64,000 bases of DNA, taken from positions 1,231 through 65,230 of the forward strand of contig DHVE01000053.1 in assembly GCA_002412495.1 (NCBI GenBank). Direction: 5' to 3'. The notes under the pieces are model-generated. The model did no database searches. It was not told where the DNA came from and was given only the letters and a program-made list of their open reading frames with translations. Shown piece after piece: positions 1-64,000 of this stretch. The number at the start of each line of letters is the position of its first letter. Within the stretch, counting starts at the first letter, position 1. Source of the DNA: Betaproteobacteria bacterium UBA5216 (GTDB taxonomy: Bacteria > Pseudomonadota > Gammaproteobacteria > Burkholderiales > SG8-41). Both the position numbers and the translations under genes were made by a program.

Positions 1-680
1 TTCCACAGACTGATGCCGGCGCGCGGATCGTAGCCCGCGCGCGCCGCGAGATCGAGTCCCACCAAGTCTGCATCGGTTTCATCGCTGCGTGAATAGCTCA
101 GCGATAACAAATTTGCGCCTGAGCTCACCAGCCCGTCGTACTTGCCGCCGGTCGCGATGGACAGCCCGATGGCACCGGCTTTGGTCAGCGCGTTCTTGCC
201 CGCCTGTTCGCGCGCATGTTCGCGCAACGCATGCGCGATTTCGTGTCCCATCACCATCGCCGCTTCGTCATCCGTCAGTTGCAGTTGCGTCAGAATGCCT
301 GTGTAAAACGCGATCTTGCCGCCCGGCATGCAAAACGCGTTGATCTGATTGGAGCCGATCAGATTGACTTCCCATTTCCAATCCTTGGCGCGCGGATTAA
401 ACCGCGTGGCGTATGGAATGATGCGCCCGGCGATGCCGCGCAATCGTTGCAGTTGCGGATAGTTTTCCGGCGCCAGCGCTTTTTGCGCGGCGGCCTTTTG
501 CGTTAATTGCAAATACTGTTGCGACGCCTGCTTTTCCAGCGACTCGGCCGGAACGAGATTGCGTAGTGCGGACGACTTGCCGACCTTGACACCGTCGTCC
601 TTGTCCACTTTCGCGTTCTGAGCCGCGGCGGCACAGGATGCAAAAATACTCAATAAAAACAAAAACTTATATATTTTCAT
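1..680 (-). CDS. M48 family zinc metallopeptidase, partial (C-terminus lies beyond the window start)
   Basis: Absent from the ORF track because it runs off the edge. Reverse-strand translation from ATG (complement of 678-680) gives MKIYKFLFLLSIFASCAAAAQ (signal peptide), then AMVMGHEIAHALREHA (HExxH zinc motif, complement of about 216-260) and SRSDETDAD. Confidence 0.8.
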   Translation of the reverse strand, partial: MKIYKFLFLLSIFASCAAAAQNAKVDKDDGVKVGKSSALRNLVPAESLEKQASQQYLQLTQKAAAQKALAPENYPQLQRLRGIAGRIIPYATRFNPRAKDWKWEVNLIGSNQINAFCMPGGKIAFYTGILTQLQLTDDEAAMVMGHEIAHALREHAREQAGKNALTKAGAIGLSIATGGKYDGLVSSGANLLSLSYSRSDETDADLVGLDLAARAGYDPRAGISLW

Positions 681-838
681 CCACGCATCCCTGCTGGGTA
701 AGAAGAAACCACTATAACGAGAGCGCCGCATGCCAGTGTACGCGCATGTAGCCATTAATGTAGGGGCTCGCGCAGCACTTCACAAGTGCATCTGTCGCGG
801 CCGACCGGTATGTGGCTAGCGCGACTTGCGCGCTGGCG

Positions 839-1447
839 TTAATCGCGGCACTCGCGCGGAATCGCGCCCTCAGACCAGTCCGCCACCGGCACGATCTTGA
901 CGGCCGTTTTGAAAGGCTTCTGGTTCTTGATACCACGGCCGGTCAACAGATTGACGTCGCAATTGGTGTGCGCCGAGAGATCGAGCGTATCGCGCGAGTT
1001 GTAGGTGTATCCCGCCACGACAAAGGTTTTATCGATATACGCCACCGTCAATTTTCGGCTCCAGCGGCCCCGGCCAATTGCGTCGTTGGCCGAATGGATG
1101 ATTAACGATTTGCGTTCGTTGACCTCAAGTGACGGTTGCGTGCCCCACATTGCGCCGCGCCACGCGATACTGCGTTTTTGCACCGCCAGCCGCAAATCGT
1201 TCGGCTTGTCCGACGCCGACAGATAAATCAGCAAATCCACTTCATCGGATTCTTTGTCGGACGCCAGCAGCAACGCGCGGTCAAACGAGCCGTCGCCGTT
1301 CCAGTCGGCGGTAACCACCGCCAGCACGCGATCGGGGCGCACCGTGAGCTCGGCCGCCCGCGCGCCTGCGGAAAACAAGCCGGCGCAAAACAAAATCCCG
1401 GCCATCACAGCCGGGATTTTTGCGCCGCGCTTCAGCGATGCGGTCAA
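839..1447 (-). CDS. Secreted hypothetical protein with an FG-GAP-like DxNGDG motif
   Basis: 202-aa ORF. N-terminal signal peptide (AGILFCAGLFSAGARAAE). ADWNGDGSFD resembles an FG-GAP/VCBS calcium-binding repeat. Confidence 0.6.
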   Translation of the reverse strand: MTASLKRGAKIPAVMAGILFCAGLFSAGARAAELTVRPDRVLAVVTADWNGDGSFDRALLLASDKESDEVDLLIYLSASDKPNDLRLAVQKRSIAWRGAMWGTQPSLEVNERKSLIIHSANDAIGRGRWSRKLTVAYIDKTFVVAGYTYNSRDTLDLSAHTNCDVNLLTGRGIKNQKPFKTAVKIVPVADWSEGAIPRECRD

Positions 1448-1450
1448 GGC

Positions 1451-2449
1451 TCAGCTCACCGTGCAGCCCGCCACCGTGGCCTTGGGTTTCTCAATGGTTT
1501 CCGGCAACGTCACGCCGTTCTTCACCGCGGTCATCTCGGCCAGAATGGCAATGGCGATTTCCGGCGGTGTCTTGCTGCCGAGTTTCAAACCCACCGGACC
1601 ACGCAGACGCGCGATTTCGCCCTGCGACAAGTCAAAGCCCGCCAACCGCTCGCGCCGCGCGTCGTTGTTCTTTTTCGAGCCGATGGCGCCGACGTAAAAC
1701 GCGGGCGACTTCAGCGCTTCTAGCAGCGCCAGATCGTCTAGCTTCGGATCGTGCGTCAGCGTCACGACGGCGCTGTGTCCGTCCAGATTCAACTCTGTCA
1801 CCACATCGTCGGGCATGCCGCGCTTGATCTCCACGCCGGGCACGTCCCAACCGTCGGTGTATTCCTCGCGCGGATCGCACACGATCACGTTGTAATCGAG
1901 CGCCTGCCCCATCTGCGCCAGATATTTCGACAACTGCCCCGCGCCGATGATCAGCAAGCGCCAACGCGGGCCATGAATTGTCACGAACGACGTGCCGTCA
2001 AATTCAAGCTGATCGGAGTTCATCGCCGGCGTTATCGTGGCGTTGCCGGTTTTCATATCCAGGGTGCGCTTCACCAGCTCGTGGCGCTCCACATGCGCGA
2101 GCAGCTTGTCGATACCGCTCTCCGCCGTCAGCGGCTCCAGCACCAGTTCTAGCGTGCCGCCGCACGGCAAGCCAAAACGCGTGGCTTCTTCCGCCGACAC
2201 GCCATACTGCGTGGTCGCGGGTTTGTCCTGCACCAGTTCGCGATTACGCACGCGCAGAATCATGTCGTCTTCAACACAGCCACCCGACACCGAACCAACC
2301 ACCATGCCATCATCGCGTATCGCGGTCAGCGCGCCGATCGGACGCGGCGCCGATCCCCAGGTTTTCACCACCGTCGCCAGCACCACGCGGCGGCCGTCTT
2401 TCACCCACGCGCTGGCCGACTTGAGCACTTGCAGGTCTACACTGTCCAT
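1451..2449 (-). CDS. XdhC/CoxI family molybdenum-hydroxylase maturation protein
   Basis: 332 aa. N-terminal XdhC_CoxI-like region (ATVVKTWGSAPRPIGA...GSVSGGCVEDD) and a C-terminal Rossmann-like region (LLIIGAGQLS). Confidence 0.8.
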   Translation of the reverse strand: MDSVDLQVLKSASAWVKDGRRVVLATVVKTWGSAPRPIGALTAIRDDGMVVGSVSGGCVEDDMILRVRNRELVQDKPATTQYGVSAEEATRFGLPCGGTLELVLEPLTAESGIDKLLAHVERHELVKRTLDMKTGNATITPAMNSDQLEFDGTSFVTIHGPRWRLLIIGAGQLSKYLAQMGQALDYNVIVCDPREEYTDGWDVPGVEIKRGMPDDVVTELNLDGHSAVVTLTHDPKLDDLALLEALKSPAFYVGAIGSKKNNDARRERLAGFDLSQGEIARLRGPVGLKLGSKTPPEIAIAILAEMTAVKNGVTLPETIEKPKATVAGCTVS

Positions 2450-2520
2450 AAAAACTCCTTTTACAACATGGGCTTATGTCAATTGACGTGCGTCCATTAT
2501 ACCGGACACCCGACGCAATA

Positions 2521-3531
2521 TCACGTGCCGCCGGTTGCAGCAATGATTTTGCGCCACCGTTCGTAATCACTCTTTATTCGTTCCGCAAATTCGGTGGGAG
2601 TCGAGGGCGCAGGATTCAATCCCTGCGCACGAGCGCCGCGCGCCACTTCCGCATCCTCGAGTGCCTCACGCAGCACACTGTTTAATCGCGCCACGATCGG
2701 CGCTGGCGTGCCGGTCGGCGCGAGCAGGCCAAACCAGAACGACGCATCGTAGTTTTTCACCCCCGCCTCGTGCATCGAGGGCACATCGGGCAGACTGGGA
2801 TCACGGTTCAAACTGGTCACGGCCAGAATGCGCACGCGGTTGCGCATGGTGCCGGCGGATGTCGAACTTAAAAACGCGGCCGGAATTTCTCCGCCGATGA
2901 TCGCTGTCAGAATATCGGTGCCACCCTTGTATGGCACAACGCTCAAGGCAACGCCCGCCATGTTTTGCAGCATCTGCGCCGACAGGTGTCCGGCCGAACC
3001 AATGCCCTGCGTGCCGTATTGCAATTGCCCGGCCTTTCCTTTTTCTTTTTCCTTCTCTTTCGCCAGCGCGATGAATTGCGCGACCGATGTCACGGCGGAA
3101 TCCTGACGCACGATCAGCGCGTTGCAAAACGTGAACGCACGGCCAATAGGGGTGAATGCAGTGTCGGCGTTGTACGGCAGATTTTTTTCAAGAATGCGGT
3201 TGATGGTCAGCGCGCCGGGGCTGGACCACAACAGCGTGTAACCATCGGCCGGCGCCTGCGCGGCAATCTGCCCTGCCACGCTACCCGCCGCGCCGCCGCG
3301 ATTTTCAACCACCAGCGTGACCCCGAGCGACTTGCCCATGTGGGTGGCAATCGGACGCGCCGAGGCATCCGCAACGCCACCGGCTGGAAAACCAACGACG
3401 AGGCGGATGGGCTTGCGCGGATAGTATTGTACGGCCTGCACCGGTTGCGCGTGCAGGGGCATGGCGGCGAGAGCAACCACCATTCCCATCAGCAATACAC
3501 ACTTACATCCCAAGTGGTTGTTTTTATGCAT
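2521..3531 (-). CDS. Bug family (TctC-like) tripartite tricarboxylate transporter substrate-binding protein
   Basis: 336 aa. Signal peptide followed by the YPRKPIRLVVGFPAGG family signature, then ENRGGAAG and PADGYTLL blocks shared with 11 paralogs in the window. Carries an extra KEKEKEKGK insertion. Confidence 0.85.
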   Translation of the reverse strand: MHKNNHLGCKCVLLMGMVVALAAMPLHAQPVQAVQYYPRKPIRLVVGFPAGGVADASARPIATHMGKSLGVTLVVENRGGAAGSVAGQIAAQAPADGYTLLWSSPGALTINRILEKNLPYNADTAFTPIGRAFTFCNALIVRQDSAVTSVAQFIALAKEKEKEKGKAGQLQYGTQGIGSAGHLSAQMLQNMAGVALSVVPYKGGTDILTAIIGGEIPAAFLSSTSAGTMRNRVRILAVTSLNRDPSLPDVPSMHEAGVKNYDASFWFGLLAPTGTPAPIVARLNSVLREALEDAEVARGARAQGLNPAPSTPTEFAERIKSDYERWRKIIAATGGT

Positions 3532-3533
3532 AT

Positions 3534-4520
3534 TTATACGGCTTGAACATTGCTCGCATTACGTTCCGGCGCAAGGATGCGGATTGGCTTGCCGGCGAGA
3601 AACGCTTCGATGTTTTCCACCACGTCGTGATACGCGACTTCAAAAAACTCCTGCACATTGTGCCCCTGATGTGGCATCAGCACCGCGTTGGGCAGCGTGC
3701 GCAAGGGGCTGTCATCCGCAAGCGGCTCGTGCGTAAACACATCGAGCCCCGCACCCGCTATACGCTTTTCACGCAGTGCGTCTATCAACGCGGCCTCATC
3801 CACAATCGGGCCGCGCGCGGTATTGACCAAAATCGCTGACGGTTTCATCAGCGCCAGTTCACGCGCGCCCACCAAGCCGCGCGTGCGCTCACCCAGCACC
3901 AGATGCACGCTGAGCACGTCACTCTGTGCGAACAATTCATTTTTCTCCACGCGCCGCACGCCGTTCTCGCCCGCGAATTCCGCCGTGAGATTCCGGCTCC
4001 ACGCAATCACTTCCATGCCGAATGCCTTCGCCACCGGTACCATGTAACGCCCTTGCCGTCCCAGCCCGAGCAGTCCCAGCGTGCGTCCAAAGAGCGTGAA
4101 GCCGGCGGTGTTCTGCCATCCACCGCGGCGCATTGCATTCGCCTCAAAGGGAATGTGCCGCGCCACCGCCAGCATCAGTCCCCACGCCAGTTCGGAAGTG
4201 GCCTTGCGATACGAACCGCGCAATTCGGTATAAGACACCACAATGCCACGCTCGGTCGCCGCCGCCGCATCGAGCGTGCGGTTATACAACCCGGTGATGG
4301 CGATCATTTTCAGATTCGGCAGTTGAGTGATCAGCTCGCGAGAAATCGGCATGCGCTCGCGCAGCGTGCAGATAATGTCAAAGGGCTTGAGTGTTGCCGC
4401 CGCGTCTTCGGGCGCGATTGCTTTATCAAACACCGTGATGTCACAGGTTTTGGCAATACCCGACCAATCGGCGGAAACCTGCGAGCGGCGCAGATAGTCG
4501 TTCAGGATGGCGATTTTCAT
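3534..4520 (-). CDS. D-isomer-specific 2-hydroxyacid dehydrogenase family protein
   Basis: NAD-binding GLLGLGRQG motif and the SVHLVL...LVNTARGPIVDE block. The track ORF starts at a GTG at 4538, inside the upstream gene. I prefer the ATG at 4520 (MKIAILNDY), 8 nt after the thpR stop. The start remains uncertain. Confidence 0.8.
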   Translation of the reverse strand: MKIAILNDYLRRSQVSADWSGIAKTCDITVFDKAIAPEDAAATLKPFDIICTLRERMPISRELITQLPNLKMIAITGLYNRTLDAAAATERGIVVSYTELRGSYRKATSELAWGLMLAVARHIPFEANAMRRGGWQNTAGFTLFGRTLGLLGLGRQGRYMVPVAKAFGMEVIAWSRNLTAEFAGENGVRRVEKNELFAQSDVLSVHLVLGERTRGLVGARELALMKPSAILVNTARGPIVDEAALIDALREKRIAGAGLDVFTHEPLADDSPLRTLPNAVLMPHQGHNVQEFFEVAYHDVVENIEAFLAGKPIRILAPERNASNVQAV

Positions 4521-4527
4521 GAACTGA

Positions 4528-5139
4528 TTATAGGGCACGATCCGCTCGCAACGGAAAACGCGCCAATACCGTGTAAACCGCGCCGCGCGGCGTCAGTTCG
4601 CTTTTCATCAGGGTCACGTCACGCACGGCAAAACTGCCCGCCGCGAATTCATCACCGCGCGCAACGATTTCCGCCAGCCCTGCAAGGACGGCTGGCGTTT
4701 TCAAGCGTGCCACGGTCAGGTGTGGGCGAAATAGGCGCTTCTCGATGGCAAAGCCGCCGCCCGCCAGCCCCTCATCGATATCGCGTTGCAGCCGAGTCAG
4801 CGGCGCGATGTCGCCGTGCAGTCCCAGCCAGATCACGCGCGGCTGATTGGCGCCGGGAAAGACGCCGAGCCGGCGCACGGCCAATGCAAACGGCGCGGTA
4901 CGCGCACTGATTTTATCCATCGTCGCGCGAACGTCGGCTACCTCGCGCTCGGAGATCGCGCCAAGAAATTTGAGCGTCAGGTGCACATCGCGCGGATTCA
5001 CCCAGCGCACGCCGCTACGCCACTGCTGTTTCAGGCGTTTTTGCACCACGCCGATTTGTTCGCAAACCGCCGGTGGCGGGACCAGCACGAGAAAGGCGCG
5101 GACAGACGGTGAAGTGGTCACGGCAGCGGACGCACACAA
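4528..5139 (-). CDS. thpR: RNA 2',3'-cyclic phosphodiesterase (2H phosphoesterase, ThpR/LigT)
   Basis: 203 aa with the two HxT/S motifs of the 2H family (VHLTLKFLG and PHLTVARL). The exact start is uncertain. Confidence 0.8.
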   Translation of the reverse strand: MCASAAVTTSPSVRAFLVLVPPPAVCEQIGVVQKRLKQQWRSGVRWVNPRDVHLTLKFLGAISEREVADVRATMDKISARTAPFALAVRRLGVFPGANQPRVIWLGLHGDIAPLTRLQRDIDEGLAGGGFAIEKRLFRPHLTVARLKTPAVLAGLAEIVARGDEFAAGSFAVRDVTLMKSELTPRGAVYTVLARFPLRADRAL

Positions 5140-5218
5140 TCACAACGCACGGTAGGAACTCGCCTGCGCCTGAGCAACTTTTAATAGAAAGAATTTCCGA
5201 AGGGGACGCGCCCGCACA

Positions 5219-5941
5219 TCACCGCGGGGTTTCCACATCCCAGCCGCTCACCGACCACAAATGCGGTCGTTCGGCGCCGCGATAAATGAATTTCAGCCCG
5301 CCACCGGTTGGTTCGGTTTCGATCACCTGCCCTTTTTGCGTGCCCGGCACGGCAACGCCATGGCGATACAGGCGGCCGATACGGCCCTCGCTGCGCGTTC
5401 CGCCGTGGAGTATTTCGCTGCACAGCACGTATTCCCCCTGCACGGTCACGCGACCACAGCCGCGCGTGTCAAATGGCGGCATCCGCAACAAGCGCTCAAC
5501 CTCGTTGATCGTCAGCGACTGCTTCACACTGGCATCATTGGCCGCATGTGTAAAACGCGATCCCGAACCGAGCAGATAGAGCTCCAGCACGTGATGCGTA
5601 CGGGCAGCGCCGTCCGGTTTTCGCAACAACAGTAGTGCGCGCTCTCCGCTTGAAGCACGCTTGCCCAGCCGCTGCCATACCGTATCATCCACGTCGAGGA
5701 TTTGCGGCTCGCGAAAATTCAGCGTTACCGCGTTGCCCTTGAGCACGCGCTCCAGCCGGTAGCTCACGCGATCGGAACTGCGCAATGCCACGGTCAGCAC
5801 CACGTGATCCGCCGCCCACAACTGATATTCGAACGGTGGTTGAGCGCCCGCGGGCGTCTGCGCGGCAGAAACAACGGTTTGCATTCCGATCAATGCCAAC
5901 AATGGCGCCATGAATTTCATTTTCGACATAGGGTTTTCCAC
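5219..5941 (-). CDS. Secreted hypothetical protein
   Basis: 240-aa ORF with a signal peptide (MKFMAPLLALIGMQTVVSAAQ). No family recognised. Confidence 0.55.
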   Translation of the reverse strand: MENPMSKMKFMAPLLALIGMQTVVSAAQTPAGAQPPFEYQLWAADHVVLTVALRSSDRVSYRLERVLKGNAVTLNFREPQILDVDDTVWQRLGKRASSGERALLLLRKPDGAARTHHVLELYLLGSGSRFTHAANDASVKQSLTINEVERLLRMPPFDTRGCGRVTVQGEYVLCSEILHGGTRSEGRIGRLYRHGVAVPGTQKGQVIETEPTGGGLKFIYRGAERPHLWSVSGWDVETPR

Positions 5942-6268
5942 TACGCTGATTCTCTTGAGCTTTTCAATATAAACACTCGTACACTACGCCAATTGCGGCA
6001 AAGTGGAAATCCACCATGGTCACCGTCGCCACTAGCACGGTCAACGTGAACCGGATCCGCACGTTTTAGAGGAACATGCAGTGAGAACAAGCATGATAAT
6101 CCGTCCCAATCAGGAACATCACGCCATGAAATACGTCGAAATCGCACTGATCGGGGCCCCCGCCGGGCGTATCGCCTGGGCTCCGCATCCCGGTAAAGGC
6201 AAGCTGGGCTTTGGCATGACGGCAGTTCCGGCCGCCGCTAGTTCATTCAAACCGACCTGATCCGCCGC

Positions 6269-6802
6269 ATGGCACGCGCCATTCCCACCACGGCACCAGC
6301 CAGCGGCGCGCTCGGGGGCGAGCTACTGGTGCTGCCACGCAATCAAACGGAACTCGACGAGGCGATCCGGCGCTCCCAATCGATTGTCACGCGGCGCGCG
6401 GCGCTCGCCTCCGCCGCGTCACTGGTACCAATCCCGGGATTGGATATTGCCGTGGACATTGCCGCTGTGATGAAGCTGATCCCCGCGATTAACCGTGAAT
6501 TCGGGCTCACGCCGGAACAGATTGAGCGGCTCAGTCCAGGCCGCCAATTGCTGGTCTACAAATCGATGGTTGCCATCGGCGGTCTGCTGATCGGCAAATT
6601 GGTGACCAAGGAAATCGCCATCGAGGTACTGAAAACCGTCGGCGTGCGCATCAGCGCCAGACAGGTGGGCAAGTACGTGCCGGTGGTCGGTCAAGCACTC
6701 TCGGTGTCACTCGGCTTTGCGGCCATGAAGTACGTTGGTCATCAACACATCAAGGATTGCCGGCGCGTGGTCGAATTCACCATGGTGAACACGAAACGCT
6801 AA
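6269..6802 (+). CDS. DUF697-like membrane-associated hypothetical protein
   Basis: 177 aa. LVPIPGLDIAVDIAAVMKLIPAINREFGL resembles the YcjF/DUF697 core, with hydrophobic C-terminal segments. Confidence 0.55.
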   Translation: MARAIPTTAPASGALGGELLVLPRNQTELDEAIRRSQSIVTRRAALASAASLVPIPGLDIAVDIAAVMKLIPAINREFGLTPEQIERLSPGRQLLVYKSMVAIGGLLIGKLVTKEIAIEVLKTVGVRISARQVGKYVPVVGQALSVSLGFAAMKYVGHQHIKDCRRVVEFTMVNTKR

Positions 6803-6840
6803 CGTTACTGGGATCCGCGCAGCCCTGATATCATAGAGGC

Positions 6841-8157
6841 ATGGTTGCCTCACTTTTTAATCGTCTGGTGCGAAAAGTCGTCCCGCCTGCCAGCGAGGCC
6901 GCGCGCGCGGGACGTCACGCGCGCCGCGCCATCGATGCGTGGCGCGAGTTACTGTCAAATCGCGGCGAGGTCTCTGGCGCCGCCGTGGCGCACGAAGCGC
7001 TGAATGCCTATCACGAGTTGCCGCTTTCCGCGCGTCCGGCGTTTTTCTCGTTGATCGCCAGCACGTTTGCGCCCGACCCGGCCGCCTTGCGCGAAGCCTG
7101 CGAAGCCTATATCGCCGATGCGTCGCTGCCGCGGCTCACGCGATTGCAGGAAATCGCAGCCTCTCCCTTGCAGAAATTGTGTCAGCGTCTGAATCAAACG
7201 CCCGGCGGCACGGCGGCGCTGATCGACGTGCGCAAACATGTCCTCGCGGGACTGGCCGATCATCCCGACTGGAAAATGATTGATGCGGTGCTGGGGCGGC
7301 TGTTCAACTCCTGGTTCAATCGTGGATTTTTGACGTTACAGCGCATCGACTGGCATACCCCGGCGTTCGTGCTTGAAAAGCTCATTGAGTACGAAGCCGT
7401 ACACGAAATTTCCGGCTGGCGCGATCTGCGCCGGCGTTTGCAGAATGACCGCCGGTGCTTCGCGTTTTTCCATCCGGCATTGCCCGACGAACCCTTGATC
7501 TTCATCGAAGTCGCGCTGGTCAAGGGTATCAGCAGCGCCATTCAACCACTGCTCGCGCTCGACGCGCCGGTGACCGCGCCGGAAAAGGCCGACACCGCCG
7601 TTTTCTACTCGATTACCAACTGCCAGCCCGGCCTCCGCGGCGTGTCGTTCGGCAATCTGCTGATTAAACAAGTGGCGCAAAAACTCGGCGAGGAATTTCC
7701 GCGCATCAGAACCTTCACCACGCTGTCGCCCATCCCCGGTTTTACTGCTTGGCTCGCGCGCAATATCAACGATATTCAGGATCAACCAACGCTCGACGCC
7801 ATCAAGGCGCTGAACACGCCAGATTGGCCGCAGCAGCCCGCCTTGGCCGCATCGATGAAAGCCGTACTGGTGCCGTTATGTGCGCATTACCTGATCAATG
7901 CCATGCGCGACGGCGAGCCCGCGGATCCGGTGGCCCGGTTTCACCTGGGCAACGGCGCTCGCGCTGAACGGCTGAACTGGGTCGCCGATACGTCGCCGCG
8001 CGGACTGAAAAACTGCGCCGGCATGATGGTCAACTATGTCTACCATCTTGACCAGATCGAAAACAATCACGAGGTATATGTACGAGAGCATCGCGTCGCC
8101 GCCACGCATGAACTGCGCCGTCTGGCGCGGCACTGTGTGCTCGCGGCACGCACATAA
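6841..8157 (+). CDS. Malonyl-CoA decarboxylase
   Basis: 438 aa. The FYSITNCQPGLRGVSFGNLLIKQV block is characteristic of the MCD family, and the length is typical. Confidence 0.8.
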   Translation: MVASLFNRLVRKVVPPASEAARAGRHARRAIDAWRELLSNRGEVSGAAVAHEALNAYHELPLSARPAFFSLIASTFAPDPAALREACEAYIADASLPRLTRLQEIAASPLQKLCQRLNQTPGGTAALIDVRKHVLAGLADHPDWKMIDAVLGRLFNSWFNRGFLTLQRIDWHTPAFVLEKLIEYEAVHEISGWRDLRRRLQNDRRCFAFFHPALPDEPLIFIEVALVKGISSAIQPLLALDAPVTAPEKADTAVFYSITNCQPGLRGVSFGNLLIKQVAQKLGEEFPRIRTFTTLSPIPGFTAWLARNINDIQDQPTLDAIKALNTPDWPQQPALAASMKAVLVPLCAHYLINAMRDGEPADPVARFHLGNGARAERLNWVADTSPRGLKNCAGMMVNYVYHLDQIENNHEVYVREHRVAATHELRRLARHCVLAART

Positions 8158-8186
8158 TCCGCAATACAAAATAACGGAGCATCAAA

Positions 8187-8633
8187 ATGGAAATGACCGG
8201 CGAACAACTCATCCCGCAATCACAGGATGTCACCTGGAAGGCGCTTAACAACACCGAAATTTTGAAAGCCTGTATTCCCGGCTGCGAATCCATTGAGCAG
8301 ACCGGCGATAACGAATATCAACTGGTTATGATCGCCAAGGTCGGACCGGTAAGCGCCAAATTCAAAGGCAAGATGACGCTGTCGGACATCGTTGCGCCGA
8401 CATCCTACAAGCTGGCATTCGAGGGGCAAGGCGGCGTCGCCGGCTTTGCCAAGGGCGAGGCCACCGTGCATTTATCACCGCAGGATGGCGGCACGAAGCT
8501 CGCCTACGCCGCCAATGCCATGATCGGCGGCAAACTCGCGCAAGTCGGTTCACGGCTGATTGATGGCGTGGCAAAAAAAATCGCCGGTGAATTTTTTTCC
8601 GCGTTTAATGCGCGGGTCAGCAGTGGGAAATAG
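8187..8633 (+). CDS. CoxG family SRPBCC protein (carbon monoxide dehydrogenase subunit G-like)
   Basis: 148 aa. The CoxG-like N-terminus (IPQSQDVTWKALNNTEILKACIPGCES...VGPVSAKFKG) lies directly upstream of the hydroxylase subunits. Confidence 0.75.
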   Translation: MEMTGEQLIPQSQDVTWKALNNTEILKACIPGCESIEQTGDNEYQLVMIAKVGPVSAKFKGKMTLSDIVAPTSYKLAFEGQGGVAGFAKGEATVHLSPQDGGTKLAYAANAMIGGKLAQVGSRLIDGVAKKIAGEFFSAFNARVSSGK

Positions 8634-8689
8634 CGGGAAACACGCATCTGCTATTAAGGTGCTTATTGTAACGCCTTCAAGGAGGCATC

Positions 8690-9160
8690 ATGGCCGAAAA
8701 ATTCAGCTTCGTGGTTGATGGTAAATCTGTTGCAGTGGAAGCCGATTCCGCGATGCCGCTGTTGTACGCATTGCGTTCGGAACTGGGGCTGAATAATCCC
8801 AAGTTTGGTTGCGGCAAGGCACAGTGCGGCGCCTGCACCGTGCAGGTCGCTGGCGTGCCAATGCGCTCGTGCGTTACGCCGGTGAGTCTGATCCAGGGCA
8901 AGCGCGTCACCACGCTGGCCGGGCTGGGCACGGCCGACAAACCGCATCCGCTGCAACAGGCTTATATCGACGAAGGCGTGCCGCAGTGCGGCTACTGTCT
9001 GTCGGGCTGGCTGATGACGGCCTCGGCGTTTCTGAAAAATAATCCCAAGCCCAGCGACGCGCAGATTCGCCAGGCGATGACCGGTGTCAAATGCCGGTGC
9101 GGCACGCATATGGCGATCATGCGCGCCATCAAGCGGGCCGCTCAAACGATGAACGCTTGA
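8690..9160 (+). CDS. (2Fe-2S)-binding small subunit of a molybdenum hydroxylase (IorA-like)
   Basis: 156 aa with both cluster motifs: FGCGKAQCGACTV and QCGYCLSG. Confidence 0.9.
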   Translation: MAEKFSFVVDGKSVAVEADSAMPLLYALRSELGLNNPKFGCGKAQCGACTVQVAGVPMRSCVTPVSLIQGKRVTTLAGLGTADKPHPLQQAYIDEGVPQCGYCLSGWLMTASAFLKNNPKPSDAQIRQAMTGVKCRCGTHMAIMRAIKRAAQTMNA

Positions 9161-9180
9161 TGAACATCGGGGAGAAAACC

Positions 9181-11451
9181 ATGAACGCAATCAACCGTCG
9201 TGAATTCCTCAAGACCACCGGCGCGCTGGTGATCAGCATTGCCCTGCCCAGCTCGATTGAATCGGCACTGTCGCAAACCGCCACGGGTAAACCGTCTGTT
9301 GCCGCAGGCAAGCCCCCCCTGTTGCCCGATGAACTCGATTCGTGGATTGCAATTCTGCCCAACGGCAATGCTACGGCCTACTTCGGAAAAATGGACATGG
9401 GCCAGGGCGTCGATGTCGCCGTGCAGCAGATCGTGGCGGAAGAACTCGATCTCGCGTTCGAGCGCGTAAATGTCATCATGGGCGACACGGCGCTCACCTG
9501 CAATCAGGGGGGGGCGTCCGGCAGCACGGGATTGCAGATGGGCGGCATGGCATTGCGCAATGCCGCCGCCGAAGCTAGGCGCGTGCTGGTTGAACGCGCG
9601 TCGCAACAACTTGGCGTCGCGGCGGATCAACTGCGCGTGGACAATGGCGTTGTGATGTCCGCTTCGCAACGCGTGACCTACGGCGACTTGATCGGCGGGC
9701 AATATTTTCATCACAAGCTCGAATGGAACAAGCAGTACGGCAATCCGCTCAAGGTGCAAGGCAAGGCCACGCCGAAAAAACCGTCGGAATACAAGGTCGT
9801 CGGCAAACCGTTTCCACAAGCCATCATTACTGAAAAGGTAATGGGCCGGCAGAACTTCATCACCGACATCACGGTGCCCGGCATGGTCCATGCGCGCGTG
9901 GTACGCCCGCTGAACGCGGGGTGTTCGGTGGTGTCGGTGGATGAAAGTTCCATCAAGCACATCGCGACAGCGCGCGTGGTGCGCGAACAGAATTTCCTCG
10001 CAGTGGTCGCCGACAAGGAATGGGATGCCGTGCGCGCCGCCGAAGCGCTTAAGGTGGAGTGGTCGCCGCAGTGCGATCCGTTTCCGACGATGGCAACGTT
10101 GCACGATCACATCCGCAAGTCATCGATCACCAAAAAAGAAACGGCGGTGAATCGCGGCAATGTGGATGAAGCGTTCAAGACCGCCGCGAAAATGATCGAA
10201 GCTGAATATGAGTGGCCGCTGCAATCACACGCCAGCATGGGGCCGGCCTGCGCCATAGCCGATATGAACAGCGACAATCCGCGTGTGTGGACCGGCTCGC
10301 AAAAGCCGCACTACGGGCGGTCCGGCTGTGCACGCATCACCGGCATACCCCTGGAAAAAATGCGCTCGACCTGGGTGCCCGGCCCCGGCTCGTACGGCCG
10401 CAACGAGGCCGGTGACTGCGCAACCGACGCCGCGCTGATTTCCAAGGCCATCGGCAAGCCAGTGCGCGTGCAATACATGCGCCACGACGCGACGGCCTGG
10501 GATCCGAAAGGCCCGGCCGGCGTGTTTCGCGGTCGCGCCGCACTCGACGCCGCCGGGAATGTCGCGGCCTATGATTTTTTTGCCAAGGGATTTACGCGGC
10601 AGGATGTGGCAACCACTGAAGCCGATCCGAAAGACACGCTGGCGGGCCAGTTCACCAAATATGCGCCCAAGGGCACTTTGATTTTTCAGACGCCCGCCGA
10701 GGCTTACACGTTTGAAAACAAGCGCTGCGGCTGGGAAACCATTCCCGCGATGCTGGAGCGCGGCTCGCCGCTGCGCACCGGACATTTTCGCGATCCGCTG
10801 GGCCCTGAAACGCATTTCGCCAGCGAGTCGTTTATCGATGAAGTCGCCGCCGCCGCCAATGCCGATCCTGTGGCGTTTCGCTTGAAATACCTCACGCGCG
10901 AACGCGACGTGGCGGTGATCAAGGCCGCCGCCGAAAAAGCGCGCTGGAAGGCCGGCGAACGCGGCAGCCGCGGCAAGGGCGCCTTGATGCGCGGGCGCGG
11001 CTTCGCCTACACTGAACGCAATGGCACGGTGGTTGCGCTCGTTGCCGAAGTGGAAGTCGAACGCAAAACAGGCCGTGTGTGGGCAAAAAAATTCTGGTGT
11101 GCGCACGACTGCGGCCAGATCATCAACCCTGGCACCATCCTCACCGTCATCGAAGGCAACATCGTGCAGGCTACGTCGCGCACTTTACTTGAAGAAGTAA
11201 AATTCGATAAAAATCAAGTGCTTAGCGTGGATTGGGCAACCTACCCCATTCTGGAATTATCGGACGCGCCCGAAAGCATCGAGATTGCTCTGATTAACCG
11301 GCCGGAAATGGCCCCCCAAGGCGCGGGGGAACCATCGCACCGTACCGTGCCGGCGGCCATTGCGAATGCCATTTTTGACGCGACCGGTATTCGGATGCGC
11401 AAGGTGCCGATTACGCCGCAGCGAATGCGGGAGGCGTTGCTAAGAGCGTAA
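9181..11451 (+). CDS. Molybdopterin-binding large subunit of an aldehyde/isoquinoline oxidoreductase (IorB-like), Tat-exported
   Basis: The track ORF starts at 9091, inside the upstream gene. I prefer the ATG at 9181 (MNAINRREFLKTTGALV, twin-arginine signal) preceded by GGGGAGA. An ATG at 9160, overlapping the iorA-like stop, is an alternative. Confidence 0.85.
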   Translation: MNAINRREFLKTTGALVISIALPSSIESALSQTATGKPSVAAGKPPLLPDELDSWIAILPNGNATAYFGKMDMGQGVDVAVQQIVAEELDLAFERVNVIMGDTALTCNQGGASGSTGLQMGGMALRNAAAEARRVLVERASQQLGVAADQLRVDNGVVMSASQRVTYGDLIGGQYFHHKLEWNKQYGNPLKVQGKATPKKPSEYKVVGKPFPQAIITEKVMGRQNFITDITVPGMVHARVVRPLNAGCSVVSVDESSIKHIATARVVREQNFLAVVADKEWDAVRAAEALKVEWSPQCDPFPTMATLHDHIRKSSITKKETAVNRGNVDEAFKTAAKMIEAEYEWPLQSHASMGPACAIADMNSDNPRVWTGSQKPHYGRSGCARITGIPLEKMRSTWVPGPGSYGRNEAGDCATDAALISKAIGKPVRVQYMRHDATAWDPKGPAGVFRGRAALDAAGNVAAYDFFAKGFTRQDVATTEADPKDTLAGQFTKYAPKGTLIFQTPAEAYTFENKRCGWETIPAMLERGSPLRTGHFRDPLGPETHFASESFIDEVAAAANADPVAFRLKYLTRERDVAVIKAAAEKARWKAGERGSRGKGALMRGRGFAYTERNGTVVALVAEVEVERKTGRVWAKKFWCAHDCGQIINPGTILTVIEGNIVQATSRTLLEEVKFDKNQVLSVDWATYPILELSDAPESIEIALINRPEMAPQGAGEPSHRTVPAAIANAIFDATGIRMRKVPITPQRMREALLRA

Positions 11452-11519
11452 GGAGAACGCAAATAAAAGCGCGCCACCGATAGGCTTGTTCTCTTCCTTC
11501 CGTTTGCTCCGTTGAAAAA

Positions 11520-12479
11520 CTAGTCCGCCTTCGCACCCGACGCACGCACCACCTTTGTCCACTTCGCGATTTCGGCACGCAGAAATTCGCCGCAGGCTTC
11601 GGCGGAACTTCCCACCGGCTCGGTGCCCAACGCCGCGAAGCGGTCTTTCACAGCGGGGCTATGCACCGCTTTCACGATTTCACTGTTGAGCCGCGCGATG
11701 ATGTCGCGCGGCACGCCGGCGGGCGCCAGCATCATGTACCAGCCAGTGACCTCGAAGCCGGGTACACCGGATTCCGAAACCGTCGGCACCTCTGGTGTAA
11801 GCGACAGCCGTTTGGGACCGGTAACCGCGATAGCGCGCAGCCGTCCACTCTTGATCGGGTTGATCGCCGCCGTGGTGCTGCTGATCATCAAATCAATTTC
11901 GCCGCTCATCAACGCAGTGGCTGCCTGTGCCGCGCTTTTGTACGGCACATGCACCAGCCTGGTTCCTGTCATGTTCTGAAACAACACGCCGCCCAGATGG
12001 TTGGCACTGCCATTGCCGGATGAACCGTAGGTAACGCGTCCTGATTTCGCCTTGGCAAGCGCGATGAGATCCTTCACCGTTCTGACCGGTACGCTGGGAT
12101 GCGTGGACAGAAAATACTGCCCGGTGGTCAGCTGCGAAATCGCTGCAAAATCCCGCAAGGTGTCGTACGGCAGCTTGGCTTGCAGACTGGGGTTGATCGA
12201 CAACTCCGGCGATGCTGTCACCAAGGTGTAACCATCTGGTGCGGCCTTGGCAGCAACTTCGGTGCCGATCACCGTGCCCGCGCCGGGACGGTTTTCCACC
12301 ACCACCGGCACGCCCATCTGCTCGGAAAGTTTCTGCGACACGATACGCCCGGTCACATCGGTGCCGCCGCCGGGCCCGAGCGCAACAATCATGCGTATCG
12401 CCCGACTGGGATAGTTTTGTGCGACCGCACTACCCGTGATGCAACCCGCCGCCAGCAACAGCGCCATCCGCTTGATCAT
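11520..12479 (-). CDS. Bug family (TctC-like) substrate-binding protein
   Basis: 319 aa. Signal peptide plus the NYPSRAIRMIVALGPGG signature. 4-nt overlap with the upstream VOC gene. Confidence 0.85.
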   Translation of the reverse strand: MIKRMALLLAAGCITGSAVAQNYPSRAIRMIVALGPGGGTDVTGRIVSQKLSEQMGVPVVVENRPGAGTVIGTEVAAKAAPDGYTLVTASPELSINPSLQAKLPYDTLRDFAAISQLTTGQYFLSTHPSVPVRTVKDLIALAKAKSGRVTYGSSGNGSANHLGGVLFQNMTGTRLVHVPYKSAAQAATALMSGEIDLMISSTTAAINPIKSGRLRAIAVTGPKRLSLTPEVPTVSESGVPGFEVTGWYMMLAPAGVPRDIIARLNSEIVKAVHSPAVKDRFAALGTEPVGSSAEACGEFLRAEIAKWTKVVRASGAKAD

Positions 12480-13450
12480 CGTGCCGCCTTTCCTGCTTCA
12501 TCTATGGCTTTCGCCATGGCCAGCGACGGGCGCACCGGCCCACCTTCCGGCACATGAATTCCATCGGCCAGATGCCATTCCGAAAAACGGTTCATTTTGT
12601 AGTTATGTGGCTGCCATTTCTCAGTGACAAAATCCGGGTCGCAAAAGTATTCCATCATGCCGCCCAGCGGATTGCGGAAATACCAGAAATACGCCGACGA
12701 TATCGGATGCCGCCCCGGCCCCACGGCGGTGGCCCATTGCCGCCGAGAAAAATACAAACCGCCCCCGAAGACTTCATGCACGTCATTCACTTCATAGGCG
12801 AAGTGATGCAGGTCGATGCCGCCAGTGCGGCTTTTCAGCATGAACAGGTTGTGGTGGTCGCTGCGCGCCGCATGGCGCAGAAATACCGCCGCGCCGCCAG
12901 CGTAGCGATCAGACAGCCAGAAGCCGAGCCGCTTGACGTAAAACCGCTCGGCCACTTTGACGTCGGGCACGAAAAAGGCCGCATGGCCGATGCGATGTGG
13001 CGCGGCGCGCGCATAGGTGGTACCCACAGCATTCACGCGGGCGCGCAAGCGCGGCTGATTGTATATGGTGGGATTGCCCGCCTTGATCGCAGCGGGCTTC
13101 CACAGGCGAAAGCCGATGTGAACGCCGCTGTCGTCGGTGGTATGGAGCGTGCCCGCCTTGTCCAGCGTGACGGCGCGGTCACGCGCCAGATTTTCGGCAA
13201 GCGCGACCAAATGTTTTTGATCCGATACACCCCAGACAATTTCGCGAAAGTTCGATTGCTCGCTGATGCGTGGCGGCAGCCCAGGCGTGTTTTCCGGACA
13301 CGCGATCACTTGGCCGCCAGCGCCGGTGATAAACACCGCTGCCGTTTTGCCGCGCGAGGCTTCCTTCAGCCCCCAATCAGAGAACAGTTTTTTCGCCAGG
13401 GTAAGATCAGGCGCGCCATACACAACGGTTGCTATGCCTGTGAATGCCAT
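12476..13450 (-). CDS. VOC family protein (two-domain extradiol dioxygenase/glyoxalase-like)
   Basis: The track ORF extends to 13579. I prefer the ATG at 13450 (MAFTGIATVVYGAPDL). Two glyoxalase-type modules are visible (GHAAFFVPD, HHFAYEV). Confidence 0.7.
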   Translation of the reverse strand: MAFTGIATVVYGAPDLTLAKKLFSDWGLKEASRGKTAAVFITGAGGQVIACPENTPGLPPRISEQSNFREIVWGVSDQKHLVALAENLARDRAVTLDKAGTLHTTDDSGVHIGFRLWKPAAIKAGNPTIYNQPRLRARVNAVGTTYARAAPHRIGHAAFFVPDVKVAERFYVKRLGFWLSDRYAGGAAVFLRHAARSDHHNLFMLKSRTGGIDLHHFAYEVNDVHEVFGGGLYFSRRQWATAVGPGRHPISSAYFWYFRNPLGGMMEYFCDPDFVTEKWQPHNYKMNRFSEWHLADGIHVPEGGPVRPSLAMAKAIDEAGKAAR

Positions 13451-13672
13451 GCGTATTCCTGTAACTTGATGACAATCCTTCCGGTGCTTTCCGCGCAAGC
13501 GGGATTCGAAGGACAAAGTGGATTTGGGACCGCATAAGTAGATGCGTATCGTAGCGTGTTGTAGTGCACTAACGCACATGGTAATTCGTACGTCCTGATT
13601 TGGGAATAGCGGTTTGCACCGGGCCAGTTTCCCTTTACCATCGGCCTCTCTATTTTTTATGACAACAGTTCA

Positions 13673-14662
13673 ATGAAACGTTTTCCCGGCTCCGTGTTGT
13701 TGATGATTACCCTGCTGTTTGGCATGCAGTTATCCATGCCGCTTGGAGCGCAACAGATCGGGACACAGCAATTTCCCTCGCGCCCCATACGCATGATGGT
13801 TCCGGCCGCCGCCGCGGGCGTCACCGATATCGCGGCTCGCGTGTTGACGGCACGCTTGTCGGAAGCGCTGGGGCAACCCGTGGTGGTGGACAATCGCGCC
13901 GGCGCGGGGGGCATCATCGGCACCGATATCGTTGCCAAGGCCGCGCCCGATGGCCACACGCTGATGACGGCGTTCGACAGTTTTATTTCCAATCCCTTTG
14001 TGTTCAAGAAAATACCGTACGACACCTTGAAGGATTTCGCGCCGGTTTCCCTGCTGATTCGCGGGCCGCAGATTTTTGCCGCTTCGCCGAAACTCGGCGC
14101 AAAATCATTTAACGAGTTCGTCGCCATCGCCAAGGGCAAACCCGGATCGATCCGTTACGCCACGGCGGGGCCGGCCACTTCGAGCCGCCTGTCGGTGGAA
14201 CTTTTCAAAGCCGTCAGCAAACTTGACGGTACGACGATTTTTTTCAAGGGTGGCGGCCCGGCGTTGAATGATCTGCTTGGCGGTCATGTTGACGTAATGA
14301 TCGCATCGGCGGGCCTGGTACTCAGCCACACCAAAAGCGGCCGTTTGTACGCGCTGGCGGTGAGCTCAAAAAACCGCACCGCGCTTGCGCCAGGGGTGCC
14401 TTCGGTCAGCGAGTTCTATCCGCAGTTCGAGGCGCAATCGTGGGTGGGCATGCTGGCCCCCGCCGCCACGCCGCGCGCCATCATTCTGCGGCTGAACGCC
14501 GAAGTCAACAAGGCGCTCGCCGACGCCGACGTGAAAGAACGCTTTAATACGCTGGGGTATGAAATCGCGGGTGGCGCGCCGGAACAATTTGGCGAATGGC
14601 TGCGCGCGGAATCGGTAAAATGGGGCAAAGTCATACGCGATAATCAAATCACGGCGGAATGA
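13673..14662 (+). CDS. Bug family (TctC-like) substrate-binding protein
   Basis: 329 aa. Signal peptide, FPSRPIRMMVPAAAAG, DNRAGAGG and PDGHTLM blocks. Confidence 0.85.
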   Translation: MKRFPGSVLLMITLLFGMQLSMPLGAQQIGTQQFPSRPIRMMVPAAAAGVTDIAARVLTARLSEALGQPVVVDNRAGAGGIIGTDIVAKAAPDGHTLMTAFDSFISNPFVFKKIPYDTLKDFAPVSLLIRGPQIFAASPKLGAKSFNEFVAIAKGKPGSIRYATAGPATSSRLSVELFKAVSKLDGTTIFFKGGGPALNDLLGGHVDVMIASAGLVLSHTKSGRLYALAVSSKNRTALAPGVPSVSEFYPQFEAQSWVGMLAPAATPRAIILRLNAEVNKALADADVKERFNTLGYEIAGGAPEQFGEWLRAESVKWGKVIRDNQITAE

Positions 14663-14713
14663 CAACCCGGCCGTAACCAACAGCCACAAGAAAAGAAAAG
14701 GGGTGGGCGCATC

Positions 14714-15334
14714 ATGCTGAAAATTTGGGGCCGCAAGAATTCAATCAATGTGCAAAAAGTACTGTGGGCCTGCGGTGAACTGTCGTTGCCGATAGAACGC
14801 GTCGATGCCGGCATGGCGTTTGGCGTGAATAACACGCCCGAATACAAGGCGATGAATCCCAACGGACTGGTGCCGTTGATGAACGATGAAGGATTTTTGC
14901 TATGGGAATCACATGCCATCGTTCGGTATCTCGCACGCAAACACGGTTTGGGTACGCTGTGCCCCGCGGATGAAAAAATGGCCGCCGACGCCGATCGCTG
15001 GATGGAATGGTTCAGCACGACGCTGTGGCTGAATCTGCGCCCGGTATTCTGGAATCTGGTGCGCACGCCGCCGGAAAAACGCGATATGCCGCAGGTTGAA
15101 TCCAGTCTGAAAGCCTTGACTGCCCATTTTCAGGTAGTCGATGCATGGCTCGCGCAGCGTGACTACATGGCGGGCAACGCATTCAGCATGGGTGACATCC
15201 CGATGGGCGTTTCGGCGTTTCGTTGGTATAACATGGACATCGCGAGACCCGCCCTGAAAAATCTGGATGCGTGGTATGCGCGCCTGTGCAAGCGCCCGGC
15301 GTTTAAGGAACACGCAATGTTGCCGCTCACATAA
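14714..15334 (+). CDS. Glutathione S-transferase
   Basis: 206 aa. GST N-terminal fold pattern (LKIWGRKNSINVQKVLW...NPNGLVPLMNDEGFLLWESHAIVRYL). Confidence 0.8.
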   Translation: MLKIWGRKNSINVQKVLWACGELSLPIERVDAGMAFGVNNTPEYKAMNPNGLVPLMNDEGFLLWESHAIVRYLARKHGLGTLCPADEKMAADADRWMEWFSTTLWLNLRPVFWNLVRTPPEKRDMPQVESSLKALTAHFQVVDAWLAQRDYMAGNAFSMGDIPMGVSAFRWYNMDIARPALKNLDAWYARLCKRPAFKEHAMLPLT

Positions 15335-15368
15335 AACGCAATAAATACAATACGTTACAATAAACACT

Positions 15369-16064
15369 GTGCGCAACTACCGCTACTTCAACCTGGTGAT
15401 GGTGGCTTTTGTCACCGTGCTGATCTGCTCTAATCTGATCGGCCCGGCGAAAATTGCGCAAATTGATTTGCCGGTGTGGGGCACGCTGACCTTTGGCGCG
15501 GGCGTGCTATTTTTCCCGATCTCGTATGTGTTCGGCGACATACTGACCGAGGTCTATGGTTACTCACGCGCGCGCAAGGTGATCTGGAGCGGCTTTGCCG
15601 CGCTGGCGTTTGCCTCGATCATGGCCGCAATGGTGGTGGCGTTGCCTCCTGCGCCGTTCTGGAAGCATCAAGGCGCCTATGAAATCGCGTTTGGCTCTAC
15701 ATGGCGCATCGTGCTGGCCTCGATGATCGCGTATTTCTGCGGGGAGTTCATCAATTCGCTGGTACTGGCGAAAATGAAAATACTCACGCAAGGCAAACAC
15801 CTGTGGAGCCGCACCATCGGCTCAACCATCGCCGGCGAGGCCGTCGATTCCGCGCTGTTTTACCCGCTTGCGTTTTACGGCACGGGCATCATTCCCGATG
15901 ACAAACTGCCAATGGTGATGCTGGCGCAATTTGCGCTGAAAGTCAGCGTTGAAGTCCTCTTCACACCATTGACCTACAAACTCGTCAACTGGTTGAAGCA
16001 GGCCGAAAACGAAGACTATTACGACCGGCAAACAGATTTCAACCCGTTTCGTCTCAAGGACTGA
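15369..16064 (+). CDS. yhhQ: Queuosine precursor transporter (YhhQ/DUF165 family)
   Basis: 231-aa polytopic membrane protein. FFPISYVFGDILTEVYGY is the family hallmark. GTG start. Confidence 0.8.
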   Translation: MRNYRYFNLVMVAFVTVLICSNLIGPAKIAQIDLPVWGTLTFGAGVLFFPISYVFGDILTEVYGYSRARKVIWSGFAALAFASIMAAMVVALPPAPFWKHQGAYEIAFGSTWRIVLASMIAYFCGEFINSLVLAKMKILTQGKHLWSRTIGSTIAGEAVDSALFYPLAFYGTGIIPDDKLPMVMLAQFALKVSVEVLFTPLTYKLVNWLKQAENEDYYDRQTDFNPFRLKD

Positions 16065-16086
16065 CCCGACTTTCGAGGAGACACTC

Positions 16087-16824
16087 ATGCCCATGGTGCT
16101 TGCGGCCATCACCGTTTTCATTCAGGCCTGTTTCATTATTCATGTCTACAAGACCGGCCGGCCCTACTGGTGGGCGCTGATCATTCTGTCTTTCCCGGTA
16201 ATCGGATGCGTGGTCTATTACTTCTCGGAGATTTTTCCGGGAACACAAGAGGCGCGCAAGGCGGAGAAACTCGCCAAGGCGCTGGGCAAGAAACTCTCGG
16301 GCGACAAAGAGTTTGCGCGCAAGATCGAAGAAGTCGAAATCTGCGGCAGCGTCGACAATAAGATCTCGCTTGCACACGAGTGCATGGAACGCGGCTTGCA
16401 TGATGACGCGGCGCGGCTCTATCGCGGCTGCATGACGGGGCTGTATGCGGACGATCCCAACTTGCTGCTCGATCTGACGGCCGCGCAGGTGGAACAACAG
16501 AATTTCAATGAAGCGCGCGCGACACTCGAGAAGCTGCTCGCGAAACATCCCGATTTCAAACCCAACGACGCCCGTCTCCTGCATGCGCGAGTGCTGGAAG
16601 GCACGGGCGATAACGGCGGCGCACTGCGACTTTACGAGGCACTGCTGCCGGTTTATGTCGGCCTGGAGGCGCGCTACCGCCACGGGTTATTGCTGAAGAA
16701 ACTCGGCCACACCAATCAGGCCCGCGCCGCGCTGGAGTCCATGCAGGAACACGCGCGCAAACATCGCGTCTCGCACGACAATGAATTGGCGTGGCTGAAT
16801 CTCGCGAAGAAGGAATTGGTCTGA
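16087..16824 (+). CDS. Membrane protein with a PLDc_N-like N-terminus and a TPR-like C-terminal domain
   Basis: 245 aa. The N-terminal two-helix segment (YKTGRPYWWALIILSFPVIGCVVYY) resembles the cardiolipin-synthase N-terminal domain. The remainder is helical-repeat-like. Confidence 0.6.
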   Translation: MPMVLAAITVFIQACFIIHVYKTGRPYWWALIILSFPVIGCVVYYFSEIFPGTQEARKAEKLAKALGKKLSGDKEFARKIEEVEICGSVDNKISLAHECMERGLHDDAARLYRGCMTGLYADDPNLLLDLTAAQVEQQNFNEARATLEKLLAKHPDFKPNDARLLHARVLEGTGDNGGALRLYEALLPVYVGLEARYRHGLLLKKLGHTNQARAALESMQEHARKHRVSHDNELAWLNLAKKELV

Positions 16825-16871
16825 GCAAATCCGGGAATGTTCCGGAAGATCCGCGTGATACCAAACTGAAG

Positions 16872-16948
16872 TGGTCAGGGAGGTGAGATTCGAACTCACG
16901 ACCTCCTGCTCCCAAAGCAGGCGCGCTACCAGGCTACGCTACACCCTG
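16872..16948 (-). tRNA. tRNA-Pro (anticodon UGG)
   Basis: 77 nt, folded by hand. Acceptor stem has C1:G72, discriminator A73 and an encoded CCA. D arm GCGT/GCGC, anticodon arm CCTGC-TTTGGGA-GCAGG, variable loop AGGTC, T arm GTGAG-TTCGAAT-CTCAC. There is one U6-U67 mismatch in the acceptor stem. Confidence 0.9.
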
Positions 16949-17057
16949 ACTGACGGCGCATTTTAGCTGATTTTCGCTGTTCTTTGCGCATCGACAACGA
17001 TGATCTGTCTTTACGCAAGTCCTATGCGATAAACTCGCCAGTTTAATTGGCATCTCC

Positions 17058-18272
17058 ATGACTGAAAAGAGAAACTGGCGCACGCCCGCCGTCGTGATCG
17101 CTTGTGCCGGATTGGCCATGACCATCGTGCTGGGCACGCGGCACGGATTCGGGCTGTATTTGCAACCCATGACCCTGGATCTTGGCATCAGCCGGGAGGT
17201 GTTCTCGTTCGCGATTGCGCTGCAAAATCTGTTTTACGGGTTCTCACAGCCGCTCACCGGCATGATCGCCGACAAGTTCGGCGCGGCTCGCGTAATGGCC
17301 GCCGGCACGGTTGCTTACGCGATAGGCCTGGTGCTGATGTCGCACTCCACCACCGGCACGGAACTGAATCTGAGCGCAGGGCTATTGATCGGTTCGGCCA
17401 TGGGCTGCTGTGGATTCAGTACCGTCTACGGCGTGATTGGCCGCGTGGTGCCGGCGGATAAGCGCAGCGCCGCCATGGGCATCGTCGGCGCGGCGGGCTC
17501 GCTCGGGCAATTCCTGATGCTGCCCTACGGACAGTTGCTGATAAACCACCTCGGGTGGCAACAGGCGTTGCTGGTTCTGGCCGTCACCGTGCTGCTGTTG
17601 TTGCCGCTGTCGGCCGCGTTGGTGGAAGACAAAACCACGCAGGCGAAAATTCTCTTCAAGCAATCGATTCCGGCCGCGCTGCGGGAAGCCTTCAGTCATC
17701 GAGGTTTTGTGCTGATGTGTATCGCGTACTCGGTCTGCGGATTCCAGTTGCTGTTTATCTCGGTGCATTTCCCCGCGTATCTGATCGATCAGAAAATGAC
17801 GCCCGCCACCGGCATGATCGCGTTGGCGCTGATCGGGTTATTCAATACCTTTGGCAGCTATACGTGGGGCTGGCTCGGCGGCCGCCACAGTAAAAAATAC
17901 CTGCTGGGCACGTTGTACTTCACGCGCGCCATGGTGGTGATGGCCTTTATTCTGGTGCCGCTGTCGGCGACGACGATTTACCTGTTCTCCGCCGCGATTG
18001 GATTTTTGTGGCTGGGCACCGCGCCCATCACCAGCGCGCTCATCGCGCAGATTTTCGGCGCGCGTTACCTGTCAACGCTGAGCGGCTGCGCCTTCATGTT
18101 TCATCAGACCGGCAGTTTTCTGGGCGTTTGGCTCGGCGGGCGGATTTTTGACACCACGGGTTCGTACACGCTGATGTGGTGGATCACCATTATCGCGGGC
18201 ATCGTGGCGGCGCTACTGGTATTGCCAGTGGACGAGCGGCAGATTCCCCGCACCGCAACGGCCACCGCGTAG
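17058..18272 (+). CDS. MFS transporter
   Basis: 404 aa with about 12 hydrophobic segments and an MFS-type loop pattern. Confidence 0.8.
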   Translation: MTEKRNWRTPAVVIACAGLAMTIVLGTRHGFGLYLQPMTLDLGISREVFSFAIALQNLFYGFSQPLTGMIADKFGAARVMAAGTVAYAIGLVLMSHSTTGTELNLSAGLLIGSAMGCCGFSTVYGVIGRVVPADKRSAAMGIVGAAGSLGQFLMLPYGQLLINHLGWQQALLVLAVTVLLLLPLSAALVEDKTTQAKILFKQSIPAALREAFSHRGFVLMCIAYSVCGFQLLFISVHFPAYLIDQKMTPATGMIALALIGLFNTFGSYTWGWLGGRHSKKYLLGTLYFTRAMVVMAFILVPLSATTIYLFSAAIGFLWLGTAPITSALIAQIFGARYLSTLSGCAFMFHQTGSFLGVWLGGRIFDTTGSYTLMWWITIIAGIVAALLVLPVDERQIPRTATATA

Positions 18273-18273
18273 T

Positions 18274-19230
18274 TCAGGCGAGCCGCGCCGCCTCGTCACG
18301 CAACCAGCTTCGAAATGCCGCCACGGCGGGACGCTCGTCCGCGTGTTCTCCACATGCCATGTAATAACCATCGGGCAACTTCACGCTCAGATCAAAAGGC
18401 GCCACCAGTTTGCCGCTGGAAATATCTTCCGCGGCCAGCACTGGCATGCTGGCCAGCACGCCCACGGCGTCTATCGCGGCTTCAAACGCCAGCACGGCGT
18501 GACTGAAGTGCGGCCCTTTGTTGGCATCAACGTCATGCACGCCGGCCGCCTTTAACCACAGTCCCCAAAACGGCTCATTGTCGTAGAGCTCGCCGGTATC
18601 GTCGTGCAGCAGCAGGTGGTGCTTGAGATCGTCCGGCGTACGCAGCGGATGCGGGTGATCCGCCGCGAGCAGCCGCGGGCTGCATATCGGCGTGATGCTC
18701 AGGTCGATCAGGCGTTCCACTTTCATGCCATGCACGTTGCCGCGTCCGTAAAGTATTGCGACGTCTGAATCAGACAACCACGCTTCCACCGTTGCGCGCT
18801 CGGCCACGTCGCCCTTGCCGTCCACGCTGATACGGCGCATGCGCGCGGAAATGCGCACGTCGACTTCCGGGTGCGCCGCAATAAAGCGGTGCAAGCGAGG
18901 CATCAGCCAGCGGGATGCAAACGAGGGTGCCGCGCTGACGGTAAGCGCCCCGCCATTCGGGTGACTGCGCAGCAGCGCAACCGCTTGCGCCATGCAGTCA
19001 AATCCCTCCCCCAGCTTGGGCAAGGCTGACTTGGCGACGTCCGTCAGTTCCAGCGCCCTGTTGTAGCGATGAAACAACTGCACGCCGAGGTAATCCTCCA
19101 GCGTGCGTATCTGGTGACTCACTGCAGCCGACGTGACATTCAGTTCCAAGGCGGCTTTCTTGACGCTCAAATGGCGCGCGGCGGCCTCAAAGGCTTTAAG
19201 CGAATTCAGCGGGGGTAGTCGCACGGGCAT
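18274..19230 (-). CDS. LysR family transcriptional regulator (GcvA/AmpR-like)
   Basis: 318 aa. N-terminal wHTH (LNSLKAFEAAARHLSVKKAALELNVTSAAVSHQIRTLE). Confidence 0.85.
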   Translation of the reverse strand: MPVRLPPLNSLKAFEAAARHLSVKKAALELNVTSAAVSHQIRTLEDYLGVQLFHRYNRALELTDVAKSALPKLGEGFDCMAQAVALLRSHPNGGALTVSAAPSFASRWLMPRLHRFIAAHPEVDVRISARMRRISVDGKGDVAERATVEAWLSDSDVAILYGRGNVHGMKVERLIDLSITPICSPRLLAADHPHPLRTPDDLKHHLLLHDDTGELYDNEPFWGLWLKAAGVHDVDANKGPHFSHAVLAFEAAIDAVGVLASMPVLAAEDISSGKLVAPFDLSVKLPDGYYMACGEHADERPAVAAFRSWLRDEAARLA

Positions 19231-19400
19231 GTTAACTCCGATTTAGTTTATCTCATCCGATCAGGCAAAAGATGTAAGTTGATGCGATGCAACATTTCTC
19301 GGAGAATCAAGTCTACTATAAGGTAGTAAGTTATTGATACTACGATGGTTCTAGAATCCGCACTTATGCAATAAGCAATTGAATTTAAAGGAGCATTTCC

Positions 19401-19631
19401 ATGAGAAAGACGCTAAAAGTGAACGAAAGTTCAGTGATGTATAGAAAAATTGATGAACTGGTGATGTCCGAAATGGACCGTACGCAAGCCGTGGGTGCGC
19501 TTAAAGCGGCAGATCGGCTAGCCGACGCTTACGACGGGCTGAAACGCATCATCTCCCGGGCTGCAGTCCTTTGGACGTCCGCCCCCACCATCAAGCACCC
19601 GACGCTGAAGCACCAGCTGAAGCACCAATAG
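19401..19631 (+). CDS. Small hypothetical protein
   Basis: 76-aa ORF in a locally AT-rich segment. AGGAG lies 7 nt upstream of the ATG. The C-terminus is KHPTLKHQLKHQ. No family recognised. Confidence 0.45.
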   Translation: MRKTLKVNESSVMYRKIDELVMSEMDRTQAVGALKAADRLADAYDGLKRIISRAAVLWTSAPTIKHPTLKHQLKHQ

Positions 19632-19696
19632 CCTGCGGGCTGCTTATGCCGGGAGATGGCGGCGCACGGTAGCCTCTCCCCCGCCGTCTTCTCTAG

Positions 19697-19728
19697 CGCG
19701 TAGCGAACCGACTGCGCGTTTTTATTTT
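19697..19728 (+). terminator. Candidate rho-independent terminator
   Basis: A 7-bp stem (CGCGTAG / CTGCGCG, one G-U pair) with an 8-nt loop, followed by TTTTTATTTT. It lies 65 nt after the small ORF stop, and its T-tract overlaps the convergent gpx stop codon. Confidence 0.4.
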
Positions 19729-20312
19729 GGCGTGTGCCGCGCACGCAGCATGTCCTGAATTCGCGCTATGATTTCCGGCGCATCGGGTTCCACGGCGCTG
19801 TGGAATCCGTGAACGGTTTTGCCGTCGGGCGCAATCAAGTACTTGTGAAAATTCCACTGCGGCGCCCCGCCGGTCGCCGTCGCCAGCGCTCGATACAACG
19901 GACTCGCCTTGGCGCCTGTCACCGCGCTCTGCTCGATCATCGGAAATTCAATCGCATAAGTCAGCAAACAAAACTTGGCGATCTCCTGGTTCGTCGCCAG
20001 TTCCTGATTGAAATCATTGGACGGGAATCCCAACACCACCAACCCGCGCTTGCCGTATTGCCTGTTCAACGCCTCCAGTTTTTCGAACTGCGGCGTGTAT
20101 CCACACTTGCTCGCGGTGTTGACTATCAGAATCGGACGGTTCGCGAACTCACACAAATGAACAGGCTTGCCCTCTAGCGATGTGAATCGATGATCGAGCA
20201 ACGGCGGACATGCGCTCGCGGCCGGCGTTCCGAGCAGCGCCGCCACCAACATCACGATGATCCCGCGCGCGCGGAATGCATGTAACGATTGCAGTGATTT
20301 CGGCAATTTCAT
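19722..20312 (-). CDS. Glutathione peroxidase (Cys-type)
   Basis: 196 aa. NTASKCGYT active-site block and GFPSNDFNQE. Signal-like N-terminus. Confidence 0.85.
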   Translation of the reverse strand: MKLPKSLQSLHAFRARGIIVMLVAALLGTPAASACPPLLDHRFTSLEGKPVHLCEFANRPILIVNTASKCGYTPQFEKLEALNRQYGKRGLVVLGFPSNDFNQELATNQEIAKFCLLTYAIEFPMIEQSAVTGAKASPLYRALATATGGAPQWNFHKYLIAPDGKTVHGFHSAVEPDAPEIIARIQDMLRARHTPK

Positions 20313-20527
20313 CAGATTCTTCTCGCGGTAATGTCCATGCGCCTGCCATTATAAACACGGTCGTACCGGCGGTACCGCATGGCTGGTGAAATCTATTCAT
20401 GCGAGGAATTGAACTTAATACGGTACCGTGTGCCCCATTAGCTGTCAGGCTTTGCAGCCAACGTTGAATTTTATTGACGCGCGACGATACATTTTTTTGA
20501 TATTTCAATTCACGCACAGGAGTCGCC

Positions 20528-21190
20528 ATGTTTAATTCCAGGGATGCGCTGTTCGGCAAGAGAGAAGATTTCTCGCAGAAGGATCCGAGAGACCCAAAGG
20601 ATAGCCGGTCACAAGGCGCTTTGCCACGCAGCCTTGCAGCCACGGGCCACGCGGAAGCCGCGCTGGCTGCCACGGAGCCGACCACGGGTGCGCAATCTCC
20701 CGCGACGCCTGTCGCGACATCAGGCAGCAAGCTCATTGTCGGTCCCGACATCAAGCTCAAGGGCGTGGAAATCACCGACTGCGACACACTGGTGGTCGAG
20801 GGCCGTGTGGAAGCCTCGATGGACAGCCGAGTCATCCAGATCGCGGAGCATGGCGTGTACTCGGGCACCGTCGGGATAGATGTCGCCGAAATTTACGGCC
20901 GCTTCGAAGGGGAACTCACCGCGCGCAAACAGCTGGTGATACATGCCACCGGGCGCGTGACCGGAACTATCCGCTACGGCAAGCTCACGGTGGAAGACGG
21001 CGGTGAAATTTCCGGTGACATACGCACGTTGTCGAGTGTGCCATCCGCGTCCGAGCGCAAGCCCGCCGGCCCGGATATGCCGGTGGATATCATGACACCC
21101 TATGATCCGTTTGCGCACAAGGGCAAATCAGGCGCCAAGGCAGCACACGCGCCGCACGCCCCCATCTCACCAGCGTCCGGCACACACTGA
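20528..21190 (+). CDS. Bactofilin family polymer-forming protein
   Basis: 220 aa. Disordered N-terminus, then a repetitive beta-helix-like core (KLKGVEITDCDTLVVEGRVEA...YGRFEGELTA...VTGTIRYGKLTVEDGGEISGDI). Confidence 0.75.
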   Translation: MFNSRDALFGKREDFSQKDPRDPKDSRSQGALPRSLAATGHAEAALAATEPTTGAQSPATPVATSGSKLIVGPDIKLKGVEITDCDTLVVEGRVEASMDSRVIQIAEHGVYSGTVGIDVAEIYGRFEGELTARKQLVIHATGRVTGTIRYGKLTVEDGGEISGDIRTLSSVPSASERKPAGPDMPVDIMTPYDPFAHKGKSGAKAAHAPHAPISPASGTH

Positions 21191-21202
21191 GACCGGAAAT
21201 AA

Positions 21203-21916
21203 TCAGTTCGCGGTAGTGGATTCCGCAGGCCCCGCGGGCACAGCGGGTGTTGTCACGGTGTCCGTCACCGTAGCGACGGGCGGCGGTGACGGCGTGACCT
21301 GGGTTGGTGACGATGGTGCCACCGCCGCCTGTGCACGATCAAATTCCGCGAGGATCATATCGTTCAAGTCGGTTGGCAGCGGCACCAGCCGTTGACGCAG
21401 CACCGACGCCATTTGCTCGCGTGATTCAAGCGGCATTTTTTCATACTCGGCACGCGCTTCCTGCGCGATCTGCCGCTTGCGCTCAAAGGACAGCGCATTG
21501 ATTTGCTCGTGCGCCTGCCGCACGGCCGATGCCTTTATCGCCAGATCCGCAATGATGGCCGGCACTTCAGCGGCATTCTTGGGATCGGCAATGATGCGCC
21601 GCACGCTGACATACACTTCATTCCGCTGCGACGAAGTCAAATGTACAAAACCTTCATCGATGAGTAAACGCAACTGCGCGTCGCTTAATCCGAAGGTAGC
21701 TGAAAAATCCGCGCCGCCGGGTGGCGCGCGCGGCGCGACGACGTTCGAGCGACTCGCGCCCTCCACCGCGCTTTCCACCCCACTGGTAATGATTTTGTCG
21801 CGCAACAAACGCAGCAGGATCAGCGTCAATGGATCCGCAGCCTGCGCGGGCGCGCAGCCGATCGCCAGTGCGACAGCGCCTACAACGCTTCGGACGTGAC
21901 TTTTCACATGCCGCAT
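21203..21916 (-). CDS. Secreted hypothetical protein with a Pro/Thr-rich C-terminus
   Basis: 237 aa. Signal peptide (VVGAVALAIGCAPAQA). No family recognised. Confidence 0.55.
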   Translation of the reverse strand: MRHVKSHVRSVVGAVALAIGCAPAQAADPLTLILLRLLRDKIITSGVESAVEGASRSNVVAPRAPPGGADFSATFGLSDAQLRLLIDEGFVHLTSSQRNEVYVSVRRIIADPKNAAEVPAIIADLAIKASAVRQAHEQINALSFERKRQIAQEARAEYEKMPLESREQMASVLRQRLVPLPTDLNDMILAEFDRAQAAVAPSSPTQVTPSPPPVATVTDTVTTPAVPAGPAESTTAN

Positions 21917-22127
21917 GGCTCTTCCTCGTTTGGGAATCCTCTCAAAAAGTGACGACTGTTTGCGTCAGAGAGGTTCTAACCTTATGTTTTTTAGGCAAAA
22001 ATACGCTTGCCAGTTTAAATGTCAAGCGGACGGAGGCACCCAGTAATCGTCTAACGCCTCGCCGCGGCATCAGCGGAATGTGAATTTATTTTTTATAAAC
22101 AACAACTTATATTCATCTCGTGACAGC

Positions 22128-23219
22128 CTACGGCTTGCGTATACGCCCCGAGGAGAGGTTTTCAAGCGTTTGCAGACAACTGATGATTTCGCGCGATACC
22201 GCGGACAGTGATACCTGCTTGTCAACCGCGCCTATTTCAAATGCCACGCGCGGCATGCCATACACCACACAGCTGCCGGCGTCCTGCCCAATGGTCATGG
22301 CGCCAGCCTGCTTCATGTGCAACAGGCCCTGGGCCCCGTCCGTACCCATGCCGCTGAGAATCACGCCGACGGCATGCCGCCCCGCTTGCTGCGCCACGGA
22401 ATCAAACAGCGGGTCCACCGAGGGCCGGTGCCCATTCAGCAGCGGGCCGTCATTGAGCAACGTAATCCATCCACTGACGCCGCGCCCGAGTTTCAGATGC
22501 TGATTCCCAGGCGCAATGTAAACATGCCCGGGATGAAGAATATCGCCTTGCGAGGCTTCTTTTACCCTGAGTGCGCACATCGAATTCAGACGCGCGGCAA
22601 ACAGCCGCGTGAAGGGTTGTGGCAAGTGCTGCACGATCAGCACGGGCGGCACGCTTTCGGGCAATCCTTGCAGCACCGTTGTGATTGCTTCGATGCCCCC
22701 GGTGGAGGCGCCTATGGCGATCACCGCATTGCGAGCCGCCATCCCCAGGGTTACCGACGGTTGCGCCGACGCAGATTGGCTCCCCGCCCAGCCCCGGCCC
22801 GCGATCTGTGGCCCCGCCGCCGCCGCGATGCGCACCTTGCTTACGATGTCACTGGCGAACTGGGAGATCAGCGTGTTGCTCGTCTGCATCGCGGGCTTGG
22901 TGACAAAATCCACCGCGCCCAATTGCAATGCGCGCAATGTCGCCTCGCCGCCCGCCACGGTCAGCGTTGAGACCATGACCACCGGCATCGGGCGCAGGCG
23001 CATGATTTTTTCGAGAAAGGTCAGGCCATCCATGCGCGGCATCTCGATGTCGAGCAATACCACGTCGGGCGAAAGCGCCTTAATTTTTTCGCGCGCGTCA
23101 AACGGATCCTGCGCCGTGCCAGCCACCATCATGTCGGATTGCGCATTGACAAATTGCGCGATCAGCTCGCGCATGACCTGCGAATCGTCAACGATGATGA
23201 CACGCGTTTTCGCCGCCAC
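22128..23219 (-). CDS. cheB: Protein-glutamate methylesterase/glutaminase CheB
   Basis: 363 aa. REC domain (VIIVDDSQVMRE...DVVLLDIEMPRMDG) plus an esterase domain (IGASTGG, GMGTDGA). Confidence 0.9.
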   Translation of the reverse strand: MAAKTRVIIVDDSQVMRELIAQFVNAQSDMMVAGTAQDPFDAREKIKALSPDVVLLDIEMPRMDGLTFLEKIMRLRPMPVVMVSTLTVAGGEATLRALQLGAVDFVTKPAMQTSNTLISQFASDIVSKVRIAAAAGPQIAGRGWAGSQSASAQPSVTLGMAARNAVIAIGASTGGIEAITTVLQGLPESVPPVLIVQHLPQPFTRLFAARLNSMCALRVKEASQGDILHPGHVYIAPGNQHLKLGRGVSGWITLLNDGPLLNGHRPSVDPLFDSVAQQAGRHAVGVILSGMGTDGAQGLLHMKQAGAMTIGQDAGSCVVYGMPRVAFEIGAVDKQVSLSAVSREIISCLQTLENLSSGRIRKP

Positions 23220-23222
23220 GGC

Positions 23223-23849
23223 TTAGTCCTCGAACAATTCCACGCGGCTGCTGATCGATTTTTTCTCGATCTCGACGGCATAGGCGCGCTCGCGATCAAT
23301 CAGCGTATCGTTGTGCAACTGGCGCAGTTCCTTCACCAGCACCCGGCCCGATTCGACGAAGAAATACACCTTGCGGGCGTGATTGCCGCCGACGTCTTTT
23401 GCCACGACGGAAATGCCTTCGCGGTTCAGGTAAGCCAGCGCGAACTCCGCGTTGCGCGCACCGACATCGCTCATGCCGGGCAGCACGCGCCCCGCCCCGA
23501 ACACCTTGGCCACCAACCGGCCGCGGTGAGCGCCCATCGTCAACAAATTGTTGATCAGCATCTCCATCGCGTGCGCGCCATAACGCGCCGGCTCGCTCAC
23601 CACTGACTGCGAACCCGAACGGTCGGGCAGCATGAAATGATTCATGCCGCCAATGCGGGAAACCGGGTCCATCAGGCACACCGAAACGCACGATCCGAGC
23701 ACCGTCACGATCAGGATATTGCGCTGGCTGGCATATAACTCACCGGGCGCTATTTTCGCTGCGTGCATCGCGAAATGCGAATCGTAATACAAACCCGGGC
23801 TGTCATTTTCAAGATTGGGAAACGCGGTCCCGCGCGGCTTTTCGGTCAT
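23223..23849 (-). CDS. cheD: Chemoreceptor glutamine deamidase CheD
   Basis: The track ORF extends to 24059. I prefer the ATG at 23849 (MTEKPRG...), which makes an ATGA overlap with the cheR stop. LGSCVSVCL and GGMNHFMLP motifs. Confidence 0.85.
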   Translation of the reverse strand: MTEKPRGTAFPNLENDSPGLYYDSHFAMHAAKIAPGELYASQRNILIVTVLGSCVSVCLMDPVSRIGGMNHFMLPDRSGSQSVVSEPARYGAHAMEMLINNLLTMGAHRGRLVAKVFGAGRVLPGMSDVGARNAEFALAYLNREGISVVAKDVGGNHARKVYFFVESGRVLVKELRQLHNDTLIDRERAYAVEIEKKSISSRVELFED

Positions 23850-24697
23850 GGGTATCCTAAACGCGCCGCAGCCTGCGATGCATCGCTCGCGACGCGATAA
23901 GTCGTTGCGCCCAGCGGGGTGAACAAATCCTTTGCATTGAAAAATGCCTCTGAATGTCCGGCAAACAACAAGCCATGCGGTTGCCGCAGCAACGGCACAA
24001 AACGCTTGAGTATCCGGTACTGTGTTTCTTTGTCGAAATAGATCATGACGTTGCGACAAAAAATGGCATCAAACTGTCCTTCAATGGGCCATTCGGCCTG
24101 CATCAGGTTGAGCATGCGGAATTGAATGCCGCGCTTGAGATCGTCCTTTACTTTAACAAGCCCTTGGTAACTGCCATCGCCGCACAAGAAATATTTTTTC
24201 AACTGCGCCGCGTCCATCCCCTCGACCTTCTCGCGCTCGTAGATGCCGCGCTCGGCGCCTTGCAATACGGTGGTGTTGATGTCCGTGGCGAGGATGCTGA
24301 CCGGCACCTGTGAATCCTCCATGTATTCCCGGCAGGTAATCGCAATCGAATAGGGCTCTTCGCCCGACGCGCAACCGCAGCTCCATATGCGAGCCGGCCG
24401 GGGCGCCGCAGGCAATACCTGGTCCGCCAGAATACGAAAATGATGACGTTCGCGGAAAAAACTCGTCAGATTGGTGGTCAGTATATTGATAAACCGAGTC
24501 CACTCGTGCTGCCCCGCGTTATCCAGGTAATCGAGATAGGCGCGCACGGACTCCAGTCCGAGCCGGCGCAACTCCCGCGTCAGGCGGCTGTACACCATTT
24601 CTTTGCGCGTATCGCCCAAATGTATGCCGGCGATACGATACAGATGGTCCGCCACCCGCTCGTAATCCGATTGTTCGTATTTAAACTCCTTTGACAC
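23846..24697 (-). CDS. cheR: Chemotaxis protein methyltransferase CheR
   Basis: 283 aa. TSFFRERHHF and IWSCGCASGEEPYSIA SAM-binding motifs. Confidence 0.9.
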   Translation of the reverse strand: MSKEFKYEQSDYERVADHLYRIAGIHLGDTRKEMVYSRLTRELRRLGLESVRAYLDYLDNAGQHEWTRFINILTTNLTSFFRERHHFRILADQVLPAAPRPARIWSCGCASGEEPYSIAITCREYMEDSQVPVSILATDINTTVLQGAERGIYEREKVEGMDAAQLKKYFLCGDGSYQGLVKVKDDLKRGIQFRMLNLMQAEWPIEGQFDAIFCRNVMIYFDKETQYRILKRFVPLLRQPHGLLFAGHSEAFFNAKDLFTPLGATTYRVASDASQAAARLGYP

Positions 24698-24754
24698 CGT
24701 TATACGCTACTCAATCCTGGTAATCCTGTGCGCCCGCCGACCCTGTGTCCCGCG

Positions 24755-25246
24755 TTACGATGCCACTTTCTCGATCAGCTGCAGGTCTTCGCTGCTCATC
24801 AGGCGCTCGATGTCCACTACGATCAGCATGCGCCCCTCGACGGTTGCCATGCCGGAGATGAATTCCGTGTTGATGGTGGAACCAAAGCGCGGCGCTTCGC
24901 GAATTTCTTCCAGCGGAACCGCGATGACGTCCGATACACTGTCCACCACCACGCCTATCATTTTTTTATTTAAATTCAATATGATAACTATGGTTGTTGC
25001 ATCATAGCTCACGTTCGCAAGACGAAACTTGATGCGCAAATCCACGATCGGCACGATATTGCCGCGCAGGTTGATCACACCTTTGATGAAGTCGGGGGTG
25101 TTGGCAATAGACGTTACGGTGTCATAGCCACGTATCTCCTGCACTTTGAGTATATCGATGCAGTACTCTTCCTGGGCCAGCCGGAACGTCAGAAACTCTT
25201 TTTTTACCGCGGCACGCGCCGCATCGTCTGCTCGAACATCACTCAC
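24755..25246 (-). CDS. cheW: Chemotaxis coupling protein CheW
   Basis: 163 aa. The FLTFRLAQEEYCIDILKVQEIRGY pattern is typical of CheW. Confidence 0.9.
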   Translation of the reverse strand: MSDVRADDAARAAVKKEFLTFRLAQEEYCIDILKVQEIRGYDTVTSIANTPDFIKGVINLRGNIVPIVDLRIKFRLANVSYDATTIVIILNLNKKMIGVVVDSVSDVIAVPLEEIREAPRFGSTINTEFISGMATVEGRMLIVVDIERLMSSEDLQLIEKVAS

Positions 25247-25318
25247 TTGAACCTCCTGTATTTCTTCGCATGGTTACGCCAATACGCTATTAAGCTGATA
25301 CGTTAGTAGGCCGAACCG

Positions 25319-27343
25319 TCAGACCGCCACCACCCTGGGCGCATCCACGACTTTCGGAGCGCCCCGATGCTGTTCCTTGATGGATGCATGCTGCTTTACG
25401 ATTTCAGTGACATCCAGAATTAACGCCACCCTGCCGTCGCCCAAAATGGACGCGCCCGCCATGAAATCGACTTTCCGGTAATTCGCTTCGAGGCTCTTGA
25501 TCACCACCTGATCCTGGCCCAGCAGTTCATCCACCTGAAGTGCGATGGTGCGGTTTTCAACTTCCAGCACCACCAGAACCGACTGCTCCTGCGACGCCGT
25601 GTCCGGCAGGGCGCAAACGTCCGTGAGTTTCAGGATCGGTATATATTCGCCACGCAAATGAATCACGTGACCTTGCCCCACCACCGATTGGACCTGCGTG
25701 GCCGACACCTGCAGGCACTCGCGTATAAACGTAATGGGAATGATGTAGCGTTCATCGGCCGCTCCGACGATCATGCCATCCACGATCGCCAGCGTCAGCG
25801 GCAGATTGATCGTGAACGTCGTGCCCTTGCCCAGCGCCGAGGTGATATCGAGCGAACCGCCCAGTTTGCGCACGTTTTGGCTGACCACGTCCAAGCCCAC
25901 GCCCCTGCCCGATACGCTGCTCACTTTTTGCGCGGTGGAAAACCCCGGCTGCAAAAGCAACGCGAACATCGAAGCTTCGTCGAATTCACCTTCGGCTATC
26001 AATCCGATTTCCACCGCACGCCGGCGCACCAATTCAGGATTGATGCCACGCCCATCGTCCACCACCGTAATCACGAAGCGTCCGCCGCGGTGTTCAGCGT
26101 GTAACGACAGCGTGCCCTTGGCCGGTTTGCCGGCGGCCAGCCGGTCCGCGGGCAATTCGATGCCATGATCCAGCGCATTGCGTACCAGGTGTGTCAGGGG
26201 ATCCACCAATTGCTCAATGACGCTCTTGTCGAGTTCAGACTGTTCGCCGGAAATCTTTAGCTCGACGGCCTTGCCCAATTGCAAACCGAGATCGCGCACC
26301 AGGCGCGGGAACCGGCCAAACACGTGATTCACCGGCATCATGCGGATAGCCAGTATGCGTTCCTGGATATCCTGCACATTGCGTTCCAGTTGTGCAAAAA
26401 CGGAGACCGCGCGCGCATCCTTGATTGCGTCGAGATGCTGGGTCGATTGCTTGAGCATGGTATGCGTGATCACCAGCTCGCCGACCAGATTCACTAGGTC
26501 ATCGATTTTGTCGGTGCGCACGTGCATGGTCACCAGACCAACCTCGCGGCGCGCATCCGGCGAAAAATCCTCGGCGCGGCGCGCCGGTCTGGGCGCCGAC
26601 GGAGACTCGAGCATCACCGGCTCGGCAACCGGCTCGATTTCCAGCGCGCAGCAATTCGATACCCATTCGAATACGTCGCGGATGTCACCGATGGTAGCTT
26701 CGGTTTCCAATGAAATGCGCCACGCCAGATAGCAAGTTGTCGGCACGAATGTCCGCACGTCCGGCAGCGCGGATAAATCGACGATGCAACGCACCGTCCC
26801 GAGATGCGCCAGTTCCTCGATAAAGCGAGCGGGATCGTTGCCGCTGTGAAAAAAATCCTGCGCCGGACGAAACACGATCACATAGGCTTGCTTGGTTCGC
26901 GCAACCACCGTCTCGCCCGCGACCGCCTGCCCGCCAGCGGTCGCACCGCCAGTGCCGGCACGCAGCAACAACTGCAATTCCCTTACGATGCCAGCGCCCG
27001 CCGACGCATCGACCGGCTCCTGCGCCTCGGAAGCGAAGATCCAGTTACGCAGGCAATCCACGCCTCGCAGCAGCACGTTGGTGCATTCGGGAGTTGCCTG
27101 TGCCGTACCTTGACGGAGACGGTCCAGCATGGATTCCATCTCGTGCGCCAGTTCGGCGATGACGCCAAATCCCAGGCTACCCGCGGACCCCTTCAGCGAA
27201 TGTACTGCGCGGAAAATGCCATCCAGGGTTTCCTTGCTGTGCCCATGCTGTTCGAGCCGCAGCAAAGCCTGCTCCACGCTATCAAGGCCTTCGAGGCTCT
27301 CGGCAAAGAAGGTTGCGTGAAAACGGGAAAGATCAAGGCTCAT
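25319..27343 (-). CDS. cheA: Chemotaxis histidine kinase CheA
   Basis: 674 aa. Hpt (FRAVHSLKGSAGSLGF), N box (LVRNALDHGIE), G1 (DDGRGI), G2 (GRGVGLDVV) and a C-terminal CheW-like domain. Confidence 0.9.
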   Translation of the reverse strand: MSLDLSRFHATFFAESLEGLDSVEQALLRLEQHGHSKETLDGIFRAVHSLKGSAGSLGFGVIAELAHEMESMLDRLRQGTAQATPECTNVLLRGVDCLRNWIFASEAQEPVDASAGAGIVRELQLLLRAGTGGATAGGQAVAGETVVARTKQAYVIVFRPAQDFFHSGNDPARFIEELAHLGTVRCIVDLSALPDVRTFVPTTCYLAWRISLETEATIGDIRDVFEWVSNCCALEIEPVAEPVMLESPSAPRPARRAEDFSPDARREVGLVTMHVRTDKIDDLVNLVGELVITHTMLKQSTQHLDAIKDARAVSVFAQLERNVQDIQERILAIRMMPVNHVFGRFPRLVRDLGLQLGKAVELKISGEQSELDKSVIEQLVDPLTHLVRNALDHGIELPADRLAAGKPAKGTLSLHAEHRGGRFVITVVDDGRGINPELVRRRAVEIGLIAEGEFDEASMFALLLQPGFSTAQKVSSVSGRGVGLDVVSQNVRKLGGSLDITSALGKGTTFTINLPLTLAIVDGMIVGAADERYIIPITFIRECLQVSATQVQSVVGQGHVIHLRGEYIPILKLTDVCALPDTASQEQSVLVVLEVENRTIALQVDELLGQDQVVIKSLEANYRKVDFMAGASILGDGRVALILDVTEIVKQHASIKEQHRGAPKVVDAPRVVAV

Positions 27344-27367
27344 GTCGTTATCGCTGAAACCGCATCG

Positions 27368-28681
27368 TCAAAATTCCTTCCAGTCGCCATCGTCTCTGGA
27401 GCCGCCGCGCGGCGCCGACGCTAGGCTGGCGGCGGCAACAGCCGGCCCCGCTGAACGGACGGCGACCGCCACGGCGGCTGCTGGTTCAGGCGCGCGGCCG
27501 GCCGCGCCGGACGTTCCGGACGTTCCAACCGTACCGGGCGCAGCGGCGCGCCGGGAAGTACCAGCGACGTTACGCCGGTGATCGAGAAGAACCCTGTCGT
27601 TCTCGTCAATCTTGAACACGCGCGTCATTTCGCGCAGGCGCTGTGCCTGCGTGCGCATGGAATCGGCCGCGGCCGTCGCCTGCTCCACGACTGCAGCATT
27701 CTGCTGCACGACCTCATCCATCTGAAGAATCGCCAGATTGATCTGGTCGATACCGCTGGATTGATCAGCCGAGGCATTGCTGATTTGGTCTATGATTCCA
27801 CTGAGGTTTGCGACGGAATCCACGATTTCATTCATCGTCTTGCCGGCGTTTTCAACCAGCCGGGTGCCCGCATCGACCTTTTCAACGGAGTTGCCGATCA
27901 ATACCTTGATCTCCTTCGCGGCCTCCGCGGATCGCTGCGCAAGGCTGCGAACCTCGGAAGCCACCACCGCAAACCCCCGGCCTTGTTCGCCGGCACGCGC
28001 GGCCTCAACGGCGGCGTTCAACGCGAGAATATTTGTCTGAAATGCGATGCCATCGATAACGGAAATAATATCCGAAATCTTGCGCGAGCTTTCCTGGATA
28101 TCGTTCATGGTCAGCACCACATCGCCCACGACTCTTCCGCCGTTTGCCGCCACCACATTCGCGCTTTTTGCCAGTACATTTGCCTTGCGCGCGCTCTCGG
28201 TGTTTTCCTTCACCGCGGCAGTCAACGCTTCCATGCTGGACGCGGTTTGCTCCAGGGTCGAAGCCTGTTCTTCCGTGCGCTGAGACAGATTGTTATTGCC
28301 ACTCGCCACTTCGTTGGCCGACGTGGCGATGGCTTCCGCGCTGTCGCGAATATCACTCACCATGCGCGTGAGATTTTCATCCATGGTCTTAAGCGCCAGC
28401 ATCAGTTTGCCGAATTCGCCGCGCCCATCGGTTTCTATCGTCACGGTCAAGTCGCCGGCGGCCACCCGATTTGCCAGCGACACCGCCGTCGCGAGCGGTA
28501 TGCTAATGGCGCGCAAGGTAACTATCCACATGACCATCAGCAGCATGATCGTTACCACGACCAGCCCCACCATCACATTACGCGGCCCACCCTGCAAGTG
28601 CATGATACCCACCACCGCCATGCCCAGAATCAGCGCAAGCAAAAACGCAACGCCCAGCCGCAAACTGCTCTTAACGGTCAT
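27368..28681 (-). CDS. Methyl-accepting chemotaxis protein (two TM helices, no periplasmic domain, HAMP, C-terminal DWKEF)
   Basis: 437 aa. Canonical hairpin tip ([39 protein letters not shown]) and the [15 protein letters not shown] block. The two TM segments are about 10 residues apart. Low-complexity tail ending in DWKEF. Confidence 0.9.
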
Positions 28682-28718
28682 CTAGATACTCTCTAATTAC
28701 CTTCTAATCCAAAAAATG

Positions 28719-29084
28719 CTAAGCCGGCAGCACCTTGCGCAACACGTTCAGCAGCGCTTCCGGATCAAAGGGTTTGACTATCCAGCCCGTCGCGCCCGCC
28801 GCGCGCCCCTTGGATTTCATTTCCGGTTGCGATTCGGTGGTCAACAGTATGATCGGCACAAATTTGTACTCGGGCAACTTGCGTAACTCCGCGACCAGTT
28901 CGATCCCCGTGCGCCCCGGCATGTTCACGTCCGAAATCACCAGATCAAACCGTTGTGTTTGCGCCAGCGCGAGCGCCTCGTCGGTGTTGCCGGCTTCGGC
29001 GACCTTGTGTCCAGCCGAGGCCAGCGTGAAATTGACCATCTGCCGCATGGTCATGGAGTCATCAACAATCATGATATTCGACAC
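28719..29084 (-). CDS. cheY: Single-domain response regulator CheY
   Basis: 121 aa. IMIVDDS..., DLVISDVNMPG, WIVKPF. Confidence 0.9.
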   Translation of the reverse strand: MSNIMIVDDSMTMRQMVNFTLASAGHKVAEAGNTDEALALAQTQRFDLVISDVNMPGRTGIELVAELRKLPEYKFVPIILLTTESQPEMKSKGRAAGATGWIVKPFDPEALLNVLRKVLPA

Positions 29085-29100
29085 AACTCTCTCCCGAAAT

Positions 29101-30450
29101 CTAGAATAACTCTACGTCTACTTTTTGTACTTTACCGGGCGCCAAGTCCTCGCGAACCGCGATACGCGATTCACCCTCCGAAGCCGAGGCGCCATCCGCG
29201 GCACGCGCCAAACCCGCGGCGCGCGTATTGGATTCGGAGTCCGAAAGGGACTCCGCCGCCTTCGCCAACAGCGGCGCCTTGATGTGCTGAAGTTTTTGCT
29301 GGGTAATATCCTGATACTGCATCGCGACGATAATCTGATTGATATCGTTGCGCACATCCTTGCCCAGCGAGGTGATCTTCTCCAGCGTGGTGGTGACCTC
29401 CCGCGCCTTTTCCATCGTGGCGATGTTGAGCTGCGACACATCTACCTTGGCCTGCACGGCCGCCAGCCGCACATTGTCGCTGGATTTACTCAACTCTTCG
29501 TAAGTGCCGCCCATCACTTCACGGATCTTCTCCAGACCATCGCGCATGCGGCGCGTCAACTCATGTGCCGATGTGCTGGTCTCGCGAATGCGGTCTGCAA
29601 TTTCAACAAACCAGCGGCCATCGGCATTGGCGTCGCGGTTGGCCGCCACCGTGGAATCGAGCGCCAGCTTGCGAATTCGCGCCGCCATGTTGCGCAATTC
29701 GTCCAGCATTTCGTCTATTGCCAGTGAATGTTCTCGCACCACATCCTGATGGCGTGACATTTCTTCGGATGCCTTGGAAAAATCCATCATGCGGCTGGTA
29801 ACGTTATCCAGTTGCCGTTCGTACGCCGTGATGAAATCAGGCAACGACAACCAGGCAGATCCACCAGCCCCGTCGGCCGAACTGCTCTTTAGCAGCCGCA
29901 CGGCACTGTCCATTTGCTGCCCGGTCTTGTCCATGATGACGCGAAAGCTCTTGCCGATCTTCGCGGCAGCCGCCTCGGATTGCTGAGTCACGTCGTCCAG
30001 AGACGCGCGCGCATGCCGGATGCTATCTCCCGCGATATGCGACGATTCCATCCATTGGTTCAGCAAACCTTGCATCAGCGCCATCGACTGCGCGGTGGCA
30101 ACCGCATCACCCGTATTGCGCACCGGCGTGTCCGTCGCCTGCGCGGGCGCTGATTCCGCGCGGCTGGCCATCACATGGTAAATCAGGAATAACGACACCA
30201 CCGAAAACACCAGCGAAACGCCCGCAACCCACAACGGCACCGCCCACACACCCCATATCCAGGGAAGCAGCACGGCCGCCGCGCACAGCGCCAGCGCCTT
30301 GCCTTTTCCCTTATCCTGCCGCTGCGCCCGCTCCTTGTTTTTTTCTGTTTCGGGCTTTTCCACCTTTATGGCGCCGCCACCAGCACTGGCGTTTCCACCA
30401 CGGGACGTCCCACCACCCTCCGGCTCGCTGAGATCGAAATCGACGCTCAC
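29101..30450 (-). CDS. Degenerate MCP-like membrane protein (no canonical signalling tip)
   Basis: 449 aa with a GTG start. Gly/Lys-rich N-tail and two adjacent TM helices. The long helical region retains recognisable but diverged versions of the MCP tip (LALDSTVAANRDANADGRWFVEIADRIRE versus [30 protein letters not shown]) and of the QMDxxTQQNA block (AMQYQDITQQKLQ). Confidence 0.6.
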   Translation of the reverse strand: MSVDFDLSEPEGGGTSRGGNASAGGGAIKVEKPETEKNKERAQRQDKGKGKALALCAAAVLLPWIWGVWAVPLWVAGVSLVFSVVSLFLIYHVMASRAESAPAQATDTPVRNTGDAVATAQSMALMQGLLNQWMESSHIAGDSIRHARASLDDVTQQSEAAAAKIGKSFRVIMDKTGQQMDSAVRLLKSSSADGAGGSAWLSLPDFITAYERQLDNVTSRMMDFSKASEEMSRHQDVVREHSLAIDEMLDELRNMAARIRKLALDSTVAANRDANADGRWFVEIADRIRETSTSAHELTRRMRDGLEKIREVMGGTYEELSKSSDNVRLAAVQAKVDVSQLNIATMEKAREVTTTLEKITSLGKDVRNDINQIIVAMQYQDITQQKLQHIKAPLLAKAAESLSDSESNTRAAGLARAADGASASEGESRIAVREDLAPGKVQKVDVELF

Positions 30451-30770
30451 GTATCCCCTCCCAATACCGCGTCTATCGCCAGCAGCGAAAGCAACTCGCT
30501 CAAGCGCTCCGACGGATTATTAATCCGTACTGATTTCCCTTGTTCACGCGCACGCACCACGGCGACAGCCAGCAGCTGTGCCAGGGCCGTATCCGGTCGA
30601 GCCACCGCGGACGCATCCAGTTCCACCACTGCATGCGCTTGCAGGCGATCGCGAATCTCTTTCCAGATTTCGTCGATTTCGCGTATTCCGGCGTCCGCGG
30701 CAAGAGCGTATGAATTAGTAGGCACTTTTATTATGACTGACGATGATCCAGCACAGTTTGGTGGATGCAC
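30447..30770 (-). CDS. STAS domain protein (anti-sigma-factor-antagonist-like)
   Basis: 107-aa ORF with a GTG start (the start is uncertain). VVELDASAVARPDTALAQLLAVAVVRAREQGKSVRINNPSERLSELLSLLAID resembles a STAS/SpoIIAA-like fold pattern. Its stop overlaps the next gene's start (GTGA). Confidence 0.6.
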   Translation of the reverse strand: MHPPNCAGSSSVIIKVPTNSYALAADAGIREIDEIWKEIRDRLQAHAVVELDASAVARPDTALAQLLAVAVVRAREQGKSVRINNPSERLSELLSLLAIDAVLGGDT

Positions 30771-30957
30771 GGATTATAAACATTCACGTCCGCCGCGTTT
30801 GAAATTCCCGCTTGCGTCACGCACCGGTCTTCACCTACAAAGCCTCCATTCCAACAGCATTACTTTACCAACGGATCGGCGGTAATCAGCGGCATGCCCG
30901 TATTAACCAATATTTTTATAAAACAATCGCTTACCATGTGCACAATGACAGCGGGGA

Positions 30958-32076
30958 TTACTTGCCGCGCATCTCGGCCATCGAGCGCGCATACTGCCCA
31001 TCGGAGCGCTTTAACGCTCGGGTAACCGCCTTGGTCGCGCCAAACGTAGGTATCACCGCCGAGTGCTTGCCGGCGCCGCCAATCACGGCAATCAGCAGAT
31101 TGTCAGCGTTGTGTATCATGGGCACTGGCGCGTCCATTCCGGCATTTTTGTAGACAGAGGCAAATGCCACTCGAAAGCGCCGTTCAATGTTCTCTTTGGA
31201 AAACGTCCCCAGCGGAAGCGTCGCGTGTTGTGCGATGAATTGCTTGGCTGCCCGCTTGCTGATGCCGTCATTGGCGATAGTCGCGGCGTGTTCCGGCCCC
31301 ATCACCACCAGCGGCATGGCGTCGGGATAATAGATGTCGTTCGAGCCGGTTGAAATCAGGGTGCCCGCGATGGTCTTGAGGATGCCTTCACCGCTGATGC
31401 TTTCATGATCGTTCACGTTATGCGGGCACTCCCCGCCGACCACCGTGACGCAAGTGGCTTCACGGGGGAAACCCCGCTCCACATGCAGCGGCACCCAGGG
31501 GTTTCCTGCTTCGTTTTCAGCCACGCAATAGGAATATTTGTTCGGCCCGCCGAATGTGGACATATCGCCAAGCGCGGGGATGGCACCGCCAATATTCAAT
31601 AAAATCAATCGGATAGCGCGCCCTATCGTGGCATTGCTATGAGTCCCGGGACCAAAGGCATTGTGCCCGCTGTTCATGCCCAGTTCTTTCGCCCCGGGGC
31701 CATTGACGATGACCAGCGGTGAACACATATGTGTGGTCGCCTGAATCCCATACAGGTTAAAGGCCTCGTCGCACATGGCCTCGACCGCCAGAATAATCAA
31801 CGGAAAATATTCCGGCTTGCAACCGGCCATAACCGCATTCGCCGCCAAACGCACGGGCGTAGCCTCGCCATAACGCGGCGCTACCTTGCCCACCGGCTCA
31901 TTCCACGGGCGATCACAGTACTCCAGCATCGCGGCGACTCGTTCCTCCGTGGGCGGTATCAGCGGCAGGCCGTCTCCCCATCCCTTTTCCAGATAAAGCG
32001 CGTTTATTGAAAAGAAATCGTCCTTGGCTTCCAAGCTAGCATCCGGGGCTTTTAACAATGCCGAAAGATCGTTCAC
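30958..32076 (-). CDS. Conserved hypothetical protein, translationally coupled to the UGSC selenoprotein
   Basis: 372-aa ORF with coding-like composition. ATGA overlap with the upstream gene's stop. No family recognised (GWGDGLPLIPPT, several Cys). Confidence 0.65.
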   Translation of the reverse strand: MNDLSALLKAPDASLEAKDDFFSINALYLEKGWGDGLPLIPPTEERVAAMLEYCDRPWNEPVGKVAPRYGEATPVRLAANAVMAGCKPEYFPLIILAVEAMCDEAFNLYGIQATTHMCSPLVIVNGPGAKELGMNSGHNAFGPGTHSNATIGRAIRLILLNIGGAIPALGDMSTFGGPNKYSYCVAENEAGNPWVPLHVERGFPREATCVTVVGGECPHNVNDHESISGEGILKTIAGTLISTGSNDIYYPDAMPLVVMGPEHAATIANDGISKRAAKQFIAQHATLPLGTFSKENIERRFRVAFASVYKNAGMDAPVPMIHNADNLLIAVIGGAGKHSAVIPTFGATKAVTRALKRSDGQYARSMAEMRGK

Positions 32077-32621
32077 TTCGAATGCTCCTTGATCAACTTC
32101 ACAAACTCAGGGATGGCCACTCCCGCGCGCCCTTCGACTTTTTCCAGCGAAATTCCGCCCAGCGGATGCGGTATTACGATCAATGGCAAATCCGGCACGC
32201 CAAACACGCGCGATTGCGCCTTACCCAGTTTCAGGAAGGGATCCGTACAGATTACCGCCGTTACCAAACCGCGTTTACGTAACTCTGACATATCGTGGAC
32301 ACTCCACGATGTGCAGGAACCTCAATCCGCCATGGCGCTGATGACGCAATCCGCCTGGGCGGTGAATTCATCCAGCACATTTTTCTCGGCCGGAATCGAT
32401 GGCGACGGCTTCCGGAGCGCCACCACGGAAGCCACCTTCATTTGCGCCTTCACCCCTTCCACAATGAACTTCAGCAGGTGGTCTGCGTTGCCTTTGCTGT
32501 TATCGAGAATGCCGAGCCGTATGCCGTCAACGGATAAGTCACGTTGTCGCCCGGTCGCAATTGCCGCTGGCGGCGGCGCTTCGGGCACCACCAATCTCAC
32601 CATTGCCATGGTATTGCTCAT
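32073..32621 (-). CDS. UGSC family selenoprotein (in-frame TGA at 32322-32324 read as Sec); the ORF track splits it into 32322..32717 and 32073..32291
   Basis: The TGA and the downstream ATG at 32291 are 33 nt apart, so they are in frame. Read-through gives ...DCVISAMAD-U-GSCTSWSVHD-MSELRKRG.... There is a hairpin 11 nt downstream of the TGA. The preferred start is the ATG at 32621 (MSNTMAMV), preceded by GGAGG. Confidence 0.7.
32292..32310 (-). promoter_or_regulatory. Candidate bacterial SECIS hairpin
   Basis: The minus-strand RNA AUCGUGGA-GUG-UCCACGAU forms a perfect 8-bp stem with a G/U-containing apical loop. It starts 11 nt after the UGA. Confidence 0.5.
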
Positions 32622-32886
32622 GAAATTACCTCCAAACTGTCGGGAAGCTGCCGACTTTATCGTATGCGCTGCCCTGCGGCAAACCCGTAAGGCGTTGACC
32701 CAAAAATGCACTGTCAATCAAGAGATTAGCTCCGCCAAGCCGCGTTTGGTGGCCCAATACCCCGATGTCTTTATTTCTAATAGCATTTGAACATGTCTCA
32801 GGATATCCTGTACCTGTTTTCAATAACCAACCGGCAACAAATGACCGTGTATCCATCGGCCACGAATACTTGCACTAAAGGGTCTG

Positions 32887-35544
32887 GTGCATACGCTATC
32901 CCGCAAGGAGCGACCCGCTCCCGTCTTGATCTGCGGCGACAAGGTGCTCGAATTGCCTGAGCGCCTGCTGCGAAATTCCATTGCAAGGAAGGTCTCCCTA
33001 GGCATCGCCACTATCGTCTTGGCGACTGCTACCGCAATGCTGATAACGCACTACGTATCGTCCGTCGCGGTACATTCGTTGCAGGAATCTCACGATCTCG
33101 TGCAGGCCATGACCAGCGCGGCCAGCGACATGGAGTTCGATACGGTATCGGGCGGAATAAGTGTTTTGCAATATCTCCAAACCGGTGATCCGGCTTATCG
33201 GGACGCCTATCAGCGGCACAGTACGCACTTTCGGCAATACTCGGACCGGTTGCTCGCTCTGGCTCGATTCGAACAGTGGCAAAAACCCGCACGCGCCATA
33301 GCCAGCCAATTCAATGAGCTGGACCGCATCAGCACCAGCCTCATTGCGCTGCCGGTAGCCGGCGACGGCACCAGCCATCCCTCGGCCGTGCCACTGCAGG
33401 ACCATCGCGCTCAACTGGACAGAATGTCGGTTCTGCAGCAACAGATAGTTACCACCATAGCCACCCAGCTCAAGCCCACACTCAAACTGTACACCATTGA
33501 AGCCGCCGATACCGCAAGCCGGCAGATGCTGCGCGTCCTGCTGCTGGCCGGCGGTACGTCGCTGGGCCTGCTTTTATTATCATTGCTGGCGGCCCGTTAC
33601 GTACGGCGCTCGATTATTGAACCGGTGCGAAAACTCTCGGCCAGTACCGACGCCATTGCGCGTGGGGATCTCGACCATCGCGTCATTCTCGCCGGCAACG
33701 ATGAATACTCCGACCTGGCGAAAAACTTTAATTACATGATCGATCAGTTGCAGAGCACCACGGTCTCCCGGGCGCTGCACGAGGAACAGGAAATACGCCT
33801 GCGGACGCTGCTGGACGGTGTCTACGACTACGCCATTTTTTCCGTCGATGCGCATGGTTTTGTCAATCACTGGAACCAGGCAAGCACGCGCATCCTCGGC
33901 TATGACGCCGCCGACATGCAAGGCGTGTCGTTTGCGCGAATCTTCGCGGACAAGCAGGATGCGCGGCTGGCGCGCGACGAGGGACTCGCGGCCATCGCGG
34001 AAGCAGGCCGCTTTGAAACCGACAGCAGCCTGACTCGCAAGGATGGCACAACGTTCCACGCCAACGTTGTCGTCACGCCATTAACGGCAGTGCACAGTGA
34101 AATCAAGGGATATACCGTGGTGGTGCGCGATATCACGGAACGCGTGAAAGCCGAGCGACACATTGAACAACTCGCCACCAAAGACCCGCTGACTGGTTTG
34201 TCGAATCGCGGCATGCTGATTGAACAGATGCACACGGCCATTGTCCGGGCGGCGCGCGCGCGAACCCAACTGGCGGTTCTGTTTATCGATCTCGATCACT
34301 TCAAGGCGGTCAACGATACCTTGGGACACGCGGCCGGCGATGATTTATTGCGGGAGTGCGCGAGACGCCTGACGGAATGCGTGCGCGAGCTCGACTCGGT
34401 GGCGCGCCTCGGGGGCGACGAATTCGTGGTGCTATTGACCGACATTATCGACACCAGCATCGTTGCTCCCATCGCGCAACGCATGCTGGATTTACTCACC
34501 ACCCCCTACGAACTGCACGGCCATAGCGCCCAAACGTCCGCCAGCATCGGCATTTGTTTCTATCCCATGGACGGTAACGACGTTACTACCTTGATGAAAA
34601 ACGCCGATATCGCGATGTACCATGCCAAGGAACTGAACCGCAACAATTTCCAGTTTTACGCCGAAGAGATGAACCAGCGCATATTGCAACGGCTTCAGCT
34701 GGAACGTGAATTGCGCGCTGCCGTGCAAAATGGCGAATTCGTACTGCATTACCAGCCGCAAGTCGTCGTGGCCACCGGAAAAATTCGCGGCGTCGAGTCG
34801 CTGGTGCGCTGGCAGCATCCCTCGCGAGGGCTGTTATCTCCCGCCGAATTCATCTCGGTAGTGGAGGAAACCGGCTTGATCCTGCCGTTGGGTGAATGGA
34901 TTTTGAATGAAGCCTGCCGCACGGTTAAAGCCTGGCGCAAAACGGGTGTCAACGTGCCTTATGTTGTCGTCAATGTGTCCGCGGCACAATTGGGCGACGG
35001 CTTGGTGACCGCCGTCAGAAACGCGTTGATTGAGCACGAAATGGAGCCTGGCTGGCTGATGCTCGAAATCACCGAAACCATGCTAATGGCACACGTGGAA
35101 GAAGCCATTGCCATCCTGCGGCGCATTCGTGAGTTGGGTATACGAATCGCGATGGATGATTTCGGTACTGGCTATTCATCGCTCAGCGTACTGCAGCGCC
35201 TGCCACTCGACATGCTTAAAATCGACCGCAGTTTTGTCGTCACCATAGACGACGACGCCGGCAACGCGCGCGCCGTGGCTATTATCGGCGCCATTATCGC
35301 CATTGCCAAAGAGCTCAACCTCGGTGTCGTTGCCGAAGGCGTCGATTCAACCACGCAGCTGGCGTTCCTCCGCACACTGAACTGCGATACCTATCAAGGA
35401 TATCTTTTCAGCAAACCCGTGGATGCCGCCGCGATTGAAAGGTTATTCGCGGCGCCCGTAAGATCCGTGCTCGAAGATCATAACGGGCGCGCGATTACCA
35501 TGACAACCAAAGTTTCCATGGAATTGCCGGTCGATGCGCATTGA
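32887..35544 (+). CDS. Membrane sensor diguanylate cyclase/phosphodiesterase (periplasmic domain-HAMP-PAS-GGDEF-EAL)
   Basis: 885 aa. Two TM segments flank a periplasmic region of about 160 aa. HAMP (IARGDLDHRV), PAS, GGDEF (RLGGDEFVVLL) and EAL domain blocks (ESLVRW, DDFGTGYSSL, KIDRSFV). GTG start, uncertain. Confidence 0.85.
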   Translation: MHTLSRKERPAPVLICGDKVLELPERLLRNSIARKVSLGIATIVLATATAMLITHYVSSVAVHSLQESHDLVQAMTSAASDMEFDTVSGGISVLQYLQTGDPAYRDAYQRHSTHFRQYSDRLLALARFEQWQKPARAIASQFNELDRISTSLIALPVAGDGTSHPSAVPLQDHRAQLDRMSVLQQQIVTTIATQLKPTLKLYTIEAADTASRQMLRVLLLAGGTSLGLLLLSLLAARYVRRSIIEPVRKLSASTDAIARGDLDHRVILAGNDEYSDLAKNFNYMIDQLQSTTVSRALHEEQEIRLRTLLDGVYDYAIFSVDAHGFVNHWNQASTRILGYDAADMQGVSFARIFADKQDARLARDEGLAAIAEAGRFETDSSLTRKDGTTFHANVVVTPLTAVHSEIKGYTVVVRDITERVKAERHIEQLATKDPLTGLSNRGMLIEQMHTAIVRAARARTQLAVLFIDLDHFKAVNDTLGHAAGDDLLRECARRLTECVRELDSVARLGGDEFVVLLTDIIDTSIVAPIAQRMLDLLTTPYELHGHSAQTSASIGICFYPMDGNDVTTLMKNADIAMYHAKELNRNNFQFYAEEMNQRILQRLQLERELRAAVQNGEFVLHYQPQVVVATGKIRGVESLVRWQHPSRGLLSPAEFISVVEETGLILPLGEWILNEACRTVKAWRKTGVNVPYVVVNVSAAQLGDGLVTAVRNALIEHEMEPGWLMLEITETMLMAHVEEAIAILRRIRELGIRIAMDDFGTGYSSLSVLQRLPLDMLKIDRSFVVTIDDDAGNARAVAIIGAIIAIAKELNLGVVAEGVDSTTQLAFLRTLNCDTYQGYLFSKPVDAAAIERLFAAPVRSVLEDHNGRAITMTTKVSMELPVDAH

Positions 35545-36526
35545 TGCCCCGCGCTGCCTGGCCGCGGCTTGCGTGTTCCTGACTGCAGGCTGTTTCGCGC
35601 AAACCGCAACACCGGGATCCACGCCTGCGTATCCGTCCAAGCCCATCCGTCTGATACACGGTTACGCATCGGGCAGTTCGATGGATCTCAACGCGAGAAC
35701 GGTCGCGCAGAGGCTCTCGGAAGCGTTCGGGCAACAAGTCATCGTGGATATCCGGACCGGCGCCACCGGTGTGATCGCGGCGGAGTTGGTCATGAACAGC
35801 GTTGCCGACGGATACACCTTGCTAGCCGCGCCGGGCTCCGCCCTGACCGCCACACCGCATTTGCAGAAGGTGCCGTTTGATCCGTTGAAGGACTTCACCG
35901 CCATCGCCCCCTTCGGGGATTTTTCGTTTCTGCTGGCGGGACATCCTGCTTTGCCGGCAAAAAATGCCCGCGACCTTATTGCAATGGCGAAAGCGCGCCC
36001 CGGCAACCTGTCGTATGGCTCCAATGGGGTGGGCAGCGCCTATCACATCGCCGGCGCCTTGTTCGCCACCCTGGCCGGCATACAGTTGCTGCATGTGCCG
36101 TATCGTGGCGGGGGCGCCACGGCCATCACCGATCTGGTCAGCGGGCGCGTTGATATGATGTGGAATAACCCTGCTTTTCTACTGCCGAATGTGCGGGCCG
36201 GCAAACTCAAGGCACTTGGCGTCACCGGCCGGCAGCGCATACCTGGAATCAAAGACGTGCCGACGATTGCCGAAAGCGGATTGCCCGGCTATGAGATATC
36301 CGGCTGGCAAGGTCTGCTCGGCCCTGCGCACCTGCCCAAGGGCGTGGTAGCCCGCCTGCACGGGGCGCTGCTCGATGCGTTTTCCACATCCGCCATGCAA
36401 ACCCTCTGGGAATCGCGCGGCATGACCTTCGTGCAACAATCGCCCGAACAATTTTCCCTGCGTCTGCGCCAGGATTTCGAGACCTATGGCAAACTGATCC
36501 GGCAGGTGGGCAACAAAATCGACTGA
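35534..36526 (+). CDS. Bug family (TctC-like) substrate-binding protein
   Basis: 330 aa. Signal peptide, then AYPSKPIRLIHGYASGS. The ATG overlaps the end of the GGDEF-EAL gene by 11 nt. Confidence 0.85.
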   Translation: MRIDAPRCLAAACVFLTAGCFAQTATPGSTPAYPSKPIRLIHGYASGSSMDLNARTVAQRLSEAFGQQVIVDIRTGATGVIAAELVMNSVADGYTLLAAPGSALTATPHLQKVPFDPLKDFTAIAPFGDFSFLLAGHPALPAKNARDLIAMAKARPGNLSYGSNGVGSAYHIAGALFATLAGIQLLHVPYRGGGATAITDLVSGRVDMMWNNPAFLLPNVRAGKLKALGVTGRQRIPGIKDVPTIAESGLPGYEISGWQGLLGPAHLPKGVVARLHGALLDAFSTSAMQTLWESRGMTFVQQSPEQFSLRLRQDFETYGKLIRQVGNKID

Positions 36527-36536
36527 GACGCGGATC

Positions 36537-37181
36537 TCAGAGCGATGTCAGTCCTTCGCGCACGGCATACTTGGTCAATTCCGCTACCGTGCGCAAGTCA
36601 AGTTTGCGCATCATGTTGCGCCGATGCGCCTCCACGGTGCCTTCCGTGATGCCCAGTCGGCGGGCAATCGCCGTGGTGCGCACACCGTCGGCCACCAGCC
36701 GCAGCACTTCCCGCTCTCGTGCACTCAGCGGCGACACATTGGTCGCTGTTGTGTCGGCATCCGGCAAAAACTGCCCCATCACCAGGGAGGTAACTTCCGG
36801 GCTGAGAAAGTTTTGCCCCGCAGCCACCGCACGTATCGCCCGCGGCAACTCCGTCGCCGCGGCGGCCTTAGAAACATAGCCCGCGGCACCCGCCTTTAAC
36901 GACTCCTGCACGAAACGCTTATCCATGTAAGCGGACAGCACCAGAATCCGCATTTGCGGCATTTCCTTATATAGCGTCTGCGCGACCTGCACACCATTGA
37001 CGCCGGGCATTGCGATATCAAGCACCAGCACATCTGGCCTGCAATCACGGGCAAGCGTCATCGTCGATGACCCATCTTCGGTCACCCCCGCAATTTCCAT
37101 GTCTGGCTCGTTTTTTAATATCAGTATCAGCGCATCGCGCAGCATTCGATGATCGTCTGCCAGCATGACTCGAATGGACAT
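36537..37181 (-). CDS. NarL/FixJ family two-component response regulator
   Basis: 214 aa. REC (VMLADDHRMLRD...DVLVLDIAMPG) plus LuxR HTH (LSAREREVLRLVADGVRTTAIARRLGITEGTVEAHRRNMMRKL). Confidence 0.9.
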   Translation of the reverse strand: MSIRVMLADDHRMLRDALILILKNEPDMEIAGVTEDGSSTMTLARDCRPDVLVLDIAMPGVNGVQVAQTLYKEMPQMRILVLSAYMDKRFVQESLKAGAAGYVSKAAAATELPRAIRAVAAGQNFLSPEVTSLVMGQFLPDADTTATNVSPLSAREREVLRLVADGVRTTAIARRLGITEGTVEAHRRNMMRKLDLRTVAELTKYAVREGLTSL

Positions 37182-37421
37182 TGGTTCTTACCCTTTTCAA
37201 AAACATGAACACTGCCATGGATCGCGGCACCGGAAATTGCGCCTGCGCTGCTGCGCCTTTGCACGGATGCGATACATGGATATTCACAATCTATTGCGAA
37301 GGAAACAATCCCCGCTATCTGCAATTCCAGTACCGGTTATTCCATACACCCGAATTTGCACTCATCCCGTTCACCACAAATGAGCGCAGGTCACAGAAAT
37401 TAACTTTCCATTTATAATCAA

Positions 37422-40223
37422 TTACTTGCATTCATGCAATGTCGTCTGCTCCGTCAGCGGAATCGAGAGTGTCACCACGGTGCCCTCCCCTGCAGCACTC
37501 CAGACTCTCGCGCTGCCCCCGATATAACTGATGCGCTCGCGCACACTGACCAGTCCCAGCCCGCTCCCCGGAATCCGGGTATCGAACCCAATCCCCTCGT
37601 CGCTTACGGTAACGACTATCGCATCATCAGCACGTTGCGTATCCACATGCGCGCGTTTCACTCCGGCGTGCCGTACCACGTTGATCAGCAATTCTCGTAT
37701 CAGCCGAAACGTAATGGATTGACTCAATTCTGGAAGCGGCTTGGCCTCGCCATCATCACTCACGCCCACGCGCAACCCGTACTGCCGGAACATTTCATCC
37801 GCCAGCCAATCCAGCGCGGGCGACAGGCCCAGTTGCCGCAACACCGGCGGACTGAGATCGAATTCCATGGAACGGATAGCGGCATTCGTGTCATCAATGA
37901 TGCGGGTGATTTCACGCAAACGATCATGCACTTGGCTGGCTTTACCATCCTCAAGGGTCGATGTCAATTTGATCCGCGCCAAATTAAGCAATTGCCCGAT
38001 CCCATCATGCAAGTCGTGAGCGATGCGGGTGCGTTCGGCTTCGAGCAGTTCCGCTTGGCGTGCGGACAACTGGCGCAACTTGTCGTTGGAATCGCGCAAT
38101 GCCTGTTGCGCGATGACGCGGTCGTTGATATCGCGGCACACGGCCTGATGGTAGGCAACACGATTGTTCCTTATAAAGGCATTCACATGCTGACCGACCC
38201 ATACCACCCTGCCGTCCTTGCCGATCGCCGGAAACTCGCGATAGGTGCGCGGTGTCCGCGCTCTGAAATGCTCGCGATAAAACGAATCAACCTCCGCGCG
38301 ATAATCAGGATGAACAAAATCGAGATAACAGCGTCCCAGCAACTCATCGCTGCGGTAACCGAGCATCCCCGCCGCGACATCCGTATTGACATAAGTGAAA
38401 TACCCCGACGGATTGGTCCGATAAATCAGATCACTCGCCTGTTCCACCAGCTCGCGATATTGCTCTTCGCGCTCCCGCAATTTTTCCAGTTCCGCGAGCT
38501 TGCGGGCCGATATGTCCCGCGAGATGGTCAATAAACTAATTACCTTCCCGGAGGCATCCAGTATGGGCGTCACCTCCGCCTCACGCCATGTGCCGGGATC
38601 CACATAGGCATTGCGCTCGAACACCATTGCACGGCCCGCCGAAATGACCTGCTTCTCCTGAGCGTCAATTCGCACCGCGACCTCTTGCGGACGAAGCTCA
38701 AAGACGGTTCTTCCGATGATTTTTTCTTCGGGGAGCCCCATTTGCATTTGCGCGGCACGATTCAGCATCAGAAAGCGGCCCTGCGTATCCTTCAGGCGAA
38801 CTTCCTCCGGCATCGCATCGAGCAAGGTGCGGAAACGTTGCTCCGATTCGCGCAGCGCGATTTCCGTTTCCTTACGCTCGGTGATGTCCTGATGCATGGC
38901 CACCAGACGCGCTGCCTTGCCGTCCTGGCCCGCGAACATCACCTGAAACGACTCAACATGCCGCACGACCCCGTCCGTGCGCACCATTCGATACTGTACG
39001 GTATGCCCCTCCAGGGTTTCGAGTGAACGGTTGCGCACCGCAAGAAAATGCGCCCTGTCGTCCGGATGCACCTGATCCTTATAGAAGGGATACCTGCCGC
39101 TCTCCGGCAAGGGCCCACGCAGCCACTCGGGCGAATCGCTAAAGGTGAGTTCATCGCGCTGAACATCCCAGTCGATGACGATGATTTTCGCGGCCGCGCG
39201 CGCGACACGAAACCGTTCCTCGTTTTCACGCAGCTTTTGCTCGCTCGCGCGCAGCGCCGCGGTGCGCGCGGTCACCTGCGCATCGAGTTCCGCATGGGCG
39301 CGCCGCAATTCATCCACCACCCGTTGCCGGTGGCGGTTAATGGCCACGAGCAACAACGCGCCCGCGCTCGCCAGCACCAGAAAAGTCTGCACCAGCAACG
39401 CGCTTTCTTCACGTGTTCGTCCCGCCGCGGAATAGGGGCCCAGCTCGAGGGCCGTGAAGTGCAGCGCCATCATGGCCACCACGGTGACTGTCACCACCGT
39501 CCCGGGCAATCCGAACCGCAAAACCGCCCACAACACGGGTGGCAGCAGCAGGAAGACCAGCGGCAGGTTCGTATGAAAGATGAAATACGTCGACGCCAGT
39601 AGCAACGCCATCAACACGACCGCCTCCAGACAGCGCTGCATCGCCACGCGGCCCTGCGTGACGCGACGCTGCGCGAGCATCAGCACTGGCGGGGACACGA
39701 GCAGGCCACCGAGACTATATGAAGTCCAGTCCAGCAGCAGCTCGAATGCGGACACCGGCTTGGCTTCGAAAACGTGCAAAATCCACTCTACGATGGCGCT
39801 TATCGCCGCCCCTGGCAGTACGGTCAGTACGACCAAAGCAAACATGCCACGAGGCGCGTCGAAACGGTACGGGGAATCACTGACCCGGCGAATCAACCAT
39901 GCCGCGCATAGCATGCCTGAAATGTGTCCCGCCGTATCGAACAGCGCATGCGTGACAGTGTCGTGGCAGATCCATATTTCGGCAGCAAACCCCGCGCACA
40001 AAGCGACTATCGTCCATCGCGGCCAGCACCGCGGCTCGCTCAACAGCAACAAGGCTAGATAAATTCCGCTGGAAAATGCGCCACCGACGCCGTGACCTTG
40101 CGCCAGCTTCAAATAATCCCCCAGCGCCGCGGTCGCAAGACTTGCCACCGCGAAGAAACACAATCGGCTGGCGCCGCACGTCACGGCAAACCATTCCCGC
40201 GTATCACGGCATCCGCGGCCCAC
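37422..40223 (-). CDS. Sensor histidine kinase (MASE1-like membrane domain, multiple PAS, HisKA_3, HATPase)
   Basis: 933 aa. Polytopic N-terminus and about 3 PAS-like modules. H-box AHDLHDGIGQLL and G2 GSGLGLVSVRER. The GTG start at 40223 overlaps the upstream gene by 43 nt. An alternative GTG at 40184 gives a GTGA overlap. Confidence 0.85.
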   Translation of the reverse strand: MGRGCRDTREWFAVTCGASRLCFFAVASLATAALGDYLKLAQGHGVGGAFSSGIYLALLLLSEPRCWPRWTIVALCAGFAAEIWICHDTVTHALFDTAGHISGMLCAAWLIRRVSDSPYRFDAPRGMFALVVLTVLPGAAISAIVEWILHVFEAKPVSAFELLLDWTSYSLGGLLVSPPVLMLAQRRVTQGRVAMQRCLEAVVLMALLLASTYFIFHTNLPLVFLLLPPVLWAVLRFGLPGTVVTVTVVAMMALHFTALELGPYSAAGRTREESALLVQTFLVLASAGALLLVAINRHRQRVVDELRRAHAELDAQVTARTAALRASEQKLRENEERFRVARAAAKIIVIDWDVQRDELTFSDSPEWLRGPLPESGRYPFYKDQVHPDDRAHFLAVRNRSLETLEGHTVQYRMVRTDGVVRHVESFQVMFAGQDGKAARLVAMHQDITERKETEIALRESEQRFRTLLDAMPEEVRLKDTQGRFLMLNRAAQMQMGLPEEKIIGRTVFELRPQEVAVRIDAQEKQVISAGRAMVFERNAYVDPGTWREAEVTPILDASGKVISLLTISRDISARKLAELEKLREREEQYRELVEQASDLIYRTNPSGYFTYVNTDVAAGMLGYRSDELLGRCYLDFVHPDYRAEVDSFYREHFRARTPRTYREFPAIGKDGRVVWVGQHVNAFIRNNRVAYHQAVCRDINDRVIAQQALRDSNDKLRQLSARQAELLEAERTRIAHDLHDGIGQLLNLARIKLTSTLEDGKASQVHDRLREITRIIDDTNAAIRSMEFDLSPPVLRQLGLSPALDWLADEMFRQYGLRVGVSDDGEAKPLPELSQSITFRLIRELLINVVRHAGVKRAHVDTQRADDAIVVTVSDEGIGFDTRIPGSGLGLVSVRERISYIGGSARVWSAAGEGTVVTLSIPLTEQTTLHECK

Positions 40224-42274
40224 GCGCCGTCAACACCGGCGATCAGCGGGTTGATCTCCACTTCCGACAATTGATCCGCGTGCTCTGCCATCAGCCAAGA
40301 CAACCGGCTCACGGCATTTGCGAGCGCAACTATGTCACAGGCTGGCTGGCCCCGAAAACCTTGCAGGATGCGCGCGGCCTTGAGACCAAGAAGCATTTCG
40401 CGCGCAGTATCCGTATCAATGGGTGCGTAACGGCGCGCCACGTCACTAAAAAGCTCGGCATTAATGCCTCCGAACCCCACCATCACCAACGGGCCGAACG
40501 ATGGATTATTCAGGGCGCCCACGATGAGTTCAACACCGCGCGCCATCTCTTCCACCAACCAGCCGCGTATGCGCGCATCGGGCTTGTACTCAGCAACGCG
40601 AGGCGCCATCTCTGCTAGGCATTGTTTTAGTTGAATCATATTTTCAATACCCACGTGCACTCCACCCGCTTCGGTTTTATGCGGCAAATCCGGACTGACG
40701 ACCTTAAGCACCACCGGAAACCGAAGATCACACGACGCGAACCCGGCTTCCGCTCCCGCCTCGATAAACAGCCGCTTGGGCGTCGCGATGCCATACGATT
40801 CAAGTAGCGCCTTACCCTGCAGCTCATCAACTTCATTATGCACGGGCGGCAGTTGTTTTGCGGTTGCAGAAGGCAACAAGTCCGGCCGTGCTCTCGCACG
40901 TTCACACTTGCGCGCGAAAGTATTCAGCGCGCTCGCCGCATAAACCAAACGCCCCGGCGCCTCGTAACACGGCACGCCGGCTGCCTCTACACCCGGCATC
41001 CAGGCGGCTGATTCACGCACGGTGCCCGTCAGGCTAATGAGAACCGGCTTGTCGCTGGCATTCACCGCAGCCACGAAATGTTCCGCCCACACCGGCGCAT
41101 CGCGCCCCGGATAAGAGCGCAGAATCAGCATGTCCACGTTCGGGTCATCGAGCACGGCCTGCGTGGCCGCGCTGAACTCCACTTCTTTTTGCGCAATGGC
41201 GGCGGTGACGTCGATCGGATTCGCGGTTGAAGCAAAATCGGGCACCACGGGTTCAAGGGCTGCAAGTGTTGCTGCCGACATCGCCGGCAAAATCAGGCCG
41301 GAACGCTCGCAGGCATCGGACAGCAATACACCAGCGCCGCCACTGGTGGTGACAATCGCCACGCGATTGCCGCGCGGCCGCTTGCTGGAACGGAATACGC
41401 GCGCGGCATCAATCAGATCGTAAATCTCGCGTATCTCGATAAATCCGCCTTCGCGAAAGGCATCGCGATACCAGTCGTAATCCTCGGTGAGATTCGCGGT
41501 ATGCGACACGGCGGCGCGGCTGCCGGCCCGTGTGTTGCCCACCTTCCATACCGCGATGGGCTTGCCGATTTCGAGGGCACGCCGACCCAGCGCGCGCAAG
41601 CGCCGCCCGTTGCCGATGCCTTCCATATAAACGGCAATCAGCCGCGTCGCCTCGTCTTCCAGAAAATGCTCAATAAAATCGAGCGTATCGAGACTGCTTT
41701 CGTTGCCGGTGGAAACCATATGGTCAAAGCCGATGCCCGCCTCTTCGCAATAGGTCATGATCGAGTAGGCAAATCCACCGCTTTGCGAAATCATGGCCAC
41801 CGGCCCGCCGCGCCAATCGTGTTTGCGAAATGCCGCGCCGAATCCGGCGAATACCCGGGCGCGCAAATTCATCATGCCGATGCAGTTCGGTCCAACCGCG
41901 CGCACGCCGGACAATTTCAGCGCCGCCTGCAAACGCGCTTCGAGCGCGGCACCCCGCTCACCGATTTCACGAAAACCGGCACTCAATATCAATGCATACG
42001 GAATGCCCTTCCTGCCGCAGGCCTCGATGGCGCTCGGCACGTCAATGGCCGGCACGGCAATCACCGCCAGGTCACAGGCTTGCGGCAAGGCATCCACGCT
42101 GGCGTAACACGGCCGGCCATCGATTTCGGTATAGCGCGGATTGACCGCGAACACCGCTCCCGTATAGCCCAGATGCGTGAGCGAATAGAGTGGTTGCCCA
42201 CCCGCGCGGCGGGAATCTTGCGTGGCGCCTACAATCGCGACCGAGCGCGGATCAAACAAAGAGTGAAGTGACAT
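40181..42274 (-). CDS. Acetate--CoA ligase family protein (ADP-forming acyl-CoA synthetase: CoA-binding plus ATP-grasp)
   Basis: 697 aa. N-terminal CoA-binding pattern (FDPRSVAIVGATQDSRRAGG) and a C-terminal ATP-grasp-like region. Confidence 0.8.
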   Translation of the reverse strand: MSLHSLFDPRSVAIVGATQDSRRAGGQPLYSLTHLGYTGAVFAVNPRYTEIDGRPCYASVDALPQACDLAVIAVPAIDVPSAIEACGRKGIPYALILSAGFREIGERGAALEARLQAALKLSGVRAVGPNCIGMMNLRARVFAGFGAAFRKHDWRGGPVAMISQSGGFAYSIMTYCEEAGIGFDHMVSTGNESSLDTLDFIEHFLEDEATRLIAVYMEGIGNGRRLRALGRRALEIGKPIAVWKVGNTRAGSRAAVSHTANLTEDYDWYRDAFREGGFIEIREIYDLIDAARVFRSSKRPRGNRVAIVTTSGGAGVLLSDACERSGLILPAMSAATLAALEPVVPDFASTANPIDVTAAIAQKEVEFSAATQAVLDDPNVDMLILRSYPGRDAPVWAEHFVAAVNASDKPVLISLTGTVRESAAWMPGVEAAGVPCYEAPGRLVYAASALNTFARKCERARARPDLLPSATAKQLPPVHNEVDELQGKALLESYGIATPKRLFIEAGAEAGFASCDLRFPVVLKVVSPDLPHKTEAGGVHVGIENMIQLKQCLAEMAPRVAEYKPDARIRGWLVEEMARGVELIVGALNNPSFGPLVMVGFGGINAELFSDVARRYAPIDTDTAREMLLGLKAARILQGFRGQPACDIVALANAVSRLSWLMAEHADQLSEVEINPLIAGVDGAWAADAVIRGNGLP

Positions 42275-42301
42275 AACTATATGTTTTTATTAATATTTTA
42301 T

Positions 42302-43288
42302 CTAATCGAGTTTTAGGCTAATTTCTCTGCCCACCTTGCCCCACTTGGCGATCTCCGCGCGCAGCATGGCGGAAAACTCCGCCGAAGAACCTGGCGCGGC
42401 CTCGACCCCCTCCGCGCTGAATCGCTCGCGGTTGGAATTCCTCGACATCACCTTTGCAACCTCCGCATTGAGCCGTTCAATCACGCCGCCCGGCGTTTTC
42501 GCAGGCACCATCAATCCCCACCAGTTAAGCACCTCGTAACCGGGAATGGTTTCCGCGATGGTGGGCACGTCGGGCAGCGCTACCGACCGCTTAGAGGTTG
42601 TCATCGCAATCGCGCGCAAACGCCCCGTGCTGGTGTGCGGCTTGGCGACGATCACACTGGTCTGCATCAGTTGCACGTGGCCGCCAACCAGATCCGTCAA
42701 TGCCGGCGCAGCGCCCTTGTACGGCACGTGCGTCATGCGCACGCCGGAAAATCGCAGCAGTTCCATGCCCATGTGCGTGGGACTGCCCTGCCCCGATGAC
42801 GCGTAAATCAATTGTCCCGGCTGGCTCTTGGCCAGCGCGATCAAGTCCTTGACGCTGCGAACCGGCAGCGACGGATGCGTAATCAGCATCAGCGGCGTGA
42901 CGGCGATCAGGCCCACCGCCGCGAAATCACTGATCGAATCGTAGGGCAGCTTGCGCACGCCTCCGTTGATCGTGTACGACGGCGTATTCACCAGCAACGT
43001 ATGGCCGTCTGGCGGCGCACGCGCGACGATTTCCGTGCCTAGCACGGTACCCGCGCCACCGCGATTATCCACAAACACGTTTTGTCCAAAAATTTCCGTC
43101 AATTCGGCCGCCAGCGTGCGTGCAATAATGTCGGATGCGCCGCCTGCGCTGAACGGCACCACGATGCGCACCGGCTTCTGCGGAAACGATTGCGCCATGC
43201 CCGGACTGACCGAGACCATCCCTATCCCAATCCCCACACTGGCCCAGGCCAGCACGTGCCCCATTGCCCGCGGCCGATTCTTATTCAT
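42302..43288 (-). CDS. Bug family (TctC-like) substrate-binding protein
   Basis: 328 aa. Signal peptide, then SFPQKPVRIVVPFSAGG. Confidence 0.85.
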   Translation of the reverse strand: MNKNRPRAMGHVLAWASVGIGIGMVSVSPGMAQSFPQKPVRIVVPFSAGGASDIIARTLAAELTEIFGQNVFVDNRGGAGTVLGTEIVARAPPDGHTLLVNTPSYTINGGVRKLPYDSISDFAAVGLIAVTPLMLITHPSLPVRSVKDLIALAKSQPGQLIYASSGQGSPTHMGMELLRFSGVRMTHVPYKGAAPALTDLVGGHVQLMQTSVIVAKPHTSTGRLRAIAMTTSKRSVALPDVPTIAETIPGYEVLNWWGLMVPAKTPGGVIERLNAEVAKVMSRNSNRERFSAEGVEAAPGSSAEFSAMLRAEIAKWGKVGREISLKLD

Positions 43289-43291
43289 CGC

Positions 43292-44284
43292 TTACTCACC
43301 TTTGATTCCCGCTGCCTTCACCACGCGTGCCCATTTCGCACGTTCCGCCGCAATAATATTTGCAAATTCGTCGGGACCACGGCTCACCACGGAGCCACCA
43401 TCCCCCGCAAACCGCTTCGCAATATCCGGCACGGCAACCACGCGGGAAATTTCCGCATGCAATTTATTCACGATGGCCGGCGGCGTTCCCGCCGGCACCA
43501 ACACACCGTACCACGGACTGACATCATAGCCCGCAACGGTTTCGGCGATCGCCGGTATATCCGGCAACGTAGGCGCACGCTTGGGCGTGGTAACAGCAAT
43601 CCCGCGTAACCGGCCCGCCTTGACATACTGCATTACCGACACCGTGCTGGTAAACGTCATCGCCACCTGTCCGGCGATTAAATCGCTGGTCGCGGGGCCG
43701 GCGCCTTTATAGGGCACGTGAACCAAATCGATGCCCGCAAGCACATTCATCAGAGCGCCCGCCATATGCGCCACGCCCCCGGTGCCTGACGACGCATAAG
43801 TCAGCGCGGCCGCGGGTCGTTTCGCCAAGGCGATCAGTTCGCGCACGGTCTGAATGCCGGTGGACGGATGTAATGTCAGCAACAAGGGCGCGGCTACCGT
43901 CAGATTCACCGGCTGAAAGTGCCGTTCCGCGTCATAAGGCAATTTGCGGTAGATCGAAGGATTGATGGTCAGTATGCTGGTGTTACCCAGGAACAACACA
44001 TGACCATCGGCGGGCGACTTGGCAACCAGTTCCGCACCGATAGCGCCATTGGCGCCCGCGCGGTTTTCGACCACCACTGGCTGCCCCCAGCTCTCGGTGA
44101 ATTTTTGCGCCAGCACGCGCGCGAGCACATCGGTTGGCCCGCCCGGTGAATACGGCACGATGAAACGAATGGTTCTTGAAGGATAATTATCGGCGATTGA
44201 TTTTTCCTGCGCATGGACAACCACCCCGCCCAACAGACAGGACGCAACGCAACCAGCGCGCGGAATGAGGTTCAGTATGTGCAT
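43292..44284 (-). CDS. Bug family (TctC-like) substrate-binding protein
   Basis: The track ORF extends to 44563, across the upstream gene. I prefer the ATG at 44284 (MHILNLIPRAGCVASCLLGGVVVHAQ, signal peptide), followed by NYPSRTIRFIVPYSPGG. Confidence 0.85.
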   Translation of the reverse strand: MHILNLIPRAGCVASCLLGGVVVHAQEKSIADNYPSRTIRFIVPYSPGGPTDVLARVLAQKFTESWGQPVVVENRAGANGAIGAELVAKSPADGHVLFLGNTSILTINPSIYRKLPYDAERHFQPVNLTVAAPLLLTLHPSTGIQTVRELIALAKRPAAALTYASSGTGGVAHMAGALMNVLAGIDLVHVPYKGAGPATSDLIAGQVAMTFTSTVSVMQYVKAGRLRGIAVTTPKRAPTLPDIPAIAETVAGYDVSPWYGVLVPAGTPPAIVNKLHAEISRVVAVPDIAKRFAGDGGSVVSRGPDEFANIIAAERAKWARVVKAAGIKGE

Positions 44285-44291
44285 ATAGGCA

Positions 44292-45911
44292 TTATAAAGA
44301 CAGCGCTTGCGCCATTTCACGCAGCTTGTTTTTTTGAATCTTCGGCGCGTTGGCGCCGGCGGTGGTGGGAAACGCATCCAGCCGCACGATGCGAGCCGGC
44401 ATCTTGTAGCGCGCGAGCTGCTCCCCGCATGCCCGCTGCAATTGGGCTTCGTCAAATTCGCCCTCCACCCGCACGAACGCCACGGCGCGCTGGCCGCGTT
44501 CGGAAGGAACACCCACCACCTGACATTGCGCCACGCCCGCGCAGCCCAGCAATACCGCTTCAATTTCCGCAGGACTCACCATGAATCCGGAAAGCTTGAG
44601 CACGTCGCCGATGCGCGCTTCATGCACGAAACTGCCGTCGTCCCGCGTGTAGCCGCAATCGCCCGTGCGCACGTAACCGTCGTCCGTGATGGCACGCGCC
44701 GTCGCCGCCGCGTCGCCAAAATAAGCATGCATCCGGCTCGGCGCACGCACCTGGATTTCTCCCTTTTCACCATGTGGCAAAATGCGGCCGGATTCAATGT
44801 CCGCCGCCCGCACGTGCGCCTGACTCGACATCGGAAACCCGCCCGCCTCCAGCCAGCGGCTGGTTCCAGCATCCGCGCGCTGCAGTGAAAATCGCGCCTG
44901 CAATTCACTGGATCCATAGATGGAGCGCACAGGTATGCCGGACTGGATGGCCCGTTCATATACACCCGCGATACCCGATCCGCAATTGACGCCGCACAGG
45001 CTCGACACATCGTCGTGTTCATTCATCGCATCCAGCCACCGGCGAATGATTTCGTGATTCGCATGAATGTGCGTGACGCGGTGTTGCCGTATCTGATCAA
45101 GACTGCCACGCGCGTCAAACGCTGGCGCAATCACACAGGGCGCGCGGGCGGCAATGGCGGCAACGGGCATGCCGAACCCGGAAACCCCGCACAGCGGCGT
45201 CACAGCCTTGATCACCGAGCCCGGCGCGTCGTACCCCAGCGCGCGCGCGGTATCCATGGCATGTTGCGTGATCGAGCGCTGCGTATGCAACACCAGCTTG
45301 GGCGTGCTCGTGGTGCCAGAGGTGGTAAACATCACACAGTAGTCGTCCGCCCGGCCCACCGCGCGCGCATCGCCGCCTTTGACCGGCAACTGGTGACTGG
45401 GCGTAACGGGCAGGCCGCACACGTTTTGCGGCAACTCATCGCCTTCCGTATACCCCACGATATGCCGCAGATCGCGCAGGCATACGGTATCGACGCGCCG
45501 CAAAATCCCCGTGAAATCAATGCCGCGAAATCCAGGCCAGTACACCAGCATCCTCGCGCCTGAGCGGCCGAGAATATCGCCCAATTCCCGCGACTTGAAG
45601 CGCGTATTAAGTGCGACCACCGGTGCGCCGATGCGGGCACACGCAAATAGCAGTTCCACCCATAGCGGCACGTTGGGCAACCAGATGGCCACGCGATCAC
45701 CATGCTGGATGCCACGCGCCTGCAAGCCCGCCGCAAGCGCCGTGCTCGCCGCCCGCAATTGCGTAGAGGTGATGTGACGCGTACCGTGGATCAGCGCCGT
45801 TGCCTGTGGGTGCGTCTTGGCGGCTGCCTCAAGCAGTGCCCACAACGGGATTCCACCGCTATTCGCGGCACAAGACGATGAATGGGTAAATTCTGGCATA
45901 ACGTGGGCCAT
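44292..45911 (-). CDS. AMP-dependent synthetase/ligase (acyl-CoA synthetase family)
   Basis: 539 aa. AMP-binding motif MFTTSGTTSTPKLV and the YVRTGDCGY block. Confidence 0.85.
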   Translation of the reverse strand: MAHVMPEFTHSSSCAANSGGIPLWALLEAAAKTHPQATALIHGTRHITSTQLRAASTALAAGLQARGIQHGDRVAIWLPNVPLWVELLFACARIGAPVVALNTRFKSRELGDILGRSGARMLVYWPGFRGIDFTGILRRVDTVCLRDLRHIVGYTEGDELPQNVCGLPVTPSHQLPVKGGDARAVGRADDYCVMFTTSGTTSTPKLVLHTQRSITQHAMDTARALGYDAPGSVIKAVTPLCGVSGFGMPVAAIAARAPCVIAPAFDARGSLDQIRQHRVTHIHANHEIIRRWLDAMNEHDDVSSLCGVNCGSGIAGVYERAIQSGIPVRSIYGSSELQARFSLQRADAGTSRWLEAGGFPMSSQAHVRAADIESGRILPHGEKGEIQVRAPSRMHAYFGDAAATARAITDDGYVRTGDCGYTRDDGSFVHEARIGDVLKLSGFMVSPAEIEAVLLGCAGVAQCQVVGVPSERGQRAVAFVRVEGEFDEAQLQRACGEQLARYKMPARIVRLDAFPTTAGANAPKIQKNKLREMAQALSL

Positions 45912-46021
45912 AGTTTAAACGCCCACGTGGCCAACGCAACCTGCACGCATCAGGCAAGGTTGCCGCTTACGCCATTTGATCCGGCCGGTGATCTTCTGAA
46001 ATCGGCCGTACGCCCCGCGTC

Positions 46022-47038
46022 CTACTCTTCGCGGATGCCGGCGCTCCGAATGACTTTGCCAAGGATCGAAATATCTCTTGCGATATTGTCCGCAAATTCC
46101 CGTGGCGTGCCGGCGACCACATCCACGCCGGAGCCGGCCAGCCGTTCACGCGCTTCGGGCTTCATCAGCACGTTGCGGATTTCCGCATTCAGTTGATCGA
46201 CAATGGCCTTCGGCGTGCGCGCCGGCGCGAACAAACCCGAGAACGTGACGGACTCATAACCGGGCACACCAGAGGCCGCTATGGTCGGCAGATCGGGAAA
46301 TGCGGGTGAAGGCTTGGCCATGGTAACCGCCAAACCCCGCAACTTGCCCGATTTGATGTGTGGTGCCACCGACGACGCAACCGCGAACATCATCTGTATC
46401 TGGCCGCCGAACACGTCATTCAGCGCGGTACCCGTGCCCCGATACGGAACGCGCACGATGTTCACGCCTGCCATGTATTTGAACAGCTCGGCGGACATGT
46501 GCGTGGCCGTGCCCAGCGCAGCGGATCCGTAATTGATTTTGCCCGGCGCGGCCTTCGCCAGCGCGATGAGTTCCTGCACGGATTTCGCCGGAACGCCGGG
46601 GTACACCACCAGCACCGCCGGTGTGCTGATGGCCTGTACGACCGGCGTGAAATCCTTGCCGGTATCGTACGGAACATCCTTGCGTATCAACGGCAGCAGC
46701 CAGAGCGTGCTGCCGTAATAGAGCAACGTATACCCGTCCGCCGGCGCGCGCGCCACGATATCGCCCGCGACCACGCCGCCGCCGCGGTTATCGACCACCA
46801 CGGTTTTCCCCCATGCCGCATTCAGGCCCTGCCCAATGATGCGGGACACAATATCGCTGCCCCCGCCGGCCTCGGCGGTCACGATGCGTATGGGCTTGAC
46901 GGGAAATTTCTGGGCTTGTGCCCACGCGACGTTGGCTGACATCACCATCAGCATTGCGCATCCGGCGGGGCCCAAGGCCCCCATGGACGCAACAGCGCCC
47001 CGTGCGCTTGGACGGCCTGCTCTCATCTCTTTACCCAT
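46022..47038 (-). CDS. Bug family (TctC-like) substrate-binding protein (tandem copy 3)
   Basis: 338 aa. KFPVKPIRIVTAEAGGG, DNRGGGVVAGDIVARAPADGYTLLYYGSTLWLLPL. Confidence 0.85.
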   Translation of the reverse strand: MGKEMRAGRPSARGAVASMGALGPAGCAMLMVMSANVAWAQAQKFPVKPIRIVTAEAGGGSDIVSRIIGQGLNAAWGKTVVVDNRGGGVVAGDIVARAPADGYTLLYYGSTLWLLPLIRKDVPYDTGKDFTPVVQAISTPAVLVVYPGVPAKSVQELIALAKAAPGKINYGSAALGTATHMSAELFKYMAGVNIVRVPYRGTGTALNDVFGGQIQMMFAVASSVAPHIKSGKLRGLAVTMAKPSPAFPDLPTIAASGVPGYESVTFSGLFAPARTPKAIVDQLNAEIRNVLMKPEARERLAGSGVDVVAGTPREFADNIARDISILGKVIRSAGIREE

Positions 47039-47046
47039 GGCACCTG

Positions 47047-48009
47047 TTATCTTTCCTGTATCCCGGCTTCGCGGATGACTTTCCCCATGCGGGCGACTTC
47101 GGCCTTGATGGCCGCCGCGAGTTCTTCGCGTGTGCTACCCACGGGTTCCGCGCCGATGCCTGCGAATCGGTCTCGCGTATCCGGGCGTGATAGTATGCGC
47201 ACCATTTCCTGCTGAAGTCGGGAAACGACGCCATCAGGGGTTTTGGCCGGCGCGAAAATACCGTGAAAGGATACAGCCTCGAAACCGGGGAGACCTGCCT
47301 CGGCAATCGTGGGCAAGTCCGGGTATGCAGCCATTCGTGTGCCGGTGGTAACGCCCAATGCACGCACGCGCCCCGCTTGGATATGCGGCTTGGCCGGTGC
47401 TGCGGTCGCAAACATGAGCTGAACCTCACCGCTCAGCACCGCATTCAACGCGGAAGGACTCCCGCGGTACGAGATGCGCACAATATTCACGTTCGCCATG
47501 GAATTAAACAACTCCCCGGCAAGGTGATTAATCGTCCCCGGTGCGGCAGTACTAAAGTTAATTTGACCAGGACGCGCGCGCGCCAATGCCACCAGATCTT
47601 TTACCGATTTTACTGGCAGCGACGGGTGAATAACCAGCATGTTTCCTGCTCGTCCAGCAAGCGTTACCGGCACAAAATCCCGCTGCGGATCGTACGGCAC
47701 CTGCTTGCGCATGAGCGGCAGCAACCATAAGGTATTGCCATAGAGCAGCAGCGTGTAACCGTCCGGCGCCGCACGCGCCACCACGTCGCCCGCGACCACC
47801 CCGCCACCGCGATTTTCAACGATCACCTGTTGCCCGAAGGCGCTGGTCAGTCCCACCGCGAGCAGCCGCGCGATAAAGTCACCGCCGCCCCCAGCCTCGG
47901 ATGCGACGATGCGCACCGTTTTCGACGGGAAATCCTGCGCAACCACCGCCGGCACATGGGACAACAACGCAAAAATCCCAGTCGTCACGAAAAGATTTAC
48001 AACATTCAT
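47047..48009 (-). CDS. Bug family (TctC-like) substrate-binding protein (tandem copy 2)
   Basis: The track ORF extends to 48279. I prefer the ATG at 48009 (MNVVNLFVTTGIFALLSHVPAVVAQ). ENRGGGVVAGDVVARAAPDGYTLLLYGNTLWLLPLMRKQVPYDP. Confidence 0.85.
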   Translation of the reverse strand: MNVVNLFVTTGIFALLSHVPAVVAQDFPSKTVRIVASEAGGGGDFIARLLAVGLTSAFGQQVIVENRGGGVVAGDVVARAAPDGYTLLLYGNTLWLLPLMRKQVPYDPQRDFVPVTLAGRAGNMLVIHPSLPVKSVKDLVALARARPGQINFSTAAPGTINHLAGELFNSMANVNIVRISYRGSPSALNAVLSGEVQLMFATAAPAKPHIQAGRVRALGVTTGTRMAAYPDLPTIAEAGLPGFEAVSFHGIFAPAKTPDGVVSRLQQEMVRILSRPDTRDRFAGIGAEPVGSTREELAAAIKAEVARMGKVIREAGIQER

Positions 48010-48043
48010 TCGGGAAAGTGGCGGCGTCACTGATAACCTTGCT

Positions 48044-49024
48044 TCATTCTTCGCGCAGGCCCGCGCTGGCGATGACGCCCCGCATATAACCCACTTCGTT
48101 TTGGATGGCAGCGGCCAGCGCTTCTGGCGAACTACCGACGGATTCCACCGCAGTTCCAGCGAGACGTTCCCGTATGTCGGGCGACTGCAGAATACGCACA
48201 GTTTCCTGGTTGAGCCGCGATACGATGGTTGATGGCGCGCCCGCCGGCGTAAACAAGCCGAACAGCGAATACACTTCATAGCCGGGCAGCCCCGCGCTGG
48301 CCACGGTCGGCAGATTGGGAAAGAGCGGCGACGGCTGCTGCGATGTAATGGCCAGCGCCCTGACTCTGCCCGACTGGAGCATCGGCAGAATCCCCGCGCC
48401 GAGCATGAACATGACGTCCACCTGGCCGCTCATAACCGATGTAAACGCCGATGCCGCTCCTCGAAAGGCAACTCGTACGATGTTTACCTTGGCCATGTGC
48501 TTGAAAAACTCCGCGGCAAGGTGATTGCTGGTGCCCAACGCGGCAGAGGCATAATTGAGTTGCCCAGGACGCGCCCGCGCCAGCGCGATTAACTCCTTCA
48601 CGCTTTTCACCGGCAGCGACGGGTGAACCAACAGAATCGCCGGCGCGCGCGTGAGCAGTGAAACCGGCAGAAAATCTCGATGCGGATCGTACGGCACCTG
48701 CTTGCGCATCATCGGCAGCAACCAAAGCGTGTTGCCGTACAGCAGCAGCGTATAACCGTCCGGCGCGGAACGCGCGACTACATCGCCAGCAATAACACCA
48801 CCCCCGCGATTATCGACGACCACCTGCTGCCCCATGGAAGCCGCATAACCTTGCGACAGGATACGCGCAACAAAATCTCCCGCCCCACCGGCCTCGGAGA
48901 CGACAATTCGGACGGGCTTTACGGGATACGCTTGCGGCTGTGCCGCCGCCGGTGTCCCAAAAGCCCAACATCCCATGGTCACAGCGGCCACCATCAGTCC
49001 TCGTACGGTGGCGCCAATGCGCAC
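48044..49024 (-). CDS. Bug family (TctC-like) substrate-binding protein (tandem copy 1)
   Basis: The start is uncertain. The track ATG at 49126 adds about 35 non-signal residues. GTG at 49024 gives (M)RIGATVRGLMVAAVTMGCWAFGTPAAAQ, a plausible signal peptide. ATG at 48994 is also possible. Confidence 0.8.
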   Translation of the reverse strand: MRIGATVRGLMVAAVTMGCWAFGTPAAAQPQAYPVKPVRIVVSEAGGAGDFVARILSQGYAASMGQQVVVDNRGGGVIAGDVVARSAPDGYTLLLYGNTLWLLPMMRKQVPYDPHRDFLPVSLLTRAPAILLVHPSLPVKSVKELIALARARPGQLNYASAALGTSNHLAAEFFKHMAKVNIVRVAFRGAASAFTSVMSGQVDVMFMLGAGILPMLQSGRVRALAITSQQPSPLFPNLPTVASAGLPGYEVYSLFGLFTPAGAPSTIVSRLNQETVRILQSPDIRERLAGTAVESVGSSPEALAAAIQNEVGYMRGVIASAGLREE

Positions 49025-49122
49025 TTGGTACACTTGGGGCACGTGGTAAGAACGGTTCCTATGCCCGCCGCAGGTGCGCGCACGGCCGTGCCGTTTGCGC
49101 GCACATGGAGGGGCGTGACGTA

Positions 49123-50148
49123 TCATGCGGTGCGGCCTGCCGCCTGTTTGCCATAGCGGCTGTAAACGCGATGCACGTTCGTGTGAAAAATCTTCTCGCG
49201 ATCGCCAGCCGAAAGACCCTCAATGGCGTCGATGTAGCGCTTGGTGTCGTCGTAGTTAAAACCGGTTTCGGGATTTACGCCCCGCACCGCACCGAAAATC
49301 TCTTGTGCAAACAAGATGTTATCGACCGGGATCACCTTGAGCAACAGTTCGATCCCCGGCTTGTGATAGACGCAGGTATCGAAGTAGACATTGTTCAGCA
49401 GCAATTCCTTCAAGGGCGGACGCTTCATGTCCTGTGCAAGGCCCTGATAGCGGCCCCAGTGATACGGCACCGCACCGCCCCCATGCGGGATAACAAACTT
49501 CAGCGTTGGAAAATCCTTGAAGATATTCGACGTCAAGAACTGCATGAACGCCGTGGTATCACCATTGATATAGTGTGCGCCGGTGTGATGAAAATTCGGG
49601 TTGCACGAGCCGCTCACATGCACCATCGCGGGCACATCCAGCTCGACCATTTTTTCATACAGCGGGTACCACCACTTGTCGGTGAGCGGCGGATCGGTCC
49701 AGTAACCGCCCGACGGATCGGGATTCAGGTTACAGCCGATAAAGCCGTATTCCTTCACGCACTTTTCGAGTTCAGGAATGCAATTGGCGGGCGCAACACC
49801 CGGCGACTGCGGTAACTGGCATACGCCCACGAACTTGTCGGGATACATCTTGCACACGCGATGAATCAGTTCATTGCAGATCGCCGACCATGTTTCACTG
49901 GTGTTGCGGTTACCGATGTGATGCCCCATTTGCCCCGCTATGGGCGAAAAAATCGTGAAATCGACGCCACGGTCAGTCATGGACTTCAACTGAGCCCCTT
50001 GCAGGCTTTCGCGGATTTCGTCGTCGCTGATGACCGGCGGTGCCTTGGGATTCAACGAGGAATCCTTCAGGGCGTCGATCTGGCGCTGACGCCAATCCTT
50101 CAGCGGCTTGGGAGCGGTGGTGTAATGCCCGTGGCAGTCGATGATCAT
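49123..50148 (-). CDS. Amidohydrolase_2 family protein (LigJ/ACMSD-like hydratase or decarboxylase)
   Basis: 341 aa. The N-terminal MIIDCHGHYT metal-binding HxH motif is typical of the family. Its length matches my recollection of LigJ-type 4-oxalomesaconate hydratases, which I could not verify. Confidence 0.7.
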   Translation of the reverse strand: MIIDCHGHYTTAPKPLKDWRQRQIDALKDSSLNPKAPPVISDDEIRESLQGAQLKSMTDRGVDFTIFSPIAGQMGHHIGNRNTSETWSAICNELIHRVCKMYPDKFVGVCQLPQSPGVAPANCIPELEKCVKEYGFIGCNLNPDPSGGYWTDPPLTDKWWYPLYEKMVELDVPAMVHVSGSCNPNFHHTGAHYINGDTTAFMQFLTSNIFKDFPTLKFVIPHGGGAVPYHWGRYQGLAQDMKRPPLKELLLNNVYFDTCVYHKPGIELLLKVIPVDNILFAQEIFGAVRGVNPETGFNYDDTKRYIDAIEGLSAGDREKIFHTNVHRVYSRYGKQAAGRTA

Positions 50149-50163
50149 GGTAGTTTCGCTCTG

Positions 50164-51060
50164 TCAGTCCAGCGCGCGCGTGGTGTCGTTAAACAAATCA
50201 TCGGCCCTGAGTTGCTTTGGGATAATGCGCTGCTGCCACGCGTACTCCGCCGCGATGTCGAAATCACGCTTCACTGCCGCATAGCCGATCGGGCGCTTGT
50301 CGATGCCATCCTTCGGCAACGGCTCATTTGCCGCAGCCTTGCTTTCCTTCATCAGCCGGTAAATCTCGCGGACGGCATCCGGGTTCTCTTTCGCAAACGC
50401 GGCGCCGACTACCACAATGTGATTCACCATCAGGGCGTTGTTTTTCTTGTTCCACGCTATGCCTGCGGCCGCCGGATCCGGAACCAGCGTGCGGAACTTC
50501 GGGTTTTGATCGGCTGCGAGCACCGCGGCATCGACTTCACCGTCGAGCAGCATCTGCGCCAGCTTTTTGCCCTTGTTAGCCCGACGCACGTTTGATGGCT
50601 CTTTGTATTCCGGAACATGCCCATCGCCCTGCGCGACAAAGTTGACCTTGGAAAGATCCACGCCGTAGTCGTTGTGCAGAATGCCGCGCACCCACGTGGG
50701 CGTGGTTTGTGAATACGTGCGCATGCCAATCGTCTTGCCGTGCAGATCCTCGGGCTTTAACACGCCCCGGTCCGCGTTGTAGGCAATCTGCCCGTGCTGA
50801 AAACGCCCGTGCAGCGCCACCGGCAGCGCGATCAGCGGATAACCATAGCCTATCGCCTGCAGCACTGTCATCAGCGCGAGTTCGCCGAAATGGAACTCGC
50901 CTTTCACCACCCGCTTGAAGTGATCGTGCGGAACCTCGCCTTCGGCGAATTTCAGGAAGTTGAACTCAACGCCATTGGCCTTCAGCTTGCCCTGTTTCAG
51001 GGCGAGCGTGTTGGGGTAATCCCCCAGCATCGCATTGATTTTTACATTGGCTGAACTCAT
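50164..51060 (-). CDS. Cytoplasmic PBP2-fold protein resembling 4,5-dihydroxyphthalate decarboxylase
   Basis: The track ORF extends to 51150. I prefer the ATG at 51060 (MSSANVKINAM), preceded by AGGAG. No signal peptide. The pattern (FHFGELALMTVLQA...PVALHGRFQHGQIAYN...LHGKTIGMRTYSQTTPTWVRGIL) is paralogous to 51982..52968. Confidence 0.55.
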   Translation of the reverse strand: MSSANVKINAMLGDYPNTLALKQGKLKANGVEFNFLKFAEGEVPHDHFKRVVKGEFHFGELALMTVLQAIGYGYPLIALPVALHGRFQHGQIAYNADRGVLKPEDLHGKTIGMRTYSQTTPTWVRGILHNDYGVDLSKVNFVAQGDGHVPEYKEPSNVRRANKGKKLAQMLLDGEVDAAVLAADQNPKFRTLVPDPAAAGIAWNKKNNALMVNHIVVVGAAFAKENPDAVREIYRLMKESKAAANEPLPKDGIDKRPIGYAAVKRDFDIAAEYAWQQRIIPKQLRADDLFNDTTRALD

Positions 51061-51074
51061 GGTGTTTCTCCTTT

Positions 51075-51929
51075 CTAGTCTGCCAGCGCGGGATAGAGAG
51101 ACTGCGCGGTCTTGGCGAGGATCCACTCCTGATCGCTTTGCGAGAGGCACGACAGCGCAGAGCGGGCTTCATCCGCCATTTCCTTGAGCGATCCCTTGGA
51201 GGCCGGGTAGTTCGAGCCCCAGGCGATGCGATTCGCGGGAATTTCCTTCACCAGCCGTGGGAAGAACACCTCGGGAGAATTGGCGCCCTCCCGCGAGAAT
51301 CGCACGTTGTTGGTCGAGAGCTTGAAATACAGGCTCGGGTATTTCGACAGTTCGAACAGGAACGCCGCGCGGTCATACGGCGGCTGGTCATTCTGCGGTA
51401 CGCGGATCAGGTGATCGACGATGATCTTCACATTCGAAAACCGGCGAATCAGGGTGTAGAGCATGTGCAGCCCTTCGCGGCGCAATTGGGTAACGACGGG
51501 AATCTTGAGTTCCGCGCAGGTTTCCCACGCCTTGAAGGTTTTCGGGTCGTCGAGCGTATCGGCCTGTTTGTCGAAGGTGCTACCGGCGCTGAATATGCGC
51601 AGGCCGGTTACACCCCTGGTTTGCCAATAACGGATTTTTTCCGACGCATCGGGCGCCGCGAAATCCACCGAACCCACGCCGGTGAAGCGCTTCGGCATGG
51701 TGGCGATGGAATCGCACATATAGGTGTTGTCGTAGCCGTAGGTGGTGGACGAATGAACAATCGCCGCCTTGTCCACACCCGCCGCGTTCATCGAAGCAAC
51801 GAGATTCTCGAAATCAATCGGACGCTCGGCGGACCACACCGAGCGCTTGCCGCCGAGCGGCGCGATTGGATATTTTTTCTCGTCCTTCGAAATAATGTGC
51901 GGATGAATGTCGATCATTTTGGAAGCCAT
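51075..51929 (-). CDS. Amidohydrolase_2 family protein
   Basis: 284 aa. MIDIHPHII (HxH) N-terminus, with TIM-barrel hydrolase-like spacing. Confidence 0.7.
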   Translation of the reverse strand: MASKMIDIHPHIISKDEKKYPIAPLGGKRSVWSAERPIDFENLVASMNAAGVDKAAIVHSSTTYGYDNTYMCDSIATMPKRFTGVGSVDFAAPDASEKIRYWQTRGVTGLRIFSAGSTFDKQADTLDDPKTFKAWETCAELKIPVVTQLRREGLHMLYTLIRRFSNVKIIVDHLIRVPQNDQPPYDRAAFLFELSKYPSLYFKLSTNNVRFSREGANSPEVFFPRLVKEIPANRIAWGSNYPASKGSLKEMADEARSALSCLSQSDQEWILAKTAQSLYPALAD

Positions 51930-51981
51930 GGTAGTTTTCCTGTCTGGAGTAAATAAGAGTGATTGAAATGGATTTTGAAAA

Positions 51982-52968
51982 TCAGACTTCAGGATCCACG
52001 AAGAAATCGCTGACTTGATAATCGCGCGTCAGCATCCCCTGCTGGCGAACGTATTTCATCAGGGCCTCGATCGACGGTAGATTGGCCTTGATGCCGTACG
52101 GCAGCGGGTCGCCGACGATGGTTCCCAACTCGGCAAGCAACTTCTCCTTGGTGTCCATCTTGTCGGGCGGCGGCAAATTCTTGAAATAAGCCTGTTTTGC
52201 CTCGGAGTACGCCTTGAACAGAGACTTGGCAACCCACGGGTGCTCCTTCAACACCGAATCCTTCACCACGATGGTACCGTGGAACGGATAAATTCCCGTG
52301 CGTTTGAACCATTCCGCTTCGAGCTTTCTGGAGTCCTTGAAGAAGGCGGTGTAGTTGGTTTCGGCGGGCTTGGCGGCACCCGCGGCCCAACCTTCCTTGG
52401 GCGCGCCCGTGCGTCCCAAACCGGCGGGACCGGTAAACCCGGCCTGCAGTTCGCCTGCCGCCATCATGCTGACCAGCGATTTGCCTTCGGGCACGTGCTT
52501 CACGTACGGTGGCAGTTTGAGCGTGGTCACGTGCTCTTCGTCATCAACCCACCATGTGATTTTTGAAATGTCGATACCGTATTCGTTTTGCAGAACACCT
52601 CGTGTCCAGATGCCGGTGGTCACGGAATACGCACGTACGCCGGCGTTCATGCCTTCAAGGTCCTTGGGCTGCTTGATGCCCACGTCGGGCCGGTAAACGA
52701 AGCCGGAATGATGAAAGTTGCGTGAGACGAAAATCGGCAACGCCTTGAACGGCGCGCCATGTTCGCGAGCAATCATGTAGGTCGAGGGCGCTATCTCGCA
52801 AACATCGAACTCGACGCTGCGCACCATGCGGCGATAGGCCGCGATTTGCGGATTGACGTCAATGAACTCGGGCTTCACGCCCTCGATCGGGATGATGCCA
52901 TCCCTGATCGCGTTCGTGTGGCCAAAACGGCCAATACATATCTTCAGTGGAAGTGGCGTGGCAGACAT
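51982..52968 (-). CDS. Cytoplasmic PBP2-fold protein resembling 4,5-dihydroxyphthalate decarboxylase
   Basis: I prefer the ATG at 52968 (MSATPLPLKICIG), preceded by GAAGGAAAA. No signal peptide. EFDVCEIAPSTYMIAR...PIFVSRNFHHSGFVYR...LEGMNAGVRAYSVTTGIWTRGVLQNEYGI matches the decarboxylase-type pattern. Confidence 0.55.
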   Translation of the reverse strand: MSATPLPLKICIGRFGHTNAIRDGIIPIEGVKPEFIDVNPQIAAYRRMVRSVEFDVCEIAPSTYMIAREHGAPFKALPIFVSRNFHHSGFVYRPDVGIKQPKDLEGMNAGVRAYSVTTGIWTRGVLQNEYGIDISKITWWVDDEEHVTTLKLPPYVKHVPEGKSLVSMMAAGELQAGFTGPAGLGRTGAPKEGWAAGAAKPAETNYTAFFKDSRKLEAEWFKRTGIYPFHGTIVVKDSVLKEHPWVAKSLFKAYSEAKQAYFKNLPPPDKMDTKEKLLAELGTIVGDPLPYGIKANLPSIEALMKYVRQQGMLTRDYQVSDFFVDPEV

Positions 52969-53047
52969 CGATTTTCCTTCTACAGGTTGGAGCGGGTTGG
53001 TCAAAAACGGAATCGGGAACTGTGTAATAAAATTAACGCAGTGAAAT

Positions 53048-54019
53048 TTACTGGCGTTCGATCTTGGCCTGCTCGATTACTTGTTTCCAGCGCGCGATTT
53101 CAGACGCCATCAGCTTGCGTGTCTCGGGGGCGCTAAGAGAGCGTGCCTCTATGCCCATTTCCTGCAACGTCTGCCGCACCTCGGGAACCGCGGCGGCGGC
53201 GATGGCTTCCTTCGCCAATCGATTGACGATGGCGTCCGGTGTTTTGGCCGGCACGCCAAAGCCGGTCCACGAGGTCACGTTGTAACCGGGCAGACCCGCT
53301 TCAATGATTGTTGGCACATCGGGCAATCCAGCGAATCGCCGGTCGGACGCCACGGCAAGCGTGCGGAAAACGCCGGCCTTGATCTGGGACAACACCGGGC
53401 CCAGCAACTCAAATGAAACAGATAGTTCGTTGGCCCGCAGCGAGGTAATCAACGCCGTGTTCGACTTGAACGGAACTGTTTGCACCTCGATCCCCGCCAT
53501 CGATTTGAACAGCTCCACCGCAAGAAACTGCGTGCTGCCGATGTTGATAGTGCCGATGTTGAGCTTGCGCGGATTTTTCTTGGCAAACGCCACCATGTCC
53601 GCCAGGGTGTTAAATCCCGACTGCGGCGTAGCGATCACGCCCATCTGGAAAAAGCCATTGGTGGACACAGGAATAAAATCCCTAAGGGGATCAAAAGTAG
53701 GCTTTTTAAACAACGACACGCTGATGGCTGCCGCATTGCCTGCTTGCAGCAGGGTGTAGCCATCGGGTGCCGCATTGATCACGGCCGCCGCCGCCAGTGC
53801 CCCGCCCGCGCCGGGACGGTTATCCACCACGATCTGCTGCCCCAAACCCTTGCTCATGTACTGCGCGAACAGCCGCATGGTCAAATCGCCTACGCCGCCC
53901 GTGCCCACGCCAAGCACCAATCGGATGGGGCGACTTGGATACACGTCCGCGGCAACCGCCGCGCCACAAAATGCGCCTGCATGCAGGCATACCAATAGTT
54001 TGATAATCCAGCGAAACAA
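53048..54019 (-). CDS. Bug family (TctC-like) substrate-binding protein
   Basis: The track ATG at 54106 adds a non-signal extension. I prefer the TTG at 54019, 6 nt after GAGGAG, giving (M)FRWIIKLLVCLHAGAFCGAAVAADVYPSRPIRLV. The start is uncertain. Confidence 0.8.
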   Translation of the reverse strand: MFRWIIKLLVCLHAGAFCGAAVAADVYPSRPIRLVLGVGTGGVGDLTMRLFAQYMSKGLGQQIVVDNRPGAGGALAAAAVINAAPDGYTLLQAGNAAAISVSLFKKPTFDPLRDFIPVSTNGFFQMGVIATPQSGFNTLADMVAFAKKNPRKLNIGTINIGSTQFLAVELFKSMAGIEVQTVPFKSNTALITSLRANELSVSFELLGPVLSQIKAGVFRTLAVASDRRFAGLPDVPTIIEAGLPGYNVTSWTGFGVPAKTPDAIVNRLAKEAIAAAAVPEVRQTLQEMGIEARSLSAPETRKLMASEIARWKQVIEQAKIERQ

Positions 54020-54226
54020 CAGTATCTCCTCGGTGTGTTGCCGCAAGAACGGCCCCCTCTTGGTGGGGATATTGGCCGGGATAGTGGCGAAGATGTATTC
54101 AGCCATTTAACCTCATAGTATCGCGCTTCAATCAATAACTATCCAGTGAATAAAATGGCCCACTACATAACCAAATGGTAATTTCCCCATAGTCCGGAAA
54201 GTTCTGTTGGAAAACGCAGGCTGGGG

Positions 54227-55640
54227 CTATTTCACCAGTAGCGGCCGCAATGCGCGCATGTTGGAAATCCAACCAATGGACCATATTGCATCGCACAATG
54301 CTCGTGCTCGACGGGCCCCCAACACCGGGCCCATCAGATCCAGTGCCTTTTCCGCCACCTCCAATCGCGTCATGGGATTCTGCACCGTGCCACGAACGGC
54401 GTGCGTGTGGTGCCGCAGGCACCGCCCGTTCTTCAGGAACACTTCGACTATTGCATGCTTCTCGGGGCGTAGTTTTTCCAGCGCTGCATCGCCCACCTGC
54501 GAAATTCGCCGGCGCATTTCGATCACACGCGGATCCCGCATGCGCAGTGGGTCGAGCGCCGCCTTGAAGGTGACGAACCCATCGACCAGCATCAGCGCGC
54601 AGAGGTGCTGCATGTTGAGAGGTGCTGCATGTTGATGTCCGGCATGTCGCGGTCGTCGGCAATGCGCGCGCCCGAGGTATACACGCGAACCACGACATGA
54701 TCGACATCGCGCGCGCCAAAACGCTCCGTGCGCATCAGTTCAATCAGCGAATCCAGCGGCGCCTGGATGGGAGAACCCACCGACCAGCGCTTGATGTTGG
54801 TGTTTGCGATTTCCCAACGCTGGGCAAGATCGCGTACGAGCGCACCGGGATCCGGCGTTCGACCGATACGGTGCGACTCATCGTGCGCTAGAAAAAAGTT
54901 GCGCTCGCCTGTAAACACATCGTCAGTCGCCGTGCATCCGGATGCCACCAGCGTGGCTGCGGTCACCCCGTTACGCGCCGGCATGCCGCCAAAATCAAAA
55001 GCTTTCTCGACATGCTCCAGATCGCGCCCGTAAGTGGATAACCCGGAGGCCTGCTGCGCTGCATACGTCAGCACGTGCCGCACTTGGGTTGCGTTTAACT
55101 TCGCCAGCGCGGCACTGGCCGTAGCGGCGCCGAACGTCGCGCCGAAGCAATGCGTCATGTGGCCCAGCCGGCCAAACTGGACCGCGCCCAAAGCAAGGCT
55201 AAGCCGTGTGCATACATCGTAGCCCAAGGTCACCGCACGTAGAAACGCCGTGCAGCCACGGCGCTCGCGTTCCGCCATGGCGAGCGCCGCAGACACGATG
55301 CCGCAACCCGGGTGCGTCAACGAGGCGAGTGCGAATCATCTGTTTCGTCGGCATGGGCAAGCATGCCGTTCGCCAGCGCTACCAGCACGACATTCGTCCG
55401 GAGGCGCGTGCCCACCACGGTGGCTTCCGGAATGCCTCCGAACAAGCGCACATACGCAATGGCGCGCTGGCCGGGGGGCAAGGTAGTACCCGATACCATG
55501 GCGGCCAGCGTATCCAGTACATGATGTTTAGCGCATTCGGCAACTTGTGACGGAAGCGGCCGGCGCAGCGCCTGCGAAATATATATCGACAGTTTTTCCG
55601 TAACCGGGCCGACGCCGGCAAGGGGCGAACGCTTTTTCAT
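54227..55640 (-). pseudogene. MmgE/PrpD family protein (2-methylcitrate dehydratase family), disrupted by two frameshifts
   Basis: Three consecutive ORF fragments (55317..55640, 54592..55320, 54227..54613) read as one PrpD-like protein: AHADETDDSH..., THPGCGIVSAALA..., DINMQHL / MQHLCALMLVDG. Confidence 0.8.
54601..54634. repeat. Perfect 17-bp tandem duplication (AGAGGTGCTGCATGTTG x2) inside the PrpD-family gene
   Basis: Read directly: 54601-54617 equals 54618-54634. Deleting one copy restores ...DRDMPDINMQHLCALMLVDGFVTFK... in a single frame. Confidence 0.95.
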
Positions 55641-55728
55641 GACACTGCTCCTGTACTCAACACCTCTTCACGCGGGCATGAAGGCCACAGGTAAAATACG
55701 TGCTACAAAATCAATTCAGGGAAAAACA

Positions 55729-56466
55729 ATGGACACTGGGCTGAAGGGAAGAACCGTTTTGGTCACCGGCGCGAGCCGTAACATGGGCAGACTTGCCGCA
55801 TTGGCGTTTGCGCGCGAAGGCGCGAACATCGCCATTTGCACCAGCACCCGGATGAATGACTTGAACCAGGTAGCCGAGGAAGCGCGGGCAATGGGCGTCA
55901 ACGCGGTCGCGATGCAATGCGACATCACCGATGATACTGCCGTGGGCGCCTTCGTGAAGCACTCGCATGCAACATTGGGACGCATCGATGTGGCGGTCAA
56001 TCTTGCCGGTTTCCGTTGCGAGCAGCCCTTTCTCGACGAGAGCCACGATGCGTGGCATCGCAATATCGGCGTCAATCTCACCGGCCCGTATCACGTCTGC
56101 CGGCACGTATTGCCGTTGATGATGGAGCGGCGATGGGGACGCATCATCAATACGTCGGGTATCGCGCCGTACCTCGGCATAGGCGCCGCCAAGGCGATGG
56201 TCAAGCTGGGCATCGTAGGCTTTACGCGCGGCATTGCACAGGAATTTGGAAAATACAACATCACGGCCAACTGTTTCGGCCCGGGACAAATCGCGCGTCC
56301 GGCGGAGGCAACCGTGAAGGAGAAGCCGATACGCGCCGTGCAGGCGCTGCAACGCAAAGGCACGCCCGAGGAAGCAATTTCGCTGATTATCTATCTGGCC
56401 AGCGAAGGCGCGGGTTTCATTACCGGGCAATCCTACCTGGTAAATGGCGGGGCCTATCTTCAGTAA
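55729..56466 (+). CDS. SDR family oxidoreductase (atypical active-site region)
   Basis: The track ORF starts at 55639. I prefer the ATG at 55729 (MDTGLKGRTVLVTGASRNMG, TGxxxxxG motif). The position expected for YxxxK reads IGAAK. Confidence 0.75.
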   Translation: MDTGLKGRTVLVTGASRNMGRLAALAFAREGANIAICTSTRMNDLNQVAEEARAMGVNAVAMQCDITDDTAVGAFVKHSHATLGRIDVAVNLAGFRCEQPFLDESHDAWHRNIGVNLTGPYHVCRHVLPLMMERRWGRIINTSGIAPYLGIGAAKAMVKLGIVGFTRGIAQEFGKYNITANCFGPGQIARPAEATVKEKPIRAVQALQRKGTPEEAISLIIYLASEGAGFITGQSYLVNGGAYLQ

Positions 56467-56617
56467 ACGTCGCCTCGCGCGAAAACGATCGGGCAGCCAA
56501 TACCGCTCCGCACGGCACGAACTGGGGTGGCAACACGGGCGATAACCCTCCGGTAGAATACCGCCGACCACTATTACCATTTGGTAATATTTTATCCTAC
56601 TTCGGCTGAATACCCCC

Positions 56618-57694
56618 ATGTCGCAACTCGACGCGTATGTTCGCACCAGTCTCAAGCCGCGCCACCTTCAGTTGCTCGTGGCACTGGAAGACATGCGCCA
56701 ACTGGGCAAGGTGGCGGCGAGCATGAATATTTCCCAACCTGCGGTCTCCAAGACTCTCGGTGAACTGGAACGCGGATTGGGCTTGCGGTTGTTCGATCGT
56801 ACGGCGCGCGGCGTCATCCCGACGGCGTACGGCCAATGCCTGATCCGGCACGCGCGCGTAATGCTTGGCGAACTTGCGCAGACACGCGATGAGTTGCAGG
56901 GTCTCGCATCCGGCGGCTCCGGAAACATTCGTGTCGGTGTGCTCGCAACCGCGGCGCTGGAATTGCTGCCGCGCGCGCTGGCTGCGTTCAAAGCCCGGCA
57001 GCCTGGCGTATTTGTCCTGGTTCGCGAAGGCATCATGGAAACGCTGTTACCGGATCTCTGGCTGGGAAATCTCGACATCATCGTCGGGCGGTTGCCGCAA
57101 GGCGGTGCCCAAGGCTTGGGAGAAAAAACATTGCTCGAAGAAGGCGTGAGCGTGGTAACCGGTCGGCACCATCCACTGGTGCAATGCAAGCGTCCACGCT
57201 GGTCCGACCTGCATCGATATCCCTGGGTCGTGCCGCCGGTAAATACGCTGCTGCGCGAACCACTTGAACGGTTGTTCCATGATCACGGGCTGGCGCTGCC
57301 CGCCGATCGCATCGAGACACTGTCGGTACACGTAATTCGCGCTTACTTGCATCACACCAACGCGATCGCCGCTCTGGCGACCGATGTGTCGCGGTACTAT
57401 GAATCACTGGGATTGCTAACGGTACTGCCAATTGAGTTGCCGAAACTGGTGCGGCCGGTCGGCATCATCTGGAATCTCCAGCGGCCTGTCTCGCCCAGCA
57501 CGCAAGCACTCATGCAAAACCTGGAGGACGCAGCGCATCCGGTCAAGTGGCCCAAAATAGCCAAAGGATCGGAACTTCCCGGTTTGGACCGCCCCGAAGT
57601 CGCGCGCGCCCGGAGTGCACGTCCCCGAACGGCTACCGCATCCATTGTCCGCCCCGCGCGCGCCGCCGCTATTCGATCCCGCACAGCGTTGTAG
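56618..57694 (+). CDS. LysR family transcriptional regulator with an extended Arg/Ala-rich C-terminus
   Basis: 358 aa. wHTH (LKPRHLQLLVALEDMRQLGKVAASMNISQPAVSKTLGELE). About 55 residues beyond typical LysR length. Confidence 0.85.
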   Translation: MSQLDAYVRTSLKPRHLQLLVALEDMRQLGKVAASMNISQPAVSKTLGELERGLGLRLFDRTARGVIPTAYGQCLIRHARVMLGELAQTRDELQGLASGGSGNIRVGVLATAALELLPRALAAFKARQPGVFVLVREGIMETLLPDLWLGNLDIIVGRLPQGGAQGLGEKTLLEEGVSVVTGRHHPLVQCKRPRWSDLHRYPWVVPPVNTLLREPLERLFHDHGLALPADRIETLSVHVIRAYLHHTNAIAALATDVSRYYESLGLLTVLPIELPKLVRPVGIIWNLQRPVSPSTQALMQNLEDAAHPVKWPKIAKGSELPGLDRPEVARARSARPRTATASIVRPARAAAIRSRTAL

Positions 57695-57749
57695 TGCCAA
57701 CAACAACAGCTCGCAATTCTTCGAACAGGTAGATTAGTAGGCAAGCAAT

Positions 57750-58721
57750 ATGAAAACACGTCTGCAACATGCCAACGAATGGCTGCTGGTTGCCCCCTTA
57801 TTGGGCGTGCCAGGGCTACTGAATATGGCAACCGCGCAGGAGTACCCCAGCAAACCGATTCGCCTCATCACATCCGAGCCGGGCAGCAGTCTTGACCTGA
57901 CGGCGCGGGTCATCGCACAAGGACTCACCACCACGCTGGGCCGCCAGGTTATCGTGGACAACCGGCGCATACTCGCCGTGGAACTGGTCGCGCAAGCGCC
58001 CGCCGACGGTTATACCCTGCTGGCCTATGGAAGTCCGATGTGGATCGCGCCCCTGCTGCGTAAGGATCTGAAGTACGACGCGGTTAAGGATTTTGCGCCC
58101 ATTACCTTGGCGGTTAGTTCGCCCAACGTGCTGGTGGTGAATTCCCGTCTGACAGCCAAAGCCGTACCGGAACTGGTGGCGCTCGCGAAGGCGAAACCCG
58201 GCCAGATCAATTACGGCTCCAGTGTTTCCGGTGGTTCACCGCATCTCGCGGCGGAGTTATTCAATTCGATAGCGAGCGTCAATCTGACGCGCATTGCCTA
58301 CAAAGGCGTGGCGCAGGCGGTTAATGATCTCATCGGCGGCCAGATTGATGTCATGTTTCCCGTGATCGCCACCGGCATGCCCCATGCACGGGCTGGTCGC
58401 TTGCGCGCGCTTGCCGTCACCAGCACGCAGCCCTGGCCCGCCACGCCGGATTTGCCGACCATCGCCGCATCCGGGCTGCCGGGCTACGAATTGACGGCAA
58501 TGCACGGCCTGCTGGCGCCGGCAAAAACACCACTGGCCATCATAGCCCGTCTCAATCGCGAAGTTGTGCAGCACATTACGCAACCGGATATCAAGCAGAA
58601 ATTTCTCGTCTCGGGCTCCGATGTGGTTGCCGGCACGCCGCAACAATTTGCATCCACCATCGTGAGCGACATGGGGCGCATGGCCAAGCTCATTCGCGAC
58701 CGGAACATTCAGGACGAGTAA
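57750..58721 (+). CDS. Bug family (TctC-like) substrate-binding protein
   Basis: 323 aa. Signal peptide, then EYPSKPIRLITSEPGSS. Confidence 0.85.
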   Translation: MKTRLQHANEWLLVAPLLGVPGLLNMATAQEYPSKPIRLITSEPGSSLDLTARVIAQGLTTTLGRQVIVDNRRILAVELVAQAPADGYTLLAYGSPMWIAPLLRKDLKYDAVKDFAPITLAVSSPNVLVVNSRLTAKAVPELVALAKAKPGQINYGSSVSGGSPHLAAELFNSIASVNLTRIAYKGVAQAVNDLIGGQIDVMFPVIATGMPHARAGRLRALAVTSTQPWPATPDLPTIAASGLPGYELTAMHGLLAPAKTPLAIIARLNREVVQHITQPDIKQKFLVSGSDVVAGTPQQFASTIVSDMGRMAKLIRDRNIQDE

Positions 58722-58739
58722 ACCGCTGGACGAGCCCAG

Positions 58740-59558
58740 CTAACGGCTCGGCATCGACTGCGGATTGGAGACCTCGAACAATTCCCCGCCATAATCCGCC
58801 TCCCGTGGAAGCCGAAGCAGGCGTATGCCATCACGAGTCTGCTCGTGCTTCGGCAACACGGTCACCACGCGGCTGTTGCGTGCCACGTCCAGTGCAGTTT
58901 CCGATGCCTGATGACGCGCGAGTTTCTGCAAGTTCATCTGTGTCGGAAAAACCAACTTGCGAGCGCCCTTGCTGGCATCGCCAAGTGCGCGCTCGGGACG
59001 AACCCAGACGGAATCAACCGCTTCGTCCCCATCATGCAGCGCAACTTGATCCTCCGGGGCGGCAGCGAGAAAGAAGTGCGTATCAAAACGCTTGGGCACG
59101 CGCTCCGGCGTAATCCAATGCGCAAACGGCACCAGCAATTCCGGTGCGAGAACCAATTGCTCGGCGGCGAGAATGGCGCCGAAGCTTCGTTCACCACGCG
59201 TCATGGCGGTACGGTGCACTGTCTCGATTTCGCGTAAATGGGCAGCGTCAACCAACCCGGCCTCCCCGCGCGCGCGCGCAAGCAACACGCCGCATTCCTC
59301 GAAAGTTTCTCGCAAAGCGGCCACGCGCAGCGCCGCGGCAGCGGCATCTGCGGCAAAACCCGGCGGAAACACTGCGGCATTCACCGCAATGTCGTAATCC
59401 CCGGCATCCAGCCGCCCGCCGGGAAACACCAGCGCACCCGGCGCAAAATCATTACCGTGATGGCGAACGATCATAAAGACTTCCATGCCTTCATCACCAT
59501 CCCGCAACAACATCACCGTCGCCGCCAAGCGCGGCTGCGCTATTGGATCATTATTCAT
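58740..59558 (-). CDS. NUDIX hydrolase
   Basis: The track ORF extends to 59669. I prefer the ATG at 59558 (MNNDPIAQPR). Nudix box GGRLDAG...ALRETFEECGVLL. Confidence 0.8.
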   Translation of the reverse strand: MNNDPIAQPRLAATVMLLRDGDEGMEVFMIVRHHGNDFAPGALVFPGGRLDAGDYDIAVNAAVFPPGFAADAAAAALRVAALRETFEECGVLLARARGEAGLVDAAHLREIETVHRTAMTRGERSFGAILAAEQLVLAPELLVPFAHWITPERVPKRFDTHFFLAAAPEDQVALHDGDEAVDSVWVRPERALGDASKGARKLVFPTQMNLQKLARHQASETALDVARNSRVVTVLPKHEQTRDGIRLLRLPREADYGGELFEVSNPQSMPSR

Positions 59559-59850
59559 CGAACGAAATATTTCCAAGTCATTGAGTGGAATAAAGGAGCA
59601 AGTATAGCGTGGTCTTGGAAGCCTCCGTATTACGACGCATGTGTGACAACACCTTCCTGCCACGCCCATCCGCGAACGAGCGACAGTGCATTAAGAGGCA
59701 CTCGGCATGAAGTCGTCCGCCGCTTTTTACGGTTGCGTTAATGCTGCGTTCTCGATCACCTCACTGAAGCCGGTGGGAATTCTGAACGGAGCAAACACGC
59801 CTTGCATCGCTATAATAAGATTGTATAGGGCGATCGCCAGCCAATACGAA

Positions 59851-61410
59851 CTATGGCCTTACCCCCGCGCGCGCTTTCACGCCCAAGCCCATGCGCAAAC
59901 GTTCTTCCATCGCGCCCACGATCCGGCACAGATAGCGCCGCGTCTCGCGTGGATCGATCACATCTTCAACGGCAAATGCCTCGGCCATGCGGAACGGCGA
60001 CGCCAAAGATCGAATTTCATCTTCGAGCTCGGCTTGCCGGCGCGCGGGATCGGGTGCGCAGGCAATCTCGCGGCGGTACGCGACCGTTACGCCCCCTTCA
60101 ACCGGCAGCGAGCCTATTTCCGCCGAGGGCCACGCGACTTTGAAATCGAGCCCGAGGCTGTCCCGCGCGGCAAATCCCGCAAATCCATAACACTTGCGTA
60201 TCACCACGCTGATCATCGGCACGGTCGCCTGCATGCGCGCATGCAGGCTGCGCATGCCTTCACGCAACGTCGCGTCTTCTTCGGCTTGCGGGCCGATCAT
60301 AAAGCCCGGCAGATCGACAAAGAATATCAACGGAATATGAAACGTATCGCACAAATCGATAAAATGCGTTTGCTTGCGCGCGGCCTTGGCATCAAGTGCG
60401 CCGCCGTTGACCATCGGATTGTTGGCAATGATACCCACCGGCCGCCCATTCATGCGCGCCAGCGCGGTAATCAAGGCGCGGCCAAACAGGGGCTGTATTT
60501 CAAAAACAGAACCCCGATCAACGATCATCCCGAACAGCTTACGCATGTCGTATGGTGCGCGCCGATTGCGCGGCAACAGAGTGAGCAAGGCTTCTTCCAT
60601 ACGATCCGCGGGATCGTCACATGGCGTGACCGGCGGAAGCTGCCAGACATTTTGCGGCATATAGCTCAGGAAACGCTTCACCATGGCAATGCAGTCTTCT
60701 TCACTCGCGGCAACGTTATCGATCGTGCCCGCGATACCGGCGGCGACTTTTGCGCCGCCCAGTTCTTCCTTGCCGATTTTTATGCCGAGCGCGCGTTCCA
60801 CCATTGGCGGCCCGGATGCAAACACCTGACTCTGCCCCTGCACCATGACCGAGAAGTGCGACAGGATAGCCCGCCCCGCCGGCCCGCCAGCCGTTGTCCC
60901 CATGACAGCGCTCACCACCGGCACGCGCCCCAGCAAATCGACATAGTGCGGCGAGAGCCGTGCGCCCGGAAAAACCGCGTGTCCCCGTTGCCGGGTCGAG
61001 CCTACGCTACCGCCCGAGCCATGACAAAAATTGACCAGCGGAATGCAATATTCGTACGCGAGATCGCCGGAAAAGCCGCCCTGCCCCCCCTTAGATCGTG
61101 CGCCCCAATTGACGCCGCCGCGCACTGAAAAATCCTCGCCGCCCACGGCCACCGCGCGCCCGTCCAGCTTTGCCAGTCCCATCACATAAGGCGCCGGAAC
61201 AACTTTGTTAACCTTGCCATCCGAATACGTCGCGCTACCGGAAAGCCCGCCAATTTCCTGGAACGAACCGGCATCGACCAGCGTATCGATACGTTCGCGT
61301 ATGGTGAGCCAGCCTTGCTTGCGATAGCTGCGTACTGCCTCTGCGCCACCGTGCTCCTGCGCCCACTGGCGGCGACGCGCAATTTCATCTGCCTCGGGTT
61401 TCCAGGTCAT
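59851..61410 (-). CDS. Acyl-CoA carboxylase beta subunit / carboxyltransferase family protein
   Basis: 519 aa with the two-domain crotonase-like carboxyltransferase pattern (GGEDFSVRGG..., GIIANNPMVNGGALD). Confidence 0.8.
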   Translation of the reverse strand: MTWKPEADEIARRRQWAQEHGGAEAVRSYRKQGWLTIRERIDTLVDAGSFQEIGGLSGSATYSDGKVNKVVPAPYVMGLAKLDGRAVAVGGEDFSVRGGVNWGARSKGGQGGFSGDLAYEYCIPLVNFCHGSGGSVGSTRQRGHAVFPGARLSPHYVDLLGRVPVVSAVMGTTAGGPAGRAILSHFSVMVQGQSQVFASGPPMVERALGIKIGKEELGGAKVAAGIAGTIDNVAASEEDCIAMVKRFLSYMPQNVWQLPPVTPCDDPADRMEEALLTLLPRNRRAPYDMRKLFGMIVDRGSVFEIQPLFGRALITALARMNGRPVGIIANNPMVNGGALDAKAARKQTHFIDLCDTFHIPLIFFVDLPGFMIGPQAEEDATLREGMRSLHARMQATVPMISVVIRKCYGFAGFAARDSLGLDFKVAWPSAEIGSLPVEGGVTVAYRREIACAPDPARRQAELEDEIRSLASPFRMAEAFAVEDVIDPRETRRYLCRIVGAMEERLRMGLGVKARAGVRP

Positions 61411-62648
61411 GTCTTCCTCTTCTTCGCCGTTATCGGACCGACACCACTGACAATACCCGCACGTTCAAGCGTACCGTATTCCTCATGAGTCATCGCCAGA
61501 ACGTCTTTCAAAATACGCTCCGTATCACGTCCGATCCGCCCGCCGCTACGGCGGATTCGGCCCGGGGTTCCCGAAAGCAAGGGCACCGGCGCTGCAAGGG
61601 TAACGCTGTCGAGTTCATCGTCCGGCGTCGCAACGAGCATGCCTCGCGCGGCGTAGTGAGGATCCTTGAAAATATCCGCCATGGTAAAGACGCGTGTCGA
61701 GGGCACACTCGCCGCCAGCAACTTCTTTTCGATCTCCGCAGCATCCAGCGTCAGCGTCCATTGCTCGATTATGGAATCCAATGCGTCCATGTTGGCGCCG
61801 CGCGCCACCGCCGTCGCAAAGCGCGCATCGACGACCAGTTCCGGCTGGCTCATCACGCTCGCCATTCTCCTGAAAACCGCGTCGGCGATCGCGGTAATAT
61901 GTATCTGCTGGCCATCCTTCGCGGGGTATAGATTGTTCGGTGCACTATTGGGGAGCCTCGATCCGGCGCGCTTGGCCACAACCCCCAGTTTTTCATACGC
62001 CGGCACGTGGGACTCCAGAAAGCTGAACGCGCACTCGTTCAGCGCCGCATCAATGCATTGACCCACGCCCGTGACACGTCGCGCGTGCAACGCCATGACC
62101 GCCCCAAACGCCGCATAAAGGCCGGTTATATAGTCGGTCAAAGCCACCGCCACGCGCGCCGGAGGACGGTCCGGATCACCAATAAGGTGCCTTAATCCGC
62201 TTACCGCCTCGCTGATCACGCCATAACCCGCGCGACTGCTGTATGGCCCAGTCTGGCCAAATCCACTGATGCGCACCATGATGAGTCCGGCATTCGACGC
62301 GCGCAAATCCTCGTACCCCAGCCCCCATTTTTCCAAAGTACCGGGCTTGAAATTCTCGACCACGATGTCGCACTTTGCGGCCAGTTTTCGAACAATGTCC
62401 CGTCCCTGCGTTTGCCGCAGATCAATGGAGGCCAATGATTTGTTACGCAACAGCGTGGCGGCGTACAACGATTTACCCTTGTAACGCTGTCCCAGCGAAC
62501 GCAGCGTGTCGCCCTCCGGCGGTTCAATCTTGATGACGTCCGCACCGAAATCCGCCAGCAGTCGCGCGCAAAACGGGCCGGAAATGGTTGACCCCAGTTC
62601 TAGCACCTTGCAGCCGCTCAACGGCCCTTTATCAGAAGTTGCGGTCAT
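61407..62648 (-). CDS. Family III CoA-transferase (CaiB/BaiF family)
   Basis: The track ORF extends to 62690. I prefer the ATG at 62648 (MTATSDKGPLSGCKVLELGSTISGPFCARLLADFGADVIKIEPPEGD), which overlaps the upstream Bug gene's stop (TGATG). 4-nt overlap with the downstream carboxyltransferase. Confidence 0.85.
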   Translation of the reverse strand: MTATSDKGPLSGCKVLELGSTISGPFCARLLADFGADVIKIEPPEGDTLRSLGQRYKGKSLYAATLLRNKSLASIDLRQTQGRDIVRKLAAKCDIVVENFKPGTLEKWGLGYEDLRASNAGLIMVRISGFGQTGPYSSRAGYGVISEAVSGLRHLIGDPDRPPARVAVALTDYITGLYAAFGAVMALHARRVTGVGQCIDAALNECAFSFLESHVPAYEKLGVVAKRAGSRLPNSAPNNLYPAKDGQQIHITAIADAVFRRMASVMSQPELVVDARFATAVARGANMDALDSIIEQWTLTLDAAEIEKKLLAASVPSTRVFTMADIFKDPHYAARGMLVATPDDELDSVTLAAPVPLLSGTPGRIRRSGGRIGRDTERILKDVLAMTHEEYGTLERAGIVSGVGPITAKKRKT

Positions 62649-63613
62649 CAATCCGGGATGATGCCGCTTGTACGGATGACCTTCGCCCACTTGTCCATGT
62701 CCGCCTTGATGTACGCAGCAAATTCCTGTGGCGAATTGCCAATGATCATCGCGCCGTCGCCCGTAACGCGCGCGGTCACCTCCGGCATCTTAAGAATGCG
62801 CACTATTTCAGTGTGGAGCTGGTTCACAATCATGCTCGATACCTTGCCGGGCGCCATCAGACCAAACCACGAACCTGCGGCGTAGCCCGGCAATCCTGCC
62901 TCGCTCATGGTGGGCAGTTCCGGCAGGGCCGATGCGCGCCGCTCGCTGGTGATCGCAATGGCGCGCAGTTTGCCCGCCTTTACCTGTGGTGCCACCACCA
63001 GCGGATTACCGAACATGAGCTGCACCTGACCGCTGATAAGGTCAGTCGCCGCAGGACCGCTGCCCTTATAGGGCACATGCACCATTTCCATCCCCGTCAT
63101 CGACTGCATCAACTCCGCCGCAAGCCTGAGCGAGGAACTGGTCCCGCTCGATGCATAAATCAACTGGCGCGGCCGTGACTTGCCGAGCGCAATTAACTCC
63201 CTGAGCGTTTTGGCCGGCACCGAAGGATGCACCACCAGCACCAGCGGAATTTCAGCCACCAGCGTAATCGGCGCGAAATCCCGCAGTGAATCAAACGGCA
63301 ACTTTTTGAACAGCGATGGATTGACCGCAAACGTATTGGTCCCCATGAAGAGCGTATACCCGTCGGGCGGCGATTTCGCGACTATGTCGGCGCCTATGAC
63401 CTGTCCGCCCCCCGGACGGTTGTCAATAATGACGGGTTGCCCCCATTTTTCCGTGAGTTTCTGTCCAATGATGCGGCCGAGAATATCGGTCGGCCCCGCC
63501 GGAGCCACCGCCACCACCATGCGTATGGGACGCGACGGATAATCCTGCGCGGTGACCGTGGCTGCAACCACCAGCATTACAACCGCTACTCCTGCATTTG
63601 AAGTCGAAGACAA
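62648..63613 (-). CDS. Bug family (TctC-like) substrate-binding protein
   Basis: The track ORF extends to 63703, into the MaoC gene. I prefer the TTG at 63613, preceded by AAGGAGGGAGG, giving (M)SSTSNAGVAVVMLVVAATVTAQDYPSRPIRMVV. Confidence 0.8.
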   Translation of the reverse strand: MSSTSNAGVAVVMLVVAATVTAQDYPSRPIRMVVAVAPAGPTDILGRIIGQKLTEKWGQPVIIDNRPGGGQVIGADIVAKSPPDGYTLFMGTNTFAVNPSLFKKLPFDSLRDFAPITLVAEIPLVLVVHPSVPAKTLRELIALGKSRPRQLIYASSGTSSSLRLAAELMQSMTGMEMVHVPYKGSGPAATDLISGQVQLMFGNPLVVAPQVKAGKLRAIAITSERRASALPELPTMSEAGLPGYAAGSWFGLMAPGKVSSMIVNQLHTEIVRILKMPEVTARVTGDGAMIIGNSPQEFAAYIKADMDKWAKVIRTSGIIPD

Positions 63614-63644
63614 ACTTATCGCCTCCCTCCTTAGCCAACGCAAT

Positions 63645-64000
63645 TTACGACGCAACTCTGCGCCGATACATGAGGGTCGTCTCCATCTCCTGCACCGGCG
63701 CACCGTGCTGATTTATCAGTTTTCTCCTGAATTTGACCACCCCCCGATCTGCCTTGCTCGTCGGCTTTTTCTCGATCACGGTGGACATCATATGAATGGT
63801 GTCACCGTGTTTAACCGGCGCCAGCAACCGCCACTGATCGACCTGCAATAGCGCCAGCAGCGTACCGTCGTTGATTCCGCTTGCGTATTGCAGTCCGCCC
63901 GCGATCGCATATACCAGTGGCCCATGGGCGATAGGTTCGCCGAATGGCGTGCTCTTGCAGTACTCCCAGTTGGCGTGAATTTCGTTGAAGTCGCCCGACA
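63645..64000 (-). CDS. MaoC-like (R)-hydratase/dehydratase, partial (N-terminus beyond the window end)
   Basis: Reverse translation to the window edge gives ...GDFNEIHANWEYCKSTPFGEPIAHGPLVYAIAGGLQYA...VKHGDTIH..., a hot-dog fold MaoC pattern. Confidence 0.75.
   Translation of the reverse strand, partial: SGDFNEIHANWEYCKSTPFGEPIAHGPLVYAIAGGLQYASGINDGTLLALLQVDQWRLLAPVKHGDTIHMMSTVIEKKPTSKADRGVVKFRRKLINQHGAPVQEMETTLMYRRRVAS

Follow-up and report, generated by a model that had tools for sequence, protein, structure and literature searches.

A conserved, probably McpA-like protein with a rewritten receptor tip and a CheZ-like motif at a betaproteobacterial F7-type chemotaxis locus

What is the role of a receptor-shaped protein encoded at the head of a chemotaxis gene cluster, when the signalling tip of a canonical receptor appears to have been replaced in it? 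The question is raised by the 449-residue protein X449 of Betaproteobacteria bacterium UBA5216, encoded in the window, i.e., the whole analysed stretch of 64,000 nucleotides (Table 1). An earlier note, made from the sequence alone, described X449 as a degenerate paralog of the neighbouring methyl-accepting chemotaxis protein (MCP). McpA-like receptors accompany the ancestral F7 systems in Pseudomonas, Vibrio, Shewanella and methanotrophs, and their role is an acknowledged puzzle. The X449 motif and its CheZ-like tail suggest a testable function for this whole family.

Table 1. Features of X449 and of the adjacent chemotaxis genes (positions in the window)
Feature	Position	Strand	Basis or remark
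X449, whole gene, tip-degenerate McpA-like	29101..30450	-	449 aa, GTG start; ORF list
Shine-Dalgarno GGGAGGGG of X449	30455..30462	-	4 nt 5' of GTG; read from the letters
TM hairpin, residues ~51-99, LPWxW...PxW turn	30154..30300	-	invariant residues and AF2
Membrane-proximal helix, residues 111-188	29887..30120	-	conserved V154, E159, A161, F169, K175, Q179
Re-specified MCP tip LALDSTVAANRDANADGRWFVEIADRIRE, residues 262-290, turn 273-277	29581..29667	-	phmmer, hhalign, AF2
MQYQDITQQ, residues 377-385	29296..29322	-	invariant columns in profiles A1 and A2; CheZ profile matches
C-terminal tail VDVELF, residues 444-449	29104..29121	-	published McpA-like signature
STAS_2 protein, anti-sigma-antagonist fold	30447..30770	-	PF13466, E=5e-12; co-translated partner
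CheY, directly 3' of X449, proposed substrate	28719..29084	-	PF00072, E=8e-29
Canonical MCP: TM hairpin, HAMP, 36H-like signalling domain, DWKEF pentapeptide	27368..28681	-	
cheA	25319-27343	-	Pfam
cheW	24755-25246	-	Pfam
cheR	23846-24697	-	Pfam
cheD	23223-~23855	-	Pfam; longest ORF to 24059, overlapping cheR
cheB	22128-23219	-	Pfam
cheA-cheB block, F7-type core	22128..27343	-	Pfam

The X449 gene, its family and its neighbourhood

The X449 reading frame is a real gene, conserved and under purifying selection. It has 74 close homologues, with orthologues in Aromatoleum toluclasticum ATCC 700605 (L021), the only cultured host found, and in dozens of MAGs, and its dN/dS is 0.12-0.22 across the gene; the A1 profile matched 2911 representative clusters. 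The GTG start shares the nucleotides GTGA with the stop codon of the STAS gene, and this 4-nt overlap suggests translational coupling of the two genes. Promoter and terminator scans of the sequence gave only chance-level matches. The strongest constraint in the clade was found in the hairpin, residues 203-360 including the tip (dN/dS 0.00-0.16; 0.02-0.16 for tip residues 262-290), so that "degenerate" is a misleading word for it.

Very probably X449 is a diverged representative, from a betaproteobacterium, of the McpA-like family (CttP/McpA PA0180 of P. aeruginosa, VCA1088/Mlp44 of V. cholerae, SO_2117 McpAso, MEALZ_2878). These proteins are known as a second receptor, not assignable to a class, of the ancestral F7 clusters with STAS anti-sigma antagonists and without cheZ (PMC7184735). 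Residues 150-449 are colinear with the McpA-like protein of Methylotuvimicrobium alcaliphilum 20Z, which is encoded in a classic stage-1 F7 cluster (BLASTP E=2e-12), and the A1 profile matches P0139, a close homologue of the M. alcaliphilum member, with E=3.5e-23. The published set was defined by clustering with PA0180 at BLAST E<=1e-30 (Ortega et al. 2020, PMC7184735), and the E=2e-12 for X449 is weaker than this cut-off. BLASTP of X449 against the neighbouring MCP gave E=1.6, which is noise level, and the A1 profile gave E=0.008; X449 very probably belongs to an old separate family and is not, as the earlier note had proposed, a paralog of its neighbour.

The wider family carries the canonical MCP tip together with a QF[QE]DxxxQ motif and a [DE][VI]ELF tail. 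In McpA-like proteins the C-terminus [DE][VIL][ED]LF replaces the x[HFYW]xx[HFYW] pentapeptide, and it reads EVELF in PA0180 and VCA1088 and DVELF in Hhal_2159 and Metme_2161 (Ortega 2020 Suppl. Table 12, PMC7184735). The DVELF end of X449 is identical to the latter two.

The genes are ordered STAS-X-cheY-MCP-cheA-cheW-cheR-cheD-cheB, where X is X449 or its counterpart, and the assignment to class F7 rests on the genes present and on the 36H-like MCP, not on a CheA classifier. This layout recurs in loci L004-L016 and in L085, the last of which also has the 4-nt STAS/X overlap. STAS lies upstream of X in 11 of the 12 close loci having upstream sequence and in one Acidiferrobacterales locus, and in the published F7 clusters of stages 1-2 the mcpA-like genes have STAS genes beside them (PMC7184735); the pairing of STAS and pseudo-MCP at the head of che clusters, which the earlier note had asked about, is therefore recurrent. 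In most other clades STAS is not adjacent to X. In most clades cheY is the next gene downstream of X, an order seen in 32 loci; in the Usitatibacter clade X is coupled to a second cheW and not to cheY, and the Nitrospira loci additionally contain a canonical CheZ. The true start of the STAS gene may be an internal GTG, giving a protein of ~92 aa.

Rewritten tip and predicted architecture

The AF2 model of X449 (pLDDT 65) has a disordered Gly/Lys-rich tail (residues 1-48), TM helices 37-67 and 73-99, helices 111-188, 203-272 and 278-423, and a low-pLDDT linker before the C-terminal tail. The N-tail, TM pair and long helical region described in the earlier note are all seen in this model. The TM turn has invariant P63, W64, W66, P72 and W74, and its loop of ~5 residues leaves no periplasmic domain. 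With the short relatives, helix 111-188 can be aligned to the N-terminal helix of CheZ. X449 probably forms a dimeric helical-hairpin bundle. The Pfam search of X449 found no domain, PF00015 (MCPsignal) included, and Foldseek of the model against PDB gave no match at E<=0.001; the matches seen were generic long coiled-coil hairpins (SMC, Rad50, a Tsr fusion, TM1143).

The LALDSTVAANRDANADGRWFVEIADRIRE block aligns to the tip of the PDB MCPs 4jpb, 3ur1 and 3g6b (phmmer E=0.004-0.03), and this alignment was obtained again when the family profile was compared with canonical MCPs by hhalign. The second block, AMQYQDITQQKLQ, was placed on the second hallmark block of the neighbouring MCP by both hhalign and BLASTP in the correct register. 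The two by-eye alignments of the earlier note are confirmed, since the profile methods reproduced them.

Judged from these alignments, the X449 tip is rewritten: the CheA/CheW consensus is lost and the region is still tightly conserved. EAARAGE became VAANRDANAD and GRGF became GRWF, the replacements being those noticed before, and only 14 of ~36 tip positions agree with a canonical-tip relative. The residues equivalent to R388 and F396 are retained, and changes fall at I377K, N381D, E385A, V398E and E402R (Tsr numbering), which we take to be trimer or CheW/CheA contact positions.

PF00015 matched none of the 27 A1 members and 33 of the 41 wider-family members, and the wider-family profile A2 matched canonical MCPs with a probability of 99.9% and E=4e-31 (hhalign). 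The homology of X449 to MCPs is secure only transitively, through the wider family. The relation to MCPsignal that the earlier note had expected was found by this transitive comparison, but not as a direct PF00015 match, and its view that an MCP-derived scaffold is kept holds for both the TM hairpin and the helical hairpin.

The QDxxxQ motif and its likeness to CheZ

Q378, D381 and Q385 are the sole invariant columns of the 41-sequence A2 alignment (15-37% identity), in which the MCP tip is not invariant. The wider-family motif is [LM]Q[FY][QE]DxxxQ, with the form MQ[FY]QDITxQ in the X449 lineage; among the full-length members, the motif was present in 175/183 and the tail in 155/183. YQDITQQ of X449 corresponds to the catalytic FQDLTGQ of CheZ (D143/Q147), and the C-terminus lies 64 residues past Q385 in X449 and 67 residues past Q147 in E. 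coli CheZ. MQYQDITQQ, read in the earlier note as a diverged MCP block, is the invariant signature of the family and resembles the active site of CheZ more closely than it does the MCP motif. The segment is positionally homologous by hhalign to the canonical MCP block MDxVTQQNAA, which is also D-x3-Q. The QQ of DITQQKL was considered as a CheD/CheB deamidation or methylation site and rejected by sequence inspection, because the flanking small-residue consensus is missing.

CheZ was the family matched by most A1 members (Pfam 21/27, NCBIfam 18/27, best E=1.3e-4), always at residues ~334-391; none of these CheZ matches was above the curated thresholds (Pfam PF04344, 9.3 vs 30.7 bits; NCBIfam NF041271, 15.3 vs 350). 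A homologue search with E. coli CheZ returned proteins all at least 79% identical, and a CheZ profile built from enteric sequences only (A4) lacked depth, with hhalign probabilities of 1-7%. The comparison improved with the profile A5, consisting of A4 and three CheZ proteins from the Nitrospira loci. In hhalign against CheZ, E-values were 7e-5 for A2, 2e-4 for A3 (109 columns, both helices) and 7e-4 for A1, at probabilities of just 27-63%; reversed and shuffled controls gave E>=0.04 and canonical MCPs 0.29. The best PDB match of the short-form profile was 1KMI chain Z, CheZ (E=0.013). Among 4610 ORFs of 82 loci, the CheZ HMM detected 53 family members and no canonical MCPs, one further matched ORF being the opposite-strand shadow of a family gene. 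Relatives with a deleted hairpin retain the N-helix, the motif and the tail, suggesting that the conserved core function is independent of the hairpin.

The CheZ likeness rests largely on one 7-residue motif and could be convergent or structural. The conserved tail comprises only ~5 residues; the C-terminal peptide of CheZ forms an amphipathic helix of greater length. The full-text literature search found no paper proposing a QFQD motif or a phosphatase function for the McpA-like family.

Possible functions and comparison with known systems

We tentatively suggest that X449 acts as a CheY-P phosphatase resembling CheZ, anchored in the membrane, built on a re-specified receptor scaffold and translated together with STAS. 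The membrane anchor is the TM hairpin, which has no sensor domain. The DVELF peptide on a flexible linker of ~60 residues would capture CheY-P made by the cluster CheA, as in CheZ, and the D381/Q385 pair on the bundle surface would accelerate aspartyl-phosphate hydrolysis, so that CheY signalling is ended at the membrane or array. Localisation or regulation would be supplied by the re-specified hairpin and the co-translated STAS protein.

The motif and tail, their spacing, the CheZ profile matches, the cheY adjacency, the hairpin-less relatives and the F7 clusters that lack cheZ in their ancestral form (PMC7184735) were counted in favour of the phosphatase. Against it, constraint in the X449 clade is strongest on the hairpin rather than on the motif, the Nitrospira loci have a canonical CheZ as well, and the McpA proteins described in the literature are found in F6 arrays and influence swimming. 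The Comamonas CheY-F7 was reported to autodephosphorylate fast, and a phosphatase may therefore not be needed; the coupling of X and cheW in Usitatibacter fits a receptor-like role and also counts against the phosphatase. The extension to all McpA-like receptors, including PA0180/CttP and VCA1088, as receptor-shaped CheZ-type phosphatases is more doubtful. According to it, a CheZ-like module (N-helix, QFQDxxxQ helix and VELF CheY-capture tail) would have the MCP hairpin inserted in its loop, and the hairpin would target the enzyme to the arrays.

It is rather unlikely that X449 is a non-catalytic pseudo-receptor or adaptor, the hairpin of which docks on the array, on a dedicated CheW or on the co-translated STAS. 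Such a protein would modulate array activity or link the chemosensory output to a STAS partner-switch, with QYQD and DVELF as binding sites. The constraint on the hairpin and tip, the STAS/X overlap here and in L085, the STAS genes at published mcpA-like loci, the second cheW of Usitatibacter and the CrsA/CrsR partner-switch carried by the equivalent Shewanella locus are all consistent with it. However, STAS is non-adjacent in most other clades, the relatives without the hairpin retain motif and tail, and the invariant helix Q/D/Q triad and the CheZ-specific profile matches are left unexplained.

An odd but genuine chemoreceptor, with the TM hairpin sensing a membrane-borne or cytoplasmic cue and with CheA controlled by a co-evolved CheW/CheA interface, appears improbable. 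The MCP homology through the family, the conserved PWxW...PxW turn, the kept R388 and F396 equivalents and the F6-array and swimming effects of McpA proteins agree with a receptor, and trichloroethylene sensing was proposed for CttP. But the tip consensus is gone at most of the presumed contact positions, there is no MCPsignal match and no HAMP domain, and hairpin-less relatives exist; in addition, McpA is dispensable for F7 arrays and the P. aeruginosa McpA C-terminus does not bind CheR (PMC7184735).

That X449 is a decaying and unexpressed copy of the neighbouring MCP, a reading for which the earlier note expected no orthologs and a dN/dS near 1 and to which the missing Pfam MCPsignal match and the lost canonical tip might point, was rejected as hardly credible on the basis of dN/dS 0.12-0.22, the strongly constrained altered tip, the orthologues in MAGs and A. 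toluclasticum, the strong Shine-Dalgarno sequence with translational coupling, and the closer similarity to the McpA-like protein than to the neighbour.

X449 represents a natural dissection of the family: its tip is rewritten, the hairpin is deleted in relatives, and QFQDxxxQ and the VELF tail are retained. If the phosphatase hypothesis is true, all the proteins of a family now carrying the annotation "methyl-accepting chemotaxis protein" would be given a function, and the way in which receptor and phosphatase architectures are related would be shown. If its extension to all McpA-like receptors is also true, the family would supply the missing phosphatase of the ancestral F7 systems, and the "important yet unclear" conserved McpA-like C-terminus would be explained. 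The series from the canonical tip through the rewritten tip of X449 and the tipless forms to the short Nitrospira forms would then document the interconversion of a soluble or anchored phosphatase and a receptor hairpin, and MCPs and CheZ may be linked in evolution by this series.

CheZ (PF04344; E. coli b1881, 1KMI) and X449 both have an extended hairpin of helices and a [FY]QD[IL]TxQ motif in which Q follows D by four residues. They also share a conserved acidic/hydrophobic C-terminal peptide ending in F at similar spacing, and the cheY adjacency of their genes. X449 is twice as long, membrane-anchored, has a shorter tail, and contains between its two CheZ-like helices an MCP-derived hairpin that is absent from CheZ. 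The canonical MCP domain (PF00015; the neighbouring MCP, Tsr, Thermotoga TM14/TM1143) shares with X449 the antiparallel helical hairpin, a residual tip likeness (LAL[ND]..V.A.R....GR.F...A..[IV]R) and a colinear C-arm, where its block is the QYQDITQQ motif in X449. Unlike the canonical MCP, X449 is without HAMP, an NWETF-type pentapeptide, EAARAGE or GRGF.

The McpA-like proteins share with X449 an N-terminal TM region, the lack of a periplasmic or PAS sensor, a length of ~400-450 aa and an unassignable heptad class, and they and X449 are encoded beside F7-type cheY-cheA-cheW-MCP-cheR-cheD-cheB genes with a STAS gene. The QF[QE]DxxxQ motif is common to X449 and the wider-family sequences, PA0180 being compared by its published tail. 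The McpA-like tip is canonical, whereas that of X449 is rewritten, and the family was described in Gammaproteobacteria, whereas the X449 host is betaproteobacterial. The partner MCP is a PAS-containing Aer2 in the McpA-like systems and a TM-HAMP receptor at the X449 locus, which, unlike the McpA-like loci, has no adjacent serine phosphatase or kinase gene.

A similar gene composition is found in the alphaproteobacterial CheT/CheS che operon of S. meliloti and A. fabrum, where CheT is a small DXXXQ CheY phosphatase and CheS is a STAS protein binding CheA (PMC12654446). This operon and the X449 locus both have a STAS-only protein, a non-canonical DxxxQ protein and no classical cheZ, the likeness being drawn from the description and not from a sequence relationship. 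CheT is small and soluble, unlike X449, and CheS adjoins cheY1, whereas the STAS gene of the X449 locus is coupled to the receptor-like gene.

McpA-like identity and MCP ancestry

We assign X449, the 449-aa tip-degenerate receptor-like protein, to the McpA-like family with high confidence. The subfamily profile, used in an exhaustive HMMER search, detected 2911 representative clusters at E<=1e-3 (756 at E<=1e-10), and 40 of the more distant full-length matches were aligned with X449 (41 sequences in all). Those distant proteins (350-460 aa) have a fully canonical MCP tip, the motif [LM]QF[QE]DxxxQ and a C-terminal [DN][VI]ELF. The profile of canonical-tip members found P0353 of Methylotuvimicrobium alcaliphilum 20Z (401 aa, tail DIELF), whose locus on FO082060.1, cheY-cheA-cheW-aer2-cheW-STAS-cheR-cheD-cheB-mcpA-STAS, has the published stage-1 layout, identical in a sister genome. 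BLASTP aligned X449 with P0353 colinearly over residues 150-449 (E=2e-12) and with the neighbouring MCP at E=1.6 only, in the correct register; contrary to the earlier note, X449 is thus not a degenerate paralog of that neighbour.

In sequence comparison the direct relationship of X449 to MCPs is weak. Pfam MCPsignal gave no match on X449 at E<=1 and matched 0/27 subfamily members. phmmer aligned residues 240-317 to the tip of the Thermotoga MCPs 4jpb, 3ur1 and 3g6b (E=0.004-0.03), and an hhalign comparison of 31 canonical MCPs with the family profile paired LALDSTVAANRDANADGRWF with the canonical 19-residue block and NQIIVAMQYQDITQQKL with the canonical 17-residue block, so that both alignments formerly made by eye were recovered by software. 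PF00015 was matched by 33 of the 41 wider-family sequences (best E=2.5e-38), and their alignment matched canonical MCPs in hhalign (probability 99.9%, E=4e-31), which secures the MCP ancestry of X449 by transitivity.

The ORF is present as claimed from the sequence alone, with a strong Shine-Dalgarno sequence, GGGAGGGG, read 4 nt before its start. The start and the upstream STAS stop share a GTGA overlap, which suggests translational coupling of the two genes. The AlphaFold2 model (27 homologues as input, mean pLDDT 65) predicted the architecture listed in the table; a Foldseek search with it was uninformative.

Positions of X449, its predicted segments and other features of the window
Feature	Position	Strand	Remarks
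X449 ORF	29101..30450	-	449 aa, GTG start
X449 disordered Gly/Lys-rich tail	residues 1-48		AlphaFold2 model
X449 TM hairpin	residues 37-67 + 73-99		AlphaFold2 model
X449 helix, then break	residues 111-188, 189-202		AlphaFold2 model
X449 helix, turn, helix	residues 203-272, 273-277, 278-423		AlphaFold2 model
X449 disordered tail	beyond residue 423		AlphaFold2 model
MCP	27368-28681	-	two TM helices, ~9-residue loop, HAMP domain, C-terminal DWKEF pentapeptide
UGSC-family (seleno)protein gene	32077-32717	-	frame open to 32077, abutting next gene
In-frame TGA of UGSC gene	32322-32324		followed by GSC (...ISAMAD-U-GSCTSWSVHD...)
372-aa protein	30958-32076	-	between UGSC and STAS genes
237-aa protein	21203-21916	-	~210-bp gap downstream of cheB
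Sigma-70-like match	22025-21998		near 237-aa gene
885-aa protein	32887-35544	+	PAS-GGDEF-EAL-like by eye alone
933-aa protein	37422-40223	-	membrane PAS histidine kinase by eye
LuxR-type response regulator	36537-37181		adjacent to 933-aa gene

CheZ-like core and hairpin-reduced relatives

Among the 41 aligned sequences, which share 15-37% identity with X449, only the columns Q378, D381 and Q385 are invariant; the MCP tip has no such column. The motif [LMIV]Q[FYW][QEHF]DxxxQ was detected in 175/183 full-length family members, and 155 of them have the hydrophobic-acidic-L-F end. We compared the motif region of X449, AMQYQDITQQKL, with E. coli CheZ AQDFQDLTGQVI around the catalytic residues D143/Q147 (1KMI). 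The motif Gln lies 64 residues from the C-terminus in X449, close to the 67 of E. coli CheZ (family median 76).

CheZ is the model matched by most subfamily members in both Pfam (CheZ, 21/27, best E=0.005) and NCBIfam (Phos_CheZ, 18/27, best E=1.3e-4), always at residues ~334-391 and below the curated cut-offs. In hhalign against a diversified CheZ profile (enteric CheZ plus bona fide CheZ from three Nitrospira loci that had been chosen on other grounds), the wide family scored E=7e-5 (probability 63%), the short forms E=2e-4 (46%, 109 columns spanning both helices) and the X449 subfamily E=7e-4; reversed and 20 column-shuffled controls gave E>=0.04, and canonical MCPs E=0.29. The best PDB match of the short-form profile was 1KMI chain Z (E=0.013). 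In 4610 ORFs of 82 loci, with the three training CheZs set aside, the CheZ HMM (hmmsearch) matched 53 family members and a single shadow ORF; the other 89 MCPs gave no match. No other ORF of the 64-kb window, an F7-type context without cheZ, has a CheZ match in this search or the motif. Judged by sequence, the invariant core of X449 is CheZ-like, and the type member PA0180 would be expected to carry the motif from its presence in close family members.

Relatives with the MCP hairpin partly or wholly missing form a natural deletion series. The tip is not recognisable in the proteins of loci L062-L073 (364-421 aa); P0105, P0108, P0113, P0123 and P0124 (275-318 aa) consist of no more than the TM hairpin, N-helix, short connector and motif helix; and the Nitrospira relatives (180-220 aa) also lack the TM anchor. 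The QFQDITxQ motif, the V[ET]LF end and V..QTE.A, the signature of the N-helix, persist in all of them. We therefore place the conserved function in the CheZ-like module and regard the MCP hairpin as an accessory, which may be canonical, rewritten (X449) or absent.

Canonical CheZ adjoins one cheY in Nitrospira locus L079 (5469-6149 and 8704-9306; also L078, L081, L082), and a short 180-220 aa QFQDIT/VTLF protein is encoded directly upstream of the second cheY-cheA, so these loci have two CheZ-like proteins, each with its own CheY.

Gene context

The cluster order is STAS-X449-cheY-MCP(TM-HAMP-36H-DWKEF)-cheA-cheW-cheR-cheD-cheB, a stage-2-like arrangement, with the F7 class assigned from gene content. 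The STAS-mcpA-like-cheY head is found in 11/12 close relatives with upstream sequence, which answers in the affirmative the earlier note's question whether a STAS and pseudo-MCP pair recurs at the head of che clusters. An Acidiferrobacterales MAG has the same head, with STAS overlapping the mcpA-like start and a canonical tip. A well-conserved cheY lies directly downstream of the family gene in most clades (32 such pairs). The Usitatibacter clade is the exception, with the family gene after, and overlapping, a second cheW; in its che clusters the gene for a Ser/Thr protein kinase with a fused cNMP-binding domain (L001:6167-7492, L002:4431-5771) lies just before the X449 homologue and has a cheW on either side. 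The short loop joining its TM helices leaves the window MCP without a periplasmic sensor, and neither receptor-like protein of the cluster has an obvious ligand-binding domain.

Among the surrounding genes, the UGSC gene matched NCBIfam UGSC_fam (E=3e-9) upstream of its TGA, likely a selenocysteine codon, where ORF callers would split the gene. The 372-aa protein, without Pfam or NCBIfam match, is 83-91% identical across 12 related loci, more conserved than the che genes, and probably a separate unit given the 187-bp gap to the STAS gene. The 237-aa protein, without family match, is 56-65% conserved in five related loci, where its gene occupies the corresponding position. Large signalling proteins (885 and 933 aa) flank the locus.

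Possible function and relation to known systems

We tentatively propose, with slightly less than even confidence, that X449 is a phosphatase. D381 and Q385 would be exposed on its dimeric bundle, CheY-P would be bound by the flexible DVELF peptide at the C-terminus, and the aspartyl phosphate would be hydrolysed at the membrane in CheZ fashion, with localisation or regulation possibly provided by the STAS protein together with the rewritten hairpin. Against this, every CheZ match is sub-threshold and centred on the motif, D-x3-Q also occurs in the canonical MCP block MDxVTQQNAA at the homologous position, the conserved tail is short, published McpA proteins act as array components, and Comamonas CheY-F7 was published to autodephosphorylate quickly. 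In the X449 clade, moreover, constraint is strongest in the hairpin (residues 203-360, rewritten tip included; dN/dS 0.00-0.16, versus 0.08-0.19 for the motif region) and relaxed in both terminal linkers, N and C; the tip is therefore re-specified and not eroding.

The non-catalytic pseudo-receptor or STAS adaptor of the earlier note fits this constraint and the STAS coupling, but not the invariant polar triad or the relatives that lack the hairpin, and we consider it unlikely. It is rather improbable that X449 is a genuine receptor whose interface has co-evolved; both readings are compatible with a phosphatase role. A decaying MCP duplicate, expected to have no orthologs and dN/dS near 1, is refuted by purifying selection (pairwise dN/dS 0.12-0.22 against seven orthologues), 74 close homologues and 79 related loci in named assemblies, nearly all betaproteobacterial MAGs (Burkholderiales, Usitatibacter, Nitrosomonadales) alongside a single strain in culture (Aromatoleum toluclasticum ATCC 700605), and has a negligible probability.

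We found no paper with the QFQDxxxQ motif or CheZ-like activity for McpA-like proteins, which, the literature coverage being incomplete, is absence of evidence only. McpA-like proteins join F6 arrays (V. cholerae and Shewanella papers), and the Shewanella mcpA-like locus includes a CrsA/CrsR partner-switch. The described McpA-like receptors (CttP/McpA PA0180, VCA1088; Ortega et al. 2020, PMC7184735) contain a TM region, and their heptad class cannot be assigned; their genes always adjoin ancestral stage 1-2 F7 clusters, neighbour STAS anti-sigma-factor antagonists and a serine phosphatase, and are not required for F7 array formation. The McpA-like family is known, and the tip-rewritten, betaproteobacterial variant is new. 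Supplementary Table 12 of that paper gives the conserved C-termini EVELF (PA0180, VCA1088), EIELF (SO_2117), DIELF (MEALZ_2878) and DVELF (Hhal_2159, Metme_2161), the last identical to that of X449.

Follow-up and report, generated by a model that had tools for sequence, protein, structure and literature searches.

A UGSC-family selenoprotein gene split in two at an in-frame TGA, and the partner gene beside it

Two small open reading frames on the minus strand of the window, the 64-kb stretch of DNA analysed here, lie in one frame on either side of a TGA, and the locus raises the question of whether they are separate genes, the pieces of a broken gene, or a single gene in which UGA is read as selenocysteine (Sec). 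Read from ATG 32621 to TGA 32073, the minus strand holds one frame of 182 codons, terminated by TGA 32075-32073, whose sole interruption is TGA 32324-32322. Counted from that ATG, the product comprises 99 residues, U, and a further 82 residues, 182 in all, which agrees with the joined length in the original prediction, where an end coordinate of 32621 implied the same start. The minus-strand letters around the recoded codon read GCG GAT TGA GGT TCC TGC ACA TCG TGG AGT GTC CAC GAT ATG TCA. As had been claimed, ATG 32291 lies 33 nt past the TGA in the same frame, and the 10 codons between them are open, encoding GSCTSWSVHD. The proposed 131-aa ORF (32322..32717) does end at the TGA, but it fails as the extent of the gene, being a mechanical ORF with a TTG start. 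ATG 32621 is the likely start of the UGSC gene; it follows a ribosome-binding site (Table 1), and the N-terminus that begins there aligns with the N-termini of orthologs. A promoter scan of the 265-nt gap between the UGSC gene and a divergent GGDEF/EAL gene gave no sigma-70-like promoter. The anticipated division by standard ORF calling is present in the matching public record (GCA_900299225.1, OMJD01000199.1), in which the gene calls are a 99-aa and a 72-aa product, both matching PF24696. The two small ORFs are thereby confirmed as one UGSC-family selenoprotein gene, a new and mis-split member of its family.

Table 1 Coordinates of the features of the UGSC locus within the window
Feature	Position	Strand	Details
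UGSC-family selenoprotein gene	32073..32621	-	182 codons plus stop; Sec = codon 100
UGA codon, putative Sec (U100), in motif D-U-G-S-C	32322..32324	-	TGA in 80/80 genome loci; TGC/TGT in Cys homologs
Bacterial SECIS hairpin	32289..32313	-	2 outer pairs, C/A mismatch, 8-bp stem, GUG loop; MFE fold
SECIS stem and loop	stem 32310-32303 with 32299-32292; loop GUG 32302-32300	-	stem begins 11 nt past UGA
GGAGG ribosome-binding site	32629..32633	-	7 nt 5' of ATG 32621; sequence read
Partner gene, 372 aa, uncharacterised family	30958..32076	-	GTG start overlaps UGSC stop (GTGA)

The identity first proposed for the product, that of a UGSC family (seleno)protein, is upheld by both family models. With U replaced by C, the joined sequence scores 125.6 bits against NCBIfam NF041046 "UGSC family (seleno)protein", a marginal pass of 0.6 bit over the cutoff of 125, and 139.7 against the UGSC model of Pfam, PF24696 (cutoff 25); NF041046 is also matched by 72/72 aligned UGSC members. 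In full-length Cys forms, the counterpart of AMAD-U-GSCTSWSVHD in the alignment is ADCGSCTSWSVHD. Cys orthologs colinear across the TGA, likewise predicted, occur in Acidimicrobiia and other Actinobacteria, where they read CGSCTSWSVHD and are 33-44% identical. The first publications on the UGSC family, an established Sec/Cys family now in NCBIfam and Pfam, date from 2007-2008; the 'UGSC-containing protein' of Zhang and Gladyshev was recorded in Hyphomonas neptunium (ABI76733.1), in an Olavius symbiont and in GOS. The gene was thus correctly spotted and is ordinary for the field, its family being already described.

Conservation on both sides of the TGA bears directly on how the codon is read. 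Among orthologous loci from Burkholderiales MAGs found by tblastn, the in-frame TGA is kept in 80 of 80, with the same downstream peptide, over a span of 61-93% protein identity, and the tblastn matches cover UGSC residues 1-182. Orthologs that end at this position with varied stop codons, which the original prediction had named as evidence against itself, are absent, each of the 80 having TGA and a conserved in-frame tail. The C-terminal tail past the TGA is 81-86 residues long overall and 82 residues in 78 of 82 genes. Over the 71 codons downstream of the TGA pN/pS is 0.29, compared with 0.40 upstream; these downstream codons are therefore under purifying selection. Were the TGA instead a true stop, produced by a nonsense mutation or a sequencing error, the 99-aa piece and the 72-aa piece from ATG 32291 would be separate products or dead. 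Standard gene calling gives exactly such a split, and an ATG is indeed present 33 nt past the TGA, but the same TGA recurs in all 80 loci, which come from different species, and the sequence past it is under selection. Moreover, the 10 codons from TGA to ATG are invariant in protein and identical to those of the Cys homologs, while ATG 32291 is a conserved methionine of the motif that sits inside a hairpin without a ribosome-binding site of its own. We regard a true stop as extremely improbable, and proceed with a single recoded gene.

The hairpin downstream of the UGA is built like a bacterial SECIS element. Compared with the four criteria of the bSECISearch model, as quoted in PMC13188914, it agrees on each, with a loop of 3 nt, a G followed by a U, a UGA-to-loop distance of 19 nt and an MFE of -15.5 kcal/mol. 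Synonymous variation within it is all but absent: at codons +3 to +10 one codon accounts for 95-100% of the 81 sequences, whereas other columns with an invariant residue use 2-6 codons. Pairing is preserved in 100% of 71 distinct sequences and falls to 14-45% with the 3' arm displaced by 1-3 columns. Covariation is thin because the element is almost invariant, and consists of one compensatory change, G-C to A-U, in two sequences (the window and L005), accompanied by four G-U pairs. A second clade allows Sec and Cys forms to be compared, in that the loop U (AGT) and the closing pair (GTC) are found in 12/12 TGA forms, whereas the loop U is found in 0/17 Cys forms, of which 6/17 have an intact stem. 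The peptide TSWSVHD also appears to be under constraint from the element; it is looser in Cys-only lineages, one such subfamily reading CGSCTAYSV[YHVTF]D. Taken as a single sequence, the hairpin is of unexceptional stability relative to shuffles (z = -1.3), and Rfam at gathering thresholds returned tRNA-Pro only, with no match to a SECIS family.

Reading of UGA 32324-32322 as selenocysteine is supported by these sequence features. The codon might also be read through without selenium, by near-cognate insertion of Trp or Cys or under a code in which UGA is reassigned as sense, and two observations lean that way: tRNA-Sec, selA, selB and selD were found neither within the 64-kb window nor in any locus examined, and P0001, a close homolog from the protein database, has W at the Sec position. 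Reassignment is countered by the terminators themselves. TGA is the ordinary terminator of 78/82 orthologous genes, including the present one, so the genetic code is standard, and the genes around it read as ordinary open frames with table 11. Insertion without selenium fits poorly with a hairpin of SelB-type features that co-varies strictly with TGA as opposed to TGY, in a family already established as Sec/Cys. Together these points make read-through without selenium very unlikely, and selenocysteine is the reading carried forward below.

The fold of the protein was approached through an AF2 model of P0001, which is 56% identical and stands in for the window protein. The model (pLDDT 87.6) shows five beta-alpha units that form a flavodoxin-like alpha/beta domain around a parallel five-stranded sheet, with the Sec position between strand 3 and helix 3 and the Cys in the first turn of helix 3. 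The Foldseek matches of this model, among them lumazine synthase, TIR, the FtsZ N-domain and flavodoxin-like proteins, have folds of the flavodoxin-like or Rossmann-like type, and the 50 matches listed include no thioredoxin fold. As such, UGSC models as flavodoxin-like and not thioredoxin-like, and the guess in the literature of a Trx-like fold for the family is not borne out by the P0001 model.

Immediately downstream, the UGSC stop overlaps the start of the gene for a 372-aa protein, and from this GTGA overlap the two genes are judged to be translationally coupled. The overlap is present in 75/82 loci, where the partner product is ~370 aa, and a partner homolog adjoins UGSC in 28/28 metagenome loci that are 3 kb or longer. 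In Actinobacteria the two genes are likewise adjacent, in either order, and the partner goes with UGSC across phyla. The partner family comprises 6013 representative clusters at 50% identity, and in 50 of the top 150 the partner is fused to UGSC, again in both orders; in a single case (P0282) the partner domain is fused to a thioredoxin-reductase-like protein. One of its cysteines, C86, is nearly invariant. A fusion of UGSC to an unknown domain, 'Unknown_1', has been reported (PMC2398784), and this domain is plausibly the present partner family. The partner has no NCBIfam match and no Pfam match even at E <= 10, and PDB sequence searches with the UGSC and partner profiles gave nothing below E = 0.7. 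Foldseek on a model of the partner returned noise (best E = 0.11, TM <= 0.19), and its weak, repeated matches to Toblerone/YjgF-like folds and to PurM-like proteins, SelD included, are not trustworthy.

Across 80 loci there are no further conserved neighbours besides the UGSC-partner pair, and the chemotaxis-like cluster and the GGDEF/EAL gene beside UGSC are for that reason placed outside the system. The module of L003 lies in another gene context. Two paralogs with a UGAC motif, L074 and L083, have no adjacent partner, and some copies may work by themselves or in trans. These paralogs, like the UxxC motif of UGSC, would suit a free-standing thioredoxin-like thiol:disulfide oxidoreductase next to an incidental neighbour, the thioredoxin-like role having first been proposed in the GOS paper. 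The modelled flavodoxin-like domain, with its matching fold hits, speaks against such an enzyme, as do the overlap, the constant adjacency and the frequent fusions of the partner. We consider it unlikely, and favour a protein that works together with its partner.

A further indication comes from selenoprotein B. UGSC scores 21.5 bits against TIGR01917 (selenoprotein B), far from the cutoff of 602.2, with query residues 86-165, including U100, aligned to positions 333-406 of the 431 in the model. The same model is matched by 35/72 UGSC members at E <= 0.01, the best E being 9e-5. From this weak but repeated similarity UGSC appears to be a distant relative of selenoprotein B (GrdB), not a member of it.

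A mechanism can be proposed on this basis. SelB with Sec-tRNA(Sec) would bind the hairpin on the translating mRNA and bring Sec to the UGA, a step that rests on established knowledge of bacterial Sec decoding. The product would be a 182-residue protein carrying Sec100 and Cys103 within U-G-S-C, and UGSC would join its partner in a Sec-dependent oxidoreductase made of two subunits or of one fused chain. Within it, Sec100 would act as the nucleophile, Cys103 would resolve it into a selenenylsulfide, the partner would give the substrate site with C86 as a candidate relay, and thioredoxin-type electron donors would recycle the Sec centre. Reading UxxC as a redox-active selenenylsulfide is the standard inference for the UGSC family. 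That the pair is a Sec-dependent oxidoreductase we infer provisionally from gene context, the fusions, the weak GrdB match and the single TrxR-like fusion. Considered whole, the locus is very probably best explained by one UGSC selenoprotein gene with SECIS-aided Sec decoding, a coupled partner and a proposed two-subunit oxidoreductase.

As the UGSC family is known, the instance itself adds little to biology, while for annotation it shows plainly how a selenoprotein gene in a public MAG came to be cut into two hypothetical ORFs. The near-invariant 25-nt SECIS (UGC ACG UCG UGG AGU GUC CAC GAC AUG) offers a simple signature with which to rescue split genes. The question of what UGSC does is sharpened by an obligate partner often fused to it in either order, by a TrxR-like fusion, by ancestry of the GrdB type and by a fold unlike that of Trx, and this evidence names the partner as the second protein that any UGSC experiment must include. 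Tentatively, and at somewhat less than an even chance, UGSC and its 372-aa partner may be an uncharacterised two-component reductase, Sec/Cys-dependent and very widespread, that descends from the module carrying Sec in glycine/proline-reductase selenoprotein B and works in aerobic Betaproteobacteria and Actinobacteria, with a catalytic subunit whose confidently modelled fold has no PDB match. If this is true, the operon provides a handle on the role of a family that ranks among the most abundant selenoproteins of the environment and has been known since 2007.

Set beside known systems, the present copy has no essential difference from the UGSC family, with which it shares U-G-S-C, a size of ~180 aa, a hairpin that follows an in-frame TGA, and the occurrence of Sec and Cys forms side by side; what sets it apart is that it comes from a Burkholderiales MAG, uncultured and of freshwater or soil type, and that public gene calls present it as two ORFs. 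The hairpin resembles the bacterial SECIS consensus and the E. coli fdhF element in its 3-nt G-U loop, its 8-bp upper stem and its position inside the coding region. In the minimal fdhF element the spacer to the stem is 11 nt, equal to that of the UGSC hairpin. The two sequences are, however, unrelated, and the UGSC hairpin, almost invariant across two phyla, is without an evident bulged U. Thioredoxin-fold UxxC/CxxU selenoproteins are defined by a fold that UGSC, judged from the model of its homolog, does not share. Another likeness is to the selenoprotein B (GrdB, GrdF, GrdH, PrdB; TIGR01917, TIGR01918) found in reductases of glycine, sarcosine, betaine and D-proline, which is similar locally over its Sec-bearing C-terminal part, shares the UxxC motif (Table 2, PMC2398784) and, as proposed for UGSC, works with an obligatory second subunit. 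In contrast, UGSC has only ~180 residues, and its partner has no similarity to GrdE/PrdA. Their hosts also differ, those of UGSC being aerobic-type Betaproteobacteria and Actinobacteria and those of selenoprotein B amino-acid-fermenting Firmicutes.

The locus is a single UGSC gene whose UGA is conserved and goes together with a SECIS-type hairpin, and whose tail is translated. Direct reading of the minus strand around the TGA gives ATG GCG GAT TGA GGT TCC TGC ACA TCG TGG AGT GTC CAC GAT ATG TCA GAG, and frame translation leaves all ten codons between the TGA and the following called ORF's ATG open. The original prediction that two called ORFs share one frame across the TGA is therefore confirmed, although the 131-aa first ORF is a mechanical one with a TTG start, and the ATG at 32621, further into it, is the likelier beginning. 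Joined from that ATG, the product is 182 residues long, and residue 100 is U. Public gene calls split the locus, as had been anticipated for standard ORF calling, into 99-aa and 72-aa products that both match PF24696 in GCA_900299225.1 (contig OMJD01000199.1; window position = contig position + 3217) and the other contigs with this locus. The neighboring partner protein is identical in OMJD01000199.1 and in five to six further contigs. Given the offset, the window begins outside OMJD01000199.1 and derives from a longer sibling contig.

Table. Coordinates of the UGSC module and of other features in the window
Feature	Position	Strand	Remark
Probable UGSC start, ATG	32621	-	7 nt past GGAGG
In-frame TGA (Sec codon)	32324-32322	-	sequence read
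ATG of next called ORF	32291	-	33 nt beyond TGA, same frame
Terminator of joined frame, TGA	32075-32073	-	frame translation
Partner ORF, 372 aa	30958-32076	-	GTG start overlapping UGSC stop (GTGA)
Chemotaxis-like cluster	~21900-30730	-	between UGSC module and bactofilin/GPx/LysR/MFS block
MmgE/PrpD-family gene	~54227-55640	-	three overlapping ORFs (107, 242, 121 aa), different frames
TctC/Bug-family receptor genes (examples)	2521-3531, 11520-12479, 13673-14662, 35534-36526, 53048-54106, 62648-63703		

The joined protein, with Cys substituted for U, scores above the cutoffs of both curated models of the predicted family, at 125.6 bits against NCBIfam NF041046 "UGSC family (seleno)protein" (cutoff 125) and 139.7 bits against Pfam PF24696 "UGSC" (cutoff 25). 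A search of 5.8 billion proteins separates the homologs into two populations. Close relatives (60-87% identical) are only ~100-130 aa long, every one stopping at ...AMAD, the form in which gene callers leave a gene with a Sec codon. Full-length homologs (~175-180 aa, 33-44% identical, mostly from Acidimicrobiia and other Actinobacteria) align colinearly with the window protein across the TGA site and carry ADCGSCTSWSVHD; these are the Cys orthologs that the original prediction had proposed to look for. Among full-length homologs in the protein database the nearest, P0001 (JGI 3300075153, 995-nt contig), carries Trp in place of Sec (ADWGSCTSW), which may be a TGA translated by the gene caller under an alternative code or a real TGG. 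UGSC was noted as early as 2007 in Hyphomonas neptunium and in an Olavius symbiont (PMC1976440), ranked among the major selenoprotein families of the GOS data at 255 Sec versus 21 Cys forms (PMC2398784), and stands in current reviews under NF041046 with its function "largely uncharacterized" (PMC13188914, PMC9312934). The window gene thus adds a new, mis-split member to a selenoprotein family already known, and is no surprise to a specialist.

Scanning one genome for each species gave 426 relatives, of which the best 80, 61-93% identical to the window protein, were used as orthologs. All 80 have TGA at the Sec column, and the motif is U-G-S-C in 78 and U-G-A-C, in a paralog, in 2. The tail beyond the TGA is 82 residues long in 78 of 82 genes; orthologs ending here with varied stop codons and no tail, the pattern named as evidence against read-through, are contradicted by both counts. 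Relative to the window sequence, the 71 codons past the hairpin have a median pN of 0.197 and pS of 0.670 (ratio 0.29), compared against the same reference with a ratio of 0.40 for the 70 codons upstream; the tail is therefore translated and under selection. A reassigned genetic code is excluded, since TGA is also the final stop of 78/82 UGSC genes and the hosts therefore use it as a normal stop. The related genome loci all come from uncultured Burkholderiales or Betaproteobacteria MAGs, many of them lake-derived, and the labels "Bordetella parapertussis" or "Streptomyces" that some of them bear are evidently wrong. Neither tRNA-Sec nor selA, selB or selD was found within the 64-kb window or any related locus examined.

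Downstream of the UGA, 11 nt (GGN UCN UGC AC) lead into an 8-bp stem, GUCGUGGA/UCCACGAC, folded in the window as AUCGUGGA/UCCACGAU and closed by a G-U-G loop, with two more pairs past a C/A mismatch in its outer part. Across 81 orthologous sequences, codons +3 to +10 hardly vary: TCG, AGT and GTC occur in 81/81, TGC, ACG and GAC in 80/81, and CAC in 77/81. At invariant-residue columns elsewhere in the same gene synonymous codons are used freely, as at D-9 (GAC 43, GAT 38), K+16 (AAA 42, AAG 39), and G+1, G+18, L+19 and V+23 (3-5 codons each). Across 71 distinct sequences standard pairs fill all 710 pair cells, and sliding the 3' arm by 1-3 columns leaves only 14-45% paired. Covariation is real but sparse because the hairpin is nearly invariant; the lowest pair of the 8-bp stem is replaced on both sides, G-C becoming A-U, in the window and in one relative (locus L005), and one stem pair goes from G-C to G-U four times. 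The bSECIS model specifies a loop of 3-9 nt with G within the first two positions followed by G or U, a stem of 4-16 bp, a UGA-to-loop distance of 16-37 nt and an MFE <= -7.5 kcal/mol (PMC13188914), and the window hairpin conforms to it, with 19 nt from UGA to loop and an MFE of -15.5 kcal/mol. An Rfam search reports no model for the hairpin.

As a control, a further 80 metagenome loci were recruited by a Cys-form query. Among loci that keep TSWSVHD, distinct TGA forms read ACG TCG TGG AGT GTC CAC GAC in 12/12, the same hairpin as in Betaproteobacteria, versus 0/17 distinct TGC/TGT forms with AGT, so that the loop U is lost. GTG, disrupting a G-C pair, is found in 11/17 Cys forms and ACC in 5/17, and the 8-bp stem is intact in 12/12 Sec forms versus 6/17 Cys forms. 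In a Cys-only subfamily (metagenome loci L113-L168) the peptide relaxes to CGSCTAYSV[YHVTF]D, and conservation of TSWSVHD is therefore partly imposed by the RNA. One TGA form among those loci reads U-G-S-C-T-A-S-S-V-H-D, with no standard hairpin formed downstream. Together, the family models, the conserved TGA, the hairpin tied to it and the selected tail uphold both the initial observation and its interpretation as a selenoprotein.

The partner of UGSC is obligate. The GTGA overlap with a ~370-aa product recurs in 75/82 loci, a partner homolog lies <=1.5 kb away in all 28 metagenome loci of >=3 kb, and no further conserved neighbor was found in the fetched related loci. Actinobacterial genomes place UGSC and partner side by side, with either gene first; two such loci (L086:3181-6543, L087:2382-6537) each hold two divergent modules that lie on opposite strands, back to back, and of these one runs UGSC to partner and the other partner to UGSC with a start/stop overlap. 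UGSC sequence is fused in 50 of the 150 best representative clusters of the partner: 14 have a full N-terminal Cys-form, 31 start with the post-U tail only, 3 are fused in reverse, with ...GD right before U as their end, and 2 have a full or near-full N-terminal UGSC that the tally cutoffs left unclassified. The post-U-tail starts look like Sec-form fusions cut at the UGA. The GOS paper describes a "UGSC/Unknown_1 fusion" (PMC2398784), and its Unknown_1 is probably the partner family.

That family is large, with >7900 matches among 90% clusters and 6013 representative clusters at E <= 0.001 (1715 at E <= 1e-30), and the window partner has no Pfam match even at E <= 10, no NCBIfam match and no PDB sequence match. 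AF2 models the window partner with confidence (pLDDT 83.5, pTM 0.85), and Foldseek against the PDB gives no match (best E = 0.11, TM <= 0.19). Members 37-56% identical to the window protein share one nearly invariant cysteine, C86 (NAVMAGC), and also keep G36 (DGLP), R153 (IGRA) and a GGxG(K)HS loop. In a single member, P0282, the partner is joined to a Pyr_redox_2 domain of thioredoxin-reductase-like type. The second, paralogous UGAC copies (L074:3292-3351, L083:3301-3360) have the same SECIS, share their MAGs with a UGSC copy (L006, L011), and show no partner gene within the fetched flanks.

In a related locus, L003, the UGSC-partner pair has a different context, with the bactofilin/GPx/LysR/MFS block directly downstream. 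The chemotaxis-like cluster that intervenes in the window (STAS, 449-aa unknown, response regulator, MCP with HAMP, CheA, CheW, CheR, CheD, CheB) looks like an insertion there or a deletion in L003. Elsewhere in the window, the split MmgE/PrpD-family gene points to frameshifts, from a pseudogene or an assembly error, and at least a dozen genes encode TctC/Bug-family periplasmic receptors, an abundance typical for Burkholderiales.

The UGSC fold was predicted not from the window protein but from P0001, which is 56% identical and has W in place of Sec, together with 70 homologs. The model (pLDDT 87.6) is a beta-alpha x5 parallel sheet with the Sec position between strand 3 and helix 3. Its PDB matches are flavodoxin-like or Rossmann-like folds at TM 0.4-0.5, including lumazine synthase, TIR, the FtsZ N-domain and flavodiiron flavodoxin domains, with no thioredoxin fold among the 50 matches listed. 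The GrdB model TIGR01917 is matched by 35/72 UGSC members at E <= 0.01, the window protein aligning residues 86-165 with model positions 333-406 of 431 (E = 9e-5), and a few members match the GrdH, GrdF and generic selenoprotein-B models.

By the established bacterial pathway, SelB with Sec-tRNA(Sec) would bind the hairpin and insert Sec100. The motif, its place at the N-terminal end of a helix, the kinship with GrdB, the UGSC-partner fusions and the TrxR-like fusion suggest that Sec100 and Cys103 could then form a redox-active selenenylsulfide, acting inside a two-component oxidoreductase whose substrate site would lie in the partner, and that thioredoxin-type donors may recycle the Sec100/Cys103 center. 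The partner family and the UGSC chemistry are the part worth following up. Membership of UGSC in the selenoprotein B family is rejected (21.5 versus 602 bits). The likeness to GrdB covers the Sec-bearing module only and scores far under the family cutoff, and by sequence comparison UGSC looks like a minimal relative of that module of selenoprotein B.
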